Assembly: GCA_021107435.1 (NCBI GenBank)
Contig: JAIOSV010000089.1
Coordinates: 39,388-103,387, forward strand
DNA: 64,000 bases
Reading direction: 5' to 3'
DNA from: Candidatus Sabulitectum sp.
GTDB lineage: Bacteria; Fermentibacterota; Fermentibacteria; Fermentibacterales; JCC-6
Part shown: one piece after another, positions 1-64,000 of the stretch
Layout of the letters: each line of letters opens with the position of its first letter
Position numbering within the stretch: the stretch's first letter is position 1
The notes under the pieces: generated by a model
What the model was told of the DNA's origin: nothing
The model's database searches: none
What the model saw: only the letters and a program-made list of their open reading frames with translations
Translations under genes and position numbers: made by a program

Positions 1-512
1 GTGGTAACTCCGACAAAGGCTGCACTGATGCCGTCTATATCCATGAAGATATATGGCAGTATGGGTGCGGGTATCTCGCCCTCCACTGTTGTGAAGTTTG
101 TACAGATGACCGGAAAGTCAGCCATTTCCGACTTGAGGATGGCATTTTCCGCACCGTGGTCGAAATCATGGTTGCCCAGAGTCATCATATCGTAATCCAT
201 TGAATTCATCCATTCCATCATGAATTCGCCTGAGTTGTAGTTGCCTACAGGAGTTCCCTGCCAGATATCTCCCGCGTCAATAAGAAGGCAGTACTCTCCA
301 CTCTCCAGGCAGTCTTCCCGCACTTGATTGACATAGGTCGCTATCCAGGCACCACCTCCGATTCCCGGTGGGAAATCGGGATTCATAAAGGAAGCCTCTC
401 GGGAAGCAATTCCTCCATGTATATCATTTGTGTGAAGGATGTTCAAATACACAACCTCCGCCTGAGAAAAGGCAGCCAGAAGGAGGAGTACCAGTGCAAT
501 TCTTGTCAGCAT
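1..512 (-). CDS. Secreted 5'-nucleotidase/metallophosphoesterase family protein, N-terminal part (3' end lies beyond the window start)
   Basis: Hand translation of the minus strand from ATG at 512 (not in the supplied ORF track) gives MLTRIALVLLLLAAFSQAEVVYLNILHTNDIHGG...LLIDAGDIWQGTPVGNYNSGEFMMEWMNSMDYDMMTLGNHDFDHGAENA with no stop through position 1. It has a signal peptide plus the LHTNDxHG and GNHDFD metallophosphatase motifs typical of UshA/5'-nucleotidase N-terminal domains. It lies 13 nt downstream of the OMP gene ending at 526. Confidence 0.75.
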   Translation of the reverse strand, partial: MLTRIALVLLLLAAFSQAEVVYLNILHTNDIHGGIASREASFMNPDFPPGIGGGAWIATYVNQVREDCLESGEYCLLIDAGDIWQGTPVGNYNSGEFMMEWMNSMDYDMMTLGNHDFDHGAENAILKSEMADFPVICTNFTTVEGEIPAPILPYIFMDIDGISAAFVGVT

Positions 513-525
513 GATACCGTCCTTT

Positions 526-1698
526 CTAGAATGTCTTCGTCAAACCAAGAGTAAAGGCAGTTCTACTGGATTCCACTACCAGAGAGTCACCCAAAGTAAA
601 TGACGGGAGTCCATCCGCCTGATACTGATCCCATCTCACCGGGGAAAAACTGATTCCGGCATCCAGTGTGAGATCATCCACAGCCCATCCGACACCCGTG
701 GTGATTTTCATTCTGTCAAGTGCACCGGCAAGCAGAGAGCTGTCGTACTCAAAGCCAACTCTGCCGATTATGCCGCCGGGGAGGGTATTCTCCACTCCTG
801 CCCCGAATCCCCATGAATTCCTCATACCGGCATCCACATCCGCGATTTCAACAGACCCGGTGCACGACCACCAGAAATCAGCAACGAAAAGACTCATAAG
901 CCTGTTACCGGGCAGATATCTGAGCCCTGCTCTTACTGTCATGGGAATTGTCAGATCGGTCTCAATCGACTCAATTTTCGTCTTCCAGCTCACCGGCTGC
1001 TCAATTCCAGCTGAAATTGAAACTCTGTTTAAGCTGACAAGCGCAGATCCGCGGACCACAATTCCGGAAATATCGGCGTCAATCTCAGCTTCATAGTCCA
1101 TGGCTGTGGGATCGACATAATCGATCCTGTGATCCATGGATCTGGTTCCTGTTACGAAACTGCCGCCAGCACCAACGGAAAGCATTCCCCACTGTGTCCA
1201 GGCTGCTGAAAGACCAAAATCGTTAAGAATTCCGCTGATGTCCAGCGTTTCCTGCGCGACCTTCACATAGTCGCCGTCATTCATTACCCTGCTGTACTTG
1301 TAAGCAAAGGAGGAAGCTGCTCTCCAGCCAGCCGAGAACGCCAGATCGCCCTGCTTCCACGCAACAGCGGCTCCGCCGGGAAGAGGATGAAAGTTCTGAT
1401 TAAAGCTGTGCTCAGACTCTCCCACCACCCCGCCGAAGCTGTCGTAAACTCTTCTGGTTCTCTTCTCAATATCCAGAGCCACTGCTCCGGTGATTCCCGC
1501 GCTGAAGCCTTCCGGGAGTTGGGAAGCCATGGCCGGATTCTGCAAAGCTGCCTGCGGAGAAACATCCGCGTAAACAGTGTTGCCCATGGCTGCTGCTCCT
1601 GCTGAACCGAGTATCCCCTCGTCTCCAAGCCACATTACCTCCGGCAGGCCGCCGGAGAGGGCCAGAAGGATAATCATTCCACCTGCTGTTATACCCAT
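526..1698 (-). CDS. Outer-membrane beta-barrel protein (hypothetical; possibly PorV/FadL-like)
   Basis: 390-aa ORF with a hydrophobic N-terminus (MGITAGGMIILLALSGG) and Gly/Ser/aromatic-rich alternating composition. It has a C-terminal aromatic residue (…GLTKTF) typical of OM barrels. It is the third gene of a co-directional envelope operon. Confidence 0.5.
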   Translation of the reverse strand: MGITAGGMIILLALSGGLPEVMWLGDEGILGSAGAAAMGNTVYADVSPQAALQNPAMASQLPEGFSAGITGAVALDIEKRTRRVYDSFGGVVGESEHSFNQNFHPLPGGAAVAWKQGDLAFSAGWRAASSFAYKYSRVMNDGDYVKVAQETLDISGILNDFGLSAAWTQWGMLSVGAGGSFVTGTRSMDHRIDYVDPTAMDYEAEIDADISGIVVRGSALVSLNRVSISAGIEQPVSWKTKIESIETDLTIPMTVRAGLRYLPGNRLMSLFVADFWWSCTGSVEIADVDAGMRNSWGFGAGVENTLPGGIIGRVGFEYDSSLLAGALDRMKITTGVGWAVDDLTLDAGISFSPVRWDQYQADGLPSFTLGDSLVVESSRTAFTLGLTKTF

Positions 1699-1710
1699 CA
1701 GTCCTCCTGC

Positions 1711-4143
1711 CTACCAGCGAATATCAAGCTGGCAGCGAATACCGTAATCGATGACATGATCACCGAAATCTGTTACCGTTTCATCCGGATCCCCCTGATA
1801 GTGATACTGATCATCGGGGTCCGGCCTGTAAAATCCGTTATGGGGAAAGAATGTGTCCTTCCTTAAAAACTTGAAACGAAGCTGAAGATTGTCCGAGAGA
1901 GTATTCTTCATGGTGACATAGAACTTTGTTCCGTCTCCATCGAGGAAATCAATCCCGGTATCCTCAAATTCCCACTGGCTCATACCGTTGGTTGTCCAGA
2001 AGGTACTTCCACCGAGAACAGAAAGCTCAGGGCTGAACTCATGCTCCCAGCGCATGGCCAGGAAACCGCCGGACATGTTTCTGTCGTCACCGTAAAGCGG
2101 GTTCGGAGTAAGCTCTACATTTCCATAACGCAACTCCATGCTGAAGTAATCTCCACCAACAGGAAGAGAAAATGTACGGAGGGTAAACTCCTGCGTACGG
2201 GAATTACTGGGCACTATGTCCTTGTGGTTGATTTTGTCCTGGAACTTGTACTTCAACCGGAATCTCACCGGCCACACGGGCCTGTATTCCACTTCGCCCT
2301 GGAACCGGAGGTTCTCTGTGTCGTAAGCCAGGTTCCTCCAGACATCCAGATAAACCTTCGTAAAGGTGACCTGCTGGCTGACTTGAAACCGGGTCTCCAC
2401 ATAAAGACCCTCTTCAGGTTTGGGAACAGGCAGATCCGCAAGCTGGGAAGCCAGTGGATCATTAAGCCTGTAGGACTTTTCAAAAACGGTGTCATCAAAT
2501 CTGTGCTGCTCGGCAAAAGCCCGGTTGTACGGATTCATGAAGTCGAGGGCATAGTTGCGGTAAGAACCGGTTAAATGGAACCAGTTGTTCTGCCAGCTGG
2601 CAGTGGTAATGCTTGCCCAGGCTCCATTGTCCTGTCTGACAGCCTCCACTTCCGCGCTCATGTTTTTGTAAACAGACTGGGCTGAACCGGCGAAGTAACT
2701 CTGTCTGTCACCGGAGGGCATGTGAGCATACTCGGGGCAATCCCAGGTGTATGTGTCATTGGGTATGTCCATTCCCGCGACTGAAGGATTCAAAGAATCA
2801 CTGTACTGTATTCCAAGTACTCCCACGCCAATTGCGGTTCCTACCGGGAGATAGTCTCCCAGATCGTAGAAGGCGTATCCGCCATATGTAGTTTCATTGA
2901 GAACACCACTGTATTCCTCCGGTCTGAACTCTCCCTGATAAAGCACATTGGGTGTACCATCCAGATTTGTAACAGCGTCCCTGGAAGTGAAAGAACCGAA
3001 GGCGTATCCCAGAACCGGCCCTGCAACAATCTGCGTTGCGGCACCGAAAAGCGCGTTCTGTCTGGAGGATGTCAGATCGGGGGTCAGCCCCCATGTTCTG
3101 TATGTGTTTCTGTACATCAGTTCGTCGGAGTTGTCTATTAGAAGTCCCTGGGCGAGTGAAAGCCTGTAGTTACCCGCTATCACCTGTCTGACAAATCCGT
3201 CATTCTGGAAAGAGAAGTAAGCTTTCCCGAGATCGAACCGGTTATTAACCGGCGCATCAAGACCAGCGATTAGATCGCTTCCCGCGATGGAATTTACTCC
3301 ACGGGAAAGTCTGGCGCCTGCCCGGTATCTGTCTCCCGCGCCAACTCTGACCCTGTGGCTGAAACCACTCACATCCCGGGCCTCAAGAAGCTGGGCATAC
3401 TCGGACTGGAGTCTTGTTATAAGCTCGAGACTGTCTATGGAAGTGGAAGAAAGTTCTCTTCCTCCATCAAGAATGTCCGAGATAGCGGATTTCATTTCGG
3501 AGATGTGTCCCGAAAGGTTGTCATCTATCCCGTCCCGCCCTTCATTGTCATCATAGATGAAGCGATATCCGCCGAAGAAATCGGTGGAAGAGTAATCAGG
3601 TTCCCGGGTTGAAATGTAGTCTTTCATATTGCGGTAACCGTAGTAGCGAAGGTATTCCGTGCTTCGAAGTGATGAGACGGATGACACCGGACCAAGAGTT
3701 CTCAGTCTGTTGTCGACCGAAGCCGCGTCGATAAAACTCACCCGGTCAAGGCTGCGAAGATCCCACCAGGAAACCTGATTGATGGGCATGGGTCTGAGAA
3801 GCAGATCCTCCCAGTACTCAACTGCGGCGTCTCCCGGACCATCCTCCTGTGCAAGCCTTTCCATAACATTAAGAATGTCCGATGAGATTTCCGGTTCAGG
3901 AGCAGGCAGAACTATGACATTCTCCCTGAGCCATCCAAGAGTAACAGGTGTGAATCCGGGAAGATCCACCACCTCGTATATGCTCTCCAGGCCTCCCGTG
4001 CCCTGTATGTAGTCATATAGAATCACTGCCTGTCCCGAAGTAAGTCCTTCCAGACCAAGCAGTTCCTCATAAGTGGCAGAGTTCAGATCGAACCCGGGGG
4101 GCACAGCGGCCAGCATTGAAGCAAGCAGCAGGCTAAAAAGCAT
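1711..4143 (-). CDS. Large outer-membrane beta-barrel protein with N-terminal ComEA-type helix-hairpin-helix domain
   Basis: 810-aa protein with signal peptide MLFSLLLASMLAAVPPG. It is followed by FDLNSATYEELLGLEGLTSGQAVILYDYI, which matches the ComEA/HhH_3 consensus (LNxAtxeELxxLpGig.xxAxxIvxyR). The remainder is Y/G/N/R-rich and beta-strand-like and ends in W. The gene overlaps the downstream gene by 10 nt. Confidence 0.55.
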   Translation of the reverse strand: MLFSLLLASMLAAVPPGFDLNSATYEELLGLEGLTSGQAVILYDYIQGTGGLESIYEVVDLPGFTPVTLGWLRENVIVLPAPEPEISSDILNVMERLAQEDGPGDAAVEYWEDLLLRPMPINQVSWWDLRSLDRVSFIDAASVDNRLRTLGPVSSVSSLRSTEYLRYYGYRNMKDYISTREPDYSSTDFFGGYRFIYDDNEGRDGIDDNLSGHISEMKSAISDILDGGRELSSTSIDSLELITRLQSEYAQLLEARDVSGFSHRVRVGAGDRYRAGARLSRGVNSIAGSDLIAGLDAPVNNRFDLGKAYFSFQNDGFVRQVIAGNYRLSLAQGLLIDNSDELMYRNTYRTWGLTPDLTSSRQNALFGAATQIVAGPVLGYAFGSFTSRDAVTNLDGTPNVLYQGEFRPEEYSGVLNETTYGGYAFYDLGDYLPVGTAIGVGVLGIQYSDSLNPSVAGMDIPNDTYTWDCPEYAHMPSGDRQSYFAGSAQSVYKNMSAEVEAVRQDNGAWASITTASWQNNWFHLTGSYRNYALDFMNPYNRAFAEQHRFDDTVFEKSYRLNDPLASQLADLPVPKPEEGLYVETRFQVSQQVTFTKVYLDVWRNLAYDTENLRFQGEVEYRPVWPVRFRLKYKFQDKINHKDIVPSNSRTQEFTLRTFSLPVGGDYFSMELRYGNVELTPNPLYGDDRNMSGGFLAMRWEHEFSPELSVLGGSTFWTTNGMSQWEFEDTGIDFLDGDGTKFYVTMKNTLSDNLQLRFKFLRKDTFFPHNGFYRPDPDDQYHYQGDPDETVTDFGDHVIDYGIRCQLDIRW

Positions 4144-4951
4144 ATGTCACCCCAATTGCGTGAGACAGATTAAGCTCGGGGTGAGTCTGTACTGAGTAGC
4201 AGACTTCAATACCTTCCACCTCAGCAGAGAAACCACCGGTAAGTACCGCAGGGCCGCTCATGGCTCCGGCGTACACAGTGAGAGGTCCAAGAGGAAGGGC
4301 TCCACCGACCCTTACCCTGGTTCCCCTGAAGTCCCTTGAAAGAGCGAATGCTGTAACAAGACCTGCCGCGGGTTCATAGGAAATTCCCGCATCCATCTGT
4401 CTGTGCATGTATTCTTCCGAATTGCCTATTCGAGACTCAAAAGGATTCTTTACAGCAGCGGCAAATGCCCATCTGTCGTACATGGTTACTCTAAATCCCG
4501 CGTTGACAGAAAAAGCCGTGGCACTTCCGTAACTGCTCACACCGTCTTTGATGTCGACTCTGGCAAAAACCGGCTGCAGACCGAACGAGAAATCTCTGGA
4601 AAGCTTTCCCGCAATTGTGGCGGCTATAACCTGCTCATTGTAAAGTTCTCCACCGAACCATCTCGCGCTTCCGGCAAGATTCCAGTTCTCTGTAACAGGA
4701 GCTCCGCCATCAATGCCTGCAGTGGCAAAATCAAAGTTGGTGTAAGGCATCTTCCCGGAAATTGTTACCGAGGGTTGATCCATGGCCGCCACTGACGCGG
4801 GGTTCCACATACTGCCTTCAAGCCCTGCCAGAACCACTCCTGTTCCACCCATGGCCATTGCCGGTATGCCCATCTCAAGTTCCTCAAAAGAGGCTGATGC
4901 AGGCAGAGCAAGTGCGAGAACCAGAAGGGTTGCTGTTATTGTAATTTTCAT
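4133..4951 (-). CDS. Outer-membrane beta-barrel protein (hypothetical; PorP/SprF- or PorQ-like size)
   Basis: 272-aa protein with signal peptide MKITITATLLVLALALPASA and a beta-barrel-like composition. It ends in a C-terminal F (…GVTYAF). It lies 11 nt downstream of the secreted-protein gene. Confidence 0.45.
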   Translation of the reverse strand: MKITITATLLVLALALPASASFEELEMGIPAMAMGGTGVVLAGLEGSMWNPASVAAMDQPSVTISGKMPYTNFDFATAGIDGGAPVTENWNLAGSARWFGGELYNEQVIAATIAGKLSRDFSFGLQPVFARVDIKDGVSSYGSATAFSVNAGFRVTMYDRWAFAAAVKNPFESRIGNSEEYMHRQMDAGISYEPAAGLVTAFALSRDFRGTRVRVGGALPLGPLTVYAGAMSGPAVLTGGFSAEVEGIEVCYSVQTHPELNLSHAIGVTYAF

Positions 4952-4961
4952 GTAATCCCTC

Positions 4962-5969
4962 CTATTCCAGCGGCGCCGCGATAACCACGGTCTCTGTTGT
5001 AGTCAGTCTGTCTCCATTGGGGGATACACCTTCAAGCATCAGCAGGTACTGACCCATGGGCAGATATTCATTCCAGTCATCCCTGCCGTCCCAGTTGAAT
5101 ATGTCACCGGCCGGAGAGTTAATTGCGAGATGCGCGAGATCTCTTCCTGCGCGATCATAGAGAGTAAGATTGAATCGAACTCCCTGGGGGCCACCGTATT
5201 CGATCTGCATTGTCTCACCCATGTCCGGGGCGAAGGGATTGCCTGAAACTTCCAGATGGAAGTAGTTTTCCACAGACGGGTTGAATATGATGATGTCGCT
5301 CTGATACCGTGGAAGCAGTTGATAACCGGAATCATAGGGCTCAGTAGAATCGTACTGCCCGCCTATTCCAATCATGAACAGTCTGGTTCCAACAGCAATG
5401 GCTGAAACATCAATTACGGTCGTTTCATTCACTCTGATTGGAATAACCGTCTGGCCGTTCCACACATCAAAGTTGTACCCGCCTCCGGCACTGGAAGGAG
5501 CTGTGGCCACTGTAACCCACTGTGTAAGATTTTGATTTCCAGCAGCTATGAGCATTCCCTCTATAGCTTCGGAAACCGGCTGATTCCTCACAAGCTGAAC
5601 AGGCGCGGGCATACCTGGATTACCCACATAGCTGTAATCATCAACCGATTCTGGAGATATCTCCGTAAGGCCGTTGTAGACCTTTATCTCGCCTGTAATC
5701 TCCCACTCCTCACCGGGATTCAGATTACCGGGAGCTTCGTAGGCGTAAACATTTATTCCGGCAGTAGAGTCCTGTACATAAAAGCTTACTCCATCTGAGG
5801 AAAACAGTCCAGTTTCACAGGTGGCAATTCCACTGATCGTCACTATCTCACCCAGCAGATCCGGTATTCCATTCCCGTCACTGTCAATCCTTGCCTCGGC
5901 TATGGTGAGAACCTGTGCGCCAGCGAAACAGCACAGCACCATCACCGGCAACAGAACCTTGATCATCAT
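4962..5969 (-). CDS. Secreted protein with OB-fold-like domain and FlgD-Ig/T9SS-type C-terminal domain
   Basis: Start is taken at MMIKVLLPVMVLCCFAGA (signal peptide). It has a DSDGNGIPD Ca-binding-like motif. The segment TISGIATCETG..FYVQDSTAGINVYAY..GEEWEITGEIKVYNGLTEI resembles the OB-fold of extracellular nucleases (YhcR/ExeM type). The C-terminal ~90 aa (…FNLTLYDRAGRDLAHL..WDGRDDWNEYLPMGQYLLML…) resembles a FlgD Ig-like / T9SS C-terminal sorting domain. Confidence 0.5.
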   Translation of the reverse strand: MMIKVLLPVMVLCCFAGAQVLTIAEARIDSDGNGIPDLLGEIVTISGIATCETGLFSSDGVSFYVQDSTAGINVYAYEAPGNLNPGEEWEITGEIKVYNGLTEISPESVDDYSYVGNPGMPAPVQLVRNQPVSEAIEGMLIAAGNQNLTQWVTVATAPSSAGGGYNFDVWNGQTVIPIRVNETTVIDVSAIAVGTRLFMIGIGGQYDSTEPYDSGYQLLPRYQSDIIIFNPSVENYFHLEVSGNPFAPDMGETMQIEYGGPQGVRFNLTLYDRAGRDLAHLAINSPAGDIFNWDGRDDWNEYLPMGQYLLMLEGVSPNGDRLTTTETVVIAAPLE

Positions 5970-5994
5970 TCCTCCCAATCCGGCCCCAGTGACA

Positions 5995-7347
5995 CTAGCG
6001 GCCTGTTCTAATCTCCGCATTAGCCAGATCGGCTGCTCTTGAGAGCGCCTCTTCCGGCATCATTCTTCCGTAAAGTACAATTTCTACCGATTCAGAAAGA
6101 AATGCCCTGCCGTCATACCAGGCTGTGATTTGAGGCTCAAACACCGCATAGTGCAACTGTTCGAGAACAGCCTCCAGGCCGGGGTATTCTTCTATTTTTT
6201 CTATAACTGCCGGATCCTCAAGACTTGAGACACGAGCAGGCAGATAGCCGCTTCCTGCGAACCATCTTGCCTGTATATCCGGTTGAGTAAACCACTTGAT
6301 GAATTCCCATCCGGCTTCCACCACACGGGGATCTTCATTCTCGAAAAGAATCACATTGGTTCCAGCGATATACACTGCCTGTTCACGCCCGGCGGGCAGC
6401 GGCGCTGTTCCTATTGTGAAAGTCGAGAGACCGCTCTCAGCTCTTCTTTCCATGTCACAAATCATGAAAGCCAGGCTGGTTACTGATCCCTGCACCTGCC
6501 CCACCCGACCATTGGCAAAAGCCTTCTGATGATCGTATCCGGAGGTAAGATATGCCGTGGAATCCACATAGAGTAATGCAGTCATGTACTCAAGAGCTTC
6601 AATACCCTGGGGAGAATTGAACGCAGTTTCTGTTGAATCAAAGTTCAAAAGAGATCCGCCCGCCTGAGCAAGAAGACACTCAAAATTCCAAACGGAAGTA
6701 CCGAATGCAGTACCGCTTCTGTCTCCTTCATCAAACAGATCACCGTCATTATTACCGTCATGGGTCAGAATCTGAAGCAGTTCTCTCTGTTCTTCCCATG
6801 TTGCAGCGGGAGAAACTCCCAGGCTGTCGAAAAGCTCTACGTTGTAATAAATCAGTGGCACACTTTTGTTGAATGGGAAAGAGTACACTTTTCCATCAAA
6901 AGTGTTGTTCTCCTGAAAGACAGGGAAGAAATCGTTCCACATTTCATCAGTGTATGAGGGATCCGCATCCATGAGAGAATCAAGAGGAACCAGGGCTCCA
7001 CCACGAATCAGCTGTGCTGTCCAGGTTTCATAGGCCTGGGCCATCCCCGGAGGAGAATCAGCCATGACTCCTGCCATAATCTTCTGACTGAGAGCACTGT
7101 AGTTGCCCATGCACACAGGCACAATCTCAATATCTTCATGCAGCGAGTTGAATTCAGCAATTAAAGTGTCTTCAAGCACATCACCCAGTGGGCCACCCAT
7201 AGCATGCCAGAACACAACCTGTACTGGACCGGATTCAGAATCAGTCTCCCTGCCGCATGCTGCGGCCAGCAGAATTGCCACCAGAATCGCAAACTGATAC
7301 CTCAGAACAGACCCCCTCTGCATAATGAAGATCGAAAATATTAACAC
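5995..7347 (-). CDS. ABC transporter substrate-binding protein (sugar-type, family 1), lipoprotein
   Basis: 450-aa protein with a lipobox (LLAAACG). It has the length and composition of extracellular solute-binding proteins, with conserved W/aromatic-rich motifs throughout. No adjacent permease or ATPase genes are present. Confidence 0.65.
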   Translation of the reverse strand: MLIFSIFIMQRGSVLRYQFAILVAILLAAACGRETDSESGPVQVVFWHAMGGPLGDVLEDTLIAEFNSLHEDIEIVPVCMGNYSALSQKIMAGVMADSPPGMAQAYETWTAQLIRGGALVPLDSLMDADPSYTDEMWNDFFPVFQENNTFDGKVYSFPFNKSVPLIYYNVELFDSLGVSPAATWEEQRELLQILTHDGNNDGDLFDEGDRSGTAFGTSVWNFECLLAQAGGSLLNFDSTETAFNSPQGIEALEYMTALLYVDSTAYLTSGYDHQKAFANGRVGQVQGSVTSLAFMICDMERRAESGLSTFTIGTAPLPAGREQAVYIAGTNVILFENEDPRVVEAGWEFIKWFTQPDIQARWFAGSGYLPARVSSLEDPAVIEKIEEYPGLEAVLEQLHYAVFEPQITAWYDGRAFLSESVEIVLYGRMMPEEALSRAADLANAEIRTGR

Positions 7348-7484
7348 ATAATATATGACTAACCGGTACCGGGTGAAGAGCAGACGAGAAATCAGGCTTC
7401 AGGGGAATTCCCAGCTTGTATATGTTAGTACTGTTAGTGCTGAGGTTATTTGTGGACACGCAATCATTTGAGGAGGTATTGCAA

Positions 7485-7946
7485 ATGAAGAAATTTACTC
7501 TTGCGACTGCTTTTATTCTTGCCGTGGCCTGCGGCGGCGCGGCACCCGATAAGGTTGTGAGTGAATTCATTACAGCATGGAACTTCGGGGAGGGCAGCAA
7601 TGTCGTCAATCTCATGTCAACAAAAGCTCTTGCCGACATGAACGGTACAATAAATATGCTGAAGCTGGCACCCGAGGAAGCTTCCTCTCAACTTGCCAGC
7701 AGGGGTATCATGTTTACTCCTGTGGAGGTCGAGTTTTTGACTCCGGGAGAATTCATGGGCGGAATGCTTCGCAACGTGAACCCCTCCTATGCCCTGCCTG
7801 ACTTCTCCAATGCGGAAATTGGAGAAACAGCAATCGCGGAAGACGGCAATACTGCTGTTGTTAACATCACTGTAGATGGCGAAACCCGGGAAATCCGGCT
7901 TGTTTCAGAGGGCGGCACCTGGAAGATTGATGAAATTCCCGAATGA
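7485..7946 (+). CDS. Small NTF2-like/DUF4878-like lipoprotein, paralog 1 of 4
   Basis: ATG at 7485 follows an AGGAGG RBS at 7471-7476. The protein starts MKKFTLATAFILAVAC (lipobox) and shares the motifs PDKVV..F..A, N.TAG and a C-terminal E(I/L)..V.EGG.WKID with the three following genes. Confidence 0.7.
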   Translation: MKKFTLATAFILAVACGGAAPDKVVSEFITAWNFGEGSNVVNLMSTKALADMNGTINMLKLAPEEASSQLASRGIMFTPVEVEFLTPGEFMGGMLRNVNPSYALPDFSNAEIGETAIAEDGNTAVVNITVDGETREIRLVSEGGTWKIDEIPE

Positions 7947-7995
7947 AATGAAAAGCACAAATTTCCTTCTTCTGGAATCGCGAGAACAAGCACAC

Positions 7996-8023
7996 TTGCA
8001 TCATTATCGTGAAAGGCTATAAT
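7996..8023 (+). promoter_or_regulatory. Sigma70-like promoter for lipoprotein paralog 2 (TTGCAT-N16-TATAAT)
   Basis: TTGCAT at 7996-8001 is followed by a 16-nt spacer and TATAAT at 8018-8023. The start codon is ~100 nt downstream at 8129. Confidence 0.5.
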
Positions 8024-8128
8024 TTACTTGTGAGGTTAATGCTATGGGTATTGCTGGGCGTTAATCAAAAATAATGTTGCGTATTAAGTAATCCATTCTG
8101 AATAACAATTTTAGGGAGGAATTTACCA

Positions 8129-8599
8129 ATGAAAAAGTTTGCTCTTGCTCTTGTGGCGGTTTTTGTTCTTTCAGCCGCCTGCGGAGGTGGCGGAACACCA
8201 GATCAGGTTGTGAAGAAGCTTTTTGAGGCGTTTGAGAATGCCGATGGCGACGCTGTTGTGGCCTGCTTGTCAGAAGAAGCTCTTGAAGACATGAATGAGA
8301 ACGTAGAGGAACTGAGGGAATCGCCTGAAGAAAGTGTCGCTTTCTTCGCCATGATGAACATTGAGATTACAGAAGATGAAATTGAGAACATGACAGCGGG
8401 AGACCTTGTATCCGCAATCCTCGGCAGTGAGGTGTTCACTGAAGAAATGCCTGATTTCAGCAATGTTGAGATTGGCGAAGCCATCATCGACGAAGAAGAC
8501 GCGAAAGTGCTTGTAACCATCGACGGTGATACTGAAGAGTTTGAGCTTGTCCTTGAAGACGGCAACTGGAAAATCGATGACGGAATGAATTTCATGTAA
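8129..8599 (+). CDS. Small NTF2-like/DUF4878-like lipoprotein, paralog 2 of 4
   Basis: RBS GGGAGG precedes the start. The protein starts MKKFALALVAVFVLSAACGGGG (lipobox). It is D/E-rich and has the conserved C-terminal FELVLEDGNWKIDD. Confidence 0.75.
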   Translation: MKKFALALVAVFVLSAACGGGGTPDQVVKKLFEAFENADGDAVVACLSEEALEDMNENVEELRESPEESVAFFAMMNIEITEDEIENMTAGDLVSAILGSEVFTEEMPDFSNVEIGEAIIDEEDAKVLVTIDGDTEEFELVLEDGNWKIDDGMNFM

Positions 8600-8616
8600 T
8601 TACTTTTCTTCTTTCG

Positions 8617-8642
8617 GGCGTCCTTCGGGGCGCCTTTCTTTT
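8617..8642 (+). terminator. Rho-independent terminator after paralog 2
   Basis: 7-bp GC-rich stem GGCGUCC/GGGCGCC (one G-U pair) with a UUCG tetraloop. It is followed by a TTTCTTTT run. Confidence 0.6.
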
Positions 8643-8706
8643 GTGCCAAATACAGTTTGCCCCGTCTGAAATACGATTCCTTTCGACGCCTGCGAAATGA
8701 ACACAT

Positions 8707-8734
8707 TTGCATCAGAGTTACAAATGGCTATAAT
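8707..8734 (+). promoter_or_regulatory. Sigma70-like promoter for lipoprotein paralog 3 (TTGCAT-N16-TATAAT)
   Basis: TTGCAT at 8707-8712 is followed by a 16-nt spacer and TATAAT at 8729-8734. The hexamers and spacing are the same as in the paralog-2 promoter. Confidence 0.5.
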
Positions 8735-8838
8735 CGGCCAACGATTCTGTTTTCTCGGTTATCAGCAAAATGTTGTTCGGCGGAGAGGTGATGTTTGCTT
8801 TTCTGTACTTGACAGCACCAATCAGGAGGGGTTTTCAA

Positions 8839-9315
8839 ATGAAAAAGTTTGCTCTTGCTCTTACGGCAGTTTTTGTTCTTTCCTTCGCCTGCCTTGGCGG
8901 CGGCGGAACACCGAACCAGGTTGTACAAAATCTTTTTGACGCAATTGAAGGCGGCGACGGCGACGCAGTTGTCGGCTGCCTTTCGACTGAAATACTTGAC
9001 GGTTTCGACGAAGGCCTTGAAGAATTAAAGGCAGATCCTGAAGGAACCGCCGCCATGGCAGTTATGATGGGCATAGAGATCACACCTGAAGAGGTTGCGG
9101 ATCTCACACCAGGCAAAGCTATTTCTATTATTCTCAGCAGTGAAATGATGACTTCGGAAATGCCTGATTTCAGCACCGTTGAAATCGGTGAAGCAGTTAT
9201 CGACGGCGAAACAGCAACTGTTCCGGTTACTATGGACGGTGATACTGAAGATATTGAGCTTGTCCTTGAAGACGGCAACTGGAAAATCGGTGGCGAAGGC
9301 ATGAACTTCATGTAA
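8839..9315 (+). CDS. Small NTF2-like/DUF4878-like lipoprotein, paralog 3 of 4
   Basis: ATG at 8839 follows an AGGAGGGG RBS. The protein starts MKKFALALTAVFVLSFACLGGGG and has the C-terminal IELVLEDGNWKIGGEGMNFM. The upstream part of the track ORF (from 8770) lacks an RBS or signal peptide. Confidence 0.75.
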   Translation: MKKFALALTAVFVLSFACLGGGGTPNQVVQNLFDAIEGGDGDAVVGCLSTEILDGFDEGLEELKADPEGTAAMAVMMGIEITPEEVADLTPGKAISIILSSEMMTSEMPDFSTVEIGEAVIDGETATVPVTMDGDTEDIELVLEDGNWKIGGEGMNFM

Positions 9316-9330
9316 ACTGCTACCTGTTTC

Positions 9331-9357
9331 GGGCGCTCTTCGGAGCGCCTTTTTTTT
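9331..9357 (+). terminator. Rho-independent terminator after paralog 3
   Basis: Perfect 7-bp stem GGCGCUC/GAGCGCC with a UUCG loop. It is followed by a run of eight T. Confidence 0.7.
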
Positions 9358-9476
9358 GACTGCTTGCAAGACGATACCCACCTCGAAACAAATACAGATC
9401 ATTGAATTATATTCCAGCGCGAATTCAGAATTTAATTGTCTCTGCTTTTCCAGACATATTTGTAAGGAGTCTGCAA

Positions 9477-9947
9477 ATGAAGTTTTTCTATCTTGTTCTT
9501 ACGACACTTTTCATTTGTATCACCGCATGTAACAGCGAAACTCCGGAACAGGTTGTAAAGATTTTTTTTGAGGCCTATGAAAACGCAGATGGAAACGCTC
9601 TTATCAATTGCATGTCCAGTGAAGGATTGTCAGATATCAATGATTACATTGATCAACTGAAAGAAACACCTGAAGAAAGTGCCGACTATCTGTCCATGAT
9701 AGGCATTGAAATCACAGCGGAAAACGTAAAGAACATGACTGCGGGCGACTTTGTTACCGCCATATTCAGCAGCCCTGTTTTTGCCGGCGAGCTTCCGGAC
9801 TTCAGTGGCGCAGAGTTCGGCAAGGCAGCAATCTATGGAAACAGAGCACTGGTTCCTGTTACAATGGACGGTAGCACGGAGGAGATAGAACTTGTTCTGG
9901 AGGACGGCAACTGGAAAATCGTTGGTGATGGTATGGAGATTCTGTGA
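9477..9947 (+). CDS. Small NTF2-like/DUF4878-like lipoprotein, paralog 4 of 4 (most divergent)
   Basis: ATG at 9477 follows an AAGGAG RBS. The protein starts MKFFYLVLTTLFICITACNSETPEQVVKIFFEAYENADGNALINC and has the C-terminal IELVLEDGNWKIVGDGMEIL. Confidence 0.7.
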   Translation: MKFFYLVLTTLFICITACNSETPEQVVKIFFEAYENADGNALINCMSSEGLSDINDYIDQLKETPEESADYLSMIGIEITAENVKNMTAGDFVTAIFSSPVFAGELPDFSGAEFGKAAIYGNRALVPVTMDGSTEEIELVLEDGNWKIVGDGMEIL

Positions 9948-10024
9948 GAGATAAAGCCGGAGAGTCAACAGATTCATGCAATTGATTCAACTAATCGGGC
10001 AACCCTCAGGTAAGCCAATATTTG

Positions 10025-10273
10025 TCAGTCCTTTGCAGCCGGACATGTAGAGCAGGTGGTGGAACATTCGGGGCACTCATTTGCAGGTGAAGTACTCTTG
10101 TAGTCAGTCTGGTAAAACCCGTTTCCCTTGAAGATAAGGCCGGCACCGGCACCGATAAGTCTTCTGACAATACCGCCGCATTCGGGACACTCTGTATCAG
10201 GCTCCGCGGACATGTTCTGGAATTTCTCGTATCTGATTCCGCACCTGTCGCAGATATAATCATATGTGGGCAT
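10025..10273 (-). CDS. FmdB-family zinc-ribbon protein
   Basis: MPTYDYICDRCGIRYE…CPECGG is the canonical FmdB/'putative regulatory protein' zinc-ribbon signature. There is a second Cys cluster (CPECSTTCSTC) at the C-terminus. Confidence 0.8.
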   Translation of the reverse strand: MPTYDYICDRCGIRYEKFQNMSAEPDTECPECGGIVRRLIGAGAGLIFKGNGFYQTDYKSTSPANECPECSTTCSTCPAAKD

Positions 10274-10339
10274 GGTAAACCTCTTTCTATCTTAAGAATT
10301 TCAGGAATTATACTACACGGTGCAACTCATTGAGTTCCC

Positions 10340-11320
10340 TTAACTGTCATCCAGCTTAATATTTCCTTTTGAAACCATGAGGCCTGCAATGATAACAGGG
10401 ATGAACTGCGTGGCGTGGAATACAATAGCCAATGCTTTCGCCTGGGAATCAGGTATTCCTGTGATAGCAGGGAAAAGAACACCTATTGCGTAGTGAACTG
10501 TTCCTGCGCCTCCAGGAGTAGGTATAAGCATTCCGAAACCGGCGAGGACAAGAATCAGCGGCGGGTAGAACCAGCTCCAGGGCATTTCTATTGCATAGAA
10601 CACAGGAACAACTGACAGACAGAGGGAAAGCCATACACCAATTGTTAGTGCTGATACTCTGACCATCTCTCCCGGGTCCTTTAGAATATCAAGACCGGTT
10701 GCAAAATCCAGCAGCATTTTCTCTATCTTCAGTGCAACCTTATCGAGATGAAATTTACGCAGGGGATATACCAGAAACCCGGCAGTGGCTTCATGCCATT
10801 TTCTTAAAGCAATAAGAATAAAAAGAATAACGATATAACCACATCCTGCCGCGATAAGCCCCCCCCTGACAGACTTAGATAGAGAATCCCACATGGCAGT
10901 CATTACCGCCAGAGTCAAACCTGTCAGGGCAAGCCCGTCAAACAGTCTTGCAATCACAACAGTCGCGAATGAAGAGACGAAGGGAATACCTGTTCTGCGG
11001 GAAATCAGTGCCGATCTTGCAAATTCCCCCAATCGTCCAGGCAAAACACTGTTGAGCATGAATCCGGTTAAAAGAGGTGGCGCAGCCACAGCCTTGCTCA
11101 CTTTTTTCATCGGAGAGAGAAGCATTACCCACCTGTAAACTCTGAAAACGTAGCTGGAGGCCAGAGCGGGTATAACAAGCAGAATGTAACCCCATCGGGC
11201 ATTGCTGAAAGCACTTCTCAGATCCGGCCAGTCTGTGTTCCTGAATGTAAGCCATATTGTTACCGCAGCGATGATTATCCCCAAAACCAGTTTAACAGCG
11301 TTCTTATTCTTTTTCAGCAA
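10340..11320 (-). CDS. Lysylphosphatidylglycerol-synthase-TM-like (flippase-like, UPF0104) membrane protein
   Basis: A multi-TM protein carrying the conserved LNSVLPGRLGEFARSAL motif of the LPG_synthase_TM/flippase-like family. The track ORF starts at ATG 11458 and would overlap gmhA by ~150 nt. A TTG at 11320 (LLKKNKN…) would overlap gmhA by only ~5 codons, so the start is uncertain. Confidence 0.6.
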   Translation of the reverse strand: MLKKNKNAVKLVLGIIIAAVTIWLTFRNTDWPDLRSAFSNARWGYILLVIPALASSYVFRVYRWVMLLSPMKKVSKAVAAPPLLTGFMLNSVLPGRLGEFARSALISRRTGIPFVSSFATVVIARLFDGLALTGLTLAVMTAMWDSLSKSVRGGLIAAGCGYIVILFILIALRKWHEATAGFLVYPLRKFHLDKVALKIEKMLLDFATGLDILKDPGEMVRVSALTIGVWLSLCLSVVPVFYAIEMPWSWFYPPLILVLAGFGMLIPTPGGAGTVHYAIGVLFPAITGIPDSQAKALAIVFHATQFIPVIIAGLMVSKGNIKLDDS

Positions 11321-11873
11321 GAATTTCCTCCAGCCCGTAACAGATAGCGTGAAAGGCCACAAGTATTTGTTCCTGGGTGTGGCTGGTTGCCACGGAGTGA
11401 GACTTCCAGTGAAGGTCGGCCCAGTTCGGGTTTTCGCACTGTGCTGAGGTAAACGCAATCACACGAAGTCCCGACTCCCGGGCAGTCTCCGCAGCTTTGA
11501 GAATATTCGGGCTTTCTCCACTGGTGGTAATCGCGATAAGAACGTCCCCCTCTCTGCCCAGAGCTTCCACCTGACGGGAAAAGACATTCTCATAACCATA
11601 ATCGTTGGCAATGGCTGTGATTACAGCAGGGTCCACAGTCAAGGCAATTGCTGCAATGGCTTCTCGATCCCGCCTGAACCTGCCTGCCAGCTCTCCAACA
11701 AAGTGAGAGGCATCTGAAGCACTGCCTCCATTGCCGCATACAAGTATTTTTTTACCATCGCCGAAACATCGGTTCAGTTCCTCAGTAATCTCCGCAACAG
11801 AGTCGACTTCCATCTCTGTCAGGAGAATTTTTGCTTTTTCGATGTATTCTTTTACAGCATTTTTTGCAGACAT
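11304..11873 (-). CDS. gmhA: Phosphoheptose isomerase (SIS domain)
   Basis: 189-aa SIS-domain protein with the motifs ILVCGNGGSASDASHF, AIALTVD and VLIAITTSGESPN. It matches GmhA/LpcA closely. Confidence 0.85.
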   Translation of the reverse strand: MSAKNAVKEYIEKAKILLTEMEVDSVAEITEELNRCFGDGKKILVCGNGGSASDASHFVGELAGRFRRDREAIAAIALTVDPAVITAIANDYGYENVFSRQVEALGREGDVLIAITTSGESPNILKAAETARESGLRVIAFTSAQCENPNWADLHWKSHSVATSHTQEQILVAFHAICYGLEEILAEKE

Positions 11874-12649
11874 AGCTCCATTACCTCTTCCAGCAGCGGT
11901 AATTCAATATCTCTTTTAGTTCCAAGGGCTGACCATACAGGTCTGGGAGCCGATAAGGCAAGTCGTGTCCACTCTGTGGCCTTCACCGTACCTGTTCCAA
12001 TTCTGTCCCGCACACGACAGGCAAGTTCATACGGGGTTACAGCGCCTTTGTTCACACAATGATACAGACCTGTTCTGTCTTTGTCAGCGACTATACCTGC
12101 CAGGCTCTCTGCCAGAGAGTCAACTGAAGTCAGACACGATGTCTGATCGGTTACAGCAGTAACAGTACCATCCTCAAGAAGCTTCCTGACAATCCAGGGC
12201 AGCAGCCCCTTTTCCCCGAAAAGCCATGATGTTCTCACAACAGCATTGCCCGGATGCTCAAGAGCAGCCTTCTCTCCTCGAAGCTTGCTGGCGGCATAGA
12301 TGTTAGCCGGTTCTGTTCTGTCCGTTTCGATAAGATACCTTTCTCCTCCGCAGGAAAACACCTGGTCGGTTGATAAAGTAACAAGGCGAATACCGGTGGC
12401 AGCAAGGTTTCTAACAGCGGTGTGGTGAACATTCTCTGCTTCATCGGGATTCTTTTCGCAGTAATCCACATCGGTTATCGCAGAAGTATTCAGGATCACA
12501 TCAGGTTTCACTCTGTTTACAGCTGCTTCTATACAATCGGAGTCAGTTACATCAAAATCGGGAAGGTCAAAACCAGTGCCGCTGTTTCCCAGAAGTTTCA
12601 TTATTTCAGAACCAAGCATACCTGATGAGCCCACCACAATTACTTTCAT
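11852..12649 (-). CDS. rfbD: dTDP-4-dehydrorhamnose reductase-like NAD(P)-dependent sugar reductase
   Basis: 265-aa protein starting MKVIVVGSSGMLGSEI (Rossmann fold), with NIYAASKLRGE (the YxxxK catalytic motif). Its length is typical of RmlD. Confidence 0.7.
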   Translation of the reverse strand: MKVIVVGSSGMLGSEIMKLLGNSGTGFDLPDFDVTDSDCIEAAVNRVKPDVILNTSAITDVDYCEKNPDEAENVHHTAVRNLAATGIRLVTLSTDQVFSCGGERYLIETDRTEPANIYAASKLRGEKAALEHPGNAVVRTSWLFGEKGLLPWIVRKLLEDGTVTAVTDQTSCLTSVDSLAESLAGIVADKDRTGLYHCVNKGAVTPYELACRVRDRIGTGTVKATEWTRLALSAPRPVWSALGTKRDIELPLLEEVMELCLQKML

Positions 12650-13389
12650 CCTGATTCCCTTTGCTGAAGAAGAGGGAGTTCAGGCAGCTTTATATCGCCA
12701 AGAATCATGCCGGGCATCTCTCTGGTAAGCACATGCCACGGAATGACAGAAAACTCCTCAGTTTTTTTCTTCAGCGTTTCATCAAGAATGAAATCCTGAG
12801 GCGAGTGTGCATCACTGCACAAAGCGTGACTGAGTCCCTCTCTGAGTAGCTCCCTGGCTGCGGTGGCAAACTTTTTCAGCCGGAAAGAACGAGCACTGAC
12901 TATTACGCCGCAACCCATTCTTGAAAGCTTTATCAGTCTTTCTTTTTTCCGTCTGCACCATGTGTACCTTTCGGGATGCGCGATCAGAGGGGAGTACCCC
13001 ATCCTGATGATCCGTTTCAGTTGTATGAGAGTCTCAATCCATGTTACACGGGAGTCAAATTCCACCAGCACCCACCCTGTGCCCGGGTATCTCAATTCCT
13101 CCAGGTACTTTAAAGACCAGCCCTGAATCAACAGCTCTCCGGCAGTAAGGAAACTGAATCCGGGAGTGTACTTTTCTTCAACTCTGCTCTGAAACTGAAG
13201 CGATTTTCTCCGTCTGGCTTCAACAACTCTTCGATGCATAGAGCAGGAGAAGTGAGGAGTAAATACAATAGTGGAATCAACTTCAAGCTTGCAGCTCATT
13301 CTATGGAGCATTTCCGCAGCCTCAGAATTCGTCCCTGCTCCATCGTCTACAGCTGGAACTATATGCGAATGCAGATCTATTACTGACAG
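12646..13389 (-). CDS. CpsB/CapC-type PHP-family protein-tyrosine phosphatase (start codon uncertain)
   Basis: The track ORF starts at ATG 13311. The in-frame upstream sequence encodes VIDLHSHIVPAVDDGAGTNSEAAEML, the conserved N-terminal HxH motif of CpsB (MIDIHSHILPGIDDGA). Only CTG, ATA or GTA codons lie between the stop at 13405-13407 and this motif. The downstream motifs LIAHPERY and CSDAHS also fit the PHP phosphatase family. Confidence 0.65.
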   Translation of the reverse strand: MSVIDLHSHIVPAVDDGAGTNSEAAEMLHRMSCKLEVDSTIVFTPHFSCSMHRRVVEARRRKSLQFQSRVEEKYTPGFSFLTAGELLIQGWSLKYLEELRYPGTGWVLVEFDSRVTWIETLIQLKRIIRMGYSPLIAHPERYTWCRRKKERLIKLSRMGCGVIVSARSFRLKKFATAARELLREGLSHALCSDAHSPQDFILDETLKKKTEEFSVIPWHVLTREMPGMILGDIKLPELPLLQQRESG

Positions 13390-13440
13390 ATGACCACTTC
13401 CCCTCTACAGACTATATTGCTCAACAGGGGAATATTCAGG

Positions 13441-13893
13441 ATGGGGGCAGCGGTGTCAAAATCGCTTTTGTTTGTGTTGCTATTTTCATTACCATTCGCC
13501 TTCGGGGTTGAGGGAGAAGACAAAGCTCTGGGACGGTTGTCGATGACAGCAGACATGCTTGTTTGTATTGGCGAGGAAATGACAGGAAATCCCCTGAGCG
13601 GAATACTCATTGCTGGCGATACTCTTTCCATTAACGTAAACATCTCCTCTACATACAGTTATCAATTCATTGTCTGGACAGACTCAGCATTCAATTGTGT
13701 AGACTTCTGGCTTACAAATCCCCAGGGAGGAACGCCAAGAAGTGATATAGGTGACCATACCGCTCTGGCCATCATGCCGGACTCGGCAGAAACGGGAATA
13801 TGGCAGCTTGAGATGGAACTTCTTGAGGGTGCCTACTCAGACACAGCTTACTATGCAGCAGCAATTTTCAGAAGATCAAGAACGCTTCAGTAA
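13441..13893 (+). CDS. Hypothetical small secreted protein
   Basis: MGAAVSKSLLFVLLFSLPFAFGVEGE is a signal peptide, with no recognisable domain after it. It is on the plus strand, divergent from cpsB, and its 3' end overlaps the convergent methyltransferase gene by 18 nt. Confidence 0.4.
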   Translation: MGAAVSKSLLFVLLFSLPFAFGVEGEDKALGRLSMTADMLVCIGEEMTGNPLSGILIAGDTLSINVNISSTYSYQFIVWTDSAFNCVDFWLTNPQGGTPRSDIGDHTALAIMPDSAETGIWQLEMELLEGAYSDTAYYAAAIFRRSRTLQ

Positions 13894-14412
13894 AGCCTTC
13901 ATGGTCATAACCCGGCCCCTTAGAATTTTCTCGATGCGGTAAAATCCAGCAGCACGGAAACCGCATTCAATCTCTTCGCTTCGATCCCGTCTTCCGGTAA
14001 TAATCATGCATCCACCGGGTTTCAGAAGGTGGGCGCCCGCGAATATGAATCTGTAAAGCAGAAGTGAATCTCCTTCCCTGGCTTCCTTTCGAAAGGGGTC
14101 TGGAGAAGTCCTTCCTTGCTCTGCTGTGTTGTACGGCGGATTTGCCAGTACAAGATCGGCACAACCTTTTCTGAATAAGGAGGAAACCATGTTCACGGAA
14201 CAGAGAACCGGTTGCCCTGCTGCTTTGTCAAACTTCCTGAGAGCATCAATTGAGATGTCAACTCCCACAGTAAACGCATCTCTTAGATTTGCGTTATTGA
14301 GAACTTCACCGGTTCCCGTACCCAGATCAAAACAGATTCCGCATGAAACCGCACTGGCCGCTTCCGCAAGGAGCAGAGTATCAGTGGTAATCTCTCTTCC
14401 CGGAAAACTCAG
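13876..14412 (-). CDS. Class I SAM-dependent methyltransferase, NPPY-motif (N6-adenine/HemK/TrmN6-like); start uncertain
   Basis: From the GTG at 14268 the protein contains VGVDISIDAL (motif II) and LANPPY (motif IV). Hand translation upstream in frame gives …ITTDTLLLAEAAS..CFDLGTGTGEV (SAM motif I) with no ATG/GTG/TTG back to the in-frame stop at 14470-14472. A CTG at 14410-14412 overlaps the upstream gene's TGA as CTGA. The coordinates given assume that CTG start. Confidence 0.5.
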   Translation of the reverse strand: MSFPGREITTDTLLLAEAASAVSCGICFDLGTGTGEVLNNANLRDAFTVGVDISIDALRKFDKAAGQPVLCSVNMVSSLFRKGCADLVLANPPYNTAEQGRTSPDPFRKEAREGDSLLLYRFIFAGAHLLKPGGCMIITGRRDRSEEIECGFRAAGFYRIEKILRGRVMTMKALLKRS

Positions 14413-14990
14413 CGGTAATACGCTTTCGCAACTGCCCAGGTCACCAGAGATGTCTCTACATGCCGCACATCATGCCACTCCTGGATGGCCCACAAGCCAT
14501 CGTTTTCCACCATGTGAAGCTCCGCTATTCCTGCTGCGGGGGTTCCAGTTCCCGAGTGATATGACTGTGGAATGGAAATTGTATAATTTCGATAAATTGT
14601 AACACTGTCGCTGGGGGCAGCGGGATCAGGATTACCCGTATCAATCAAAAATTCAGCGGCGATTATGCTGTCTGCGGGGACAATGGTAAACAGCAAGCTG
14701 ACTGTGCTGTTTTCAACAGCCTTTGTCCAGTCGTCGAAATTGTACCCGGAATACTCGTTGATATCGTTGCTGTCTGCGTAAAATACGAATGACTCTGTGA
14801 AACAGTCCATGTAAAGAGTTGATCCGCCATTCAGGGTAGACTGAATGTTCTCAACAACAATATCGGGACTTGTGGGGTCCAGCCAGACAACTCCTTCGTT
14901 GGATGGATCCTCAGGTGTACGGGGCTCAAACAGATTGCAGGAAGAAAAAACAAGTGCAATCAGCACTGCAACTGAAAAACGTTTATTCAT
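14409..14990 (-). CDS. Hypothetical lipoprotein
   Basis: Start is taken at MNKRFSVAVLIALVFSSCNLF (lipobox), 8 nt after the upstream OMP stop. There are no recognisable domains. Confidence 0.55.
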   Translation of the reverse strand: MNKRFSVAVLIALVFSSCNLFEPRTPEDPSNEGVVWLDPTSPDIVVENIQSTLNGGSTLYMDCFTESFVFYADSNDINEYSGYNFDDWTKAVENSTVSLLFTIVPADSIIAAEFLIDTGNPDPAAPSDSVTIYRNYTISIPQSYHSGTGTPAAGIAELHMVENDGLWAIQEWHDVRHVETSLVTWAVAKAYYR

Positions 14991-14997
14991 ATCTTCC

Positions 14998-16785
14998 TCA
15001 CATTCTAATATTGAATCCAACAGAGGCTTTCCAGTAACTTTCTCTTCTGGCATTACTGTAAAATGTTCTGGTAATATTTGTGTTCAGGGTTCCCCCCATA
15101 GTTTTGATGACGCTTCTTATGCCCACATGGTGGATATGGTCAACTGTTTTGATAAACATATCCATCCGGTTTCTGGATGCATACTCATATGAATAGCTCG
15201 GAGTTAATCCCACTTTAGATGAGATATGAAAGCCAGAGTCCAGTGTAATCCTGTTGTTAATTGTCTCCTCACTTCTAAGAAAAATATTGTCATCATATGT
15301 TCCCTGATCGTTGAATGTGAATCTGTGTGAAATACCCAGTGTGGTACTGTCAGTGGATACTCTGCTCAGGGAAAATGATTCCTCAAGTCTTCGGAAAAGA
15401 CGATCGCTGGCGCTGGCTTCCGGAAAAATGTATGTGGTGTAGTTCGCGGTAATCTTCATGTACTGAGAAATTTTCCAGTTGTTACCCAGGTCATATCTGT
15501 AACCGGGGTGGAAAGAATAAGTGGATGCTGTCTTTGAGTTAGCGCTTTGAGAAGCAATGAGATAATAGCTGCTTCTCTGCTGACCGGTCATTGCGCAGGT
15601 GATGGTAAATCGGGAAGAAAGAGGAATGCTGGCTGATATCCCGAGAAGATCTCTGTACTCATCTCTGTCATAGTCGTGGGTGTAGGCACTTGATGTGTCA
15701 CCCTCATCAACAACTGTGTCGTAGGAATAAAGCTCTACAAGCCTCTGGAACACAACCCTGGCTCTGCCGGGTGTGTATGAAAGTGTTATGTTGAGAAGCT
15801 TATCATCTGTTGACTCGTCGAGTTTGTAAGAATCTGCCTCATAAACTTCAACTGTATGTTCTCTGCCTGTCAACGATTTTGAGAATGCAAAATTCAACTC
15901 TATGTTTTCTGCCATTTCCCAAATAAGATTTGAGCTTAGTGATCTTCGTGTTTGATCATCATTTCGGGGATCAACCTGTATTGAATCGGGAAATGCGCTC
16001 TTGTAGTAATCTCTGTCACCGGACCAACTTGTGCTGATATCCATAAAAACGCCCGGGATAAGTTCAGGAAGCTCCAGGCTTTCGGAATGCGACCATGAAT
16101 CTCCAAAGTGGTTTTCCAGAGAATCAATCTTGATAATTGAATTCCTGTCTCCTGAAACTTCCGCGGAGATACTTCCTCCTCTGTACTCCTCGGGAAAGTA
16201 GTAGCTCATTCTGGCGGAGATACCGTCAGCAAAGTTGTTGGTTTCGCTTCCATAGGAACGGTTCTCCAGAAAACTGACAGATGTGTTAACTCCATTGAAA
16301 ACCGTTTTATTAACAGTTGCACTTACACGGTAGAAATTTCCATCGTTGTCTCTTGCACCGGTTTCGTCAATGTAATCTCTCTGCTGAATGCCCACAGCCG
16401 TATTAGTGGTAAGCCAGCTGCCTTTTGAGTAACGGACAGCTCCGGTGGCGGATTCTGTTCTGTCATCTCTGATTCTGGAACCGAATCTGTCTTCCAGGGA
16501 GATACTCCTGGCAAAAGTGGATGACATCTCAACACCATTCAAGGGCTTCCAGCTGATCCAGCCGCTTCCCGTTCTGAAATCAGTAAACTGATTCAAACCA
16601 TCTGCCCTCTTCGCGGAGAAAGAGCCGTTTCCGTTTAAGCTCACGGTGCGTGAAATCGCATTAGAAACCGAAAAACTGTTGGTTAGAGTGGTTGTTTCCT
16701 TAGTCTGCTCCATATTAAGATTGTAGGTGAAATCCCAGCCCGCCGCAGTTAAAACAATCGCAAGAACTAAATAGATAAATCTCAA
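14998..16785 (-). CDS. Outer-membrane beta-barrel protein (hypothetical)
   Basis: 595-aa protein with signal peptide MRFIYLVLAIVLTAAG and an S/T/N/Y/R-rich alternating pattern throughout. Its start overlaps the rsmA stop as ATGA. Confidence 0.5.
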   Translation of the reverse strand: MRFIYLVLAIVLTAAGWDFTYNLNMEQTKETTTLTNSFSVSNAISRTVSLNGNGSFSAKRADGLNQFTDFRTGSGWISWKPLNGVEMSSTFARSISLEDRFGSRIRDDRTESATGAVRYSKGSWLTTNTAVGIQQRDYIDETGARDNDGNFYRVSATVNKTVFNGVNTSVSFLENRSYGSETNNFADGISARMSYYFPEEYRGGSISAEVSGDRNSIIKIDSLENHFGDSWSHSESLELPELIPGVFMDISTSWSGDRDYYKSAFPDSIQVDPRNDDQTRRSLSSNLIWEMAENIELNFAFSKSLTGREHTVEVYEADSYKLDESTDDKLLNITLSYTPGRARVVFQRLVELYSYDTVVDEGDTSSAYTHDYDRDEYRDLLGISASIPLSSRFTITCAMTGQQRSSYYLIASQSANSKTASTYSFHPGYRYDLGNNWKISQYMKITANYTTYIFPEASASDRLFRRLEESFSLSRVSTDSTTLGISHRFTFNDQGTYDDNIFLRSEETINNRITLDSGFHISSKVGLTPSYSYEYASRNRMDMFIKTVDHIHHVGIRSVIKTMGGTLNTNITRTFYSNARRESYWKASVGFNIRM

Positions 16786-17597
16786 ACTTTCGCCTTTCCT
16801 GCAAGCTCCGCGAACTTCTCCGGTTCAATTCTCTCAGCTCTGAGATCAGGATCAATGTTCGCAGCCTCTAACATAGCCATTGAATCAGTCTTTCCGAATA
16901 CCCTGGTGAGACAGTTAATCACTTTCTTCCTTCTGCCTGAGAAAGCAGCCCTTACAATCCTGGCAAAAATAGCATATTCATCTCTGTTGAGGAGCATATC
17001 CTTTCTTCTTTTGAGAATGACAACGCTGGAATCAACATTAGGTCTGGGCATGAAATCCCCGGGATTAAGATCAAAAAGTTTCTCGACAGTAAACCAGGGC
17101 CATACCAGCAGAGACAGTCGACCGTAATTTCTCCCGCCATCCAGGCAGGCAAGCCGTGTAGCCATCTCTTTCTGAAACATGAGAACGGCTTTTTCAACTT
17201 CGTCAAACTGCGGTTCGCAGAGAGTGAAAACAGTCTGAGAAGAGATGTTGTAAGGCAGATTGGATGCCACTGCGGAAAATGGGTAACCTGGAATACTTCT
17301 GGGATCTACTGAAAGAAAGTCGCCTGTTACCAGCCCCACACCGGGATATTCTCGTTTCAGCCACTCGGACATGGGCTCACTCAGTTCAATGGCGGACAAA
17401 TTGTGTCCGGCGCGAACCAGTCCATTCGTAAGAGCTCCAAGACCTGGACCAATCTCCAGAACAGTACCGGATACTTCACCCAGAGCATTTACTATCCGTC
17501 GAACTGCCAGGGGGTTAACAAGAAAGTTCTGCCCTTTCGACTTATCCGGTCTTAGCTCCAGTTCGTTCAGCGCTTGTCTTGTTTGACTGATATTCAT
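16782..17597 (-). CDS. rsmA: 16S rRNA (adenine1518/1519-N6)-dimethyltransferase
   Basis: The motifs GQNFLVNPLAVRRIV, VLEIGPGLGALT and NLPYNISS are diagnostic KsgA/RsmA motifs. Confidence 0.9.
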   Translation of the reverse strand: MNISQTRQALNELELRPDKSKGQNFLVNPLAVRRIVNALGEVSGTVLEIGPGLGALTNGLVRAGHNLSAIELSEPMSEWLKREYPGVGLVTGDFLSVDPRSIPGYPFSAVASNLPYNISSQTVFTLCEPQFDEVEKAVLMFQKEMATRLACLDGGRNYGRLSLLVWPWFTVEKLFDLNPGDFMPRPNVDSSVVILKRRKDMLLNRDEYAIFARIVRAAFSGRRKKVINCLTRVFGKTDSMAMLEAANIDPDLRAERIEPEKFAELAGKAKV

Positions 17598-17601
17598 TTT
17601 A

Positions 17602-18978
17602 TCAGCGTATCCTCAATGGCATCTGAAGCCTCTCTGCCAGGGCTGTCACGCGGTGCATATCAGCTCCTGAATTTTTAACAACGGAAACCCTGGCCCTGAT
17701 ACAAGTGGTCTTTACCAGCTTGATAAACTTCATCAGGTGCTCCCAGGGATCTTCAACTGTGGATGGACACACTCTGTTGTACTCTCTGGCCCCGGAAGCA
17801 TTCAAACTGATGTTCACCGAGTCGAAACAGCGCAGAAGCGTTACAACCTGCCGATCGCTGAGAAAGGAGGTGCAGAGGCCGTTGGTATTCAATCGGGTTT
17901 TTACTCCTCTGGCTCCAGCCGCCGTGGCGCTCGTCATGAGAAGGTCAGTTCTAAGTGTGGGTTCTCCAAAACCGCAGAATACAAGCTCCTTAAAACCCTC
18001 AATTGGAAACGCTTCAATAGTGGAGAGAACAAGGCTTTTAGAAGGGTCTTCTCTGTGCCTGAGGCTGTAACCGGCAATGCCGTCGGCAGATTTCCTGATG
18101 CAAAATCCACAGTTGTTCTGACATCTTGAAGTAAGATTGACGTAAAGGGAATCTCCATAACGGTAAACAATATCTGCCCTTCTGTTTCCCGGGTGAAGCC
18201 TGTATGCCCTCATGGCATTCTCCCAGAGGATGTACGAGGTGTTCTCTATAGACATGTTATCACCCCAAAGTTCCCTGATTTTCATGATGATAAACCCGGT
18301 AAAGGCCGGTTGATTCCTTCTGCCCCTGAAAGGCTCCGGAGGCAGAAAAGGTGAATCCGTCTCAACAAGAAGTCTGTCTCTGGGAATCCTGGGAATCAGT
18401 CCACGAAGCTTGTTGCTTTTTTTATAGGTCAGAGGACCATCGACTCCGATATAGAAGCCTCTGGCAACAGCTATGTCTGTAAGCGACTCATCACCGCCCC
18501 AGCAGTGCAGTATCACAGGTACCGATAAAGATGATGGCAGCTGGTTGAGAACTTCAGACTCTGCCCCCCGTGAATGTACTATCAGAGGATAGCCGATTGA
18601 CTCCGCAAGCTCAATATGCCGGTGAAACCACCGGATCTGTTTCGCCGGTTCGAAAGTTCCGTGATGATAATCAAGACCAGTTTCCCCCACTGCAACGGTA
18701 TTGGGTCGAAGCAGCACATGCTTAATGGCAAGCCATTCCGCTTCACCGATACTCTCCTCAGGCAAATGCTCAGGGTGAAACGCTGCCGCAGAGAAGAGGT
18801 TATATTTCTCGGCAATATCCGCAGATCTCTCTGCCGTCTCGACATCAATGGAAGGTATCATAATGTGACTGATTCCAGCTTTTCCTGAATCAGTAACCAC
18901 TGCATCCAGATCTTCGTTAAAGTGGTGAAAGTGCAGGTGGCAATGGCTGTCAAATCCCAGTGTCATGACAAACCTCAA
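17602..18978 (-). CDS. TatD-family metal-dependent hydrolase fused to a radical SAM domain
   Basis: The N-terminal ~255 aa carry TatD motifs (FDSHCHLHF, GETGLDYH, LIVHSRGA, VETDSPFL). The C-terminal ~200 aa carry CQNNCGFC (CxxxCxxC radical-SAM cluster motif) and match the TatD-associated radical SAM family. It is a single uninterrupted 458-aa ORF. Confidence 0.75.
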   Translation of the reverse strand: MRFVMTLGFDSHCHLHFHHFNEDLDAVVTDSGKAGISHIMIPSIDVETAERSADIAEKYNLFSAAAFHPEHLPEESIGEAEWLAIKHVLLRPNTVAVGETGLDYHHGTFEPAKQIRWFHRHIELAESIGYPLIVHSRGAESEVLNQLPSSLSVPVILHCWGGDESLTDIAVARGFYIGVDGPLTYKKSNKLRGLIPRIPRDRLLVETDSPFLPPEPFRGRRNQPAFTGFIIMKIRELWGDNMSIENTSYILWENAMRAYRLHPGNRRADIVYRYGDSLYVNLTSRCQNNCGFCIRKSADGIAGYSLRHREDPSKSLVLSTIEAFPIEGFKELVFCGFGEPTLRTDLLMTSATAAGARGVKTRLNTNGLCTSFLSDRQVVTLLRCFDSVNISLNASGAREYNRVCPSTVEDPWEHLMKFIKLVKTTCIRARVSVVKNSGADMHRVTALAERLQMPLRIR

Positions 18979-20228
18979 CGCCAGATGACATCGTCACGTC
19001 CGGGGCCTGTGGAAATCGATGTAATTGGAACATCCACAATCTTCTCTACTGCAAGGACGTACTGCTTTGCTTCCACCGGAAGGTTTTCCCATTCAGTCTC
19101 TCCACGTATGTTCCTCGTCCAGCCGGCAAGAGTTTCATAGACAGGAACCAGTTCGTCCATTGATCGTCCGGTGGTGAATTTGCCGCCTTCATATCCCGTA
19201 CAGATTTTCAACTGATCAAAGCCACTCAAAACATCGAGAAGTGTCAGTGTAATGGAAGTGCAGCCATTGATTCTTGCCGAATATTCCGCAAGCACGCAGT
19301 CAAGCCATCCACATCTTCTGGGTCTTCCTGTGGTAGTTCCAAACTCATGCCCTGCCTGACGTATCCTCTCTCCAGTCTCATTGTTCAGTTCGGTGGGGAA
19401 GGGACCTGCTCCAACTCTGGTGGTGTATGCCTTGAGAATTCCTGTAACCTCAGTCACCATTGTGGGGCCGAATCCAAGACTGGTGCATGCAGCCCCGGAA
19501 ACACACTGCCCGCAGGTGACAAAGGGATAAGAACCATGATCGGGGTCGAGGAGTGACCCCTGGGCACCCTCTGCTATCACCAATCCATTATCTTTAAGAA
19601 CATGGCTGATGGAAAGTGAAACATCATCGCAGTAACGGGAAACTTCTCTGGTTGCTTCAATGAATTTCTCAGCGGAAGAGTGAAGTTCTTCAATCTTTGC
19701 CTGGCTTATATTCAGGGATTTTATTGCTTCATTTGTGTGGAAATCTACAAGAGTCCTGAAGGTCTCAGTGTTGAACACATCTTCGAGTCGGATTGCGTTG
19801 CGCCTGTATTTTCTCTCGTAAGTAGGACCAATCCCCCGGCCTGTAGTTCCAATCTTTCCGCCTGCCAGATCCGATTCATTCTGCTTTTCCACACACTTGT
19901 ATCCAGGATGAGTAAGGTTGATTTTACCTGAAATCTTCAATCTGCCGTCAACCGGAATGCCATTATCCTCCAGTGACTTGATCTCCTCAAGGATTGAAAC
20001 GGGATCCATTGCACATGCGGAACCTATCATTCCTGTAACGCCTCTGCGAACAAGGCCGGAAGGAAGCAGATGAAGGGCAAATCTTTTACCATCCGCTTCA
20101 ACTGTGTGACCTGCATTGGCACCTCCGCTGAACCTTGCTACAACCACAGCGTTCTCCGCCATGTGATCGACCATCTTTCCCTTTCCCTCGTCTCCCCACT
20201 GAAGGCCAACAACTATACTAACAGGCAT
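18975..20228 (-). CDS. purA: Adenylosuccinate synthetase
   Basis: Start is taken at MPVSIVVGLQWGDEGKGK (P-loop). The downstream motifs GGANAGHTV and GTTGRGIGP confirm the family. The ATG at 20228 lies just after the engB stop. Confidence 0.9.
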   Translation of the reverse strand: MPVSIVVGLQWGDEGKGKMVDHMAENAVVVARFSGGANAGHTVEADGKRFALHLLPSGLVRRGVTGMIGSACAMDPVSILEEIKSLEDNGIPVDGRLKISGKINLTHPGYKCVEKQNESDLAGGKIGTTGRGIGPTYERKYRRNAIRLEDVFNTETFRTLVDFHTNEAIKSLNISQAKIEELHSSAEKFIEATREVSRYCDDVSLSISHVLKDNGLVIAEGAQGSLLDPDHGSYPFVTCGQCVSGAACTSLGFGPTMVTEVTGILKAYTTRVGAGPFPTELNNETGERIRQAGHEFGTTTGRPRRCGWLDCVLAEYSARINGCTSITLTLLDVLSGFDQLKICTGYEGGKFTTGRSMDELVPVYETLAGWTRNIRGETEWENLPVEAKQYVLAVEKIVDVPITSISTGPGRDDVIWR

Positions 20229-20230
20229 TA

Positions 20231-20869
20231 TCAGCTCCCCGCTGAAAGTGTGGCGGTGGCTGTGGCCAGCCACTTGCAAAGCTCATTGATTCCACTGCCG
20301 TCAACTGAGGAAACCGGAATAACAGGTCCCAGCTCACCGGCAATTCTTACAGACTGTGCCAATTTATTTCTTTTCAGTTTATCGCTTTTAGTTAAAGCTA
20401 CAATGTATGGTTTGCCTCCTTCCATGAGAAACCTTGCCATGGAAAGATCGTTCTCCATTTCCGGATGCCTGGCATCCACCAGAAGCACAGTTCCCCGAAG
20501 AGGTTTTCTTTCCCGGAGGTACCAGCCAATCCAACCAATCCATTGTTTACGCAGTCTTTCCGGGGCTTTGGCAAAACCATATCCGGGAAGATCTGCAATG
20601 TAGAAATTTTTGTTTGTGGTAAAGATGTTTATGTACTGGGTACAGCCGGGTCTGGAACTCGTTCTGGCAATCTTTGATCCGCCTGCCAGCTTGTTGATAA
20701 GAGACGATTTACCCACATTGGATCTTCCGATAAAAGCCATTTCCGGCAGACCATCGGTGGGCAGACCGGTTCTGCCAGGGCAACTTTTAAGAAACTGGAT
20801 ATGCAATTTCGCCAAGTCAGACAGCTTCCTTCCGGATATCCTGCACAACCATCTCAGGCAACTCTCCAT
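20231..20869 (-). CDS. engB: Ribosome-biogenesis GTPase EngB/YsxC/YihA
   Basis: The motifs [15 protein letters not shown] (G1), DLPGYGFA (G3) and TKSDK (G4) are present. The exact start is uncertain because the ORF 5' end overlaps the clpX 3' end. Confidence 0.8.
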
Positions 20870-22067
20870 CCAGAACACACTTCTCATTTATGATCAATTC
20901 GCTGAAAGGCTGCTTTCTTGATGGTGTTGTGTACATAGGTTCAAGGAGTATCCGTTCCACAATGGAACGCAGCCCCCGTGCACCGCTCTGACTTTTTTTA
21001 GCTTCCCTGGCAATAGCCAGAAGAGCATCATCTGTAATCCGCAGGTCAACGCCCTCAAGGTTGAACATGTATCTGTACTGCTTGACAAGAGCATTTTTAG
21101 GCTCTGTCAGTACACGGATAAGATCTTTCTCTGAAAGATCATCCAGAGTGACCACAACTGGCAGGCGCCCAACCAGCTCAGGGATTATACCGTAGTGAAC
21201 CAGATCATGTGCTTCGATCTTTCTGAGAATTTTTGTTCCTTCAAATTCTTCTTCATTGCCCAGCTCGGCGTTGAATCCCAGAGAAGATCTCCGGACTCTC
21301 TTTGAAATAATCTTTTCTATACCGTGGAAAGCTCCACCGCAAATAAACAAAATCCCGGTAGTATCCACCTGAATGTGATCCTGATAGGGGTGTTTCCGGC
21401 CACCGCCTGGCGGAACTCCGGCAACTGTACCCTCAATCATCTTCAGAAGAGCCTGCTGAACACCCTCACCTGAGACATCTCTTGTTATTGAGGAATTCTC
21501 TGATTTTCTCGCGATTTTATCTATCTCATCAATGTAGATGATTCCGTGCTCCGCGAGATCCACATCCATATCTGTAACCTGAAGAAGTCTGAGAAGAATA
21601 TTCTCTACATCTTCCCCAACATATCCGGCTTCAGTAAGCGTTGTTGCGTCCGCGATGGCAAAGGGCACATCAAGTATCTTTGCGAGAGTTCTGGCCAGGA
21701 GCGTTTTGCCAACTCCGGTAGGTCCAAGCAGAACAATGTTGCTCTTCTCAAGTTCAACAGAAGCAGTACTGTCATGTTTGCTCTGAAGTCTTCTGTAATG
21801 ATTGTAGACCGCTACTGATAGAACTTTCTTCGCTTCATCCTGTCCGACCACATGCTGATCAAGCTGTTCCTTGATCTCTACGGGTGTAGGCAGATCACTT
21901 TTAAGAAAATCGGGTTTACTGCCACCCTTCTTCTCGCTGGTTTCTTCCACAATTTCATGGCAGTAGCGCACACAGTCGTCACAGATAAAAACACCTGGAC
22001 CCTGAATGAGGTTATTCACCTCTGCGGCGGATCTGTTACAGAATGAACATCGGTTCTCTTTGGGCAT
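20817..22067 (-). CDS. clpX: ATP-dependent Clp protease ATP-binding subunit ClpX
   Basis: It has an N-terminal zinc-binding motif (CSFCNRS…CDDC), a Walker A ([10 protein letters not shown]) and the ClpX GYVGEDVE pore loop. Confidence 0.95.
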
Positions 22068-22069
22068 TT

Positions 22070-22654
22070 TCAGTCTCGATTCGTCAAAATATTGTCAACT
22101 ATTCCGTAATCCAATGCTTCTTTCGCGTCCATCCAGAAATTTCTATCACTATCCAGGTTAACCCTCTCAACACCCTGTCCTGTGTGATACGACAGGATCT
22201 GATCCATCTGCTCACGGATTTTAAGGATTTCTCTTGCTTCTATCTGGATGTCCGCAGACTGTCCTCTGGCACCACCGCTGGGCTGGTGAATCATGACTCT
22301 GGCGTGGGGCAGAATACTTCTCTTTCCCTTTGCCCCTGCCGCGAGAAGAACGGAGGCCATTGAAGCGGCGCTTCCCATGCAGAAGGTGGAAATATCCGGC
22401 TTGATGAATTCCATTGTATCGTATATAGCCAATCCTGCGGATATTGAGCCTCCAGGACTGTGAATGTACATGTTGATATCCCGCTTTGTGTCCTGACCTT
22501 CAAGAAATAGAAGCTGCGCTACAACAACACTTGCAGTCTGAGCAGTGATAGCGTCTGCGATAAAGATGATTCGATCCTTCAGGAGTCTTGAGTAGATATC
22601 ATACGATCTCTCGGAATTGCCCTCTCTCTCAACCACAAAGGGAATTACAGGCAT
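22070..22654 (-). CDS. clpP: ATP-dependent Clp protease proteolytic subunit
   Basis: 194-aa protein with the motifs [25 protein letters not shown] and VMIHQP, the ClpP catalytic-triad context. Confidence 0.95.
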
Positions 22655-23919
22655 TATTCTTCTCCTTTGTCACTTGTTTCAGTTTCAGAAGGGTCAACTG
22701 CAACCCATTTCCAGGGAGCCACATCCGATTCATGGGAATCTTCTTCCTGAGCCTTCTCTTCAATTACTGCTGAGTTTAAAACGAATTCCAGTGCCTTTTC
22801 GTTCCTGTTCCTGTCCAGATATGAGGATCTGCTATCACCTGAGGCAAGAGCCCTGTCAATCTCCTCCTCTGTAATCTCAAGACTTTCGCGTATGGCAATT
22901 TCGCGAAGGATAAGAAATTCCCTGACTTTTCTCTCAGCCATTTCACCTGCGGCTTTTTCCGTTTCTTCAGTGGAATCTCCGCCTTCAAGTCGACTCACAT
23001 AATCTGCAGTGAGGTTTTCAACCATGAACCTGGGGACATCAAACACATTACTGTCCAGCATGCTGTCAATGGCCTGTCTTTCAGTGAAGCTTTTCATTTC
23101 TGAGTCAAACCGGCCGGTGACATCGTCGCGAACCTTCTGGCGAAATTCTTCCATTGTCTGGAAGCCACCCGCCTTTGTGGCAAACTCGTCATCCATCTCG
23201 GGCAGAGAATGCATCTTCACTTCTTTAACTGTAAATGTATGTGCAGGACCCTTGAGACCCGGGTCATCTCCCTTCTCCACCTTCATCTGCATGGTGAAGA
23301 CATCCCCTGCTTTCACTCCTGTAATAAGCTCGTCAAACCCCGGCCCCATGTCATTCTGTCCGATAACGGCAGTAAGCTCTCTGGGGTCGGAATCCCCTTT
23401 CCCGTCAGGATCGGGGTACGTAAGAATGACAAGATCATCTTTCGCGGAAGGCTGATCGGTTTCATCAAAGGTCACAAACTGCCTGCGAATATTATCAAGG
23501 GTCTCCTCAATAACTTTTTCGAAATCATAAGTGGGAACTGATAACTTGATTTCTTTGTAATCCACCGGTTCAGGTGTCTGGTAAATGTGATAGGTGACCG
23601 TATAGACATAATCTTTACCTTCAACCGGAAGCACACTGTCAAATTTCGGATCATTGTCGGAAAGAACCCAGTCGAACTTGTCGAAAAGACCTTCAGTAAG
23701 CTGCTTATGAGCATTCTCCGCAACTTCAGCGAGTATAATGTTACCAAATTTCTTTTCAATAATGCTGTCCGGGACATGACCGGGACGAAAACCGGGGATG
23801 TTGACTTCTCTGGAGATGTCTTTTTTTACTTTTCTGAAAACTTTTTTAAGGTCAGAGGCGTCCATTTTAAACTGGACAACTCTCTTATCGCCCTCTTCCT
23901 TTATCAATTCGTAGGCCAT
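22654..23919 (-). CDS. tig: Trigger factor
   Basis: Start is taken at [15 protein letters not shown]. It has a GFRPGHVP ribosome-binding/PPIase motif. It sits in the canonical tig-clpP-clpX order. Confidence 0.85.
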
Positions 23920-24097
23920 TGTCTCCTCTTTTTCTGTGCAGTTACGAAAACGCACCCCTGCCACCACTGACTGCGTGATCGGCAACCAGCTGTGCGACAT
24001 ACAGTTACAAGCCCCCTTCGAGGGGATTCATTAATCTACTTCAGCACAGTATTATGCTTGAATTCTCCTCAGAAAGCCAAGTAACCGCATTTTAAAC

Positions 24098-24763
24098 TTA
24101 CTGCCCGCCTCTTCTGCCGGCGATGAGACGAGCTTCTTCGCTGTTGGGATAGCTTTCCAGAATCAGTGTTTCAAGCCGATGCATCTCTGCCGCTGCTGAA
24201 TTGGCACTGTAAATTGCTGCGGCTCTGGCAAGAGCCGGTGCGGCCTTCTCAGATGATGGATACCTGTAGTAAACAGCAGCCAGCTCTTCTATAGCCCGAT
24301 GGGTTTCACCAAGGCTCTGATGACAGAGAGCCAGATAGTAAAGCGCGTCATCTGCTATATCAGCATCGGGACTTCCCATAGCAACTTCAAAAAAACCATC
24401 CGCCGCTACAGAATAACCTCCCTGCTGATACTGGCGGAAAGCCTCTTCATAGGCAATCCGCACACCGGCAGGTGTTCCGGTTGATCCGGAAGAACTGGTT
24501 GAGTTAAGCAATCTCTCCAGCTGATCAGCCAGTTCCAGAAGGTTCTGCGTCTGGTCTCCACCACGCATCCCCGCCTGAGCCTGTATCGCTCTCAGCAGAA
24601 TCTCATTCTGCTCCGAAACTATCCTCAGGGAATCAAGCATCCGGGTAATCTGCTCGGTTCTTACATCAATATCTTCAACTCTTCCGGGTGAATTAACCCA
24701 CTGACCGCCCCAGCACGCAGTGAGAAGAAGAACAGCAGCGACAGGCAGCAATAGCAGTTTCAT
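24098..24763 (-). CDS. cpoB: Tol-Pal system protein CpoB/YbgF (coiled-coil + TPR)
   Basis: It has signal peptide MKLLLLPVAAVLLLTAC and an N-terminal coiled coil. The C-terminus has TPR-like repeats (YQQGGY…ALYYLALC…AAAIYS). It lies immediately downstream of pal. Confidence 0.7.
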   Translation of the reverse strand: MKLLLLPVAAVLLLTACWGGQWVNSPGRVEDIDVRTEQITRMLDSLRIVSEQNEILLRAIQAQAGMRGGDQTQNLLELADQLERLLNSTSSSGSTGTPAGVRIAYEEAFRQYQQGGYSVAADGFFEVAMGSPDADIADDALYYLALCHQSLGETHRAIEELAAVYYRYPSSEKAAPALARAAAIYSANSAAAEMHRLETLILESYPNSEEARLIAGRRGGQ

Positions 24764-24766
24764 AAT

Positions 24767-25298
24767 TTACTCCGGAATAACGCGCAGATGCACGCGTCTG
24801 TTCTGCGAAAGCGCCCAGTCGTCTTCACCGGAGACAAATGGTCGCTCTTTACCGTAACTCACAGTCTCAAGCCTGAATGAAGGTATCCCGTAGTTTGACA
24901 GATAATCGTACACCGACTGAGCCCTTCTTTCGCCCAGGGCGAGGTTGTAGTCGATGGTTCCTCTGTTGTCACAATGCCCTTCAAGAAGCAGCCGGAAGCC
25001 GGGATTGTTCATGATATAGTCTGCATCAGCCATGAGAATCTGGAGCATCTCCGGAGAAAGATCCTCAGAATCGTACTGAAAAAATACATCGTTCAAAACC
25101 AGTTGGTGCTCCGCAAGCCGGTCAGCATAGGTAATCACTGTGTCATCCACCCAGACACCCACATCCAGTGTATCATCCGCAATAAACGCTAAAGAATCCG
25201 GATCATGGACAGGATTATCATCTGTGTCATCGGGCCTGCAGCCGGCAGCAAAACCGGCGATCAGGCAACATGCAAAAATCAGTGCTGCTTTTTTCACT
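24767..25298 (-). CDS. pal: Peptidoglycan-associated lipoprotein (OmpA-family)
   Basis: GTG start at 25298 preceded by a GGAGG RBS (verified by hand). The lipobox is LIAGFAAGC. The OmpA-like domain carries LLEGHCDNRGT..YNLALGERRA. Confidence 0.85.
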
Positions 25299-26487
25299 GA
25301 ATTCCTCCCTGAATAGTCACAGGTGACCATGTTGCGCAGTAGCTTTCACTGCCACTGGACAGCCTGTAAACAGTTAGTTTATTTAGTTCCAGCAGATAGA
25401 TGGATCTTACTCCATCTCTGTCACTTGAAAATGCAAGGTGACCACCGGTCGGGGACCATACGGGATCCTCGTTGAGAGTACCCTCTGCGGTAACCTGTTT
25501 TATATCCGTTCCGTCCACATTCATCACAAAGATGTGAAAGTTGCCATTGGATCTGGCACAGTAAGCGATTCTGTCTCCAGCCGGCGACCATGACGGACTG
25601 TCGCAGTATCCGTGGGCAAATCCGGCTCTTTCCGCGGTACCTCCAGCAGAATCCATTATGTAAAGCTGAGGATAGCCAACCCTGTCGCTGGTAAGAATCA
25701 TCTGCTGCCCTGTAGGCGAAAACGACGCTGATGTTTCAATTGATCCTCTTGCGGTAAGTCTCTGAACATCTCCTGAAGCTGTATCAAATCTGTGTATATC
25801 CGAATTGCCGCTGATGCTTCTTGTAAACGCGATATACCTGGAACCGGGTGTCCATGCAGGTGATGAATTCAATCCTCCTGTGATTATTCTTCGTGCAGAA
25901 GCGTTATCAAATGAGTACAGATAAAGATCTCCAAAACCATTCCTGTACGAAGTAAACGCAATATCCCCGCCATCCGGGCTCCAGGCAGGAGTAGTAATAA
26001 CTTCGTCGTCGGTGACAATAACTTGAGGTGTGCGTGAGTCCAGAGATTGAGCCTTAAGAGAGTACACTCCATTGTTTCTGGAAATGAATGCCACCTGAGT
26101 AGATGCAATCCCCTGTTCTCCGGAAAGCAGATAGACAAACTCGTCCGCGAACCGGTGAATAAGTGATTCCCAGGAAGAGCCTGAATACTCTTTCTTCAGA
26201 AGCATCTCTCCTTCAAGCCCCGCGACATCCACAGACAGTATGTAACTGCCGCTTCTTCCGGAGAGAACACACCGTGCGTGGGCATACCCGTCTCCCTGAT
26301 TCGCTGTCTCAAGTATTCCGGAGAAATCAATGTCGAATTCCAGTTGATTCAACGCCTCCGAAGCATCCCCGCAGCCGGTAAGCTGCACACTGACAGGAAT
26401 ACATTCCGCCCCAATGGGAGTCATCTGCATGAACTCGGAAGAAAAACCGCTGAACGCGAGAATCAACCCCGCCATCAGAAACTTCAT
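25294..26487 (-). CDS. tolB: Tol-Pal system beta-propeller protein TolB
   Basis: It has a signal peptide, an N-terminal TolB domain, and repeated PAWSPDG/PSWSPAG…FTS…G beta-propeller blades. Confidence 0.85.
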   Translation of the reverse strand: MKFLMAGLILAFSGFSSEFMQMTPIGAECIPVSVQLTGCGDASEALNQLEFDIDFSGILETANQGDGYAHARCVLSGRSGSYILSVDVAGLEGEMLLKKEYSGSSWESLIHRFADEFVYLLSGEQGIASTQVAFISRNNGVYSLKAQSLDSRTPQVIVTDDEVITTPAWSPDGGDIAFTSYRNGFGDLYLYSFDNASARRIITGGLNSSPAWTPGSRYIAFTRSISGNSDIHRFDTASGDVQRLTARGSIETSASFSPTGQQMILTSDRVGYPQLYIMDSAGGTAERAGFAHGYCDSPSWSPAGDRIAYCARSNGNFHIFVMNVDGTDIKQVTAEGTLNEDPVWSPTGGHLAFSSDRDGVRSIYLLELNKLTVYRLSSGSESYCATWSPVTIQGGIQ

Positions 26488-26731
26488 TGAACACCACTCT
26501 TTCGCTTTCCCAATTTATGACTACCTGTATGGCTACTATACTATTCCAATGGGTCGAATTGTTCCAACAGAGCAAAAACACCAAAACAAAAACTGACCCG
26601 AACCCGCAGATAACAAATTTCTCAAAAGAGTAGTAATCTCATCAGATGAGAATGCGGAATCAGAGCGGAAGAATCCAGTTGTAAAGCAAGAGGAAGCGCG
26701 CTCCCGGATACCAGCCTTTTCCCTTTCATAT

Positions 26732-26965
26732 TCAACTCAGCATCTTCTTTATGTCACCAGGAGATGGTACTTTTCCGGACACCTTTACAACTCCATCAAC
26801 AGCCAGTGCAGGTGTTATCATCACTCCAAAGCTCAGGATCTGATTAAGATCTGTAACCTTCTCCAGTTCATATTCAATGCCCAGTTCAAGAGCAGCGTTT
26901 TCCGCCACCTCAGCCATTTTTTTGCATTTCGGGCATCCTGTACCCAGCACCTGTATCTTGATCAT
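26732..26965 (-). CDS. Thioredoxin-fold redox-active disulfide protein 2 (TM0996/MTH895-like)
   Basis: Start is taken at MIKIQVLGTGCPKCKKM, which contains the CPKC redox motif. The protein is ~77 aa. It lies immediately downstream of the permease, a pair often conserved in ars-type operons. Confidence 0.75.
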   Translation of the reverse strand: MIKIQVLGTGCPKCKKMAEVAENAALELGIEYELEKVTDLNQILSFGVMITPALAVDGVVKVSGKVPSPGDIKKMLS

Positions 26966-26978
26966 TTTTTCTCTCCTT

Positions 26979-28274
26979 CTAAATAACACCGAAAAGCAGA
27001 CCGCTCACCGTGGCCATAACAACTACCAGGACAACGAAAGTAACTGTTTTCTTTATTCCCATTACACTTCTGATAACAAGCATGTTGGGCAGACTCAGCG
27101 CCGGTCCCGCCAGCAGCAGAGCAAGTGCCGGGCCCTTGCCCATTCCGCTGCCGATAAGTCCCTGAAGAATCGGTATCTCTGTAAGTGTCGCGAAGTACAT
27201 GAACGCTCCGGCTATTGAGGCAAAGAGATTTGCCCGCAACGAGTTCCCGCCCACTGCAGCTTCAATCCACGAGGAGGGAATAAGCCCTTCGTAACCCACT
27301 CTGCCGAGAAGCATACCTGCCACAAAGACACCGGCAAGCAGTAAAGGCAGAATCTGTCTTGCAAAACCGAATGTTGCCTCAAACCATTCAGAGCCTTCCC
27401 CGCCGCCACTCGCAAGAACCACGGAAAGGCCCAGCATTCCCACCACAAATGGAATCGTGATTCCTCCTGGAGCAAGCAGGGAAGCCAGAACAACAGGTAC
27501 GATAAGAGCAATGATCTTCCACACCTTTATCTTCATCCACAGCACCAGAACAACTCCAAGTGCGACGGCCAAAACCGACAGTATAGGACCCTTCATTGCC
27601 CAGACGGTATTCTGGAAGCTGTCTGTGCAATTGCATCCACCCCAGGTTACAGTAACCATTATGGCAACCAGGATAAAGAAAAATACAGCATTCTTCCATA
27701 AGGCTCTACCACTGTCTTCTGAAGATACCACCGGAACTGCGACCATCCTCTTCGCGTCATCTTTTCTGAAGATCAGATGCATCAGAAGTCCGATCACAAC
27801 ACTGAATATCACCGCCCCGACAGCTCTGGCTATCCCAATCTCCATTCCAAGGACACGGGCAGTCAGAATTATTGCAAGTACATTGATAGCGGGGCCGGAA
27901 TACAGGAAAGCAGTAGCAGGACCAAGACCCGCACCCATCCTGTAAATACCTGCAAAAAGGGGAAGAACAGTACAGGAACACACTGCGAGGATTGAGCCGG
28001 AAACTGAAGCCACGCTATAAGCAACAACCTTTTTCGCACCGGCTCCGAGGTACTTCATCACAGAGCCCTGGCTGACAAAAACACTGATGGCTCCGGCTAT
28101 GAAGAATGCGGGAAGCAGGCACAGAAGCACATGTTCCCTGGCATACCACCTGGCAAGCTCCAGAGCTTCCAGCACAGAGTAATCAAACCTGTCTTTCCCT
28201 ACCGGCAGGAAATAAATACCAAGGAATATCCCCACTATCCAGGCCAGGGCTTTCCACTCCTTTTTCCAGTTCAT
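26979..28274 (-). CDS. DUF318/ArsP-like permease
   Basis: 431-aa multi-TM protein with an AVCSCTVLPLFAG motif (compare the ArsP TPFCSCS motif). Its start overlaps the arsR stop as ATGA. Confidence 0.65.
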   Translation of the reverse strand: MNWKKEWKALAWIVGIFLGIYFLPVGKDRFDYSVLEALELARWYAREHVLLCLLPAFFIAGAISVFVSQGSVMKYLGAGAKKVVAYSVASVSGSILAVCSCTVLPLFAGIYRMGAGLGPATAFLYSGPAINVLAIILTARVLGMEIGIARAVGAVIFSVVIGLLMHLIFRKDDAKRMVAVPVVSSEDSGRALWKNAVFFFILVAIMVTVTWGGCNCTDSFQNTVWAMKGPILSVLAVALGVVLVLWMKIKVWKIIALIVPVVLASLLAPGGITIPFVVGMLGLSVVLASGGGEGSEWFEATFGFARQILPLLLAGVFVAGMLLGRVGYEGLIPSSWIEAAVGGNSLRANLFASIAGAFMYFATLTEIPILQGLIGSGMGKGPALALLLAGPALSLPNMLVIRSVMGIKKTVTFVVLVVVMATVSGLLFGVI

Positions 28275-28609
28275 TCCACCCTCTCCCTGCTGATCAGGTA
28301 TTCAGTCTCAAGTTTCACATTCATTTTTACTGCCTCATCAAAACAACTGAGAAAACCAAGAATGCAGGGAGTTCTCAAGCTGTAGTAAACCTGTTTCCCG
28401 TTCTTTCTGTAGTCCACTATTCCAGCGTTGCGAAGAACAGACAGATGCCGGGAAATCGTAGAATAGTCCAGATCAAGAACCTTATTGAATTCACAGACGC
28501 AGAGTTCGCCCTCGGCAAGCTTCTCCACCATCCAGATTCTGTACGGGTTTGCAAGAGCTTTCAACGTCTCCGTTCTCTTCCTGTAAAAGTGCATTTCCTC
28601 CGGTTTCAT
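28271..28609 (-). CDS. arsR: ArsR/SmtB-family metalloregulator
   Basis: It has a winged-HTH with an ELCVCEF metal(loid)-binding Cys pair, followed by DLDYSTISRHLSVLRNAGIV. Confidence 0.8.
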   Translation of the reverse strand: MKPEEMHFYRKRTETLKALANPYRIWMVEKLAEGELCVCEFNKVLDLDYSTISRHLSVLRNAGIVDYRKNGKQVYYSLRTPCILGFLSCFDEAVKMNVKLETEYLISRERVE

Positions 28610-28618
28610 GGCATCCTT

Positions 28619-28665
28619 TCGTATTTATGCAATTATATGCAAATGTACATAAATGGCAATACCAG
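28619..28665. promoter_or_regulatory. Candidate ArsR operator / divergent promoter region
   Basis: AT-rich intergenic ATTTATGCAATTATATGCAAATGTACATAAAT with a repeated ATGCAA half-site and overall dyad symmetry. It lies between divergent arsR and the cupin gene. Confidence 0.3.
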
Positions 28666-28722
28666 TTGCACACAAAGCAGAAATCCATCAGAATATCGAA
28701 ACCAGAAACGAATGGAGACAAA

Positions 28723-29082
28723 ATGAGAAATCAGATTCTCAACGATCACAGAGACAACAGGGGATTCGTGGTTAACCCCTTTGAACACCTTGCAAACACA
28801 GGAGACATCAGCAACTGCCACGCATTCTCAATAGAACCGGGATGCACAAGGGGCAACCACACCCATCCTGCCCGTAACGAGCAGATACTGGTGCTTTCAG
28901 GAGACATCACAGTAAAACAGAAGGACGGGAATACAACTCTGTCCGCAAAGACTCCCTCTATTCTCACCATTCCCCGGGGAATCAGGCACACCTTTGAAAA
29001 CAACACAAAGGAAATCGCAGTGGCAATCTGCTGGAGCAGTAATCGAGAGGAGGGCTACACCGGAGACGACACAGTCCGGTAG
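28723..29082 (+). CDS. Cupin-domain protein
   Basis: Start is taken at ATG 28723 (MRNQILNDH). The segment G.HTHPARNEQILVLSGDITV…IPRGIRHTF fits the cupin two-motif pattern. The upstream part of the track ORF overlaps arsR antisense. Confidence 0.55.
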   Translation: MRNQILNDHRDNRGFVVNPFEHLANTGDISNCHAFSIEPGCTRGNHTHPARNEQILVLSGDITVKQKDGNTTLSAKTPSILTIPRGIRHTFENNTKEIAVAICWSSNREEGYTGDDTVR

Positions 29083-29084
29083 AT

Positions 29085-30854
29085 TTACAACAACCCGTGA
29101 ACCAGCGAAAGACCGGTAATCGCGACAACAGCACAAATCAATTTCAGAGGCAGCCCAGCTTTCAGGAAATCATTAATACGGTAACCTCCGGGACCGTAAA
29201 TCATCAGGTTTGTCTGATAACCAACAGGCGTAATGAAGTTCGCCGCAGCGCCGTAAGCTACCGCAAGATAGAAGGGCGTCCCGTCAATGCCCAGAGCTGC
29301 GACTGAGGCCGCCGCGAAGGGGAATACGATTGTCGCGGCAGCAGTGGTTGTGATCAATTCCGCAAGGATGTTGGTGGTAAGGTAAACCGCGGCCAGCACC
29401 CCCACAACTCCCAGAGGTTCGAACCATGTAACAACGGAACCGGCCAGTAACTCTCCGAGACCTGTGACCTGCACTGCCCTGCCAACAGCAATGGCAAATG
29501 CCGCGATTACAAGCAGATCCATGTTGATCATATTCTTTAGCTCACTTGAAGAAACAATCCTCAAGATCAGAAAAACCGCAATAAGGGCAAGAAGAGAATT
29601 GAAGAGAGGAACGATTCCGAATATGCTCAGAAGTATGCAGGAAAAACTTGAAGCTGTGATGAATATGGATTTCTTTATGTCGATGTTGTGTATCTGTCTG
29701 ATCATGGATATAACGAAGAAATCTTCAGTATCTATGGCAGATCCGGCAAAATCATCACCGGTGACAAGCAGAAGAAGATCACCTGATCGAAGCTTCGTAT
29801 CTCCGATCTTGCCTTCCTGCCTTCTACCCTGCCTGTGAACTGCAAGAATCGCGGCATCGTACCTGCCTCGGAAATTTGTATTACTGACTTTCTCTCCGAT
29901 AAGAGATGATTCGGCTGATACAACAACTTTTACTACATGTATTTTTTCTGCTTCGGGAAAAGCCTCCTCCCCTGCCAGAGAAAGCCCCTTTCTACCGGCA
30001 GCAAGCTCCGCAACAGCGGATATCCTTCCCGCGAGCAGAAGCTGGTCTCCTGCCTCCAGCACTTCATGAGGAACCACCGGTGCAATTACAGAATCACCTC
30101 GGAGTATCTCAACCAGGAAGAGATCTTTCAGGCTTCTAAGGCTTGCTGATTCTACAGTTTTTCCAACAAGATCTGAACCGGCTTCAACAATCAGGTTGGA
30201 TATGTATTCTCTGGGACTTTCCGCGAGCTTTTCTGAAGGGCTTTTTCGCACAGGAAGTGTTTTGTATCCAAAAACGAGCACATACCCCATGCCGCCGGCA
30301 AACAGCATCAGCCCAACAGGAGTAAAGTCAAGGATTGAGAGCCCTGCTTCTCCAGTTCCTACTACAAGGCTGTTCACGATCATATTGGTGGACGTACCGA
30401 TAAGGGTAACCATGCCGCCAAGAATCGCAGCCCACGACAAGGGCATCAACAGCCTGGATGCCGGAACATTGTGTCTGCTCCCCCAGTCGCTCACAAACGG
30501 AATCATCATAGCGACAACCGGGGTGTTGTTCATGAAAGCAGAACTTCCGCCAACAAAAGGCATCATCTGAGAAAGGAACGATCTGTAGCTGTTTGAAGGC
30601 TTCAGCCTTACCTCAAATATCCACTGAACAAAACCGGTTCTCCAGATAATCTGACTGATGATAAGCAGCATAAGCATTACTGCGATAGCATTGTTCCCAA
30701 AACCGGCAAGAGCTTCAAAAGGTGAGATAATACCTGAAAAGGTAAGAACCGCGGCAGCGGAAAGGAATATCACAGGAGGAGACAGTTTTCTTGAATACAG
30801 CAATACAACAATCGCCGCAAGCACTGCTACAACGAAATACTGTGAGCCACTCAT
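29085..30854 (-). CDS. SLC13/DASS (CitMHS-like) family permease with two internal TrkA-C domains
   Basis: It has N- and C-terminal transporter halves (…NTPVVAMMIPFV… and …TNMIVNS… hairpin motifs). Two central TrkA_C-like regulatory domains are present (IVEAGSDLVGKTV…, VVSAESSLIGEKV…). Confidence 0.7.
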   Translation of the reverse strand: MSGSQYFVVAVLAAIVVLLYSRKLSPPVIFLSAAAVLTFSGIISPFEALAGFGNNAIAVMLMLLIISQIIWRTGFVQWIFEVRLKPSNSYRSFLSQMMPFVGGSSAFMNNTPVVAMMIPFVSDWGSRHNVPASRLLMPLSWAAILGGMVTLIGTSTNMIVNSLVVGTGEAGLSILDFTPVGLMLFAGGMGYVLVFGYKTLPVRKSPSEKLAESPREYISNLIVEAGSDLVGKTVESASLRSLKDLFLVEILRGDSVIAPVVPHEVLEAGDQLLLAGRISAVAELAAGRKGLSLAGEEAFPEAEKIHVVKVVVSAESSLIGEKVSNTNFRGRYDAAILAVHRQGRRQEGKIGDTKLRSGDLLLLVTGDDFAGSAIDTEDFFVISMIRQIHNIDIKKSIFITASSFSCILLSIFGIVPLFNSLLALIAVFLILRIVSSSELKNMINMDLLVIAAFAIAVGRAVQVTGLGELLAGSVVTWFEPLGVVGVLAAVYLTTNILAELITTTAAATIVFPFAAASVAALGIDGTPFYLAVAYGAAANFITPVGYQTNLMIYGPGGYRINDFLKAGLPLKLICAVVAITGLSLVHGLL

Positions 30855-31416
30855 TCTCCACCCTCCTGAACGTTTACTCCGAACTGATAAATAGCACCGA
30901 ACCCCAAGTAAAGCAAATTTGAAACTCATCGCTCATCTCCAGTAGCGGTTTCCGCAAGCCGATGACCGGAGGGAGTGATGTAATGTTGATTCCCATGGTT
31001 CTGCTATAACTTCATTAACATCACTGTCTGTATCCGATCCGATGTTCAGAACAACGGGAAGATTGATCTTCTTTTTTCAGATGTGCTCTCACGGGGTTCA
31101 CTCTCCTTCAATGTACTTCGTTACTCGTTTCACCGGAAGTACTCGAAGACGCTGCTGTTGGCGAACTTTCGATGACGAACGGGCATTAACCAATTTCAAC
31201 TCTGTTCTTTCCCTGAACCCGGAGAATGTACTGGAAACATGGTATCTCAGCATGCGTTATCAAGATATTCCCGCTTCACTCTTAAAGCTGCAGACCAGCA
31301 AGACTGTGGTAACATTGACTGTGGGGAGTTTCAGGTATTATCATCATTAAGGCGGATGTAGAAATTGAGAAAAATAAGGGGCAGATGAGTACCATCAGGA
31401 GGGCACCTCGAGTTGC

Positions 31417-32964
31417 ATGAAATCCAGTTCCCTATTCGCTATTGCTGATATTGGCATGCATACTAATCGATTTCAAATAATATTCATCAATACTCTCCTT
31501 TTTCTTTCATACATGGCAACAGCAGGCATCCTGATTACGCTTGTCTCTTCAAGAAGCAGTCATCCTGTTGTTCTTAATCAATATTCGCTCACTCTCGCCA
31601 TGGCTATCATTTCCATTTTCGTTTTCCTGTTCACATCCGGATTAATTCTTGGATGGAAAAGAAGAACATACCGGCAATTCCTCGCTGCACTCGTAATGAG
31701 ATTCGGCATCCTTCCCGAACTGATGACTATCATCATATGCCTTACATCTGCGTTCATCCTGATTGCAGGAGCCGCACTGACTCCTCTGCTGAGTAAACCA
31801 TTTTTCGCGTTGAGTCTTTCTGTATTACTGGCATCTATAATACTCATCATCCCTGTACTCATGAGCGGAGAAAGAAGAAAATCCTTCGCTGGACGAATGG
31901 GCGGATTCTTCATTGGTCTTATTATCTCTCTGATAATGGTAGAGTTGTTTCTCCATATCGCTTTACCGAACAGCATATACCATCCATCCCTTGACCTGAG
32001 ACCAAACCTGAAGTTTGAGATACTGAATAACATTCCGGGAGTCGCAAACACCAGTTACCACTCCACAAACAGTATCGGTTTAAGAGGAGAAGAGCCTCCC
32101 GAAGAGTGGGATGAGTATTTCACCATTATCACTGTTGGCGGCAGTACAACTCATTGTTTCTATCTCGATGACCGGCAAACCTGGCCTCATCATCTTCAGG
32201 AAAACCTGAGAGCCCGGAAGAACAGAATCTGGGTTGGCAACGGGGGTCTCATTGGACACACGACAAGAGGACATATCATATTCATGAGAGAAGTCATACC
32301 CCGGTTGAACCCGGATATGGTGATAGTCCTGTGCGGGATAAATGACCTGGGACTTTCCCTCAAACCGAATGTCTCCCGGGAGGGGGTCCCCTGGGAGCAG
32401 GCCAGCATTGGCGACAGAATCCTTGCCTCAAGTCGACTTCTCCAGGTACTCGACAGATGGAAGCGAATACAGTTCGAAGATGCCTTAGTAATCACAGAGA
32501 ACCTGCCCCGACCTTATATTCATACCGTTCTCGAATCTCCGGAGGTTCAACTCCCTCCCGATCTGAAGACCATACTTCCGTCTCTGCCAGAATATGAATC
32601 GAATATCCGCACAATCATTCATCAGGCCCGGGAAGCAGATACGAGAATACTTTTCCTAACTCAACCACTCCTATTCGAAGACAATGAGTACTGGCACGGC
32701 ATTCAGGGAGAATCGTACTGGTTTGGAACATCAGGCATGGTCTGTTCAGCTTCATCAATGTGGCAAATGCTTAACATGTTCAACACAAAACTCAAGCAGG
32801 TCTGCCGTGAAGAGGGAGTTTCATGTTTTGATCTGGCAACTGCCCTTGGACATGAGAATGCCTTTTTTGTAGATGAAATGCATTTTTCGGAAGCCGGAAC
32901 CATGGAGATCTCAAATCTGGTTTCAGAATTTCTAATCGAAGAAGACATTGTACAGAACAAATAA
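31417..32964 (+). CDS. Membrane-anchored SGNH/GDSL-family hydrolase
   Basis: The N-terminal ~170 aa have 4-5 TM helices. The C-terminus has SGNH blocks: ITVGGSTTHC (block I), GNGG (II), LCGINDLG (III, GxND) and DEMHFSEAG (V, DxxH). The start is one of several ATG codons between 31417 and 31513. Confidence 0.6.
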   Translation: MKSSSLFAIADIGMHTNRFQIIFINTLLFLSYMATAGILITLVSSRSSHPVVLNQYSLTLAMAIISIFVFLFTSGLILGWKRRTYRQFLAALVMRFGILPELMTIIICLTSAFILIAGAALTPLLSKPFFALSLSVLLASIILIIPVLMSGERRKSFAGRMGGFFIGLIISLIMVELFLHIALPNSIYHPSLDLRPNLKFEILNNIPGVANTSYHSTNSIGLRGEEPPEEWDEYFTIITVGGSTTHCFYLDDRQTWPHHLQENLRARKNRIWVGNGGLIGHTTRGHIIFMREVIPRLNPDMVIVLCGINDLGLSLKPNVSREGVPWEQASIGDRILASSRLLQVLDRWKRIQFEDALVITENLPRPYIHTVLESPEVQLPPDLKTILPSLPEYESNIRTIIHQAREADTRILFLTQPLLFEDNEYWHGIQGESYWFGTSGMVCSASSMWQMLNMFNTKLKQVCREEGVSCFDLATALGHENAFFVDEMHFSEAGTMEISNLVSEFLIEEDIVQNK

Positions 32965-33053
32965 AATAGTTGAAAAATAGCACAGAAGAAAAGTCATAAG
33001 GATCTTGAAGTGAGAAAACGGGTCAGGCGATCCGGATAAAACTGTTGAAGAAT

Positions 33054-33791
33054 TCAGGAATCGGGCCCGAAAAACTCGATCTGCAGATTAACCGGAGAGG
33101 TACGTCCCGGTGGCATGGGGGGTATGCTGGCGCTGTTCAATGCATGGGTTACGGCTCTGTCAAAACCGCTGTCTCCGCTTGTTCTTACCACCTCATAAGA
33201 ATGAGAACCGTCCAGATTGACAGTAAAACCAATACGGTAGCTTTGTGAAGGATTTACAGATGTCCTGAAATTCCTTCTTATCGCACTGAAGACTCTACCC
33301 TCATAGCTGGCCGGGCCAGGCGCTCCGCTTCCAGCTTCACCCTCTGAACCAACGCCGATAAAATCAGTGCTCTGCTGTGGAGTTATTTCCTCTTCAACCT
33401 GCTCAGGAATTACTTCCACTGCCTCCTGCACCTCTTCCACTTCCACTGCCTCTGACTCGACAGGTTCCTCGATTACTTCTACAACTTCTTCCGGAACTAC
33501 CTCTGCCGGATTGTGAATTACTTCCGGAACGACCTCTGTCTGACTGTCGCCAGTATCCAGTACGATCATCTCAACAGAGACGAAATCGCCACCACCCATG
33601 GGAATGGTCTCCCTGCTGCCAGCAATCAGTCCTGCCAGGACAAGAAGAAGAAGAATTCCAGTGTGAATACCGGCAGACAGGTAAAAGTCACCCTTGCGGT
33701 GGTAACCCTGTGATCTTTGCGGTTTAAGAAAGGGGTTACTCGACTCCACTTGCTGACTCCTGAATGAGGCCGACATTGGCATAACCTCCAC
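33054..33791 (-). CDS. TonB/TolA-family energy transducer
   Basis: It has an N-terminal TM anchor (ILLLLVLAGLIAG) and an E/V/P-rich linker (EVVPEEVVEVIEEPVESEAVEVEEV…). The C-terminal TonB_C-like domain includes YP..A…GRV. Confidence 0.65.
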   Translation of the reverse strand: MEVMPMSASFRSQQVESSNPFLKPQRSQGYHRKGDFYLSAGIHTGILLLLVLAGLIAGSRETIPMGGGDFVSVEMIVLDTGDSQTEVVPEVIHNPAEVVPEEVVEVIEEPVESEAVEVEEVQEAVEVIPEQVEEEITPQQSTDFIGVGSEGEAGSGAPGPASYEGRVFSAIRRNFRTSVNPSQSYRIGFTVNLDGSHSYEVVRTSGDSGFDRAVTHALNSASIPPMPPGRTSPVNLQIEFFGPDS

Positions 33792-34149
33792 GCCTGAGTT
33801 CTGTCAGTGCTCCAGCGAGGATGGCATACTGTACCTGACCGTCAGCTCTCAGATATGCCTCTGATCTCCCGGAAAAAAGAGCTGCCTCTGCAAGAAATGC
33901 AAGATCTTCAGGTGCAACTGACTCTCCTGCCACTGACATATTTCCAAGTTCATCCATTTCAACAACAAGAGAGGTACCGGGATCCAGTCTTCGAATGATC
34001 TGCCCCTGATCGGAGGAGGGCGGTGTAACATCAGTACTTCTCTGCATAACAGGTGCGCTCAGCATAAAGATAACAAGCAGAACAAAAGTAACATCCACAA
34101 GGTTTGTCACATTGATGGAAGAGAACTGCCTGTACCTCTGTCTTATCAT
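33736..34149 (-). CDS. Biopolymer transport protein ExbD/TolR
   Basis: 137-aa protein whose N-terminus INVTNLVDVTFVLLVIFML matches the ExbD/TolR TM consensus. Confidence 0.75.
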   Translation of the reverse strand: MIRQRYRQFSSINVTNLVDVTFVLLVIFMLSAPVMQRSTDVTPPSSDQGQIIRRLDPGTSLVVEMDELGNMSVAGESVAPEDLAFLAEAALFSGRSEAYLRADGQVQYAILAGALTELRRGGYANVGLIQESASGVE

Positions 34150-34814
34150 TGTATTGATCCTCTTCGGCAGACATCCACAAGCTCACTCAAAAATCTATCC
34201 ATTTCACCGGCAAGATCATCAACCTTGCCCACTGCGTAGTTATGGAAAACATTGGCGGGGATAGCAGCTAAAAGTCCCGCAACTGTGGTTGTAAGCGCTG
34301 CGGCCACTCCGGCTCCAACAGCACTGATATCCGCAACTCCTGCTTCCCGCATGGCAATAAAGCTGGCAAGTACTCCCCACACGGTTCCCAGGAGGCCGAG
34401 AAGAGGGCTGACACTGGTTACCGTGGCCAGGAAACCGATGTTGCGGCTTCTGTGAGCGAGGTCCTCGCTGGCTTCCCTTTCCAGGGCACTGTGCAGGATC
34501 GCCACCTCGTCCCGATTCAGTGGTTCAGTTCGCCCCTGATCTTTTCTGCGACTGAGATACCTTCCGGCTTCAGTGTACATTCTCGCCAGAGGACCCATGT
34601 CTCCGGAACTCTTGAGAAAATCGCCTCCCGGAGGATGCCCTGTGGTTCTCAGTGCCTCCATGAAAGTCCGGGATGAACCCATTATCCGGCGCAGTTCCTT
34701 GAGCTTGGCTATAGCTACTGCCCATGATCCTACAGACAGGATAAGAATGAGTAGGAGTATGAACTTGGTAAAACCATCTGAACCTGCCACAGTTGACCAG
34801 ACCTGACCCAGCAT
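34146..34814 (-). CDS. MotA/TolQ/ExbB proton-channel protein
   Basis: 3-TM protein with a GLLGTVWG…F motif that matches ExbB/TolQ. Confidence 0.75.
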   Translation of the reverse strand: MLGQVWSTVAGSDGFTKFILLLILILSVGSWAVAIAKLKELRRIMGSSRTFMEALRTTGHPPGGDFLKSSGDMGPLARMYTEAGRYLSRRKDQGRTEPLNRDEVAILHSALEREASEDLAHRSRNIGFLATVTSVSPLLGLLGTVWGVLASFIAMREAGVADISAVGAGVAAALTTTVAGLLAAIPANVFHNYAVGKVDDLAGEMDRFLSELVDVCRRGSIQ

Positions 34815-34815
34815 T

Positions 34816-35211
34816 CTATCTCTCTTTCAGTCTTGCCACGGCCTCTATTTCAACCCTGGCATTCAATGGAAGTTTTGCCACCTGAAAAGCTGCACGAGCA
34901 GGATATGGTTGCTTAAAGAATTCGGAATACGCCCTGTTCATTGCAGCAAAATCACTCATATCTGCAAGGAGAACCGTTGTTTTCACAATATCATCCAGAC
35001 ATCCACCGGCCTCAGCTATTATTTTTTCAATACTTTCCAGAGCCAGACGGGTCTGTTCCTCCACTGTTTCACTCAGTTTCCCTGTTTTCAAATCCATACC
35101 CAGCTGCCCGCTGATAAAAACAAGTGAGCCTGTAAGAACAGCCTGACTGTACGGACCCACAGGTTCAGCAGCCTCTCTGGAGAATACAGCGGTTTTTATC
35201 TTCTCTACCAT
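34816..35211 (-). CDS. ridA: RidA/YjgF-family reactive-intermediate deaminase
   Basis: 131-aa protein with the motifs PVGPYSQAV, FISGQ and AR..F.VA.LP…VEIE of the RidA/L-PSP family. Confidence 0.85.
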   Translation of the reverse strand: MVEKIKTAVFSREAAEPVGPYSQAVLTGSLVFISGQLGMDLKTGKLSETVEEQTRLALESIEKIIAEAGGCLDDIVKTTVLLADMSDFAAMNRAYSEFFKQPYPARAAFQVAKLPLNARVEIEAVARLKER

Positions 35212-35265
35212 GAAAAACCTCCGGAGTGTCGATCAATATACACCACCGGAGAGTCTTCTGTTCCA

Positions 35266-36249
35266 TTACTGCCCAAGGGCAGTATTCAGAGACTCAAACA
35301 ATTCTCGAACAGTATAAGGTTTTGGAAGAACCGCCTTAAAGCCAAATGAGCTGTAGTTCCTCATGATATCGCTTCCGGCAAAACCGCTGGAGAGAATTAC
35401 CACAGCATCAGGATCCATCTCAAGAAGGAACTTGATGACTTCGGTTCCTCCCATCCCCTCTGGAGTAGCAAGATTTAAAATAACTGCACCGTACGGATTT
35501 CCGTTTCTCATTGCTGTTCCGTACTTATTCAGAGCAGCTTTCCCTTCTGAAACCACATCAACACAGTAACCCAGAGTGCAGAGCATACCGATAGCTGTAT
35601 CTGCCACGAAAGGGTTGTCATCCAGAAACAGAAGCCTTCCGTTATTTAGCTCATTCCCTGGAAACAGCCGCTTCTGCCTGCTTGATTGCGATTCTGCCCG
35701 CCTGGATACTGGAATGATTTCTCCCCTGGAGAATGTAAGCATTCTGCCCGTAAGATGTCTTGCTCTGATGGCTCCGCTTTCAGCATTATCAAGCATCAAA
35801 TTAAACTGCTCTCTGGTATCCACTTCTTCTCTGAGAACACTCAGGGAGCCAAGGATACCGGTAAGTATGTTGTTGAAAGCATGAGCTACGTGGCCAACCA
35901 GAAGCTTTATATTCTCTCTCCTGATGTCGTCTTCAGGAAACCCGTTCGCGGAAACATCAAATATGCTCATGTAGTATATGCGCTTTTCCTGCCTGACAAC
36001 ATTGTCAACCATGACCACCACTTCGGAAATAATTCCTGAACTGCGGTAAAAACGGCTTATGGCATAGTCTCGTTCTCCTGTTAGAATATCACTGAGCTTG
36101 CAATTGCTCTGAAGAAAATCATAAAGATGTCTACCCTTCATATCCTCATATTTCAAACCGGAAAACTCGCAGGCTTTGCTGTTGCAGTCAAGAATCACAC
36201 AGGATTCATCAACTTGAAAAACCGGAATTGTATTATTACTGAGAGGCAT
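35266..36249 (-). CDS. PAS-HisKA-REC protein lacking a HATPase_c domain
   Basis: The N-terminal ~110 aa are PAS-like. VGHVAHAFNNILTGILGS is the H-box of a DHp/HisKA domain. The C-terminal ~120 aa are a receiver domain (LLFLDDNPFV…KPY). About 45 aa separate the DHp and REC domains, which leaves no room for an ATP-binding catalytic domain. Confidence 0.65.
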   Translation of the reverse strand: MPLSNNTIPVFQVDESCVILDCNSKACEFSGLKYEDMKGRHLYDFLQSNCKLSDILTGERDYAISRFYRSSGIISEVVVMVDNVVRQEKRIYYMSIFDVSANGFPEDDIRRENIKLLVGHVAHAFNNILTGILGSLSVLREEVDTREQFNLMLDNAESGAIRARHLTGRMLTFSRGEIIPVSRRAESQSSRQKRLFPGNELNNGRLLFLDDNPFVADTAIGMLCTLGYCVDVVSEGKAALNKYGTAMRNGNPYGAVILNLATPEGMGGTEVIKFLLEMDPDAVVILSSGFAGSDIMRNYSSFGFKAVLPKPYTVRELFESLNTALGQ

Positions 36250-36766
36250 TCTTCACCTCACTCTGTCTCTCTGAGTTAAAACCGTTGTAATTTTTAAGCT
36301 CATCGCCATAAAAAACCACAGAGTAAGACTCAAAGCCGGATGTATTGTAAATAAACTTTCCGCTGAAAAACCTGTTGCCGTCAAGCCATTTCATGAAAAT
36401 TCTGTCTCCGTCCCAGAGAGAAAGAGCCATCAGATCACTGTCCTTTATCCAGAGTAAATCACCTTCGTGGCAGCTACTCTTCAGATCACCCGAAAACTCC
36501 TCAGCAGTAAAAACATACACATACCAGTCCTCCTCGCTATCAAAGGCCGGAAAGGTCAAAATGCCCCGCATCCGAGGATTCACCACAATCAGATCCGTTT
36601 CCTCAAAAACTTCCCTTACAGCGCACTCCTCTGGAGTCTCCCCCGGCTCAAGCTTGCCCCCCGGCGCATTCCACTTACCGAAATGCGTGTCTTCCGGTCG
36701 GGAATTACGGTGCATCATGAGGGTTCTGCCGTTGTTTCTCAAGTAACAGAGAACTGCAAGTTTCAT
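36236..36766 (-). CDS. Nudix hydrolase (MutT-like)
   Basis: Nudix box GGKLEPGETPEECAVREVFEETDL (GX5EX7REUXEEXGU). Confidence 0.85.
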   Translation of the reverse strand: MKLAVLCYLRNNGRTLMMHRNSRPEDTHFGKWNAPGGKLEPGETPEECAVREVFEETDLIVVNPRMRGILTFPAFDSEEDWYVYVFTAEEFSGDLKSSCHEGDLLWIKDSDLMALSLWDGDRIFMKWLDGNRFFSGKFIYNTSGFESYSVVFYGDELKNYNGFNSERQSEVKNASQ

Positions 36767-36866
36767 AATACCGAATATATTCAGGTGGAGCTCTGGAACA
36801 AATAGACCTCATCGGGGTTGAACAGTATGTTAGCGGTTAATGTACACATAAGACTGAAGGTGAAAA

Positions 36867-38897
36867 ATGATTCTCGGCATACTGTTCTTCCTGCTGTCCA
36901 CCACTGAAACAGACACATTCACTCCACTTCCTTCGGGGTATTCAATCTCACAGAGGGATGGAGTAAGCACAGTAGCTGTTGAGAAGAAAGATGGCTTCTT
37001 TTCTGCGGAACCCGGAGCACCTTTTCTTCCCCTCGTTTCCAGAGTCTTTATTCTTCCCGGAAGATGCGAAGTTCTTTCTCTTTCAGTGAATTTCGAACAA
37101 CCGGCATACATTGAAAAACTCCCCGCTCCTCTGGCTGGTGCCCCTGTTGTTCAGCCGACAGGCCGATCAAACCACCAGGCACTCACTGCCTCCACTGCCA
37201 GCATACCATCCGGTGGTCAGTCTTTCTCCTTCCATACAGGTCACATTCTTGATGCGTACACTATTGTTTCATGCTCTGTAAACCCTTGGATCTACGATTC
37301 AGGCACACAGGAACTGGGACTGTCTGCTTCCTGTACGATCGAACTTGACTGGGTTAGTACCTGCTCCCAGGCCGATCTATCTGAATGTCAGATTGAAATG
37401 CTTGATTTCCGCATAGCTTCTCTGGCTGACAGATACGGTGTATTGCTCACACAAACTCCTTATCTGCCGGGAACTGACTCCGGTATTGACTATCTGATTA
37501 TCACGTCCGAGAATCTCCTTGATGAAACAGCCATACTTGAAAACCTCCTTGATAGAAAAGAGATCACCTTCCAGACTCTTACCGTTCAGGCAATCAGCGG
37601 CAACTGGGAAGGTATTGACATACAGGAGGATATAAGAAACTGCATCAGGCACTATGCTTTCAATCAGGGGACCGCTTTTGTCCTTCTTGCGGGTGATGAA
37701 ACCGTTGTTCCTGTACGAGAAATCTATACAGAGTGTGAAGGATTGAGTGAACTGGCTCCCTCCGACCTGTACTACGCTGACCTTGATGGATCATGGGATC
37801 ATAACGGCAATGGAATCTATGGAGAATACGCCGACAGCCTTGATCTTTACGCTGATGTGCTGCTGGGAAGACTTCTATTCTCCACCTCAGCAGGAGCCAC
37901 TGCTGTTTTTGAGAAAAACACAATTTACGCCAGTGTCAGCACCTCTGAGACATGGTATAAAAGCGCAGTTCTCTGCGGAGCGATGCTCTTCAAGGAAATT
38001 GGATATGTGGGCGCAAAGGGTTGCGAGATCATGGCTGAAGAATTCCCTGACGATTTCACTTTAACCAGGGCTTACGAATTGTCTGTAGGAGATTATCCGG
38101 ACACCTACTTCCCAGTACTTTATGATGGAGCAGGCTGGAACCACTATGCAGGCCATGGAAACGACAGAGGCGTTTACTGGGCAGGCAACGGCGCTGCCAT
38201 ATTAAACATAGCCAGAATGGATGGTTTCAGCGAGGAATACACTGGAACCAACGAAGATGCCAACCCTGGCCGAACTGGCATTCACACCTGCATAGGATGC
38301 CACACAGGTGACTTCACCGATCCGGGCGTCTGTCTCCCTGACACGCTTCTTACACTGCCCAACGGCGGCGGAGTAGCAGGCATGTTCAACACTTCATGGG
38401 GATGGGAAGGCTACTGGCCTGAGATCGGATCTTCTGAAAGACTCTGCAACAACACCGTGGAGCAGGTCTATCAGCAGAAAGCACCATCGCTGGGGCTTGC
38501 GTACACAACAGCAAAAGATCTTGAGATTCCCATGATGACTGGCCCCTATGACAGGGTAATGCAATCTGTCATCGCTTACTCCGCTTTCATGGATCCGTCT
38601 CTGAAGGTTCTCGGAGTCAGCAGTTTCAACCCTATTCCGCCTTCACCATTCCAGGTGGTCATGCTGAGCCCCAACCCGCTTACTGATGAAGTGATCACCT
38701 TTAAGGTTACCGGCATCTCCACCACCTATGATATAGCCGTCTTCAATCTTGCGGGAAGAGTTGTTGAATCTTTAAGCCTTCCGCAGAATACTATGCACTC
38801 CGTAGGGCTGGAATCATTTCCAGTGGGTGTTTACTTCGTCTCCGCCAGAGCACCCGGGGGAGTCATCGCTTCAGGAAGCTTCGTCCTGCTGAGGTAG
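36867..38897 (+). CDS. Peptidase C25 (gingipain-like) family protein with T9SS-type C-terminal sorting domain
   Basis: 676-aa protein with a signal peptide. It has a C25-like core (…VLLAGDE…, HYAGHGN His-Gly block, CIGCHTGDF Cys block). The C-terminal ~80 aa (…GVYFVSARAPGGVIASGSFVLLR) match a T9SS type-A CTD pattern. Confidence 0.6.
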   Translation: MILGILFFLLSTTETDTFTPLPSGYSISQRDGVSTVAVEKKDGFFSAEPGAPFLPLVSRVFILPGRCEVLSLSVNFEQPAYIEKLPAPLAGAPVVQPTGRSNHQALTASTASIPSGGQSFSFHTGHILDAYTIVSCSVNPWIYDSGTQELGLSASCTIELDWVSTCSQADLSECQIEMLDFRIASLADRYGVLLTQTPYLPGTDSGIDYLIITSENLLDETAILENLLDRKEITFQTLTVQAISGNWEGIDIQEDIRNCIRHYAFNQGTAFVLLAGDETVVPVREIYTECEGLSELAPSDLYYADLDGSWDHNGNGIYGEYADSLDLYADVLLGRLLFSTSAGATAVFEKNTIYASVSTSETWYKSAVLCGAMLFKEIGYVGAKGCEIMAEEFPDDFTLTRAYELSVGDYPDTYFPVLYDGAGWNHYAGHGNDRGVYWAGNGAAILNIARMDGFSEEYTGTNEDANPGRTGIHTCIGCHTGDFTDPGVCLPDTLLTLPNGGGVAGMFNTSWGWEGYWPEIGSSERLCNNTVEQVYQQKAPSLGLAYTTAKDLEIPMMTGPYDRVMQSVIAYSAFMDPSLKVLGVSSFNPIPPSPFQVVMLSPNPLTDEVITFKVTGISTTYDIAVFNLAGRVVESLSLPQNTMHSVGLESFPVGVYFVSARAPGGVIASGSFVLLR

Positions 38898-40880
38898 TCA
38901 TCGTATGAGTGTTACACGCCTGCACACTGAGTTTCCGTTCTGAGACAGTCTCATAATGTATACTCCAGCTGGAAGACTGGCGCTATCCCATTCAAGAGAC
39001 AAGGAGAACTCCATGTGCTCAACCAGAGGTTCAGCCACCGCTCTTCCAGTCAAGTCATAAACCGCGAATTGAACCAATCCATTCCCGCCCTGGATTTCCA
39101 CAATCGAACCGGCATAAACAGGATTCGGTACAAAAATGGCAAGGGTGCCTGCCTCAGATCCGTTTTCAATCTGAAATGACGATCCGTTCCCGGTATGGTT
39201 TCCCGAGCCCGGTGACGAATTTGAAAGTATCTGCCATTCGCCTGTAGAATCCGGAGATCGGCCATAGCTGATGTCTGTTCCCAGAGCAGGAAATGTAATC
39301 TGGTCAACTATGATCCACGACTGAAGCAGATACACCTCTTCGCCGTCCGAATCCAGTTTGAAGCATGTATGCATTGAGCCCTGTTCCTCATCGGAGTCAG
39401 TCCAGATGACGAAATACTCACCGGACTCAATCACTGTATCAGGAAATGCGTATTTGTGCGGAAAGGCCATGTCGTCAGTGAGGTAGAAACTGCTGAGATT
39501 TATGCTTTCACTACCGCAATTTGCAACCTCAAGCCAATCGTTGTATTCATCGAAAGCATCGGCGATAGTGGTATCGTTTTTGGCCATAAGTTCGTTAAGC
39601 ACAAGCCCCTCCACCGGCTCCCAGCTGCCCAGAAGGTTCGTCAGGTAAGCATCACGGTTCCTGATAAAAGTCTCAAGAGCAGGAATAAAACCTCCAGGAC
39701 CGGTAGGGATGTTCTGATCCATAGCCGCCTCAAACTGTTCCGGGGAAAACATGCTTCTGGGAGGTACTTCCAGGTAAACCCAATCGCGAATGATATCCCT
39801 CAATTCCTCCATTCGGGAGACCAGAGCATCAGGATCAGCACCTCCGCTCATCAGACGAAGAATATGCCCTTCATAGACCTGCTGATACTCGTCCACACTC
39901 CACAGGTTTACCGCCAGAGGTCTGCTTTCCCCGGGAGCCGGGGAGACCCAGTAAATGTCCAGAGACTGAAGTTCTTCTATGGAATGGTTCCAGAAATCAA
40001 ACACTCCCCAGGATTCATTCATATCCCAGTTGCTGAATACAAATCTGTCATCCAGATCTTTGTGATAGAGATAGTAGTTTGCGCACCTCCCCGCGTAACT
40101 GTCCAGATTAACAAGAAGATTGTCAACTGCGAGCAGAGCAAGAGCGGTATTTACATCCATAAGGTTTGAAAGTGAATCCGGAAGGAACTCTGAAGCGGTG
40201 TTGTTCAAGCCATATGTCAGTTCTATGAGTCCGGACCAGTCGTTCTCCTCCTCATTGGTCTTCAACTCATACTCCGTGAAATAAGCCTCTTGAGATTCTC
40301 CCAGATACTCAAGTGAGCCGTGGTTATCTCCCTTCCACAGATTACCGTCTTCCTCCGGGCCGAAATGGTCCTCGACGAACTGGCCGTCAAATTGTTCGAT
40401 AACTGTGTAGAGACCCCAGTAAATATCGTTTATGTAAAGAGCAGCAAAAGTGGTTCTCACTGCAGGCAGGCCAGCTTCCGCACACAACTCGTACGCACAT
40501 ATTTCCCGGACAAAGCTGGGATCGTGAAAATTACAGTTGAGGTTTATCTTCCTGAGACCGAGGAAATCCTGATTATCCACGAACTCGTTGAAATCTATCT
40601 TGAACGATTTTTTCATCGTGGGATTCCCGGTGAAACTCGATCCACCCTTGAAGCGAACTCCCACAGTATCAAATGATACATCTTCCCACTGGAATTCAGC
40701 CTGAAGATAAATCTTATCCTGGTAATTATCTTCCAGCAGACTCCAGAAGTTATCCTCATAGAAATACAGCCTGATTTCCTGAACCTCGTCCCCGACAAAA
40801 AGCGGGTGCTCCTGCGGGGTAAAGTCTCCCGGCGAAAGCGCAGGCAACACCAGAACAAGCAGTCTGCTGAAACACTTCAT
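38898..40880 (-). CDS. CotH-like (atypical kinase fold) protein with lamin-tail-like domain and T9SS-type C-terminal sorting domain
   Basis: 660-aa protein with signal peptide MKCFSRLLVLVLPALS. The central region resembles the CotH family. An LTD-like segment is present (SINLSSFYLTDD…GEYFVIWTDSDE). The C-terminus …GVYIMRLSQNGNSVCRRVTLIR is a T9SS CTD-like tail. Confidence 0.5.
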   Translation of the reverse strand: MKCFSRLLVLVLPALSPGDFTPQEHPLFVGDEVQEIRLYFYEDNFWSLLEDNYQDKIYLQAEFQWEDVSFDTVGVRFKGGSSFTGNPTMKKSFKIDFNEFVDNQDFLGLRKINLNCNFHDPSFVREICAYELCAEAGLPAVRTTFAALYINDIYWGLYTVIEQFDGQFVEDHFGPEEDGNLWKGDNHGSLEYLGESQEAYFTEYELKTNEEENDWSGLIELTYGLNNTASEFLPDSLSNLMDVNTALALLAVDNLLVNLDSYAGRCANYYLYHKDLDDRFVFSNWDMNESWGVFDFWNHSIEELQSLDIYWVSPAPGESRPLAVNLWSVDEYQQVYEGHILRLMSGGADPDALVSRMEELRDIIRDWVYLEVPPRSMFSPEQFEAAMDQNIPTGPGGFIPALETFIRNRDAYLTNLLGSWEPVEGLVLNELMAKNDTTIADAFDEYNDWLEVANCGSESINLSSFYLTDDMAFPHKYAFPDTVIESGEYFVIWTDSDEEQGSMHTCFKLDSDGEEVYLLQSWIIVDQITFPALGTDISYGRSPDSTGEWQILSNSSPGSGNHTGNGSSFQIENGSEAGTLAIFVPNPVYAGSIVEIQGGNGLVQFAVYDLTGRAVAEPLVEHMEFSLSLEWDSASLPAGVYIMRLSQNGNSVCRRVTLIR

Positions 40881-41023
40881 TGACTATTCCTTCCACTGGA
40901 TTACAACCAAAGATGCAGGCAGCCTGTCACAGGAGTGTTTCAGTTTTGTAACAGAATGTAATTCCAGGAAAAGCGCGAATAATCTCTCCCGGGAGTCAGG
41001 ACAAGTTTCTGTGCTCTCTTATG

Positions 41024-41461
41024 TTAATCGTATGCCAGGCGTGTTTCTTCATCTGTAATGACATGCCTGATAAGTTCCTGTGATGCGGTTGACTCCCAGG
41101 TTCCCAGTTTCCGGTGAGTCAGGAAATACTTCTGCGGAACAGGATGGGTGCCGGCAACAACATTCAGCCTGTACTTTACGGGTATGAATTCAGTAAAAGC
41201 CCTAAGCCTTGGACATGGGGGATAGCCAACTATCAGACCGGTAGCAAGATGGATAACTTCTGCTCCATTCTTCTTCATTTCCTCCGGGGCATACTCGACA
41301 TTACCACCGGGACAACCTCCACATGTTGTATAGCCAACAAGCTCGACTTCTTCATTCTTATACAGAGCAAAGGCTCCCTCACGATTCCGCAATGATCGCA
41401 GACACTTTCCACCTGCACAGGTATGGTAACGATCACAGATTATTATTCCAATTTTTTTCAT
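41024..41461 (-). CDS. CGGC-domain protein
   Basis: Start is taken at MKKIGIIICDRYHTCAGGKC. It contains a YTTCGGCPGG motif characteristic of the CGGC domain family. The upstream part of the track ORF lacks support. Confidence 0.6.
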   Translation of the reverse strand: MKKIGIIICDRYHTCAGGKCLRSLRNREGAFALYKNEEVELVGYTTCGGCPGGNVEYAPEEMKKNGAEVIHLATGLIVGYPPCPRLRAFTEFIPVKYRLNVVAGTHPVPQKYFLTHRKLGTWESTASQELIRHVITDEETRLAYD

Positions 41462-41598
41462 GCTGCGCTCCTTCTGCTGTTCTAAAAAGCCTAAGCATAT
41501 CTGCAATGATTGGCAATACTGTAAGATGCCCACGGGGAAGCAGGGCCGGAAGCTGCAGAAATCACCGATTATCATTAAGTGCCCGGGGAGAAAGAGTA

Positions 41599-41868
41599 AT
41601 GATTCGAGTACCAGCAAATAGAACACCAGCGCATCCCGGTGAGATGCTTCTTGAAGAATTCTTGAAGCCTATGAAAATCACTCAAAGAGAGCTGGCTGAT
41701 TCAATCCATGTTCCGTATCAAAGGATTAACGAGATAATCAATGGACGACGCGGAATCACTCCCGGCACTGCTCTGAGGCTGATGAGCTGCGAAGAATCAA
41801 AACTTCTCCCTCTCGCTGCTCCGCACCGGGAGTTGTTGCGAATAAAGCATAGTACTGAAAAACGGTGA
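41599..41868 (+). CDS. HigA-like XRE-family HTH protein (orphan, C-terminally divergent)
   Basis: ATG is at 41599. PAHPGEMLLEEFLKPMKITQRELADSIHVPYQRINEIINGRRGITPGTALRL matches the HigA antitoxin N-terminal consensus. No higB partner is adjacent, and the C-terminal 25 aa do not match HigA. Confidence 0.55.
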   Translation: MIRVPANRTPAHPGEMLLEEFLKPMKITQRELADSIHVPYQRINEIINGRRGITPGTALRLMSCEESKLLPLAAPHRELLRIKHSTEKR

Positions 41869-41894
41869 CAGATTTGACAAAACTGCTTGCGGGT

Positions 41895-42860
41895 TTATTC
41901 CAGCCCTGAGCTGAGCTGAACCAGAAGTTTGTCGAGTTCTTTCTTGCGGGTCCATGCGTCGGCAAGCGGGTGGCGGCTGATTGAACCGTCTTCCACGCCG
42001 ATCATGCAGGGTGCCGCATCATCAAGAAGCGCCTTTATCGCGCCGTAGCCAAGTTTTGTCGCAAGCATTCTGTCCGCCGCAGTGGGGCTGCCGCCGCGCT
42101 GAACATGGCCCAGAACGGTTACACGACTCTTCATTCCAGAGTGGATTTCTATCTTCTTTGCAATCTCGTATGCATTGCCTTCTTCATCGCCCTCGGCGAC
42201 AACAAGAATGCTTGAAGTTCTGCCGTTATCGTATCTGTTCCGGAGCTTTCGGCAGATTTCAGGAATATCCGTTTTTGTTTCCGGTATGAGAATTTCTTCA
42301 GCTCCGGCACCTATTCCAACCTCCAGGGCAATGAAGCCCGCGCGTCTGCCCATTACCTCGACAATAAAAAGTCGGTCGTGAGCGGCTGCTGTATCTCTGA
42401 CTTTGTCGATGGCTTCAAGAGCAGTGTTCACTGCCGTGTCAAATCCTATTGTAAAGTCGCTTCCCCAGATGTCATTGTCTATGGTTGCCGGAATCCCCAC
42501 AACTCTTGTGCCGTGCTCCCGGTGGATATCGTTGGCCCCGCGAAAACTGCCGTCTCCGCCGAGAACAATCAGACCATCAATGTTTCTTTTTCTGAGATTT
42601 TCCGCAGCTTTGATCCTGCCCTCTGCTGTTCTGAACTCTTCGCTTCTGGCGGAATGGAGAATTGTTCCTCCCCGCTGGAGAATATTGCTCACATCAGTGG
42701 AGTACATGGAGTTAAGATCGTCTTCAATCAGTCCCTGAAAACCGCGTTTCACACCAAACACGGAAAGGCCACAGGTGAGTGCTGTCCTCACTGTGGCCCT
42801 TATTCCGGCGTTCATTCCCGGGGCGTCTCCGCCGCTGGTCAGAACTGCAATAGCTTTCAA
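41895..42860 (-). CDS. pfkA: ATP-dependent 6-phosphofructokinase
   Basis: The motifs LTSGGDAPGMNA, GGDGS, IPATIDNDI and MGR are classical PfkA motifs. Confidence 0.95.
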   Translation of the reverse strand: MKAIAVLTSGGDAPGMNAGIRATVRTALTCGLSVFGVKRGFQGLIEDDLNSMYSTDVSNILQRGGTILHSARSEEFRTAEGRIKAAENLRKRNIDGLIVLGGDGSFRGANDIHREHGTRVVGIPATIDNDIWGSDFTIGFDTAVNTALEAIDKVRDTAAAHDRLFIVEVMGRRAGFIALEVGIGAGAEEILIPETKTDIPEICRKLRNRYDNGRTSSILVVAEGDEEGNAYEIAKKIEIHSGMKSRVTVLGHVQRGGSPTAADRMLATKLGYGAIKALLDDAAPCMIGVEDGSISRHPLADAWTRKKELDKLLVQLSSGLE

Positions 42861-42866
42861 GCGTCT

Positions 42867-43241
42867 TTACTTCCCGCTGTCGGCAGGGGAGTCAACAAGC
42901 TCGAGAATAACAGCTTCGGCTGCGTCTCCGTGACGGGGGCCAAGCTTGATTATGCGGGTGTAACCGCCCGGTCTGTCCGCGTAGCGGGGACCAAGTTCGT
43001 TGAATATCTTTTTCACTGCAGGTGAACCGTATACCATGCCGGCAACCAGTCTCCGTGAGTGAACAGTATCCTTCTTGCCCTTTGTAATTATTCTCTCGGC
43101 CAGACTTCTGGTCGCCTTTGCTCTGGCATGACTGGTAACAACTCTTTCCTCAATGAAAAGCGATGTAACCAGATTGCGAAGCATTCTCGTTCTGGCGTCC
43201 TTTTTTCTGCCCAGCTTGGGAGTTGTTTTCCTGTGGCGCAT
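42867..43241 (-). CDS. rplQ: 50S ribosomal protein L17
   Basis: MRHRKTTPKLGRKKDARTRMLRNLVTSLF…. Confidence 0.95.
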   Translation of the reverse strand: MRHRKTTPKLGRKKDARTRMLRNLVTSLFIEERVVTSHARAKATRSLAERIITKGKKDTVHSRRLVAGMVYGSPAVKKIFNELGPRYADRPGGYTRIIKLGPRHGDAAEAVILELVDSPADSGK

Positions 43242-43260
43242 CTAAAACTCCCGATCCTTT

Positions 43261-44235
43261 CTATGTGGCCAGTGAGCGACCATGAGTTTCCAGCAGTTCT
43301 CTGGCAACATCAAGAGATGCCGCGCCGAAATTGCGGAGTTCAAGGAGCTCGTCAGCAGTCTTCGCTGCCAGCTGATCAATTGTGGCAATGCCACCGGCTG
43401 ACAGGATTTTTACATACCTCTTTGAGAGGTCGGTGTCGGCAAGATCAACATCCTCCATAGAGGGTTTATCCTCAAGCACTTCCGATTCCTCTACTATCTC
43501 TTCTTCTGTTATCTCCGGAGCAGGCTCTTCAATCCCGATGCCGAGAATCATCTCAAAATGTCTCATAAGAATCTTCGTGGCATTCTCAATCGCATCCCTG
43601 GGAGAGATGCTTCCATCTGTAGTTACTTCAATGTTGAGACGATCAAAATCAGTTCGATCTCCCACGCGAGCACTCTCAACTTCGAAGTTAACCTTTTTCA
43701 CCGGACAGAACCATGAGTCAACAAGGATTGTGCCGATTTCACGGCCTTTACCTGCATTGTACCACTCGTCCTGTGTTATGAAGCCTTTACCTCTTTCAAT
43801 ATCAACGGTAATATCAAGCTCTCCACCGTCCTCTGTAATTTCAGCAATAACCTGATCAGAATTTGAAATGGTAATGCCTTCAGGACATTCGAACGATCCA
43901 CCGGTATACACTCCGGGTTCAGTTGCTTTGAGTGAGAGTTGAACAGTTTCAACACCATCATACCTGACAGCAAGTGACTTCACATTGAGAATGATATCCG
44001 GTACATCTTCCAGTACACCACTAAGTGTGCTGAATTCGTGCTCAGCACCCTTGATAGAAACGGAAACCGGTGCCGCACCTTCCAGAGAAGAGAGCATTAC
44101 TCGGCGAAGAGCTGTACCCAGCGTTCTGCCAAACCCTCTTTCAAGAGCAGTAACAGTCATTCTGCCGTAAACATCGGTCAGGGTTTCATTATCCCACTCA
44201 ATGACATCCGGCAGATGAAGTTTCATGAATTCCAT
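43261..44235 (-). CDS. rpoA: DNA-directed RNA polymerase subunit alpha
   Basis: 324-aa protein with N-terminal dimerisation-domain motifs (ERGFGRTLG.ALRRVMLSSL) and a C-terminal CTD (…LELRNFG…). Confidence 0.95.
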   Translation of the reverse strand: MEFMKLHLPDVIEWDNETLTDVYGRMTVTALERGFGRTLGTALRRVMLSSLEGAAPVSVSIKGAEHEFSTLSGVLEDVPDIILNVKSLAVRYDGVETVQLSLKATEPGVYTGGSFECPEGITISNSDQVIAEITEDGGELDITVDIERGKGFITQDEWYNAGKGREIGTILVDSWFCPVKKVNFEVESARVGDRTDFDRLNIEVTTDGSISPRDAIENATKILMRHFEMILGIGIEEPAPEITEEEIVEESEVLEDKPSMEDVDLADTDLSKRYVKILSAGGIATIDQLAAKTADELLELRNFGAASLDVARELLETHGRSLAT

Positions 44236-44264
44236 CGTATCCCCCCGAAAGCTGAAGTTTTCAG

Positions 44265-44663
44265 TTACTTACCTCTGCGCCTCTTGTTAAGCCTGCAGCC
44301 ATTGTGAGGTATCCTGGTGATATCCTTCACTCCGGTCACTTCCAGGTCTGTTGATTGAAGCGCGCGAACTGCCGCTTCTCTTCCAGAACCGGGCCCTCTA
44401 ACCCATACTTCAACTTTTTTCAGTCCGGCCTCAAGAGCCTTCTCGGCTGCCTGTACTGAAGCCTGACTTGCCGCGAACGCAGTACTTTTTCTTGTTCCGT
44501 GAACACCCGTAGTGCCGCCACTGGCCCAGGTGATAACATTCCCATTCCTGTCAGAAATGGTTATCACTGTGTTGTTGAAAGAGGATTTGATGTGGGCCAC
44601 ACCGTGTATATCAGAGACCTTAACGATCTTTTTTGTGGTTCTGCGTGCTTTTCCTTTAGGCAT
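44265..44663 (-). CDS. rpsK: 30S ribosomal protein S11
   Basis: …[30 protein letters not shown]…PHNGCR. Confidence 0.95.
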
Positions 44664-44670
44664 GACTCAC

Positions 44671-45036
44671 CTACTTTCTCTTTCCATGACCGCGCTTGGG
44701 ACCTTTCCGGGTCCTGGCGTTGGTGTGGGTACGCTGTCCGCGTACAGGAAGGTTCTTCCTGTGTCTGAGCCCGCGATAGCAGCCAATATCCATCAGTCTC
44801 TTGCGGTTCATAGTAACTTCTGCTCTGAGAGAGCCTTCAACCTTGTATCCATCTTCAATAACTTTACGGAGAGCCGCAACATCGGTCTCCGTAAGGGTAT
44901 CGGTACTTCTGTCAAAAGGTATTCCCGCTTTTGTGAGAATCTCTCTGGACGAAGTCATACCTATACCGTGAATGTATGGGAGCGCGTAAACTACCATTTT
45001 GTTACGCGGCAGATCCACACCTGCTATTCTCGCCAA
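44671..45036 (-). CDS. rpsM: 30S ribosomal protein S13 (TTG start)
   Basis: [13 protein letters not shown]… The start codon was checked by hand and is TTG (revcomp caa at 45034-45036). Confidence 0.95.
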
Positions 45037-45065
45037 TTGTTACCTCCGTTAATGCCGCCCGGCGG

Positions 45066-45182
45066 CTATCCCTGCCTCTGCTTGTGACGTGGATTGCGGG
45101 AACATATAACGAATACTCTTCCCTCTCTCCGTACAATTCGACAGTATTCGCAAATCTTCTTAACTGAGCTGCGTACTTTCAT
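45066..45182 (-). CDS. rpmJ: 50S ribosomal protein L36
   Basis: It is not in the ORF track because it is under 60 aa. Hand translation gives [38 protein letters not shown]. The RBS is AGGT. Confidence 0.9.
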
Positions 45183-45192
45183 TGCTTTTACC

Positions 45193-45417
45193 TCACTTAT
45201 ACCTGTAAGTGATTCGTCCTCTGCTCAAATCGTAAGGAGACAGTTCTACTGTCACCCTGTCCCCGATCAGAATACGAATGTAGTGCATCCTCATCTTGCC
45301 TGACACATGACAGAGAACAACATGTCCCTCCGGCTTATCAAGCTCAACGCGACACATGCTGTTTGGAAGGGTCTCCAGAACCGTTCCGTCAACAACTATG
45401 CCCTGTTCTTTCGCCAT
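45193..45417 (-). CDS. infA: Translation initiation factor IF-1
   Basis: [26 protein letters not shown]…. Confidence 0.95.
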
Positions 45418-45465
45418 CTTGTCCTCTCCATTTGGTCAAGGAAGTGCAAATATCTTTATAAAAGA

Positions 45466-46212
45466 CTATGCCGTCAATATTTCCGGCTCATTGCCGTTAA
45501 CCATGATAGTGTTCTCTGCGTGAGCGGAGAGACTTCCATCATCAGTAACAACTGTCCATCCGTCCTGCAAACATCGAACACCGGAAGCACCAGCATTCAC
45601 CATGGGTTCAATTGCCAGCAGAAGTCCGTTACTGAGCTTCATGCCTTTTCCCGCTTTTCCGTAATTCGGTACTTGCGGTTTCTCATGAAGTTTCCTGCCG
45701 ATTCCATGCCCCACCAGTTGGTAAACAACACTGAATCCGTTTGCCTCCACACAGCTCTGTACAGCATGTCCTATATCTCCTACACAATTACCGTGAACAG
45801 CAGCAGCTATTCCCAGACTCCTTGCTTCATAAGTTACCTCCACAAGTCTTCTGGCTTCCGGTGATACGCTTCCAACCATAATGGTTTCAGCAGCATCACC
45901 GTGGTAACCGTTCTTGTAGGCACCTACATCGATACCCACAATATCTCCATCTTTTACTGCCCTGTCGGCGGATGGAATGCCATGCACAACTTCGCGATTG
46001 ATGGAAACACAAACCGCTGCCGGATATCCGTTGTAGTTGAGAAAAGAAGGAACTGCGCCCTCTGCTCTCAAGATATCCCGTCCCAGTGCATTAATCTCCG
46101 CCGTGGTAACACCCGGCTGAATAAATTGTGCAAGTTCCGTGAGAACCTTCCTCACTATTCTGCACGATTCCCTCACCGCAGCTACATCCCTTTTCAGAGT
46201 AACTATTCCCAT
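45466..46212 (-). CDS. map: Methionine aminopeptidase type I
   Basis: It has the motifs GYPAAVCVSINREVVHGIP, DIVGIDVG, GYHGD and HGIGRKLHE, the metal-ligand motifs of the family. Confidence 0.95.
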   Translation of the reverse strand: MGIVTLKRDVAAVRESCRIVRKVLTELAQFIQPGVTTAEINALGRDILRAEGAVPSFLNYNGYPAAVCVSINREVVHGIPSADRAVKDGDIVGIDVGAYKNGYHGDAAETIMVGSVSPEARRLVEVTYEARSLGIAAAVHGNCVGDIGHAVQSCVEANGFSVVYQLVGHGIGRKLHEKPQVPNYGKAGKGMKLSNGLLLAIEPMVNAGASGVRCLQDGWTVVTDDGSLSAHAENTIMVNGNEPEILTA

Positions 46213-46778
46213 TCCCGAAGAGCCCTTACAATTTTGTGGGTCACCTCAGTAGGAGAACCTGTTCCATCTACTTTGATAATTCTACCGCTGTAGTACTGGA
46301 TCAGGGGTTCAGTTTCCTGCCGGTAAACATCGAACCGATGATGGATCACCGCCGGGGCATCATCAGCTCTCCGGTAATTCTCTACTTTGTCCTGCCTCTG
46401 GCTCCGTCTGAGAGTAAGTCGTTTTTCGGCCTCCTCAACGGGCACATCCAAAAACAGCGCGCAGGTCAGTTCAGTACCTAAATTCTCCAGATGTACATCA
46501 AACATTCTGGCCTGTGCAATATTCCGCGGATAGCCATCCACCAGAAATCTGTTCAGCCCTTCAATAGCCTTGAACAGAACGTAGTTGGCGGTGATGTCAT
46601 CCACCAGACTACCCGCGGCAATTGTGTCTCCGATTCTCCTGCCTATCCGAGTACGATCCAGAACCTTAGCCCTGAATAGTTCTCCGGTTGAGACATGTGT
46701 CAGGCTGTACCCGGTGGCCAATTCTGTAGCCTGAGTACCTTTGCCTGAACCTGGAGAGCCGAAGAATGCTATTCTCAT
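46203..46778 (-). CDS. adk: Adenylate kinase
   Basis: It has a GSPGSGKGTQ P-loop and a short LID domain. Confidence 0.9.
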   Translation of the reverse strand: MRIAFFGSPGSGKGTQATELATGYSLTHVSTGELFRAKVLDRTRIGRRIGDTIAAGSLVDDITANYVLFKAIEGLNRFLVDGYPRNIAQARMFDVHLENLGTELTCALFLDVPVEEAEKRLTLRRSQRQDKVENYRRADDAPAVIHHRFDVYRQETEPLIQYYSGRIIKVDGTGSPTEVTHKIVRALREWE

Positions 46779-48079
46779 CGTCTTCCGCGTATCCTTCCCT
46801 TTGCAAGGAATCCGTCGTAGTGCCTCATGAGAAGATGAGTTTCTATCTGTCTGAGTGTCTCAAGAGCTACACCAACAACAATCAGAAGACTGGTTCCACC
46901 AAACATGAAGTTAAGACCAACATGGCGCATCAGCACCATTGGGAGTACAGCAATGGCAGCAAGGAAAAGAGCTCCCGGAAGGGTAACCCTTACCAGAACC
47001 TTCTCTATGTATTTAGCTGTGCTCTTTCCAGGCTTGCGACCGGGAATAAATCCGCCCTGCTTCTTCATGTTGTCCGCAAGATCCTGCGGATTGAACACTA
47101 TAGCAGTGTAAACATACGCGAACAGAATAATCAGTGCGGAGTAAATTATGATATAGACCGCACCTCCCGGTGCCATCCATGTGTTCACCCATCCTGAAAT
47201 ATCACTGTTCGGGAAAAACATCGCGAGGGTGGAAGGGAACATCATAAATGACTGGGCGAAAATCACCGGAATAACTCCGGCAGTATTCAACCTGAGTGGT
47301 ATATGAGTACTTTGTCCTCCGTAAACCTTTCTGCCTCGAACCTGCTTCGCGTAGGAAACAGGTATTCTTCGTTGAGCCTCCGTCATAATTACCACAAAAG
47401 TAACAATAGCGAACATGAACGCTGCAAGGAATAGTCCCGTAATAAAGCTTGTCTGCTGAAGAACGAAAATATCTCTGTACAGAGTCCCGATGTCGCTGGG
47501 CATCCTGCCCACAATACCTGCAAAAATGATAAGGCTTATACCGTTACCAATCCCGCGCTCGCCTATACGCTCTCCCAGCCACATCACAAAGATGGTTCCG
47601 GTAACGAGTGTTATAACGGTCTGTATTGTGAATGCCAGTCCCGGGTAGGGAACCACACCAGGCACCTGGGAATTCATCCCGATAATGTACTGGCTGATTC
47701 CAAGACCCTGTATTGTGGCCAGCAGAACCGTTCCATACCTTGTGATCTCGGTCATCTTCTGACGACCGGCTTCTCCCTCTTTCTTCAATTTCTCGAAGTA
47801 GGGAAGAACTGACCCAAGAAGCTGCACAATAATGGAGGCGGAGATGTAAGGCATAATACCAAGCGCAAAGATACTTGCCCTTTGAAGAGCTCCACCCACA
47901 AAAAGGTCGAACATCCCCATAACGCCACCACCGCCGGAGAAAGCCTCCTGAAGAGCGTGACTGTTGATGCCGGGTACCGGGATAAACCCGCCGAGGCGGT
48001 AAATCGCAAGCAGCCCGAACGTATAGAAAATCTTCTTCCGAAGCTCCGGGATCTTCATTACGTTGTCAAAGCCGCGCAT
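46775..48079 (-). CDS. secY: Preprotein translocase subunit SecY
   Basis: 434-aa 10-TM protein with SecY signature motifs (…LGIMPYISASIIVQLL…). Confidence 0.95.
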   Translation of the reverse strand: MRGFDNVMKIPELRKKIFYTFGLLAIYRLGGFIPVPGINSHALQEAFSGGGGVMGMFDLFVGGALQRASIFALGIMPYISASIIVQLLGSVLPYFEKLKKEGEAGRQKMTEITRYGTVLLATIQGLGISQYIIGMNSQVPGVVPYPGLAFTIQTVITLVTGTIFVMWLGERIGERGIGNGISLIIFAGIVGRMPSDIGTLYRDIFVLQQTSFITGLFLAAFMFAIVTFVVIMTEAQRRIPVSYAKQVRGRKVYGGQSTHIPLRLNTAGVIPVIFAQSFMMFPSTLAMFFPNSDISGWVNTWMAPGGAVYIIIYSALIILFAYVYTAIVFNPQDLADNMKKQGGFIPGRKPGKSTAKYIEKVLVRVTLPGALFLAAIAVLPMVLMRHVGLNFMFGGTSLLIVVGVALETLRQIETHLLMRHYDGFLAKGRIRGRR

Positions 48080-48522
48080 CAGCTAAGCACCTCCACTGTA
48101 CCTCCGGCTTCGGTAATAGCTTTCTCCGCGCTTGCAGTGTACGCGTCGGCACACACTGTAAGACTGTGTTCAAGCTGTCCGTGCCCGAGTATCTTTACAG
48201 GCTTCATCCTTGAAGAGATGAGGCCAGCCTCTTTTAGCGTATCCGGCGTAACTACTGAGTCTTTCTCAAACCGGTTAAGCATGCCAATATTCACAACCTG
48301 GTACTTCACTGCATGGCGGGCATTATTGAAGCCCTTGTGTGTCATACGACGCTGGAGGGGCATCTGCCCGCCCTCAAACCAGGCGTGAACAGTAGCTCTT
48401 GCTTTCTGTCCCTTATGACCCTTACCGGCAGTGCCGCCGTTTCCGGTTCCAATGCCGCAGCCTCTGCGCTTGCTATCCTTCTTTGCGCCCTGTGCAGGAC
48501 GGAGATGCTGAAGCCTTCTCAT
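48079..48522 (-). CDS. rplO: 50S ribosomal protein L15
   Basis: …[25 protein letters not shown]…. Confidence 0.95.
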
Positions 48523-48710
48523 GCGTCCACCTCCTCTACCTTCAGAAGGTGCTTAACTTTAAATATCATTCCGCGGATCTGAGGTGTATCGTTGTGTACT
48601 TTTGAAGAGTTCATTTTTCCGAGACCGAGAGCCTCAAGAGTTCTCTTCTGTATACCCTGACGTCCGATAGCACTTCTGATCTTAGTTACTTTGAGCTTCT
48701 TCTCAGCCAT
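48519..48710 (-). CDS. rpmD: 50S ribosomal protein L30
   Basis: [30 protein letters not shown]…. Confidence 0.9.
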
Positions 48711-49314
48711 TAGCCTTGCTCCTTTCAGTAACTATCTTACGCCTTACAGAACTGATGTGATTGATGGTAATGAGATCCTTCAAACCCGCCATAGTTGCTT
48801 TTGTAACGTTATGCGGGTTGTTTGATCCCTGTGCTTTAGTAAGCACATCCTTCACACCGGCACACTCCATAATGGCGCGTACAGCACTTCCTGCAATAAC
48901 TCCGGTACCGGGGCTGGCGGGTCTCAAGAGCACCTTGCCCGCGCCGTAATTACCAATGATAAGATGAGGAAGTGTTCGATTATCAACGAGCGGCACCTTG
49001 ATCATGGTTTTCTGGGCATTCTCTGTTGCTTTCCTGATTGATTCAGGAAGCTCTGTCGCTTTGCCCAAACCAATACCAACTCTTCCGTTCTGATCTCCAA
49101 CAGCAACGATGGCATTGAAACCGAAGGTTCTTCCACCTTTAGTCACTTTTGCGCACCTGTTTACCGTGATCAGCCTGTCAATAAGACCTGCCTCTTCTAT
49201 AGCAGAGGGTCTGCGTTCTTTCTTCTGCCCCTTCTTGCCTCTGGAATCTCTGGAATTCCTTCCGCCTCTGGGGTTCCTGTCGTTTCTGTCGGTTCTTTCG
49301 GTCTTTTTTTCCAT
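48703..49314 (-). CDS. rpsE: 30S ribosomal protein S5 (with basic N-terminal extension)
   Basis: …[38 protein letters not shown]… It is preceded by a K/R-rich extension of ~40 aa. Confidence 0.95.
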
Positions 49315-49324
49315 CAGTGTCCCC

Positions 49325-49687
49325 CTAGAATTCCAGTCCGCATTCGCGGACCTTCTCCGCCAGAGCTTTCACTCTGCCGTGATAGGGATGTCCACCTCTG
49401 TCAAACACCACGGTGTTGATTCCCTTTTCCTTTGCCTTCTCGGCAAGTTTTGCACCAAGGGCCTCAGCCATCTCTGTTTTTGAGCCACTGGCTGATGCCT
49501 TGAATTCTTTGGAATCCGTGGTAAGAGAAAGAAGGGTTTTTCCCTCAACATCATCAATCAGGCAGGCAATCATGTGCCTGAGAGATCTTCTAACGAAGAG
49601 TCTCGGTCGCTCCGGCGTACCGGAAACTTTCTTTCTGAGTCGCCTGTGCCTGCGGGAGAGGCTTTCTCTTCTAGTCAATTTTGCCAT
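49325..49687 (-). CDS. rplR: 50S ribosomal protein L18
   Basis: …[20 protein letters not shown]…[19 protein letters not shown]…. Confidence 0.95.
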
Positions 49688-49703
49688 TTTACACCTCTCC
49701 TTT

Positions 49704-50249
49704 CTAAGTGACTACCGACTTGGCAGCCTTGCGCTTCACCTGCTGGTCGCTGTAGCGGAAACCTGTAAGGTTATAGGGCTCCACCTTGCGCAGCTTGTAA
49801 AGAACCGATGCGAATGCACCCACAAGATGCTTGTCGTTGCCTGTTATCGTCAGGGAGAAAGTATTCTGACCGGGTTTGACTTCGACTTTCAATCCATCAG
49901 GAATTGCAGCCACAACTCTGTGGCTGAAGCCAATCTGCATATCGAGAGCCTTTGGCATAACTTCGGCGCTGTAACCTTTTCCCTGAACTATCAATGTGCG
50001 TGAGTGTCCTTTTGAGACGCCCAGCACTCTGTTGTTTACCTCAGCACGAGTTACTCCATGGAGCCTGCGCTGATACTGACTGTCATCCGCCCTGGCAATA
50101 TGAAGAAATGTGCCTTCCACTTTGGCTGTGATTCCTTCCGGGAGGGGGTATGAACCCTCTCCACGCTTACCCTTTACGGAGACCATACCGTCAGCGATCT
50201 TAACTTCTACACCATCAACAGAGATGGGAAGTCTGCCTATTCTTGACAT
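49704..50249 (-). CDS. rplF: 50S ribosomal protein L6
   Basis: Start is taken at MSRIGRLPISV… The upstream part of the track ORF overlaps rpsH. Confidence 0.9.
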   Translation of the reverse strand: MSRIGRLPISVDGVEVKIADGMVSVKGKRGEGSYPLPEGITAKVEGTFLHIARADDSQYQRRLHGVTRAEVNNRVLGVSKGHSRTLIVQGKGYSAEVMPKALDMQIGFSHRVVAAIPDGLKVEVKPGQNTFSLTITGNDKHLVGAFASVLYKLRKVEPYNLTGFRYSDQQVKRKAAKSVVT

Positions 50250-50259
50250 TTTCCCCTCC

Positions 50260-50655
50260 CTACCAGACGTGAAGCAGCACTTCGCCGCCGATTTTGTTTT
50301 TTCTTGCTTCAGAGTCTGTGATAACACCGCGAGGTGTGGTGAGAACCGCAAGACCTCGTCCGCCCATTACTCTTTTGATATCATTAACGCCTGCGTAAAC
50401 CCTGCATCCAGGTTTTGAAATACGCTTCAGCCCGAGAATTAGAGACTGTCCGTTTCGATAGGACAGATAGACTCTCAGCATTCCCTGCTTACTGTCTTCC
50501 ATTCTCCTGAAACCACGAATGTATCCGTGATTGTAAAGAACTCTAGCGATGCTTGCCTTCATCTTAGAGGCTGGTATATCGACCATCTTGTGTCCGGCCG
50601 AAGAAGCATTCCTGATGCGGGTCAGCATATCAGCGATAGGATCTGTCATTGACAT
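50260..50655 (-). CDS. rpsH: 30S ribosomal protein S8
   Basis: MSMTDPIADMLTRIRNA…. Confidence 0.95.
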   Translation of the reverse strand: MSMTDPIADMLTRIRNASSAGHKMVDIPASKMKASIARVLYNHGYIRGFRRMEDSKQGMLRVYLSYRNGQSLILGLKRISKPGCRVYAGVNDIKRVMGGRGLAVLTTPRGVITDSEARKNKIGGEVLLHVW

Positions 50656-50665
50656 ATTTCTCTCC

Positions 50666-50851
50666 CTACCAGCTTGCCTTGCGCACGCCCGGAATCATAC
50701 CACGATTGGCCATATCCCGGAAACAGATGCGACAGATGCCGAACTTCCTGAGGTAGCCCCTGGGTCTTCCACACAGCGAGCACCTGTTGTATTTCCTGAC
50801 TGCGAACTTTGGTGTTCTTTTACATTTCTCGATCAGGCCTTTTTTTGCCAT
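50666..50851 (-). CDS. rpsN: 30S ribosomal protein S14 type Z (zinc-binding)
   Basis: 61-aa protein with a CSLCGRP…CRICFR C4 motif. Confidence 0.95.
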
Positions 50852-51426
50852 TACATACCTCCTCTGCCACTTTGGCGGAAAGGCATTCCAAGGAACTTCA
50901 TGAGTTCAAAGCCTTCCTCGTCCGTCTTGGCGGTGGTAACTATGGTGATGTTCATTCCCCTGAATTTATCGATTTTGTCCACATCGATCTCAGGGAAAAT
51001 TGCCTGTTCCTCAACACCGAAGTTGTAGTTCCCCCTACCGTCAAATGCCTTGGGAGAAAGACCTCTGAAGTCTCTGACCCGCGGTATGGAAAAGTTTATC
51101 AGTCTGTCAAGAAATTCCCACATGCGATCACCTCTGAGTGTGGTGAACACGCCGATGGGCATTCCTTCACGAAGTCTGAAACCAGCTATGGAGGCACGCG
51201 CTTTGGCAACAACGCACTTCTGGCCGGAGATGGCTTCCATCTGGCCCTGAGCGTTGGTTACGTTGTTGGCGTTATCCATGGCTTCCTTGCCAAGCCCCAT
51301 ATTGAGAACCACTTTGGTAAATCCGGGAATCTGCATTGGATTGGCATAGTTGAACCTCTCCTGCATTTTCTTCCTGATTTCACTGCGGTAAATATTCTGC
51401 AGCCTGGGCATTTCTTTTTTCTCCAT
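50851..51426 (-). CDS. rplE: 50S ribosomal protein L5
   Basis: Start is taken at [17 protein letters not shown]…, directly after the rplX stop. The upstream part of the track ORF overlaps rplX. Confidence 0.9.
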
Positions 51427-51428
51427 CA

Positions 51429-51743
51429 TCAGCTCCCAATGGTTTCGCCGCAGGCTTTGCATATGCGCCTGAGACGGCCTTCGGCATCGCGGGTACGGCT
51501 CATGCCTGTGGCTTTGCCGCATCCGGGGCATATCATTCTGAGGTTCGATATGTGTATCGGAGCCTCACGCTCGATGATGCCGCCCTGCTGATTCCTCTGG
51601 GAGGGACGGGTGTGTCTCTTGATCATGTTAAGACCTTCAACAATTGCCCTCTGGCTTCCGGTGAATACCTTAAGTATTTTACCGGATTTCCCCCTCTCGT
51701 TTCCTGACAATACCTTAACCTTATCGCCCTTTTTTACATGCAT
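51429..51743 (-). CDS. rplX: 50S ribosomal protein L24 with C-terminal C4 zinc-ribbon-like tail
   Basis: The [23 protein letters not shown]… KOW domain is followed by CPGCGK…x17…CKACGE in place of the usual beta-strand C-terminus. A similar variant is recalled from Thermus L24. Confidence 0.9.
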
Positions 51744-52109
51744 CTATATCACCTCCGGCGCCAGCGACACGATCTTCATGAAACGCTGACGGAGTTCACG
51801 GCCTACAGGGCCGAAGATACGAGTAGCAACGGGCTGTCCCGCCTCATCAAGAATGACGGCCGCGTTATCATCAAAACGAACGATTGTGCCGTCGGACCTG
51901 CTGAGTTCCTTGCGTGTGCGGACCACAACGGCCCTGCGAACTTCACTCTTCTTCACTGTGCCCCCGGGAATGGCTTCCTTCACTGTAATAACAATGACAT
52001 CACCAATCCTGGCATAGCGGCGTCTTGTGCCGCCGAGCACCTTGATGCAGAGAACCTCGCGGGCGCCGGAGTTGTCGGCCACCTTGAGTCTGGATTCCAC
52101 CTGGATCAT
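51744..52109 (-). CDS. rplN: 50S ribosomal protein L14
   Basis: [27 protein letters not shown]…. Confidence 0.95.
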
Positions 52110-52121
52110 CCTATAGTCCTC

Positions 52122-52385
52122 CTAAAGTGCCTTCTCCACGATTTCGAGCAGACGCCAGCGCTTGAGTCTTGAGAAGGGGCGGGTTTCCGAAATGGTTACC
52201 ACATCTCCTGCTCCACACTGATTCTGCTCGTCGTGGGCATAGTATTTTCTGGTTGTTCTGAATCTCTTACGGTAAACCGGATGTGCTCTGAGTGTAGTTA
52301 CTTCGACGACGATGGTTTTGTCCATCCTGTCTGAAACAACCACACCACGGAGAACCTTCCGGGTTCCTTTTGTTGCTTCTTCCAC
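52122..52385 (-). CDS. rpsQ: 30S ribosomal protein S17
   Basis: …[18 protein letters not shown]…. Confidence 0.95.
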
Positions 52386-52387
52386 CG

Positions 52388-52603
52388 TCAGCTCCCTTCC
52401 TCGTTCGCAATCAGCCCAAGCTCTCTTTCACGAATAAGAGTCAGAGCCCTGGCAAGACTTTTCTTTGAGTCACGGATCTTCAGTGGATTTTCAAGCTGCC
52501 GGGACGCTTTGCGAAACCGAAGATTGAATATCTCTGCGCGCATGTCCCGCACCTGTTCCTGAAGTTCCTCCAGACTCATGGACCGGAGTTCGTGTGCTTT
52601 CAT
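52388..52603 (-). CDS. rpmC: 50S ribosomal protein L29
   Basis: [18 protein letters not shown]…LRF. Confidence 0.9.
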
Positions 52604-53025
52604 CTCTGAATTGCCTCCTTGTCCCTGGCAACAAACCTTGTTTTAAGAGGAAGTTTGTGGCCCGCGAGTCTCATTGCTTCCCTGGCAACATCCAGGGGAA
52701 CACCTTCGATCTCGAACATCACTCTTCCGGGCTTAACTACAGCCACCCAGAAATCGACTGCTCCTTTTCCTTTACCCATCCTTGTTTCCGCCGGGGTAGA
52801 GGTGACGGGTTTATCAGGGAAGAGCCTGATCCACACTTTTCCTCCACGACGGACATGTCGCGTCAAAGCAATACGAGCGGATTCGATCTGAGCGCTGGTT
52901 ACCCAGCTGGCTTCTGTGGCCTGCAGACCGAACTCGCCAAAGACTACAGTGTCTCCGCCCTTGGCGCGGCCGCGCATGCGACCCCGGTGATGCTTGCGAA
53001 ACTTAGTTCTTTTCGGCATTAACAT
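52600..53025 (-). CDS. rplP: 50S ribosomal protein L16
   Basis: [19 protein letters not shown]…. Confidence 0.95.
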
Positions 53026-53042
53026 TCTATATCACCGCTCTC

Positions 53043-53690
53043 TTAGAATCCCGCAACAGGTACTTCATGTACCTCGCCTTTGTAGATCCACACCTTAACG
53101 CCGATCACACCGTATGTTGTACGGGCAACGCCCTTGGCGAAATCAATATCCGCTCTGAGAGTGTGCAGGGGAACTCTTCCTTCGTGGTAAGTGTTAACCC
53201 TGGACATCTCCGCGCCACCCAGACGACCGGAACAGGTAATTTTAATACCCAGCGCTCCGGCACGCATAGAGTCTGAGATGGTTCTCTTCATGGCTCTTCG
53301 TACACTTACTCTGTTTTCCAGCTGGCGGGCCACACTGTCTGCCACAAGCATGGCGTCAGTTTCAGGCTTCTCCACCTGGTTGACTTTGATCTTTACCGTC
53401 TTCTTTGTCAGGTGCTTAAGCTCACTGGTAAGACTGTCGATTGTACTTCCGCGACTTCCGATAACAAGACCGGGACGGGCTGTACTGATCACAACCTGTA
53501 CTTCCTGAGGCTTACGCTCAATGAGTATCCTGGAAAGCTGAGCTCTCTCAAGACGACGATAGACATATCTTCTGATACGTTCGTCTTCCTCAATGAATCT
53601 GGCAAAGTCTCTTCCTCTGGCAAACCAGTTCGAGTCCCAGCTGCGGCTTATACCGAGCCTGAGACCGATCGGATTGGTTTTCTGACCCAA
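53043..53690 (-). CDS. rpsC: 30S ribosomal protein S3 (TTG start)
   Basis: (M)GQKTNPIGLRLGISRSWDSNWF… A TTG at 53688-53690 (checked by hand) lies 4 nt after the rplV stop. The track ORF's ATG at 53726 lies inside rplV. Confidence 0.9.
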   Translation of the reverse strand: MGQKTNPIGLRLGISRSWDSNWFARGRDFARFIEEDERIRRYVYRRLERAQLSRILIERKPQEVQVVISTARPGLVIGSRGSTIDSLTSELKHLTKKTVKIKVNQVEKPETDAMLVADSVARQLENRVSVRRAMKRTISDSMRAGALGIKITCSGRLGGAEMSRVNTYHEGRVPLHTLRADIDFAKGVARTTYGVIGVKVWIYKGEVHEVPVAGF

Positions 53691-53694
53691 ACGA

Positions 53695-54054
53695 TTACTC
53701 CTCTCCAGGTTCGGCGCCGCCGGCAACTCTTACCACAATGTGGCTTGTCCGGTGGCGAATCTTGGTTGCCCTGCCGCGAGCTCTGGGTCTCCAGCGCATA
53801 GTGGTGGGGCCTTCGTCAACTGTTATCACTTCGACCTTAAGGTCATCAATGTCCAGTTTTGCACCTTCCGCCTTGACAACTGCGTTAGCAACTGCGGAGT
53901 CAAGTATGCGACCGATGATCTTTGACGCGTTCTTGGGAACGGTCATAAGAATTGCCAGAGCCTGATTAACAGACTTACCTCTTACAAGGTCAGCTACTGC
54001 ACGAGCCTTCCTCGGGGGGACTTTGACAAATCTTGCCTTTGCTATGGCTTCCAT
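53695..54054 (-). CDS. rplV: 50S ribosomal protein L22
   Basis: MEAIAKARFVKVPPRKARAVADLVRGK…. Confidence 0.95.
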   Translation of the reverse strand: MEAIAKARFVKVPPRKARAVADLVRGKSVNQALAILMTVPKNASKIIGRILDSAVANAVVKAEGAKLDIDDLKVEVITVDEGPTTMRWRPRARGRATKIRHRTSHIVVRVAGGAEPGEE

Positions 54055-54065
54055 GCTCCCCCTCC

Positions 54066-54341
54066 TTAAGTGGTGGTGGTCTTCTTCTCGCGATGACCGC
54101 GGAAGGTTCTTGTGGGAGCAAACTCACCGAGCTTGTGCCCAACCATGTTTTCAACCACAAACACCGGTACGAATTTCCTGCCGTTATGCACGGCAAAGGT
54201 GTGACCCACAAAATCAGGTGGAATATCCGACCTGCGAGCCCAGGTCTTGATTACTCTCTTGTCTCCCGATTCCTTCTGGACATTTACCTTTCTCTGGAGG
54301 TTCGCATCGATGTATGGGCCTTTCTTAAGTGAACGGGCCAT
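54066..54341 (-). CDS. rpsS: 30S ribosomal protein S19
   Basis: [16 protein letters not shown]…[15 protein letters not shown]…. Confidence 0.95.
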
Positions 54342-54343
54342 AA

Positions 54344-55186
54344 CTACTTCCTCCTCTTACCGGTTGGTCTACGTCTTGATATCATCTTATCTGACTGCTT
54401 CTTGTTCCTGCGGGTACGAAGCCCTTTGGCAAGCTGTCCCCATGGAGAGCACGGATGACGTCCTCCACTGGTTTTGCCCTCTCCTCCACCCATAGGGTGA
54501 TCGACAGGGTTCATAGCTACACCGCGAACATGAGGTCTGCGACCGCGCCAGCGACTGGCTCCGGCTTTTCCCGGCACAACCAGATTGTGCTCCATGTTTC
54601 CAACTGTCCCGATTGTAGCTGCGCAATTTACCGGTATTCTGCGCATCTCTCTTGAGGGAAGCTTAAGCATGGCGTATTTGCCCTCACGGGCCATGAGCTG
54701 AACTGCTGTACCTGCGCTTCTGGCCATCTGGCCACCCTTGCCGGGCTTGAGTTCAACATTATGAATCATTGTACCCAGTGGAATTCTCTCCATCGGGAGG
54801 TGATTACCAACTTCCGGTGGAGCCATGGGACCGGACATAATCTCGGTGTCCACGGAAAGGCCCATGGGTGCCAGAATGTAGCGTTTCTCTCCATCAGCGT
54901 AGACAACCAGGGCAATCCTTGCTGAACGATTAGGATCGTATTCAATTGTCGCAACTCTTCCAGGGATACCGATTTTGTTGCGTTTGAAATCTATCGCGCG
55001 GTACATTTTCTTGTGACCGCCTCCACGATGCCTGGCAGTAATTCGACCGTTGCTGTTCCTGCCTGCGGTCTTTCTGAGGGGAGTCATCAACGACTTTTCC
55101 CCGTGGTCTCTGGTGATTTCAGCGAAATCAGGAGAAACCTTAAACCTGGTACCGGGAGTCATGGGTTTCCATCTTTTAAGTCCCAT
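54344..55186 (-). CDS. rplB: 50S ribosomal protein L2
   Basis: 280-aa protein with the motifs …[18 protein letters not shown]… and …[11 protein letters not shown]…. Confidence 0.95.
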
Positions 55187-55188
55187 GA

Positions 55189-55479
55189 TTACACCCCCTC
55201 AAAGAAGTCAACAGAGTCACCCTCAGCAAGGGTAACTATCGCCTTTTTCCAGGCGGATCTGCGACCAAGGTTCCGGCCAAGTCTCTTGACTTTTCCGTCC
55301 ATATTTATTGTGTGTACCTTCAACACCTTAACTTCAAAGATTTTTTCAATTGCGTTTGCGATCTGAGGTTTGGTAGCACCGGGAATCACTTTAAAGCTGT
55401 ACTTGTTGTACAGCTCACGGGCAATTGTGGACTTCTCTGTTACGATGGGTTCCAGAATTATCTGACGCGGGTCCATCAA
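55189..55479 (-). CDS. rplW: 50S ribosomal protein L23
   Basis: …[10 protein letters not shown]…YSFKV…. Confidence 0.9.
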
Positions 55480-56096
55480 ATCACCCTCGCCTTCAGCTGC
55501 TCCAGAGCATTCTCTGCAACCAGTACAACCTCTGAATTAACCAGGGTAGTTACAGGCACGTGGCTCGCAGCCACTGCATAGACTCCGGGAATGTTACCGG
55601 CGGCTCTGGCAACCAGATTATCGCCATTTGTTAGAATCACAGCTTTCTTGCCTGTGAGTCCGTTTCCGCCCAGCATTTCTCTTACTTCACTGGTTTTCCC
55701 CGCGACTGAGAGATCGCGAATTACTCTGAGGTTACCCTCGGAAAGTCTTTCGCTGAGGATGCCGGCAAGGGCCTTGCGGCGAACCTTACGGTTAATCTTC
55801 AGATTAAAGAATCTTGGCCTGGGACCATGGGCAACACCGCCACTGCGCCAGATCGGGCTCTTAAAAGAACCTGCGCGGGCATGGCCTGTACCCTTCTGTC
55901 TCCATGGCTTTCTGCCGCTGCCTCTAACCTCTGCTCTGGTGAGCGAGCAGGCATTACCCTGACGCTTGTTGCTCTGCTCGGCACGAACCACTTCCCAGAG
56001 AACGTGGGTGGAAACACCCATTGCAAAGAGATCATCGGGGAGCTTCACAGCACCAACTTCTTCACCCTTCATGGTGTAAATTCTGGCTTCTGCCAT
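55476..56096 (-). CDS. rplD: 50S ribosomal protein L4
   Basis: …RKPWRQKGTGHARAGSFKSPIWRSGGVAHGP…. Confidence 0.95.
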   Translation of the reverse strand: MAEARIYTMKGEEVGAVKLPDDLFAMGVSTHVLWEVVRAEQSNKRQGNACSLTRAEVRGSGRKPWRQKGTGHARAGSFKSPIWRSGGVAHGPRPRFFNLKINRKVRRKALAGILSERLSEGNLRVIRDLSVAGKTSEVREMLGGNGLTGKKAVILTNGDNLVARAAGNIPGVYAVAASHVPVTTLVNSEVVLVAENALEQLKARVI

Positions 56097-56737
56097 CAGC
56101 TCTCACCTCCCCTGCGAATCTGCTTCCTCACCATGAGGTAGCCATTTTTAGCACCAGGTACGGCACCCTTGATAACCAGAAGATTTTTCTCGACATCGAC
56201 CTGGATGATCTCAAGATTCTTAATGGTTCTTTTTGTGTTTCCAGTCTGACCTGGCATCTTTTTGTTTTTCCAGACTCTTCCAGGTGTAGCGCACTGACCG
56301 ATTGAACCCGGAATACGTTTGCCATGATAACCATGCGTTTTGTCAAAACCGGAAAAACCGTGACGCTTTACAACACCCTGAAAGCCCTTACCCTTGGTGA
56401 GACCTGTAACATTTACCTTTTCACCGGGAACAAACATCGAAACTGTGAAAGAATCACCAGCCTTGACCTCATTCGCGAGAACAGGAAATTCAACAAGCCT
56501 TGAAACGGGAGGAGCTCCAGCCTTGTCAAGATGACCCTTGAGAGGCTTGGAGATTCTGCTCTCCTTCTTCGGCCTGTAACCCACCTGAACCGCGGAGTAT
56601 CCGTCGGTTTCCGGGGTCTTCACCTGCACCACCGGGTTGGGGGCAGCTTCAAGCACCGTAACAGGTATTGCCCGACCGTCCTCTGCAAAGACGCGGGTCA
56701 TACCTAATTTACGAGCCATTATTCCGCTCATAACCAC
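56096..56737 (-). CDS. rplC: 50S ribosomal protein L3
   Basis: …RKLGMTRVF…FQGVVKRHGF… It is followed by an unusually long (141 nt) spacer before rpsJ. Confidence 0.95.
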   Translation of the reverse strand: MVMSGIMARKLGMTRVFAEDGRAIPVTVLEAAPNPVVQVKTPETDGYSAVQVGYRPKKESRISKPLKGHLDKAGAPPVSRLVEFPVLANEVKAGDSFTVSMFVPGEKVNVTGLTKGKGFQGVVKRHGFSGFDKTHGYHGKRIPGSIGQCATPGRVWKNKKMPGQTGNTKRTIKNLEIIQVDVEKNLLVIKGAVPGAKNGYLMVRKQIRRGGES

Positions 56738-56878
56738 TTCCCATCGCTGAAGTCCCCATGGAACGGGGGGACAAGCGTTTCTGTTTTACCGCCGGAAGGA
56801 TCGACCGTCCTCGTCCTTTCAATGCGGTTTTTCCTCTTAACCCGGGATTACCGGGTCAGTAAGGAATGGAACTAATTA

Positions 56879-57184
56879 CTACTTGATCTCCACATCAACA
56901 CCGGCGGGAACATCAAGTTTCCGCAGTGCCTCTGTAGTCTGCTCATTGGGATCCATTATCTCGATAAGCCGGGAATGAACCCTGATCTCAAATTGCTCAC
57001 GTGATTTTTTGTTCACATGAGGGCTTCTCAGAACTGTTACAACCGAACGTCTTGTGGGCAGGGGAATTGGTCCGGCGATGCGAGCACCTGTGTTAACAAC
57101 ACCTCGCACTATATCGGTGGCCGACCTGTCCAGAAGACGATGATCATAGGCTCTAAGTCTGATCCTCAACCTGTTCTCGTTCAA
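56879..57184 (-). CDS. rpsJ: 30S ribosomal protein S10 (TTG start)
   Basis: (M)[18 protein letters not shown]… The start is TTG at 57182-57184, with an AAGGAG RBS 5 nt upstream (checked by hand). Confidence 0.95.
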
Positions 57185-57341
57185 TGCAACTCCTTAAACA
57201 ACCTGAGTAACCTGACGGGCAGTGCCCGTACAATAATAACTGCCGCAAAGAAACCCATCTGCCCGCAGCGTATGAACTTCCGTGCATGCACCTGAAACTC
57301 TTTCTCACCTGTCGAGCCCATAGAAACCCGCAGGGGAGGCT

Positions 57342-57351
57342 ATTATACACA
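57342..57351 (-). promoter_or_regulatory. Candidate extended -10 promoter (TGTGTATAAT) of the S10 operon
   Basis: The minus-strand sequence ttgtgTATAATagcc lies ~150 nt upstream of the rpsJ TTG. The leader contains the palindrome ACGGGCA.TGCCCGT. Confidence 0.4.
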
Positions 57352-57403
57352 ATAAAAACAAATTGCGCTACCCCGGGTTGTCTGCGGTTTATCAGGTATC
57401 AAA

Positions 57404-58075
57404 TCAGGAGTACACCTGCGTTCTCTCAGACTCGAAATATCTAATAAGTTCGTCAAGTCCTTGAGATGTCTCGGCGGAAATCCTGTAGATGCTAACATCC
57501 GGATTCAGGCTGCGACACTCATTCTCCGCCCGTTTCAAATCAAATCTCAACTGTGCTTCAAGATCGATCTTGTTAAGAAGGAGGGTATCAATTCTTGTAA
57601 ACAGAGCGGGGTACTTCATTATTTTATCGTCTCCCTCCGGGAGGGAAAGCATACCGGCTGTGATGTGTTCACCCAGAAAGTATCCACTGGGACAAATCAG
57701 ATTACCGACATTCTCAATAACAAGAAACTCCCATTCATCCCGAAACGGTTTCATTTCCTGAAGTGCTTCCGAGACGGATCCTGCGTCAAGATGACAGGAG
57801 CCCCCTGTCTCAATCTGAAAAGCGTACGAGCCAGCCCTGTTCACCCTGTTTGCGTCCCTGCTGGTTTGCACGTCCCCTTCAATAACCGCGAGACGCCCGC
57901 CAAGTCTTTCCGCAAGTCTTTCAAGAAGAGTGGTCTTCCCGGCTCCGGGTGAACTTATGAGGTTAATACACAGAAGCTTTGAATCCGTTATTGTTTTCCT
58001 GTTCTGTACGGCAATCATGTTATTACGCTTCATGACGGGGGAAAGCATCTTCACTTTTTTTGTTCTTTCCGTCAT
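57404..58075 (-). CDS. hypB: Hydrogenase nickel-incorporation GTPase HypB
   Basis: It has a GSPGAGKTTL P-loop and CH…C metal-binding residues. The protein is 223 aa. Its start overlaps the hypA stop as ATGA. Confidence 0.9.
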   Translation of the reverse strand: MTERTKKVKMLSPVMKRNNMIAVQNRKTITDSKLLCINLISSPGAGKTTLLERLAERLGGRLAVIEGDVQTSRDANRVNRAGSYAFQIETGGSCHLDAGSVSEALQEMKPFRDEWEFLVIENVGNLICPSGYFLGEHITAGMLSLPEGDDKIMKYPALFTRIDTLLLNKIDLEAQLRFDLKRAENECRSLNPDVSIYRISAETSQGLDELIRYFESERTQVYS

Positions 58076-58416
58076 TCTTCTCCTGTCATTTCAACACTGT
58101 CAATAATCAGATCCCGTCCCGACAAAACTTCCCTATGAAAAGAGCTGCATCCCGGACAGGGTTCATACACATCCGCTGTTTTGTACTGAATCCCGCAATC
58201 ACGGCAGAGAAGAAGGGCTTCTATTCTGTTAAGCTCAAGCTGAACGCTCCGGTGGCCCTTCTGTTCAAGAAGTGATTCCAGGCAGAATTGCAGGGAATCG
58301 GGATTAACGCTGGAAAGCATTCCTACAGAAAGAGTTATCCTTTTCAAGCTGAATCCCGGCACAAGCTCGCCCTCCGCCATATGTATAACTTCCACGGCAA
58401 GGCTCAGTTCATGCAC
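58072..58416 (-). CDS. hypA: Hydrogenase nickel-incorporation protein HypA
   Basis: It starts MHELSL and has two CxxC pairs (CRDCG, CPGC) with HypA spacing. Confidence 0.9.
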   Translation of the reverse strand: MHELSLAVEVIHMAEGELVPGFSLKRITLSVGMLSSVNPDSLQFCLESLLEQKGHRSVQLELNRIEALLLCRDCGIQYKTADVYEPCPGCSSFHREVLSGRDLIIDSVEMTGEE

Positions 58417-58428
58417 GGCAGCCCCCGG

Positions 58429-58968
58429 TCAAATCTTAACCAGCAGTCTGCCTATCGGCAGGCCATTTCCCCGAAGAAGCTTCACTATCTCAGTCACCGC
58501 CTTGTCAACAGCATACTCCACAACATCACTCAGACCTTCACCAAGCATCCGGGGAGGATGTATTGTCACTCCCCACAGGATCCACGGCGGGAATTCTCCA
58601 TCGTAAAGTGTTGCGAGAGACGCTACCACCGAGCACAGATCAGCCTGATGAAAAGACGGGAAAAAAGCTCTTGGAAGTGTCTTACCCGCAGAGATAATTC
58701 CCGGTATCTCGCCCGCAACAGCATCAAGGAAAACCATTGATTCGGTGCCTGGAAGAATATCCCATATCTCATACATATCTCCGGGAATTTCCCGAAAAGC
58801 CACCCCGGGTACATCCCCTATCCTGCGCCTCAGCTTCCAGAGCATAACCATTCCCGCGCCGTCATCTCCAGCCAGAGTGTTCCCAATACCTATAAAGGTA
58901 ATCTTTGCCGGAGCCGGGCAGTTCTTCAGTATTTTTTGCGTTGGAATGTTTTTACCCTGTAAACACAC
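58429..58968 (-). CDS. [NiFe] hydrogenase maturation endopeptidase (HybD/HycI-like)
   Basis: ITFIGIGNTLAGDDGAG is the signature N-terminus of hydrogenase maturation proteases. The 5' end overlaps the upstream ferredoxin-like gene by ~40 nt, so the start is uncertain. Confidence 0.8.
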   Translation of the reverse strand: MCLQGKNIPTQKILKNCPAPAKITFIGIGNTLAGDDGAGMVMLWKLRRRIGDVPGVAFREIPGDMYEIWDILPGTESMVFLDAVAGEIPGIISAGKTLPRAFFPSFHQADLCSVVASLATLYDGEFPPWILWGVTIHPPRMLGEGLSDVVEYAVDKAVTEIVKLLRGNGLPIGRLLVKI

Positions 58969-59657
58969 TGATCGTTTCCGGGCTCCATTGATTCCAGCTT
59001 AAGCCTGATGCCCCCCATCTTGCCCAGATAACCGGCAAGATTGTTGTAGAAGAGAACGCACAGATCCCCACCAAGCTCAATGTTTTCCTTTGAGCACAGC
59101 TCTCTGATAAAACATGTTTTGGTTGTTACTGTGAGTTGATCTCCATCAGTTGAAAAGTTAAGATCCCATGATGGACCGAACTGATTCACTGCCATTTCAA
59201 GCACTTCCTGAAATGATTCCGGCTCATGATACCTGGGAAGTTGATTGGCCAGCGTTCTTCCGGCCATGGTACCCACGGCAGGCATGCTTCCCCCCAGCGT
59301 ATGCCTGAATACCGCAGCGATGGATAACAGCCTTATACCAAGATCACCCAGAGCTTTCTTCTGCTCAGATTCGTTCTTCACATCTACCTGCTGAGGGGTT
59401 CCCGGGGTAAGCTTCCCGGCAAAATCCAATGCGTAATCATCGTGATAGTAGTTGTCAGACAGTTCAGCGTCTTCATGGCTGATAGCTTCCGCGGGGCAGA
59501 TTTCCAAACAGCTGAAACAACCAAAACATTCTTTTTCCCGCTTCACCACAGGCAGATTCTTCTCCTCGTCGAATTCGAACACATCTGTTGAACACTCATC
59601 CACGCACAAGGTGCAGCCAACGCATGCTTCTTCATCCACAAATACCTTGATCATCAT
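58926..59657 (-). CDS. 2x[4Fe-4S] ferredoxin-domain protein with C-terminal Cys-containing (V4R-like?) domain, hydrogenase-associated
   Basis: The N-terminus has CVGCTLCVDEC and CFGCFSCLEICP cluster motifs. The C-terminal ~150 aa carry TKTCFIRELC…GGDLCVLFYNNLAGYLG, reminiscent of V4R-type small-molecule-binding domains. It lies between the large subunit and the protease. Confidence 0.5.
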   Translation of the reverse strand: MMIKVFVDEEACVGCTLCVDECSTDVFEFDEEKNLPVVKREKECFGCFSCLEICPAEAISHEDAELSDNYYHDDYALDFAGKLTPGTPQQVDVKNESEQKKALGDLGIRLLSIAAVFRHTLGGSMPAVGTMAGRTLANQLPRYHEPESFQEVLEMAVNQFGPSWDLNFSTDGDQLTVTTKTCFIRELCSKENIELGGDLCVLFYNNLAGYLGKMGGIRLKLESMEPGNDQCVYRVKTFQRKKY

Positions 59658-61048
59658 TTCACCCCCCGGCTGATTGTTCTGACTATTGTGCCATTTTCCC
59701 GTATCTCAACCACCATAGGCATCTGTCCGGATGCGTGAGTGGCGCAGGCAAGACATGGGTCAAAACATCTAAGAGCGAATTCTACGCTGCTCATCAGCAA
59801 CTCATCCTGCCCCGTGCCGGCATATTTTGAGGCCATCCCTGTAATGCAGTGATCAATAGCCGCATAGTTATTCTGCGTGGCTACAATCAGGTTGGCATCT
59901 GTGAGAATACCCTCATCATCAGTTCTGTACTCATGGATAAGAGTTCCCCTGGGAGCCTCAACCATACCGATAAATGTACCGGCCCCGGGAGTTGCCCCAA
60001 CCATTAGATTCTCATCAGCACCCTTTGCTGAAAGTTCTTCTATTCTTTCCGCGCAGTAAACCATCTCGATAAAGCGAGCTTCCACATAGTCAAGAGCAGA
60101 AGTTCTGGGATGCTTCTTCGTCCTGTACGCAGCCAGCAGATTGTCTGCTTTGGGTGTGATGAAACTGTCGTTGACATTCAGTCTGGCCAGCGGTCCCACA
60201 AAGAAAGGCCTGTCACCGTCTCTAAGCATCACAGATTTCATGTAGGAACCCGGCATCGAGTGTTCAGTTAAATATCCGGCATAATCACCAGAGTCAAAGA
60301 CCGGATCCGTTTTTCCGGAAGGATTCATCACCACACAGGGGGATTCGAAAAAGGTCACTTTCCCGTTATCAGTAAGTGACATGGAACTGAAGGGTATATC
60401 AAGGCTGTCACGAATATCCTCCAGCTTTTTCAGAGCCTCAGTAATTACAATACTTAACTGGTCAAGCAAATCGACTGCTTCACTGCCCCAGGATGCCATG
60501 CTGGTCATTTCCTCAGCAGAAGGAGCGGAAGTCAGACCTCCGGGAATGGATGTTACCGGATGAACCCCCCTGCCGCCCACGATCTCGACTACTCTCTGTC
60601 CTATGCTTCGCAACCGAAGCATTTTTTTAGCAGCGTCAGGTTTCAATCTCAAGAGTTCAAAGATATTGCGTTGCTCATGAGAAGCATCAAGCCCCAGAAG
60701 AAGATCCGGGCCTGCCAGTACAAATGTGCTCAACGCGTGAGAGTGCAGTATGTGTCCCATGTACATCAGTTCACGAAGTCTTCCTGCTGTGTCGGTAATC
60801 TTCACCCCCAGGCCGTTTTCAATCGCAGTAACTGCTGCCATGTGATGAGCCGCCGGACATACGCCGCAGATTCTTGCGGTTATCAGCGGCATCTTGAACA
60901 ATTCCATACCTTCCAGAAGTTTTTCAAAGCCCCTTATCTCGAGAACCTGAAGATGCCCTTGATTAACTTTCCCCGCGTCATCAATATCCAGTGTGATCTT
61001 TGCGTGCCCTTCTATCCTGGTCACCGGATTTATTACTAGTTTTGACAT
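59654..61048 (-). CDS. [NiFe] hydrogenase large subunit (cytoplasmic, group-3-like)
   Basis: It has RIEGH and RICGVCPAAH N-terminal Ni-ligand motifs and a C-terminal DPCLACATH. A 26-aa extension follows, as expected for a protease-processed precursor. Confidence 0.9.
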   Translation of the reverse strand: MSKLVINPVTRIEGHAKITLDIDDAGKVNQGHLQVLEIRGFEKLLEGMELFKMPLITARICGVCPAAHHMAAVTAIENGLGVKITDTAGRLRELMYMGHILHSHALSTFVLAGPDLLLGLDASHEQRNIFELLRLKPDAAKKMLRLRSIGQRVVEIVGGRGVHPVTSIPGGLTSAPSAEEMTSMASWGSEAVDLLDQLSIVITEALKKLEDIRDSLDIPFSSMSLTDNGKVTFFESPCVVMNPSGKTDPVFDSGDYAGYLTEHSMPGSYMKSVMLRDGDRPFFVGPLARLNVNDSFITPKADNLLAAYRTKKHPRTSALDYVEARFIEMVYCAERIEELSAKGADENLMVGATPGAGTFIGMVEAPRGTLIHEYRTDDEGILTDANLIVATQNNYAAIDHCITGMASKYAGTGQDELLMSSVEFALRCFDPCLACATHASGQMPMVVEIRENGTIVRTISRGVK

Positions 61049-61082
61049 TTTTTCTGCCTCTTCTCTATTTCGCCCGGAAGGT

Positions 61083-61994
61083 TCACTTTACACCAACCCA
61101 TTCCCTGATCTCTACAGCAGGTTTTTTGTAAATAATCGGGGAGGAAAGCGCATAGGAATAAAAGGTCTTTGCTTCCTTCGCTATGTAATCCCGGATCTCA
61201 GTTTCATCGATATCCGTGAGCAGACTCATTCTTTTTGCTACCATATTCCTGATATCCAGGTGCGGTTCAGTTACAACGGCAATTGACGGCCCTGTGCAAC
61301 CCGCGCAGGCAACACCCTTGTTTGTGCACTGAGCCCTGCATCTCTCAAGAGTCACCGAACCAAGACATATGACCCCCTGGCTGAGAAAGCAGATATCCTT
61401 TTCAGGGGCAGTAACAGCTCCTTTTTTAAGTGTCACTCCCACTCGCTTTTCCATTTTTCTGTTGCATTGCGAACAGACTGTACCAGCCGGCATCACTGCA
61501 CCCTTTTCTCCCAGGAGAACTTTTATGGCCTGGGCGATGTAATACGGGTGCGGAGGGCATCCCGGCAGGTGCACATCCACTTCAACAACTTCATCTATGG
61601 GTATCACGCTGTGCTCAAGAACAGGGGCTCCCTCGGGTCTGTCTGCTTCAGTAGTGGTTGGAAGACCACCATAAACTTTACTGAGAATAGCATCGTCTTT
61701 GTACAGCCAGCCCAGTCCGGAAACCCCTCCATAGGAAGCGCATGTTCCGAATGCAACCAGTTTATCAACGCTTTCGCGCATTTTTAAGACAGCTTCCCTG
61801 TCGTGATCGCTTCTGACAGCCCCTTCCACCAGACCAATATCAGCCTTTGGATAACCGCGTTCATCCATGAGTACCGGAATCCTGACAAATTCAATGCTGT
61901 CCACCAGGTTAAGAAGCTTTTCGTGAAGATCAACAACAGCGATATGACACCCCGAACAACCCGACAGCCATTCTGTTGATACTTTTGCCTTCAT
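61083..61994 (-). CDS. [NiFe] hydrogenase small subunit (no Tat signal; cytoplasmic type)
   Basis: MKAKVSTEWLSGCSGCHIAVVDL… is the proximal-cluster motif at the extreme N-terminus without a twin-arginine leader. GTCASYGG, HLPGCPP and C-rich distal-cluster motifs are present. Confidence 0.85.
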   Translation of the reverse strand: MKAKVSTEWLSGCSGCHIAVVDLHEKLLNLVDSIEFVRIPVLMDERGYPKADIGLVEGAVRSDHDREAVLKMRESVDKLVAFGTCASYGGVSGLGWLYKDDAILSKVYGGLPTTTEADRPEGAPVLEHSVIPIDEVVEVDVHLPGCPPHPYYIAQAIKVLLGEKGAVMPAGTVCSQCNRKMEKRVGVTLKKGAVTAPEKDICFLSQGVICLGSVTLERCRAQCTNKGVACAGCTGPSIAVVTEPHLDIRNMVAKRMSLLTDIDETEIRDYIAKEAKTFYSYALSSPIIYKKPAVEIREWVGVK

Positions 61995-62530
61995 TTTGCA
62001 TCCTCCACAATCAGCTCTTTCAAACAGGCATTGGGACCTGCGTGCAGAATCTCAAGCTCTACTTTCTTCCCCGGCATTATCTTTTCCATTGCGCCGGCGA
62101 ATACACCATGGGACATGTAACAAAGGGAAAGCTTCTGCTCATGAGCATACCTGAAGAGAGCGTTTCTTACCATGCATGTATTAAAAACCAGTCTGATAAC
62201 CTGTTTCCCATCTTTTTCCTCAATAAGATTCTCTTTGTCTCCCTGGAATGGAACAAAATCCCAGACTATTCCGCGCTGTTTCAAAGCTTCATTCAGAATC
62301 TTTATTGCTTTAATGGGATCCTGAGTCGTCTCTGTATCCTCAACAGCCTCCTGCCCGAATTTCTTTCCAGCCAGAGCACATGAAGACAGGCTGCCCTGTC
62401 CAAGGTTTTTCTCGGCTGCATGGGTTAGAGAACCGATGAGGAACGCTATCCCGTGCAATCTGTCCTTTTCTCTCTGCATTTCTGTCCCTCCTTCGTATAT
62501 TAAATTATCTACAGCAATAAAATCTATCAA
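61991..62530 (-). CDS. Hypothetical Cys-containing protein (V4R-like?), hydrogenase-associated
   Basis: 179-aa protein with Cys residues in NTCMVRN, SLCYMSHGVFAGAMEKI and NACLKEL. It lies immediately upstream of, and overlaps, the small-subunit gene. Confidence 0.35.
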   Translation of the reverse strand: MIDFIAVDNLIYEGGTEMQREKDRLHGIAFLIGSLTHAAEKNLGQGSLSSCALAGKKFGQEAVEDTETTQDPIKAIKILNEALKQRGIVWDFVPFQGDKENLIEEKDGKQVIRLVFNTCMVRNALFRYAHEQKLSLCYMSHGVFAGAMEKIMPGKKVELEILHAGPNACLKELIVEDAK

Positions 62531-62685
62531 CTAACCATAAAAGCAAAAATTATACCAACTTGGTGGCTAATAATAATTAAGTGGTAAGAAAAAAATTTAC
62601 ACCCGCAGCATCTGCTGTATAAATCCCATCCACCGCAGCCCGAGTAAAGCATAACAAGAAAAAGCCTGCTTGACCAGTGGTATAC

Positions 62686-63731
62686 TCAACATATCCTGGG
62701 AAGTTGGTCTCCACTTATCATATCAAGAACCCTAGATGTTCCAACAGAAGTTTTTACAGTAACAGGCGCTATTCCGGATGGGACCACAGATCCAATTAAA
62801 GCTGCGTTCTCACACATCTTGAAGGAACGCATCAGCGATACGGCTTCTTCACCCGCCTCCCGGGGAAGTATAAGAACCATTCGGCCCTCGTTGGCAACAT
62901 AGAGCGGGTCAAAACCAAGAACCTCACAAGCCCCCAGCACCTCTTCCTGTACGGGTATTTTGCTCTCACACAAGTTTATTCCCAGCCCTGCCGCGCTGGC
63001 AATCTCGTTCAGAGAACTGGCCAGCCCCCCCCTTGTCAAGTCACGCATACAATGCACAGGCAGACCATGCCCGATAAGGGAATCAACAGGACCGCTGAGC
63101 GGTGCAAGGTCACTCTCAACAGTTGTTGAAAAGCTTAAACCTTCTCTCACCGACATTACTGCCATTCCGTGTCTTCCAACATCTCCGCTGAGAATTACAG
63201 CATCTCCCTCTTTAATCGAGGCCGGACCTATGAACGGGGTATTATTTCTCAGTACCCCAATCCCCGAAGTGTTTATATACAAACCATCCGCTTTTCCTCT
63301 TTCAACCACCTTGGTGTCCCCTGTAACTACTTGAACTCCGCACCGCTCCGCAGCCCTGGCAATGGAATCCACCACACGCTGGAGGTCCAGCATGGGTAAT
63401 CCCTCTTCCAGAATAAAGCCAAGGCTGATCCATCGGGGCATTGCTCCGCACATGGCAAGGTCATTCACTGTTCCATAAATTGAGAGTTCTCCTATATCCC
63501 CACCGGGGAAGAAAAGGGGAGTAATAACATAGGAATCCGTAGTAAAAGCAATTCTCTCCTGCGCTGTTTCCAACACTGCTCCATCGTGTCTTTCGGAGTC
63601 CTCTGTGGTTCTGAAAGCAACATGAATCATCTCATCAAGAAGCTGGTTCATAAGCCGTCCACCTCCTCCATGAGCCATTGTAACGACGGGATAGCGGGAA
63701 ATAAATGAAGGGCAGACAACACTCATTTTAT
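62686..63731 (-). CDS. hypE: Hydrogenase maturation protein HypE
   Basis: Start is taken at MSVVCPSF (overlapping the hypD stop). It has AIR-synthase-like motifs and the invariant C-terminal …PRIC. Confidence 0.9.
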
Positions 63732-64000
63732 CGCCTCCTGTATCTGAAATACGCCGCGCAGGCTCCCTCGGATGAAACCATTGGAGCACCGAGCGGATGT
63801 TCCGGTGTACATTCAACAGCAAACTTTTCACACTCTTTTGGTCTGATAAGGCCCCTGAGCACATCACCACTTCTGCAGCCTGTTTCTTCTTCTACTGCCA
63901 GGCTACTGACCTTAAATCTGACAGATGCATCGTATTTTTTATACTCACTGCGCAAATCAAAACCTCCCCGGGGAATCACCCCAAGTCCCCTCCACTTTCT
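63728..64000 (-). CDS. hypD: Hydrogenase maturation protein HypD, C-terminal part (5' end beyond window)
   Basis: …ECTPEHPLGAPMVSSEGACAAYFRYRR matches the conserved HypD C-terminus (CTPEHP…GxCxxY). The reading frame continues open to the window edge. Confidence 0.8.
   Translation of the reverse strand, partial: RKWRGLGVIPRGGFDLRSEYKKYDASVRFKVSSLAVEEETGCRSGDVLRGLIRPKECEKFAVECTPEHPLGAPMVSSEGACAAYFRYRRR

What the first reader, a model, noticed from the sequence alone, without database searches (positions are those of the whole stretch)
1..7347. Candidate cell-surface nucleic-acid capture/degradation operon: 5'-nucleotidase + HhH-porin + OB-fold secreted protein + two more OMPs
Six co-directional minus-strand genes are separated by 10-26 nt or overlap. 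From the upstream end they are an orphan ABC substrate-binding protein, then a secreted protein with an OB-fold-like segment of the type found in extracellular nucleases plus a FlgD-Ig/T9SS-like C-terminal domain. Next come a 272-aa OMP, an 810-aa OMP whose N-terminus is a ComEA-type helix-hairpin-helix, a 390-aa OMP, and finally a signal-peptide 5'-nucleotidase/metallophosphoesterase. The last gene was found by hand translation and is missing from the ORF track. Two predicted nucleic-acid-binding modules are co-encoded with a secreted phosphoesterase and three barrels. That combination fits a dedicated extracellular DNA/nucleotide scavenging or uptake apparatus that does not correspond to a named system.
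Basis: partly seen in the sequence, partly recalled or inferred. Interest (0 to 1): 0.6.

Follow-up and report, generated by a model that had tools for sequence, protein, structure and literature searches.

The report
Outer-membrane DNA capture and scavenging cluster
An uncultured sediment bacterium (Candidatus Sabulitectum, Fermentibacterota) has a tightly packed gene cluster, conserved across several candidate phyla, that most likely captures nucleic acid at the cell surface, passes it through an uncharacterised outer-membrane pore with built-in DNA-binding domains, and strips phosphate from the resulting nucleotides in the periplasm.

Summary

- **810-aa protein:** it starts with two tandem ComEA-type HhH_3 modules. 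These are followed by a roughly 24-strand beta-barrel that matches no Pfam family.
- **335-aa secreted protein:** its high-confidence model shows nucleic-acid-type OB folds. The best fold matches are dsDNA-binding HIN-200 domains. An Ig-like, T9SS-type C-terminal domain follows.
- **272-aa and 390-aa OMPs:** they are homologous to each other and belong to the FadL/PorV/BamG superfamily.
- **Last gene:** an UshA-type 5'-nucleotidase with a signal peptide.

The order OMP272–HhH barrel–OMP390–nucleotidase is kept in 60 Fermentibacterota loci. It is also kept in most WOR-3, Latescibacterota and unclassified loci, where the barrel is only about 35% identical. Those distant loci add NucT-like PLD nucleases, surface PHP phosphoesterases, RecJ-like genes or a full ABC importer.

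The closest known systems are the Bacteroidales ddb DNA-utilisation loci and the related Riemerella transformation genes. They share the DUF5689/HIN-like binder and the use of an HhH protein, but use a TonB-dependent-type barrel.

Verdict: a new variant of a known kind. The function is inferred, not demonstrated.

The parts
5995..7347 (-). CUT1-type ABC substrate-binding protein (450 aa as the longest ORF; probable start 7323; lipobox-like LLAAAC). No permease or ATPase lies nearby.
   Evidence: SBP_bac_8 6.5e-34 and SBP_bac_1 3e-23. UgpB-like 6.7e-30 but far below the cut-off. No permease or ATPase homologue in the window or in Fermentibacterota flanks, whereas L061/L080 have both around the cluster. 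Present in 46/47 informative Fermentibacterota loci.
4962..5969 (-). Secreted 335-aa protein. It has a signal peptide, nucleic-acid-type OB folds (HIN-200-like, DUF5689-related; about 5280-5912) and an Ig-like T9SS-type C-terminal domain (about 4965-5258).
4133..4951 (-). 272-aa outer-membrane barrel of the FadL/PorV/PorQ superfamily. It is the proposed anchor for the CTD protein encoded just upstream.
   Evidence: PorV_fam 1.9e-6, below cut-off. Family profile against the PDB: PorV 6h3i_F 0.003, then CymD and TodX. Homologous to the OMP390 family at hhalign 96.6%. 'CTD protein then small barrel' gene pairs recur in distant loci.
3898..4101 (-). First ComEA-type HhH_3 module of the 810-aa protein (residues about 15-82).
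   Evidence: HHH_3 1.1e-3 in the window protein. 34/34 family members hit HHH_3. PDB ComEA and EEPD1 hits. Model pLDDT about 80.
3595..3798 (-). Second, degenerate HhH_3 module of the 810-aa protein (residues about 116-183).
   Evidence: hhalign of family columns 12-85 against 112-185: probability 98.6%, E 4.8e-16.
1711..3579 (-). Beta-barrel part of the 810-aa protein (residues about 189-810, about 24 predicted strands, C-terminal ...DIRW), including the stop codon. It belongs to no described family.
   Evidence: AF2 secondary structure shows 24 long strands; pLDDT 55. Foldseek finds only generic large OM barrels such as FimD/PapC, SlpA and AlgE. No Pfam hit other than HhH in 34 members. No barrel hit in PDB sequences. 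185 representative clusters among 1.84 billion proteins.
526..1698 (-). 390-aa outer-membrane barrel of the FadL/BamG/PorV superfamily.
   Evidence: BamG NF053685 3.7e-10, at 39 bits against a cut-off of 250. Family profile against the PDB: BamG 9n2d_B 3.3e-7 and FadL-like 3dwo 1e-4. Present in 55/55 Fermentibacterota loci and 15 distant loci.
1..512 (-). N-terminal 170 aa of a signal-peptide UshA/CpdB-type 5'-nucleotidase (full length 533 aa), cut by the window edge.
   Evidence: Metallophos 2.1e-6. Nt5e/UshA/CpdB models 1e-24 to 1e-15. The full protein on L001 has Metallophos + 5_nucleotid_C and the DxH, GD, GNHD and GHTH motifs. Present in 51/51 and 13/15 informative loci.
7348..7377 (-). 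Weak sigma-70-like promoter match in the divergent intergenic region upstream of the SBP gene.
   Evidence: 9/12 match. The number of such sites in the region is not above the shuffled expectation, so this is only compatible with an operon start there, not evidence for one.

Best explanation
The cluster is a nucleic-acid capture, import and dephosphorylation module of the outer membrane and periplasm, used mainly for scavenging nutrients (P, N, C).

Proposed steps:
1. The secreted OB-fold protein binds extracellular DNA or RNA at the cell surface. Its Ig-like C-terminal domain is held by the adjacent small PorV/PorQ-like barrel (OMP272).
2. The polymer, or fragments of it, crosses the outer membrane through the roughly 24-strand barrel of the 810-aa protein.
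3. Two fused ComEA-type HhH modules on the periplasmic N-terminus of that protein bind the incoming DNA and bias its movement inward.
4. The BamG-like OMP390 is a further subunit of the same outer-membrane assembly.
5. Nucleases encoded elsewhere in this genome, or inside the cluster in some lineages, produce nucleotides.
6. The periplasmic 5'-nucleotidase converts the nucleotides to nucleosides plus phosphate.
7. The inner membrane takes up the products. The co-encoded binding protein feeds an ABC importer of unknown specificity.

What is shown: gene order, domain identities, folds and cross-phylum synteny. What is inferred: every binding, transport and catalytic step, all protein-protein contacts, and the periplasmic location of the HhH modules.
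For: 2. **Homology of the OB protein.** It is related to DUF5689 and to the N-terminal region of ExeM/NucH nucleases. DUF5689 proteins are DdbD of the B. thetaiotaomicron DNA-utilisation locus and RA0C_RS04920, which is essential for Riemerella transformation. That system also needs a periplasmic multi-HhH protein (PMC12478041; PMC8459023).
3. **Conserved synteny.** OMP272-HhH810-OMP390-nucleotidase is collinear in 60/60 Fermentibacterota loci. In the 20 distant loci, OMP272 is found in 14 and OMP390 in 15 by HMM, and the nucleotidase in 13 of 15 informative ones by tblastn.
4. **Accessory genes in distant loci.** They are all nucleic-acid or phosphoester enzymes:
   - paired secreted NucT-like PLD nucleases (L066, L068);
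   - CehA/McbA PHP metallohydrolases with a T9SS-type CTD (six loci);
   - RecJ-like DHH proteins (seven loci);
   - a complete ABC transporter around the cluster (L061, L080).
5. **Outer-membrane character.** The three OMPs have signal peptides and terminal aromatic residues, and the 810-aa model is a large barrel.
6. **Recurring gene pairs.** 'CTD protein then small PorV-like barrel' pairs recur. This mirrors the PorV-PorU and PorQ-PorZ pairing of T9SS, which is recalled from my own knowledge.
Against: - No nuclease domain is encoded in the window's six genes.
- The OB protein is absent from most distant loci (3/14). In L084 the upstream CTD protein is a Kelch propeller instead.
- The window's own HHH_3 (19.5 bits), FlgD_ig (17.8 bits), PorV_fam (27.7) and BamG (39) scores are all below the curated cut-offs.
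- The HhH hairpins lack the canonical GIG motif, and HhH folds also occur in non-DNA-binding periplasmic proteins such as GspK and PsbU (weak hits).
- The barrel model has low confidence (pLDDT 55). Pore size, any plug and the strand number are therefore not reliable.
- FadL-family barrels classically carry hydrophobic molecules.
- The SBP is UgpB-like, not of the known nucleoside-binding type.
- No experimental data exist for any member.
Confidence: 0.55

Rival explanations
1. The cluster is the outer-membrane entry stage of natural transformation. DNA is taken up for recombination rather than food. The HhH barrel replaces the PilQ secretin plus free ComEA.
For: The homologous or analogous parts in Riemerella are essential for transformation: the DUF5689 protein, an OM barrel and a periplasmic HhH protein (PMC8459023). 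A RecJ-like gene follows the cluster in seven distant loci. ComEA-type HhH is the hallmark of transformation uptake.
Against: The most conserved partner is a 5'-nucleotidase. Accessory genes are nucleases, phosphoesterases and an ABC importer, which destroy rather than preserve DNA. No ComEC, ComF or DprA was seen in the flanks examined. Hyd24-12 genomes already encode type IV pili (PMC5030696). The two uses are not mutually exclusive.
Confidence: 0.15
2. The cluster is a T9SS-related or BAM-related envelope module. The PorV/BamG-like barrels and the large barrel serve secretion, surface anchoring or OMP/lipoprotein biogenesis. The HhH modules are structural and do not bind DNA.
For: OMP272 best matches PorV and OMP390 best matches BamG. 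CTD-bearing proteins sit next to the small barrels. The genome has other T9SS-type CTD proteins (Peptidase_C25 + Por_Secre_tail). BamG/BamH are reported across FCB phyla (PMC12611786).
Against: Scores are far below the equivalog cut-offs (39 against 250; 27.7 against 90). No BamA/POTRA, SprA or PorU is in the cluster. This reading explains neither the universally conserved 5'-nucleotidase, nor the tandem ComEA-type modules, nor the OB-fold cargo, nor the nuclease and phosphoesterase accessories.
Confidence: 0.1
3. The cluster scavenges small organophosphates or lipids (nucleotides, glycerophosphodiesters, phospholipids) rather than nucleic-acid polymers. FadL-like channels admit the substrate, PLD and metallophosphoesterases cleave it, and a UgpB-like SBP imports the product.
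For: The two smaller barrels are of FadL-family type. The SBP is UgpB-like. PLD-domain proteins could be phospholipases. The 5'-nucleotidase acts on mononucleotides.
Against: The tandem HhH and the HIN-like OB protein are polymer-binding modules. The PLD proteins score best as NucT-type nucleases among small PLDs. The SBP is absent from most distant loci (2/12) while the barrel and nucleotidase persist.
Confidence: 0.1
4. The genes are functionally unrelated neighbours in a long directon.
For: The directon continues into a FAD oxidoreductase and a DUF2085 gene that have no evident link. No promoter or terminator signal stands above chance.
Against: The four-gene core keeps its order and strand across phyla where the barrel is only about 35% identical, while the surrounding genes change completely.
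Confidence: 0.03

Closest known systems
ddbABCDEF DNA-utilisation loci of gut Bacteroidales (Sharan et al., PNAS 2025; PMC12478041)
   Same: It is a locus combining a surface DNA-binding protein of the DUF5689 type, whose fold resembles HIN-200/p202, with an adjacent outer-membrane barrel and secreted or periplasmic phosphoester-cleaving enzymes. The organisation resembles a polymer-utilisation locus. It occurs in the FCB superphylum.
   Different: DdbC is annotated as a TonB-dependent-type transporter. In Riemerella the homologue carries a CarboxypepD_reg domain. The barrel here has no such domains in 34 members and carries fused tandem HhH modules instead. The binder here is held by a T9SS-type CTD rather than the usual SPII lipid anchor of extracellular PUL proteins. 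Two PorV/BamG-like barrels are added. The conserved enzyme is a 5'-nucleotidase, and no nuclease is in the window's cluster.
Riemerella anatipestifer natural-transformation envelope genes RA0C_RS04920 / RS04915 / RS02645 (PMC8459023)
   Same: The same three functional parts are present: a DUF5689 surface protein, an OM beta-barrel and an HhH DNA-binding module predicted to be periplasmic.
   Different: There the HhH protein is a separate polypeptide encoded elsewhere, and the barrel is CarboxypepD_reg/TonB-like. Here the HhH modules are fused to the N-terminus of an unrelated barrel. The genetic context (nucleotidase, ABC SBP) points to catabolism.
ComEA plus PilQ/type IV pilus DNA uptake of Gram-negative bacteria
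   Same: A ComEA-type HhH_3 domain is positioned at the periplasmic side of an outer-membrane conduit. This supports the idea of DNA binding acting as a periplasmic ratchet.
   Different: There is no secretin, pilus or ATPase in the cluster. The conduit is a monomeric beta-barrel. ComEA is not a free periplasmic protein but is fused in two copies.
T9SS PorV/PorQ barrels with PorU/PorZ, and Bacteroidota BamG with BamH (PMC12611786)
   Same: These are FadL-fold barrels that act as docking subunits for surface-exposed proteins and attach to a larger barrel. OMP272 best matches PorV and OMP390 best matches BamG.
   Different: Similarity is at superfamily level only, far below the curated cut-offs. 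The large partner barrel is neither SprA nor BamA.
ExeM/NucH extracellular nucleases and Bacillus YhcR (OB fold + nuclease + 5'-nucleotidase in one protein)
   Same: The same type of N-terminal OB region is present (NF033681 matches). JGI names some OB352 homologues after YhcR. The YhcR domain composition given here is from my own knowledge.
   Different: The OB352 protein has no EEP or SNase catalytic domain. The nucleotidase is a separate periplasmic protein.

Membership tests
Ddb-type DNA-utilisation locus | DdbD-type DUF5689 surface protein with a HIN/p202-like DNA-binding fold | tested here: met
   Fold: HIN-200 domains are the top Foldseek hits, including 4jbm. Sequence: 9/43 family members hit DUF5689 (best 1.1e-11), and L061/L066 orthologues score above the gathering score. 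The window protein itself does not reach DUF5689.
Ddb-type DNA-utilisation locus | DdbC-type TonB-dependent / CarboxypepD_reg outer-membrane barrel | tested here: not met
   No TonB_dep_Rec, Plug or CarboxypepD_reg hit in any of 34 family members at E <= 0.1. No TBDT hit by PDB sequence profile. Foldseek ranks ushers, SlpA and AlgE above TBDTs.
Ddb-type DNA-utilisation locus | Secreted nucleases encoded in the locus | tested here: not met
   None of the six window proteins has a nuclease domain. NucT-like PLD nucleases occur only in L066/L068.
ComEA / HHH_3 | HhH_3 domain recognisable by profile | tested here: met
   Window protein: 19.5 bits, below the gathering score of 27. Family: 34/34 members hit HHH_3, best 5.6e-22. 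PDB ComEA 8dss/8dfk about 4e-10. Second module at hhalign 98.6%.
ComEA / HHH_3 | Sequence-independent dsDNA binding in the periplasm | not testable with these tools
   This needs EMSA and localisation experiments. The periplasmic location is inferred from barrel topology only.
PorV/PorQ family (T9SS) | Score above the NCBIfam PorV_fam cut-off, and association with T9SS cargo CTDs | tested here: inconclusive
   27.7 bits against a cut-off of 90. PDB PorV 0.003 by family profile. Adjacency to CTD-bearing genes recurs. No binding data.
BamG (Bacteroidota BAM subunit) | Equivalog-level match and partnership with BamA/BamH | tested here: not met
   39.4 bits against a cut-off of 250. PDB BamG 3.3e-7 by profile shows superfamily relatedness only. 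No BamA-like gene is adjacent.
UshA/CpdB 5'-nucleotidase family | Metallophos + 5_nucleotid_C domains, metal-binding motifs and a signal peptide | tested here: met
   Both Pfam domains are on record for the 533-aa protein. DxH, GD, GNHD and GHTH motifs can be read in the sequence. UshA/CpdB/Nt5e models score 1e-47 to 1e-50 but below the equivalog cut-offs. Substrate was not tested.
T9SS C-terminal sorting domain | Por_Secre_tail/TIGR04183-type CTD at the C-terminus | tested here: inconclusive
ExeM/NucH extracellular endonuclease | EEP catalytic domain following the OB region | tested here: not met
   Only profile positions 30-110 of 546 match. The model shows OB folds plus a CTD and no catalytic domain.
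ABC transporter (CUT1) substrate-binding protein | SBP_bac_1/8 fold with cognate permeases and ATPase | tested here: inconclusive
   The SBP domains are met. Partner permease and ATPase are absent from the window and from Fermentibacterota flanks but present in L061/L080.

The most novel reading that the evidence does not exclude
The 810-aa protein would be a new class of pilus-independent, TonB-independent outer-membrane DNA translocon. It would be a single large beta-barrel whose two fused ComEA-type HhH modules act as a built-in periplasmic ratchet. It would assemble with two FadL-fold (PorV/BamG-like) barrels that dock CTD-bearing surface proteins, namely a HIN-like DNA binder and, in some lineages, a PHP phosphoesterase. 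The result would be a multi-barrel nucleic-acid import machine of the candidate FCB-related phyla.
Probability: 0.3. Interest if true: 0.85.

Novelty: new variant of a known kind. Interest (0 to 1): 0.62.

Why it matters
Extracellular DNA is a major pool of P, N and C in sediments and digesters. The known routes across the outer membrane are the secretin/type IV pilus route, the Helicobacter ComB system and the recently described Bacteroidota DdbCD / Riemerella route.

This cluster would add a route built on a different barrel with fused ComEA-like domains. It would assign a nutritional role to abundant uncultured Fermentibacterota, WOR-3 and Latescibacterota.

It also offers concrete, clonable parts for testing how a beta-barrel could pass a nucleic acid: the HhH tandem, the OB protein, the nucleotidase and the barrel itself.

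The recurring 'CTD protein then small PorV-like barrel' gene pairs suggest a general rule for how T9SS-type cargo is tethered outside the Bacteroidota.

Tried and rejected
- **AF2 of the 810-aa protein.** A 32-sequence alignment (55% identity or more) gave only pLDDT 55. Foldseek against the PDB returned generic barrels at TM 0.2-0.3, so no specific barrel class can be claimed.
- **AFDB search.** The afdb50 fold library was unavailable.
- **Promoter and terminator scan of 1-8200.** Counts were not above shuffled controls, so the operon claim rests on spacing and synteny only.
- **ABC partners.** tblastn with the L061 permease and ATPase found none in the window or in Fermentibacterota flanks.
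- **Literature.** Searches found no description of the HhH-barrel family. The Hyd24-12 genome paper mentions type IV pili but not this cluster.
- **Rejected identities.** The 810-aa protein is not BamA, LptD or SprA, since it has no POTRA or other family hit. OMP390 is not bona fide BamG, since its score is far below the cut-off.


Full report
**Observation**

The ORF list and a manual translation confirm six co-directional minus-strand genes:
- SBP at 5995-7347;
- OB/CTD protein at 4962-6020 (probable start at 5969, giving 335 aa);
- OMP272 at 4133-4951;
- HhH-OMP810 at 1711-4143;
- OMP390 at 526-1698;
- a 5'-nucleotidase that starts at 512 and is cut by the window edge.

Spacers are 25, 10, -11, 12 and 13 nt. 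Identical contigs found through the 390-aa protein show the nucleotidase is 533 aa (Metallophos + 5_nucleotid_C). On those contigs the directon continues into a FAD oxidoreductase and a DUF2085 membrane protein.

The 810-aa protein is 92% identical to one from Candidatus Sabulitectum sp. MAGs, so the window comes from the Fermentibacterota (Hyd24-12).

**Domain checks**

Against Pfam and NCBIfam the window proteins give mostly sub-threshold hits:

| Protein | Hit | Score |
|---|---|---|
| HhH-OMP810 | HHH_3 | 19.5 bits |
| OMP272 | PorV_fam | 27.7 bits |
| OMP390 | BamG | 39 bits |
| OB/CTD protein | ExeM/NucH N-terminal region | 24 bits |
| OB/CTD protein | FlgD_ig | 17.8 bits |
| Nucleotidase | Metallophos, UshA, Nt5e | clear |
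| SBP | SBP_bac_8 / SBP_bac_1 | clear |

Family-level analysis turns the weak hits into firm ones.
- All 34 diverse members of the 810-aa family hit HHH_3 (best 5.6e-22), and nothing else recurs.
- The family profile hits the HhH repeats of EEPD1 (2.9e-19) and ComEA (about 4e-10) among PDB sequences.
- Residues 112-185 form a second HhH_3 module (hhalign 98.6%, E 4.8e-16).
- The OMP390 profile best matches BamG (9n2d_B, 3.3e-7) and a FadL homologue.
- The OMP272 profile best matches PorV, CymD and TodX.
- The two OMP families are homologous to each other (hhalign 96.6%).

**Structures**

The 810-aa model has low confidence (pLDDT 55, pTM 0.53). It shows a well-predicted HhH domain and about 24 long beta-strands from residue 189 to the C-terminal W. 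Foldseek returns only large outer-membrane barrels such as ushers, SlpA and AlgE, at low TM scores. It is therefore a barrel, but of no recognisable class.

The 335-aa protein folds with high confidence (pLDDT 91.7).
- The top Foldseek matches are the dsDNA-binding HIN-200 domains of p204, p202, MNDA, IFI16 and AIM2.
- Among 43 family members, 9 hit DUF5689, 8 tRNA_anti-codon, 28 FlgD_ig and 11 Por_Secre_tail.
- JGI labels some members after the YhcR nuclease.

**Conservation**

A pattern scan of one genome per species returned 80 loci.
- In all 60 Fermentibacterota-level loci the genes are collinear and on one strand. Among informative contigs: SBP 46/47, OB 53/53, OMP272 56/56, OMP390 55/55, nucleotidase 51/51, DUF2085 41/41 and FAD oxidoreductase 29/43.
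- In 20 distant loci (WOR-3, Latescibacterota, Coatesbacteria, unclassified; barrel 33-39% identical) the core persists. OMP272 is found in 14 and OMP390 in 15 by HMM. The nucleotidase is found in 13 of 15 informative loci.
- The OB protein (3/14) and the SBP (2/12) are mostly missing from the distant loci.
- The 810-aa family is rare: 185 representative clusters among 1.84 billion proteins. Sources name it only 'helix-hairpin-helix domain-containing' or 'hypothetical'.

**Accessory genes in distant loci**

These are the most informative evidence for function.
- L066 and L068 insert two secreted NucT-like PLD proteins between OMP390 and the metallophosphoesterase.
- Six loci place a CehA/McbA PHP metallohydrolase with a T9SS-type CTD after the nucleotidase.
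- At least four of those loci follow the PHP protein with a second small PorV-like barrel; a fifth, L080, has only a weak match.
- Seven loci continue with a RecJ-like DHH protein.
- L061 and L080 flank the cluster with an ABC permease, the SBP and a MalK/UgpC-like ATPase. There the OB protein is enlarged to about 1150 aa, with three Big_5 domains, DUF5689/OB and a CTD.
- The window and the Fermentibacterota flanks hold no permease or ATPase, so the SBP is locally orphan there.

**Mechanism**

The best-supported reading is a nucleic-acid capture, import and dephosphorylation module.
1. A surface OB/HIN-like binder is tethered through its CTD to the adjacent PorV/PorQ-like barrel.
2. Passage is through the large barrel.
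3. Two fused ComEA-like modules hold the DNA on the periplasmic side.
4. A periplasmic 5'-nucleotidase finishes the breakdown to nucleosides and phosphate.

Only the parts list, the folds and the synteny are shown. All contacts and activities are inferred.

Weak points:
- no nuclease is encoded in this cluster;
- the OB protein is dispensable in many relatives;
- the barrel model is of low confidence;
- the HhH hairpins are degenerate;
- the SBP is of a type not known to bind nucleosides.

**Comparison with known systems**

The literature search via DUF5689 found two precedents.
- The ddbABCDEF locus of B. thetaiotaomicron is required for depletion of exogenous DNA. It encodes three nucleases, a TonB-dependent-type barrel (DdbC) and the DUF5689 protein DdbD. 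The DdbD model resembles p202 bound to dsDNA (10.1101/2025.03.18.642099 = PMC12478041).
- Its relatives in Riemerella are essential for natural transformation, together with a separate periplasmic protein containing HhH domains (PMC8459023).

The present cluster shares the binder type and the use of HhH. It fails the DdbC test, because no TonB, Plug or CarboxypepD_reg signal appears in 34 members. It has no nuclease. It uses CTD rather than lipid anchoring. It adds two FadL-fold barrels and a conserved nucleotidase.

The PorV and BamG relationships are at superfamily level only. BamG is a FadL-fold docking subunit for a surface lipoprotein in the Bacteroidota BAM complex (PMC12611786). That offers a working analogy, not membership.

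**Verdict**

- Novelty: a new variant of a known kind.
- Interest is moderate to high. A barrel with fused ComEA modules would be an undescribed way to bring DNA across an outer membrane, and the parts are directly testable.
- Confidence in the scavenging mechanism is about 0.55. Transformation (0.15), an envelope-biogenesis or secretion role (0.10) and small-organophosphate scavenging (0.10) remain open.

Noticed in passing
window 7416-9947 (+): Four tandem paralogous genes for small (156-181 aa) lipoprotein-like proteins (starts 7416, 8129, 8770, 9402), divergent from the cluster. Two give weak DUF4878/DUF4829 (SnoaL-like) hits. Function unknown.
   Followed up: partly
window 36867-38897 (+) and 38898-40880 (-): A 676-aa Peptidase_C25 protein with a Por_Secre_tail CTD (gingipain/PorU-like) shows that T9SS-type sorting domains are used in this genome. 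It lies next to a convergent CotH-kinase + lamin-tail-domain protein.
   Followed up: partly
window 17602-18978 (-): A 458-aa ORF combines a full TatD-related DNase domain (1.6e-62) with a radical-SAM domain. I did not examine this combination further; it could be a fusion or two genes merged by the ORF caller.
   Followed up: no
L070 12614-14853; L071 4818-6922; L073 5581-7696; L083 15021-17113; L080 15379-17624: Recurring gene pairs in which a PHP/CehA-McbA metallohydrolase with a T9SS-type CTD is immediately followed by a small (263-269 aa) PorV/PorQ-like barrel. This mirrors the OB352 then OMP272 pair in the window and suggests one barrel per CTD cargo.
   Followed up: partly
L066 13581-14757; L068 3542-4709: Two tandem secreted PLDc_2 proteins (about 192 aa, NucT-like) are inserted inside the cluster in a WOR-3 lineage. 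There the nucleotidase is shortened to a 306-aa metallophosphoesterase.
   Followed up: partly
L060 15060-16682; L064, L065, L069, L084; L061 17171-18838; L080: A RecJ-like DHH/DHHA1 gene (below the recJ equivalog cut-off) lies downstream of the cluster in seven loci. These fall into two groups, one annotated WOR-3 (L060, L064, L065, L084, with L069 labelled only 'bacterium') and one unclassified (L061/L080). Whether this is a functional link or a conserved housekeeping neighbour is unresolved.
   Followed up: partly
L001 6931-8677 (beyond the window start): A FAD-dependent oxidoreductase (PRK07208-like, 4-nt gap) and a DUF2085 membrane protein continue the directon after the nucleotidase. DUF2085 is kept in 41/41 informative Fermentibacterota loci but in no distant locus.
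   Followed up: partly
L084 5923-9039: In this WOR-3 locus the CTD-bearing protein upstream of the small barrel is a 1038-aa Kelch-repeat protein with Por_Secre_tail, not an OB-fold protein. The surface partner of the barrel is therefore variable.
   Followed up: no

Follow-up and report, generated by a model that had tools for sequence, protein, structure and literature searches.

The window analyzed here, a 64,000-nucleotide stretch of DNA from Candidatus Sabulitectum (Fermentibacterota), an uncultured marine-sediment bacterium, carries four consecutive plus-strand open reading frames, p1 to p4, which encode paralogous proteins of 153–158 amino acids with lipoprotein signal peptides (table 1). 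The open reading frame calls, together with the AGGAGG-type ribosome-binding sites that precede the ATG starts at 7485, 8129, 8839, and 9477, bear out an earlier note on this DNA that had read four genes in a row; the start that it gave for the first of them, 7416, merely marks the TTG at which the open reading frame mechanically begins, when it is the ATG at 7485 that has the ribosome-binding site. The zinc-ribbon gene of FmdB type that the same note had placed downstream on the opposite strand is indeed found there. Pairwise amino acid identity among the four proteins is 42–65% over 151–156 residues, which is far above chance. A shared N-terminal block and an identical C-terminal block, ELVLEDGNWKI, had been described for all four copies, and this holds for p2, p3, and p4 but not for p1, which reads PDKVV...GEGSNVVNLMS and EIRLVSEGGTWKI at these two places. 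As a matter of fact, the divergent, fast-evolving copy is p1 (42–43% identity, vs. 49–65%) and not p4, as had been proposed.

Table 1. Coordinates of the genes and putative regulatory elements of the array and of the genes that bound it (positions in the window).
Feature	Position	Strand	Remarks
ABC-type extracellular solute-binding protein gene	5995-7347	-	Left boundary of the slot; SBP_bac_8, E 6.5e-34; outside the array
p1	7485-7946	+	153 aa, class B; fast-evolving; has neither its own promoter motif nor its own terminator
p2 promoter-like element TTGCAT-N16-TATAAT	7996-8023	+	Direct repeat; class A orthologues of L002 and L006 are preceded by it too
p2 5' leader	8024-8128	+	105 nt; diverged from the common leader of the relatives; of the leaders, fits the leader model least well (41 bits)
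p2	8129-8599	+	156 aa, class A; the most acidic of the copies (net charge of the mature protein -35)
p2 intrinsic terminator	8616-8643	+	8-bp GC stem, TTCG loop, T-run; hairpin 8616-8635; direct repeat; equivalents after orthologues
p3 promoter-like element TTGCAT-N16-TATAAT	8707-8734	+	Conserved upstream of class C copies
p3 5' leader	8735-8838	+	Contains a long, conserved hairpin whose outer stem (about 8772-8816) stops ~10 nt short of the AGGAGG
p3	8839-9315	+	158 aa, class C; most widely retained class
p3 intrinsic terminator	9331-9358	+	Hairpin 9331-9350; conserved after class C orthologues
p4	9477-9947	+	156 aa, class D; without TTGCAT-N16-TATAAT or terminator; convergent with FmdB
FmdB-type zinc-ribbon gene	10025-10273	-	Right boundary of the slot; Zn_ribbon_8, E 2.3e-15; context

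All four proteins begin with MKK or MKF and a hydrophobic stretch, after which come the lipoboxes that the earlier reading had assigned to them (AVAC in p1, SAAC in p2, SFAC in p3, and ITAC in p4), so that the positively charged N-terminal region, the hydrophobic region, and the lipobox with its final cysteine that characterize lipoproteins are all present. The PROSITE-type lipobox pattern is satisfied by p1, p2, and p3, as it is by 70 of 81 family members; p4 misses it solely through a cysteine at position −4 and fits the four-residue consensus I-T-A-C. The predicted mature proteins, of about 138–143 amino acids, would be held at a membrane by their lipidated N-terminal cysteine and a glycine-rich linker. 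A second cysteine, C46, was considered as a functional residue and set aside, for distant relatives do not conserve it and p1 lacks it. With net charges of −21 to −35 per roughly 140 amino acids, p2, p3, and p4 are the most acidic products among the 55 long open reading frames of the window, and the comparison of net charges agrees with the view of p1 as the least acidic copy. Acidic proteins are frequent in the wider family (median net charge −14), in which many distant relatives are, like p1, only mildly acidic.

These proteins resemble DUF4878 (Pfam PF12870), a family of the NTF2-like superfamily with Cj0202c of Campylobacter jejuni (PDB 3K7C) as its prototype. Their scores against this profile are 26.2 bits for p3, 21.8 for p2, 16.7 for p1, and 14.5 for p4, and only p3 passes the gathering threshold of 24.1. 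Compared with DUF4878, the array proteins have some 45–55 extra helical residues (about 48–106 of p2), running from the N-terminal helices to the sheet, and this helical insert explains why the profile matches are split into two pieces around it and why only p3 rises above the threshold. Of the remaining weak Pfam matches, almost every one is to a related NTF2-like family (DUF4829, DUF3828, SnoaL_2, and Tim44 among them); NCBIfam, PADLOC, and a profile-versus-PDB sequence search returned nothing significant. AF2 models of p1 and p2 (pLDDT 89 and 85, respectively) have the same order of helices and strands, and both display the alpha + beta cone and match NTF2-like structures, which, along with the Pfam score of p3, supports the NTF2-like or DUF4878-like fold initially suspected. 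The signature of DUF4878, a glycine about 25 residues into the domain and a tryptophan near the C-terminus (Eberhardt et al. 2013, PMC3924330), is also found, with Gly40 and Trp147 (p2 numbering) invariant in 80 family members; D39, S48, S100, D109, S111, E143, and K148 are the conserved polar residues. On this basis, each protein is predicted to be an NTF2-like cone of the DUF4878 type enlarged by the helical insert, and the N- and C-terminal blocks common to the copies would form the structural signature of the fold family, with the insert as the variable part. A noncatalytic binding role in secreted or lipid-anchored proteins has been inferred for DUF4878 (PMC3924330).

Around p2 and p3, the repeated unit extends well beyond the coding sequence: each lies in a cassette of roughly 711 bp (repeat period 710–715 bp) composed of a promoter-like element, a leader of ~105 nt, the coding sequence, and a terminator that reads GGGCG..CTTCGG..CGCC followed by a T-run. 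The promoter motif and the terminator motif each occur at just two sites in the 64 kb, versus 0.02 and 0.00 expected, respectively. Both are conserved around the class A, B, and C genes and the single-copy genes of relatives, and TTGCAT-N16-TATAAT is found upstream of eight of the eight class C copies with upstream sequence (the ninth, in L010, ends at a contig edge). These elements, the promoters being assessed as sigma-70-type −35/−10 hexamers with a spacing of 16–18 nt, and the leader are putative and read from motifs and conservation. In the leader alignment, which spans classes A, B, and C, RNAalifold found a stem with 79.8% of cells paired versus 37–50% in slid controls and a covariation of 0.30 versus at most 0.20, the latter statistic being inflated, as one of the aligned sequences had itself supplied the structure. 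A covariance model of the leader matches array leaders only, and a permissive Rfam scan of 7200–10400 returned no known leader RNA (TarB scored 25–27 bits on the terminators, vs. a gathering threshold of 80).

The conservation of these elements around orthologous copies corroborates the claim that p2 and p3 each have their own promoter and terminator. The extension of this claim to the whole array as a set of independent transcription units thus stands, by motif conservation, for p2 and p3, and fails for p1 and p4, at which neither element was found. Transcription of p1 may read through into p2. Other than the p3 terminator, little of the sequence aligned upstream of p4 is conserved. By eye, a weak promoter candidate, TTGAAT-18-CAGAAT, can be seen at 9402–9431. 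In relatives, the p4-type gene abuts a gene of the fifth class, which suggests that these two could be cotranscribed. An invertible promoter or another form of phase variation was considered and rejected, as there is a single inverted repeat, within p3, and the promoters have no tandem repeats on either side. Overall, p2 and p3 would each have a cassette for their expression, with promoter, structured leader, coding sequence, and terminator, and this complete expression cassette is most likely the unit that was duplicated, p1 being a fast-evolving copy that would have lost its own promoter, leader, and terminator.

The slot between the ABC solute-binding protein gene and the FmdB gene is syntenic in ten related Fermentibacteraceae genomes, where it holds one to five copies from five orthology classes, as well as pseudogene remnants (at 7713–7832 of L003 and 3270–3401 of L002). 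The solute-binding protein gene adjoins the array in all loci whose sequence reaches that side (L001–L003 and L005–L009), and FmdB is syntenic in nine of the ten; the right side of L003 is rearranged, with large secreted-protein genes in place of FmdB. Classes A, B, D, and E have bootstrap values of 95–100% (100% for class D), and class C orthologues are present in 9/10 related loci. Synonymous divergence between paralogs is saturated (dS of at least 1), and the dN/dS of orthologues, at 0.05–0.25 (0.05–0.22 for class C, that of p3), indicates purifying selection in every class; the copies are therefore old duplications retained by selection, as had been anticipated. Purifying selection extends to the variable middle of the proteins, as the insert has a dN/dS of 0.10–0.24, and diversifying selection there was rejected. 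The same synonymous divergence, the separate orthologues that each copy has in independent MAGs, and the exact p1, p2, and p3 proteins on record from several sources, among them a Candidatus Sabulitectum sp. MAG, exclude an assembly artefact. The region may thus be pictured as a birth-and-death array in which lineages would keep one to five copies through differential loss, and in which short gene-conversion tracts would homogenize the ends of p2 and p3. The synteny of the slot is limited to close relatives and permits no inference on functional links to the neighboring genes. In distant relatives, the contexts differ (L011 has two genes in tandem, L012 and L015 one each), and a functional link through their neighbors was discarded too, since FGE-sulfatase domains recur only loosely (fusions P0092 and P0093, and a neighbor in L015).

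From the perspective of genome organization, a close parallel is the lpl cluster of tandem lipoprotein-like genes of Staphylococcus aureus (Tsuru and Kobayashi 2008, PMC2568036), in which, as here, paralogous lipoprotein genes lie in tandem, their copy number and order vary between genomes, and conserved segments within the genes appear to act as recombination substrates. However, the two protein families are unrelated, with no Pfam family in common; the conserved recombination segment of lpl is central, whereas in the present genes it is the two ends that carry the conserved or converted tracts, around a variable middle; and lpl sits on a genomic island, when the present array occupies a fixed, syntenic chromosomal slot. 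From DUF4878 itself, the array differs, besides the insert, in its far more acidic proteins and in being a multicopy array with regulatory signals for individual genes.

The reading that we favor, and which we regard as fairly probable, is that of a birth-and-death array of diverged, nonenzymatic, envelope-anchored NTF2-like binding modules that was built by duplication of a cassette. Accordingly worded as a mechanism, p1 to p4 would be binding modules of the cell envelope that split in the course of divergence into five or more stable functional classes, each of which probably recognizes a ligand or partner of its own, and the charge of these proteins suggests a cationic or protein partner. 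The characterized secreted NTF2-like relatives Tai3 and YbjP bind proteins, not small molecules. Tai3 is a T6SS immunity protein and YbjP a partner lipoprotein of TolC, and both belong to DUF3828, against which p1 scores 14.3 and p2 16.8 bits, far under the cut-off of 26, and p3 and p4 have no match; neither is known as an array of four or five copies. The array could also be a stockpile of orphan immunity genes whose products, like Tai3 or the endopeptidase inhibitor IseA, inhibit cationic cell-wall hydrolases or interbacterial toxins in the periplasm. Yet none of the related loci has an effector (amidase), a hydrolase, or a secretion-system gene next to the array; its neighbors there, where the sequence reaches them, are the same solute-binding protein and FmdB genes, except on the right side of L003; PADLOC gave no match; the classes are old and vertically inherited; and a dN/dS of 0.1–0.24 in every region bears no signature of an arms race, all of which makes such a function quite improbable. 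The Escherichia coli NTF2-like lipoprotein YbjP docks 3:3 onto TolC, and each paralog could similarly be an outer-membrane accessory lipoprotein that docks on a different channel or complex. We hold this to be unlikely, because the DUF3828 profile is not matched above its cut-off, no gene for TolC or any other outer-membrane protein is linked to the array, and sorting to the inner or the outer membrane is not predictable for Fermentibacterota.

Two further possibilities turn on what the insert or the charge might do. The insert could widen the cone so that it forms a lipid-binding cavity like that of MlaC/Ttg2D, in which case the array proteins would shuttle or sense envelope lipids or carry other hydrophobic ligands. 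This appears doubtful: the MlaC profile (PF05494) matches none of the four copies at E values up to 10, generic NTF2 proteins outscore MlaC, no mla operon is present, and the copies, at ~135 amino acids, are ~40–50 residues shorter than the MlaC targets (172–190 amino acids) and predicted to be lipid-anchored, whereas MlaC and Ttg2D are soluble. Moreover, the neighboring genes are on the other strand, with a synteny seen in close relatives only, and a lipid carrier would leave the strongly acidic surface unexplained. That surface, on the other hand, is what would matter if the fold were a mere scaffold for an abundant polyanionic coat or cation buffer, with negative charge in high copy at the membrane surface, that binds Ca2+/Mg2+ or repels or absorbs cationic peptides, with copy number tuning its dosage. 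The net charges of p2 to p4, the most acidic of the window, the acidity common in the wider family, and the strong expression signals predicted per gene (a −10 hexamer without mismatch, AGGAGG as the ribosome-binding site, a hairpin in the leader, and a terminator that looks strong) are all in line with it. Nevertheless, we judge it very improbable, as p1 and many distant relatives are just mildly acidic, and as the conservation of distinct orthology classes at the sequence level, with a dN/dS of ~0.1 in the insert, argues for specific rather than bulk-charge functions.

A more speculative and rather unlikely proposal concerns the promoter/structured-leader/terminator cassette shared by three paralog classes, which might constitute an undescribed cis-regulatory RNA that coordinates hyper-acidic envelope lipoproteins in Fermentibacterota, for instance in a cation or envelope-stress response. 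If this were true, these proteins would be a dedicated system for binding cations or cationic partners, and not generic proteins of unknown function.

The array is an instance of a known fold and not a new kind of system, and it neither opens a new mechanism nor settles a standing question. What it offers is a clean example of a small envelope-protein family growing and shrinking in an uncultured phylum, with a whole cassette duplicated, a fixed slot, five old classes differentially lost, and hints that the ends of the genes undergo conversion. Its proteins also define a subfamily of DUF4878, enlarged by helices and strongly acidic, most of which escapes the current Pfam thresholds; with 1,481 cluster representatives matching at E values up to 1e-3, the annotation of many "hypothetical" lipoproteins could be improved.

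The lipoprotein genes p1–p4, numbered from left to right, make up a well-conserved, orderly array of paralogs whose fold family is known and uncharacterised; the observation made in the earlier note is real and its interpretation largely right. The ORF listing gives four plus-strand ORFs in succession at 7416–9947 of the window, each with an ATG after an AGGAGG-type ribosome-binding site, and inspection of their N-termini (MKK/MKF, a hydrophobic stretch, then AVAC, SAAC, SFAC and ITAC, respectively) bears out four consecutive lipobox genes. A PROSITE-type lipobox pattern is satisfied by p1–p3 and by 70 of 81 family members; p4 misses it solely through a Cys at −4, its ITAC fitting the four-residue consensus. 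The most divergent copy is not p4, as had been claimed, but p1, because its amino acid identities to the other three are just 42–43%, against 65% for p2–p3, 54% for p2–p4 and 49% for p3–p4. Likewise, the shared N-terminal motif and identical C-terminal block attributed to all four copies hold for p2–p4 (ELVLEDGNWKI) and fail for p1, which carries EIRLVSEGGTWKI in their place. That p1 is the least acidic copy is correct: its mature net charge is −13, against −35, −28 and −21 for p2, p3 and p4. In fact, p2–p4 are more acidic than all other long ORFs of the window (net acidic excess per residue 0.13–0.21 vs. a long-ORF median of 0.02), and their orthologues are comparably acidic. Four antisense ORFs over these genes are most likely by-products of a GAA/GAT-rich coding strand, not genes, and the locus is explained without any of them.

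Coordinates of the array, its signals and neighbouring or related features (window positions unless a related locus is named)
Feature	Location	Strand	Details
p1	7485-7946	+	153 aa; class B
p2	8129-8599	+	156 aa; class A
p3	8839-9315	+	158 aa; class C
p4	9477-9947	+	156 aa; class D
Promoter motif	7996-8023	+	upstream of p2
Promoter motif	8707-8734	+	upstream of p3
p3 leader	8735-8838	+	outer stem ~8772-8816 kept
Terminator core	8616; 9331
p2/p3 shared-codon 5' ends	8129-8188 / 8839-8898
p2/p3 shared-codon 3' ends	8530-8590 / 9243-9303
Antisense ORFs	8203-8712; 8835-9311; 9025-9402; 9630-9977	-
Conserved genes downstream of solute-binding-protein gene	526-1698; 1711-4143; 4133-4951; 4962-6020	-
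LPG_synthase_TM ORF	10340-11458	-
SIS-domain gene	11304-11873	-
Leader in relatives	L002 1988-2084; L007 3204-3299; L009 7908-8003; others
Class A remnant	L003 7713-7832		in-frame stop
Class E remnant	L002 3270-3401
Three large secreted-looking proteins	L003 9587-14451	-
FGE-sulfatase gene	L015 9673-10491

From a structural perspective, Pfam returned only weak matches for p1–p4, almost all of them NTF2-like (DUF4878, DUF4829, DUF3828, SnoaL_2, Tim44), with p3 scoring 26.2 bits against DUF4878, over the gathering score of 24.1. AlphaFold2 models of p2 and p1, built from an 80-sequence alignment, are confident (pLDDT 85.3 and 88.8) and agree in the order of their elements, six or seven helices and then a four-stranded sheet, and the best Foldseek match of the p2 model in the PDB is the DUF4878 prototype 3K7C (E = 4e-4). 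The structural alignment spans ~90–100 of the ~135 mature residues; the 45–55 extra residues are helices (~48–106 in p2) that separate the N-terminal helices from the sheet, and it is because this insert interrupts the domain that the DUF4878 HMM match is split in two. The NTF2-like/DUF4878-like fold put forward earlier as a possibility is supported. Moreover, Gly40 and Trp147 are invariant in the family and match the published DUF4878 signature; therefore, the shared blocks first noticed largely represent the structural signature of the fold family.

p1–p4 are strongly predicted to be exported, probably lipidated NTF2-like DUF4878-type proteins, with no family-level link to any enzyme; DUF4878 has been argued to be a non-catalytic secreted or lipid-anchored ligand-binding domain (PMC3924330). 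We infer that they are binding modules whose helical insert would be the part distinguishing the classes and whose partners may be cationic; read generically, the array would encode several envelope binding modules whose functions have diverged. Narrower roles are kept as rival readings: the envelope analogues that have been characterised have protein partners (a T6SS amidase inhibited by Tai3, and TolC, onto which YbjP docks), and MlaC-type relatives bind phospholipid. However, neither a Tai3-type inhibitor role nor YbjP-type docking onto TolC is favored by the array, where no copy reaches the DUF3828 HMM threshold and neither an effector nor a TolC gene is linked, and MlaC-type phospholipid binding meets a similar lack of any MlaC HMM match above threshold and of linked mla genes.

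The proteins p1–p3 are identical to deposited proteins of a Candidatus Sabulitectum sp. MAG (phylum Fermentibacterota), a genus described as a strictly anaerobic fermenter of marine sediment (10.1101/146886). A word-indexed profile search recovered 81 relatives, nearly all of 150–160 aa; the few whose source is named, as well as all ten loci found with the same profile, come from MAGs labelled Sabulitectum, Fermentibacteraceae or unclassified. When 1.84 billion cluster representatives were searched exhaustively with a profile, 1481 matched at E ≤1e-3 and 129 at E ≤1e-10, and the 91 single-domain-sized proteins among the best 150 matches have a median net charge of −14 and a lipobox in 54 cases. 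Four more distant relatives inspected directly (28–39% identity) keep the lipobox and full length, insert included; a tandem pair of distant relatives lies on one 2.5-Mb contig, and no functional name is on record for the more distant relatives. In P0092 (733 aa) and P0093 (1078 aa), distant relatives of the domain are joined to the C-terminus of FGE-sulfatase-domain proteins, and at L015 a separate FGE-sulfatase gene lies ~3 kb from the relative's gene, an association that may provide a weak functional link.

The slot housing the array is syntenic in all ten recovered loci of related MAGs, flanked on the left by the ABC solute-binding-protein gene and four upstream genes and on the right by FmdB, LPG_synthase_TM, SIS and RmlD genes, with a rearranged right flank in L003, where three large secreted-looking proteins replace FmdB. 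A neighbour-joining tree resolves five orthology classes (bootstrap 95–100% for A, B, D and E), distributed as B-A-C-D in the window, A-B-C-D-(e) in L002, B-C-D-E in L007, A-C-D in L006, B-C-D in L004 (a contig end cuts the first copy), C-D-E in L010 (the contig starts just upstream of the first copy), (a)-B-C in L003, B-C in L001 and a single C in L009; lowercase letters denote remnants, and the single copies of L005 and L008 form their own clade. The B-A order of the window is the inverse of that in L002 and L003. The duplications are older than the divergence of these species and copy-number differences arise mainly by loss, which is ongoing in related genomes, as the L003 and L002 remnants show.

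Maintenance of the duplicates, as proposed earlier, also agrees with substitution rates: Nei–Gojobori dS among the window paralogs ranges from 1.06 up to saturation, dN/dS within classes is 0.05–0.25, and each class is maintained by purifying selection, regional dN/dS giving no sign of diversifying selection (insert 0.10–0.24, sheet 0.07–0.11). Window p1 stands apart, with a dN to class B orthologues of 0.34–0.43 (0.08–0.20 among those orthologues) and departures at 5 of the 29 positions conserved in the family, the conserved Cys among them; its class's promoter, leader and terminator are all missing, and it retains an intact ORF, ribosome-binding site and confident predicted fold. Between p2 and p3, identical residues share identical codons at 16/16 positions in the last 20 aligned codons and 14/18 in the first 20, against ~50% in the middle. 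The C-terminal tract of window p3 is nearer window p2 (0.94) than the four compared class C orthologues (0.80–0.87), and at its 5' end window p2 is nearer class C genes (0.80–0.83) than its own class A orthologues (0.73–0.78). These ends, reminiscent of the recombination-driven evolution of the Staphylococcus aureus lpl lipoprotein cluster (PMC2568036), may be gene-conversion tracts, which is suggestive only because they are short (54–60 nt).

p2 and p3 are linked by a direct repeat (710–715 bp period) that takes in the promoter, the 5' and 3' ends and the terminator. The promoter motif TTGCAT-N16-TATAAT has two sites in all 64 kb (0.02 expected), and the terminator core GGGCGyyCTTCGGrrCGCC also has just two (0.00 expected). 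In the ten related loci, nearly all class A, B and C copies, as well as one of the two single-copy genes, have the promoter motif 71–105 nt ahead of them, and nearly every gene of classes A, B and C or of the single-copy type has a GC hairpin with a T-run behind it. The promoter motif was not found before any class D or E gene, no terminator was found for p4, and neither signal was found around p1. The independent transcription claimed for the array thus appears well supported by conservation for p2 and p3, uncertain for p4 and doubtful for p1. In relatives, the gap from class D to class E is ≤27 nt, which suggests that these two are co-transcribed.

Just two features might open a new direction: the extreme acidity and a hairpin in the 5' leader, the region between promoter motif and start. 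Class A, B and C leaders are homologous in alignment and form a long imperfect hairpin, ending ~10 nt before the ribosome-binding site, with compensatory changes. Scored over a structure of 17 pairs, 79.8% of cells are paired (37–50% with partners slid) and the covariation score is 0.30 (≤0.20 in slid controls), statistics to be read with the caveat that the structure was derived from one of the aligned sequences; 0/500 shuffles reached the observed value. The window p2 leader has diverged from the shared one. No Rfam family corresponds to the leader, and its covariance model, searched against 227 kb, matched solely in front of array genes.

As for the surroundings, the four minus-strand genes at the left have no Pfam match at E ≤1e-3 and show 64–93% identity across the related genomes whose recovered DNA includes them; the C-terminus of a 352-aa protein of this block looks, by eye, secretion-sorting or FlgD-Ig-like. 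The LPG_synthase_TM ORF shares 155 nt with the SIS-domain gene upstream of it, and since its Pfam match begins at residue 58, translation probably starts downstream of the mechanical ORF start. Finally, GC skew in 2-kb bins is negative almost throughout the window, the cumulative skew dropping steadily to −2.98, and the single clearly positive skew (+0.12) and the lowest GC (0.451) both fall in bin 8001–10000, where most of the array lies.
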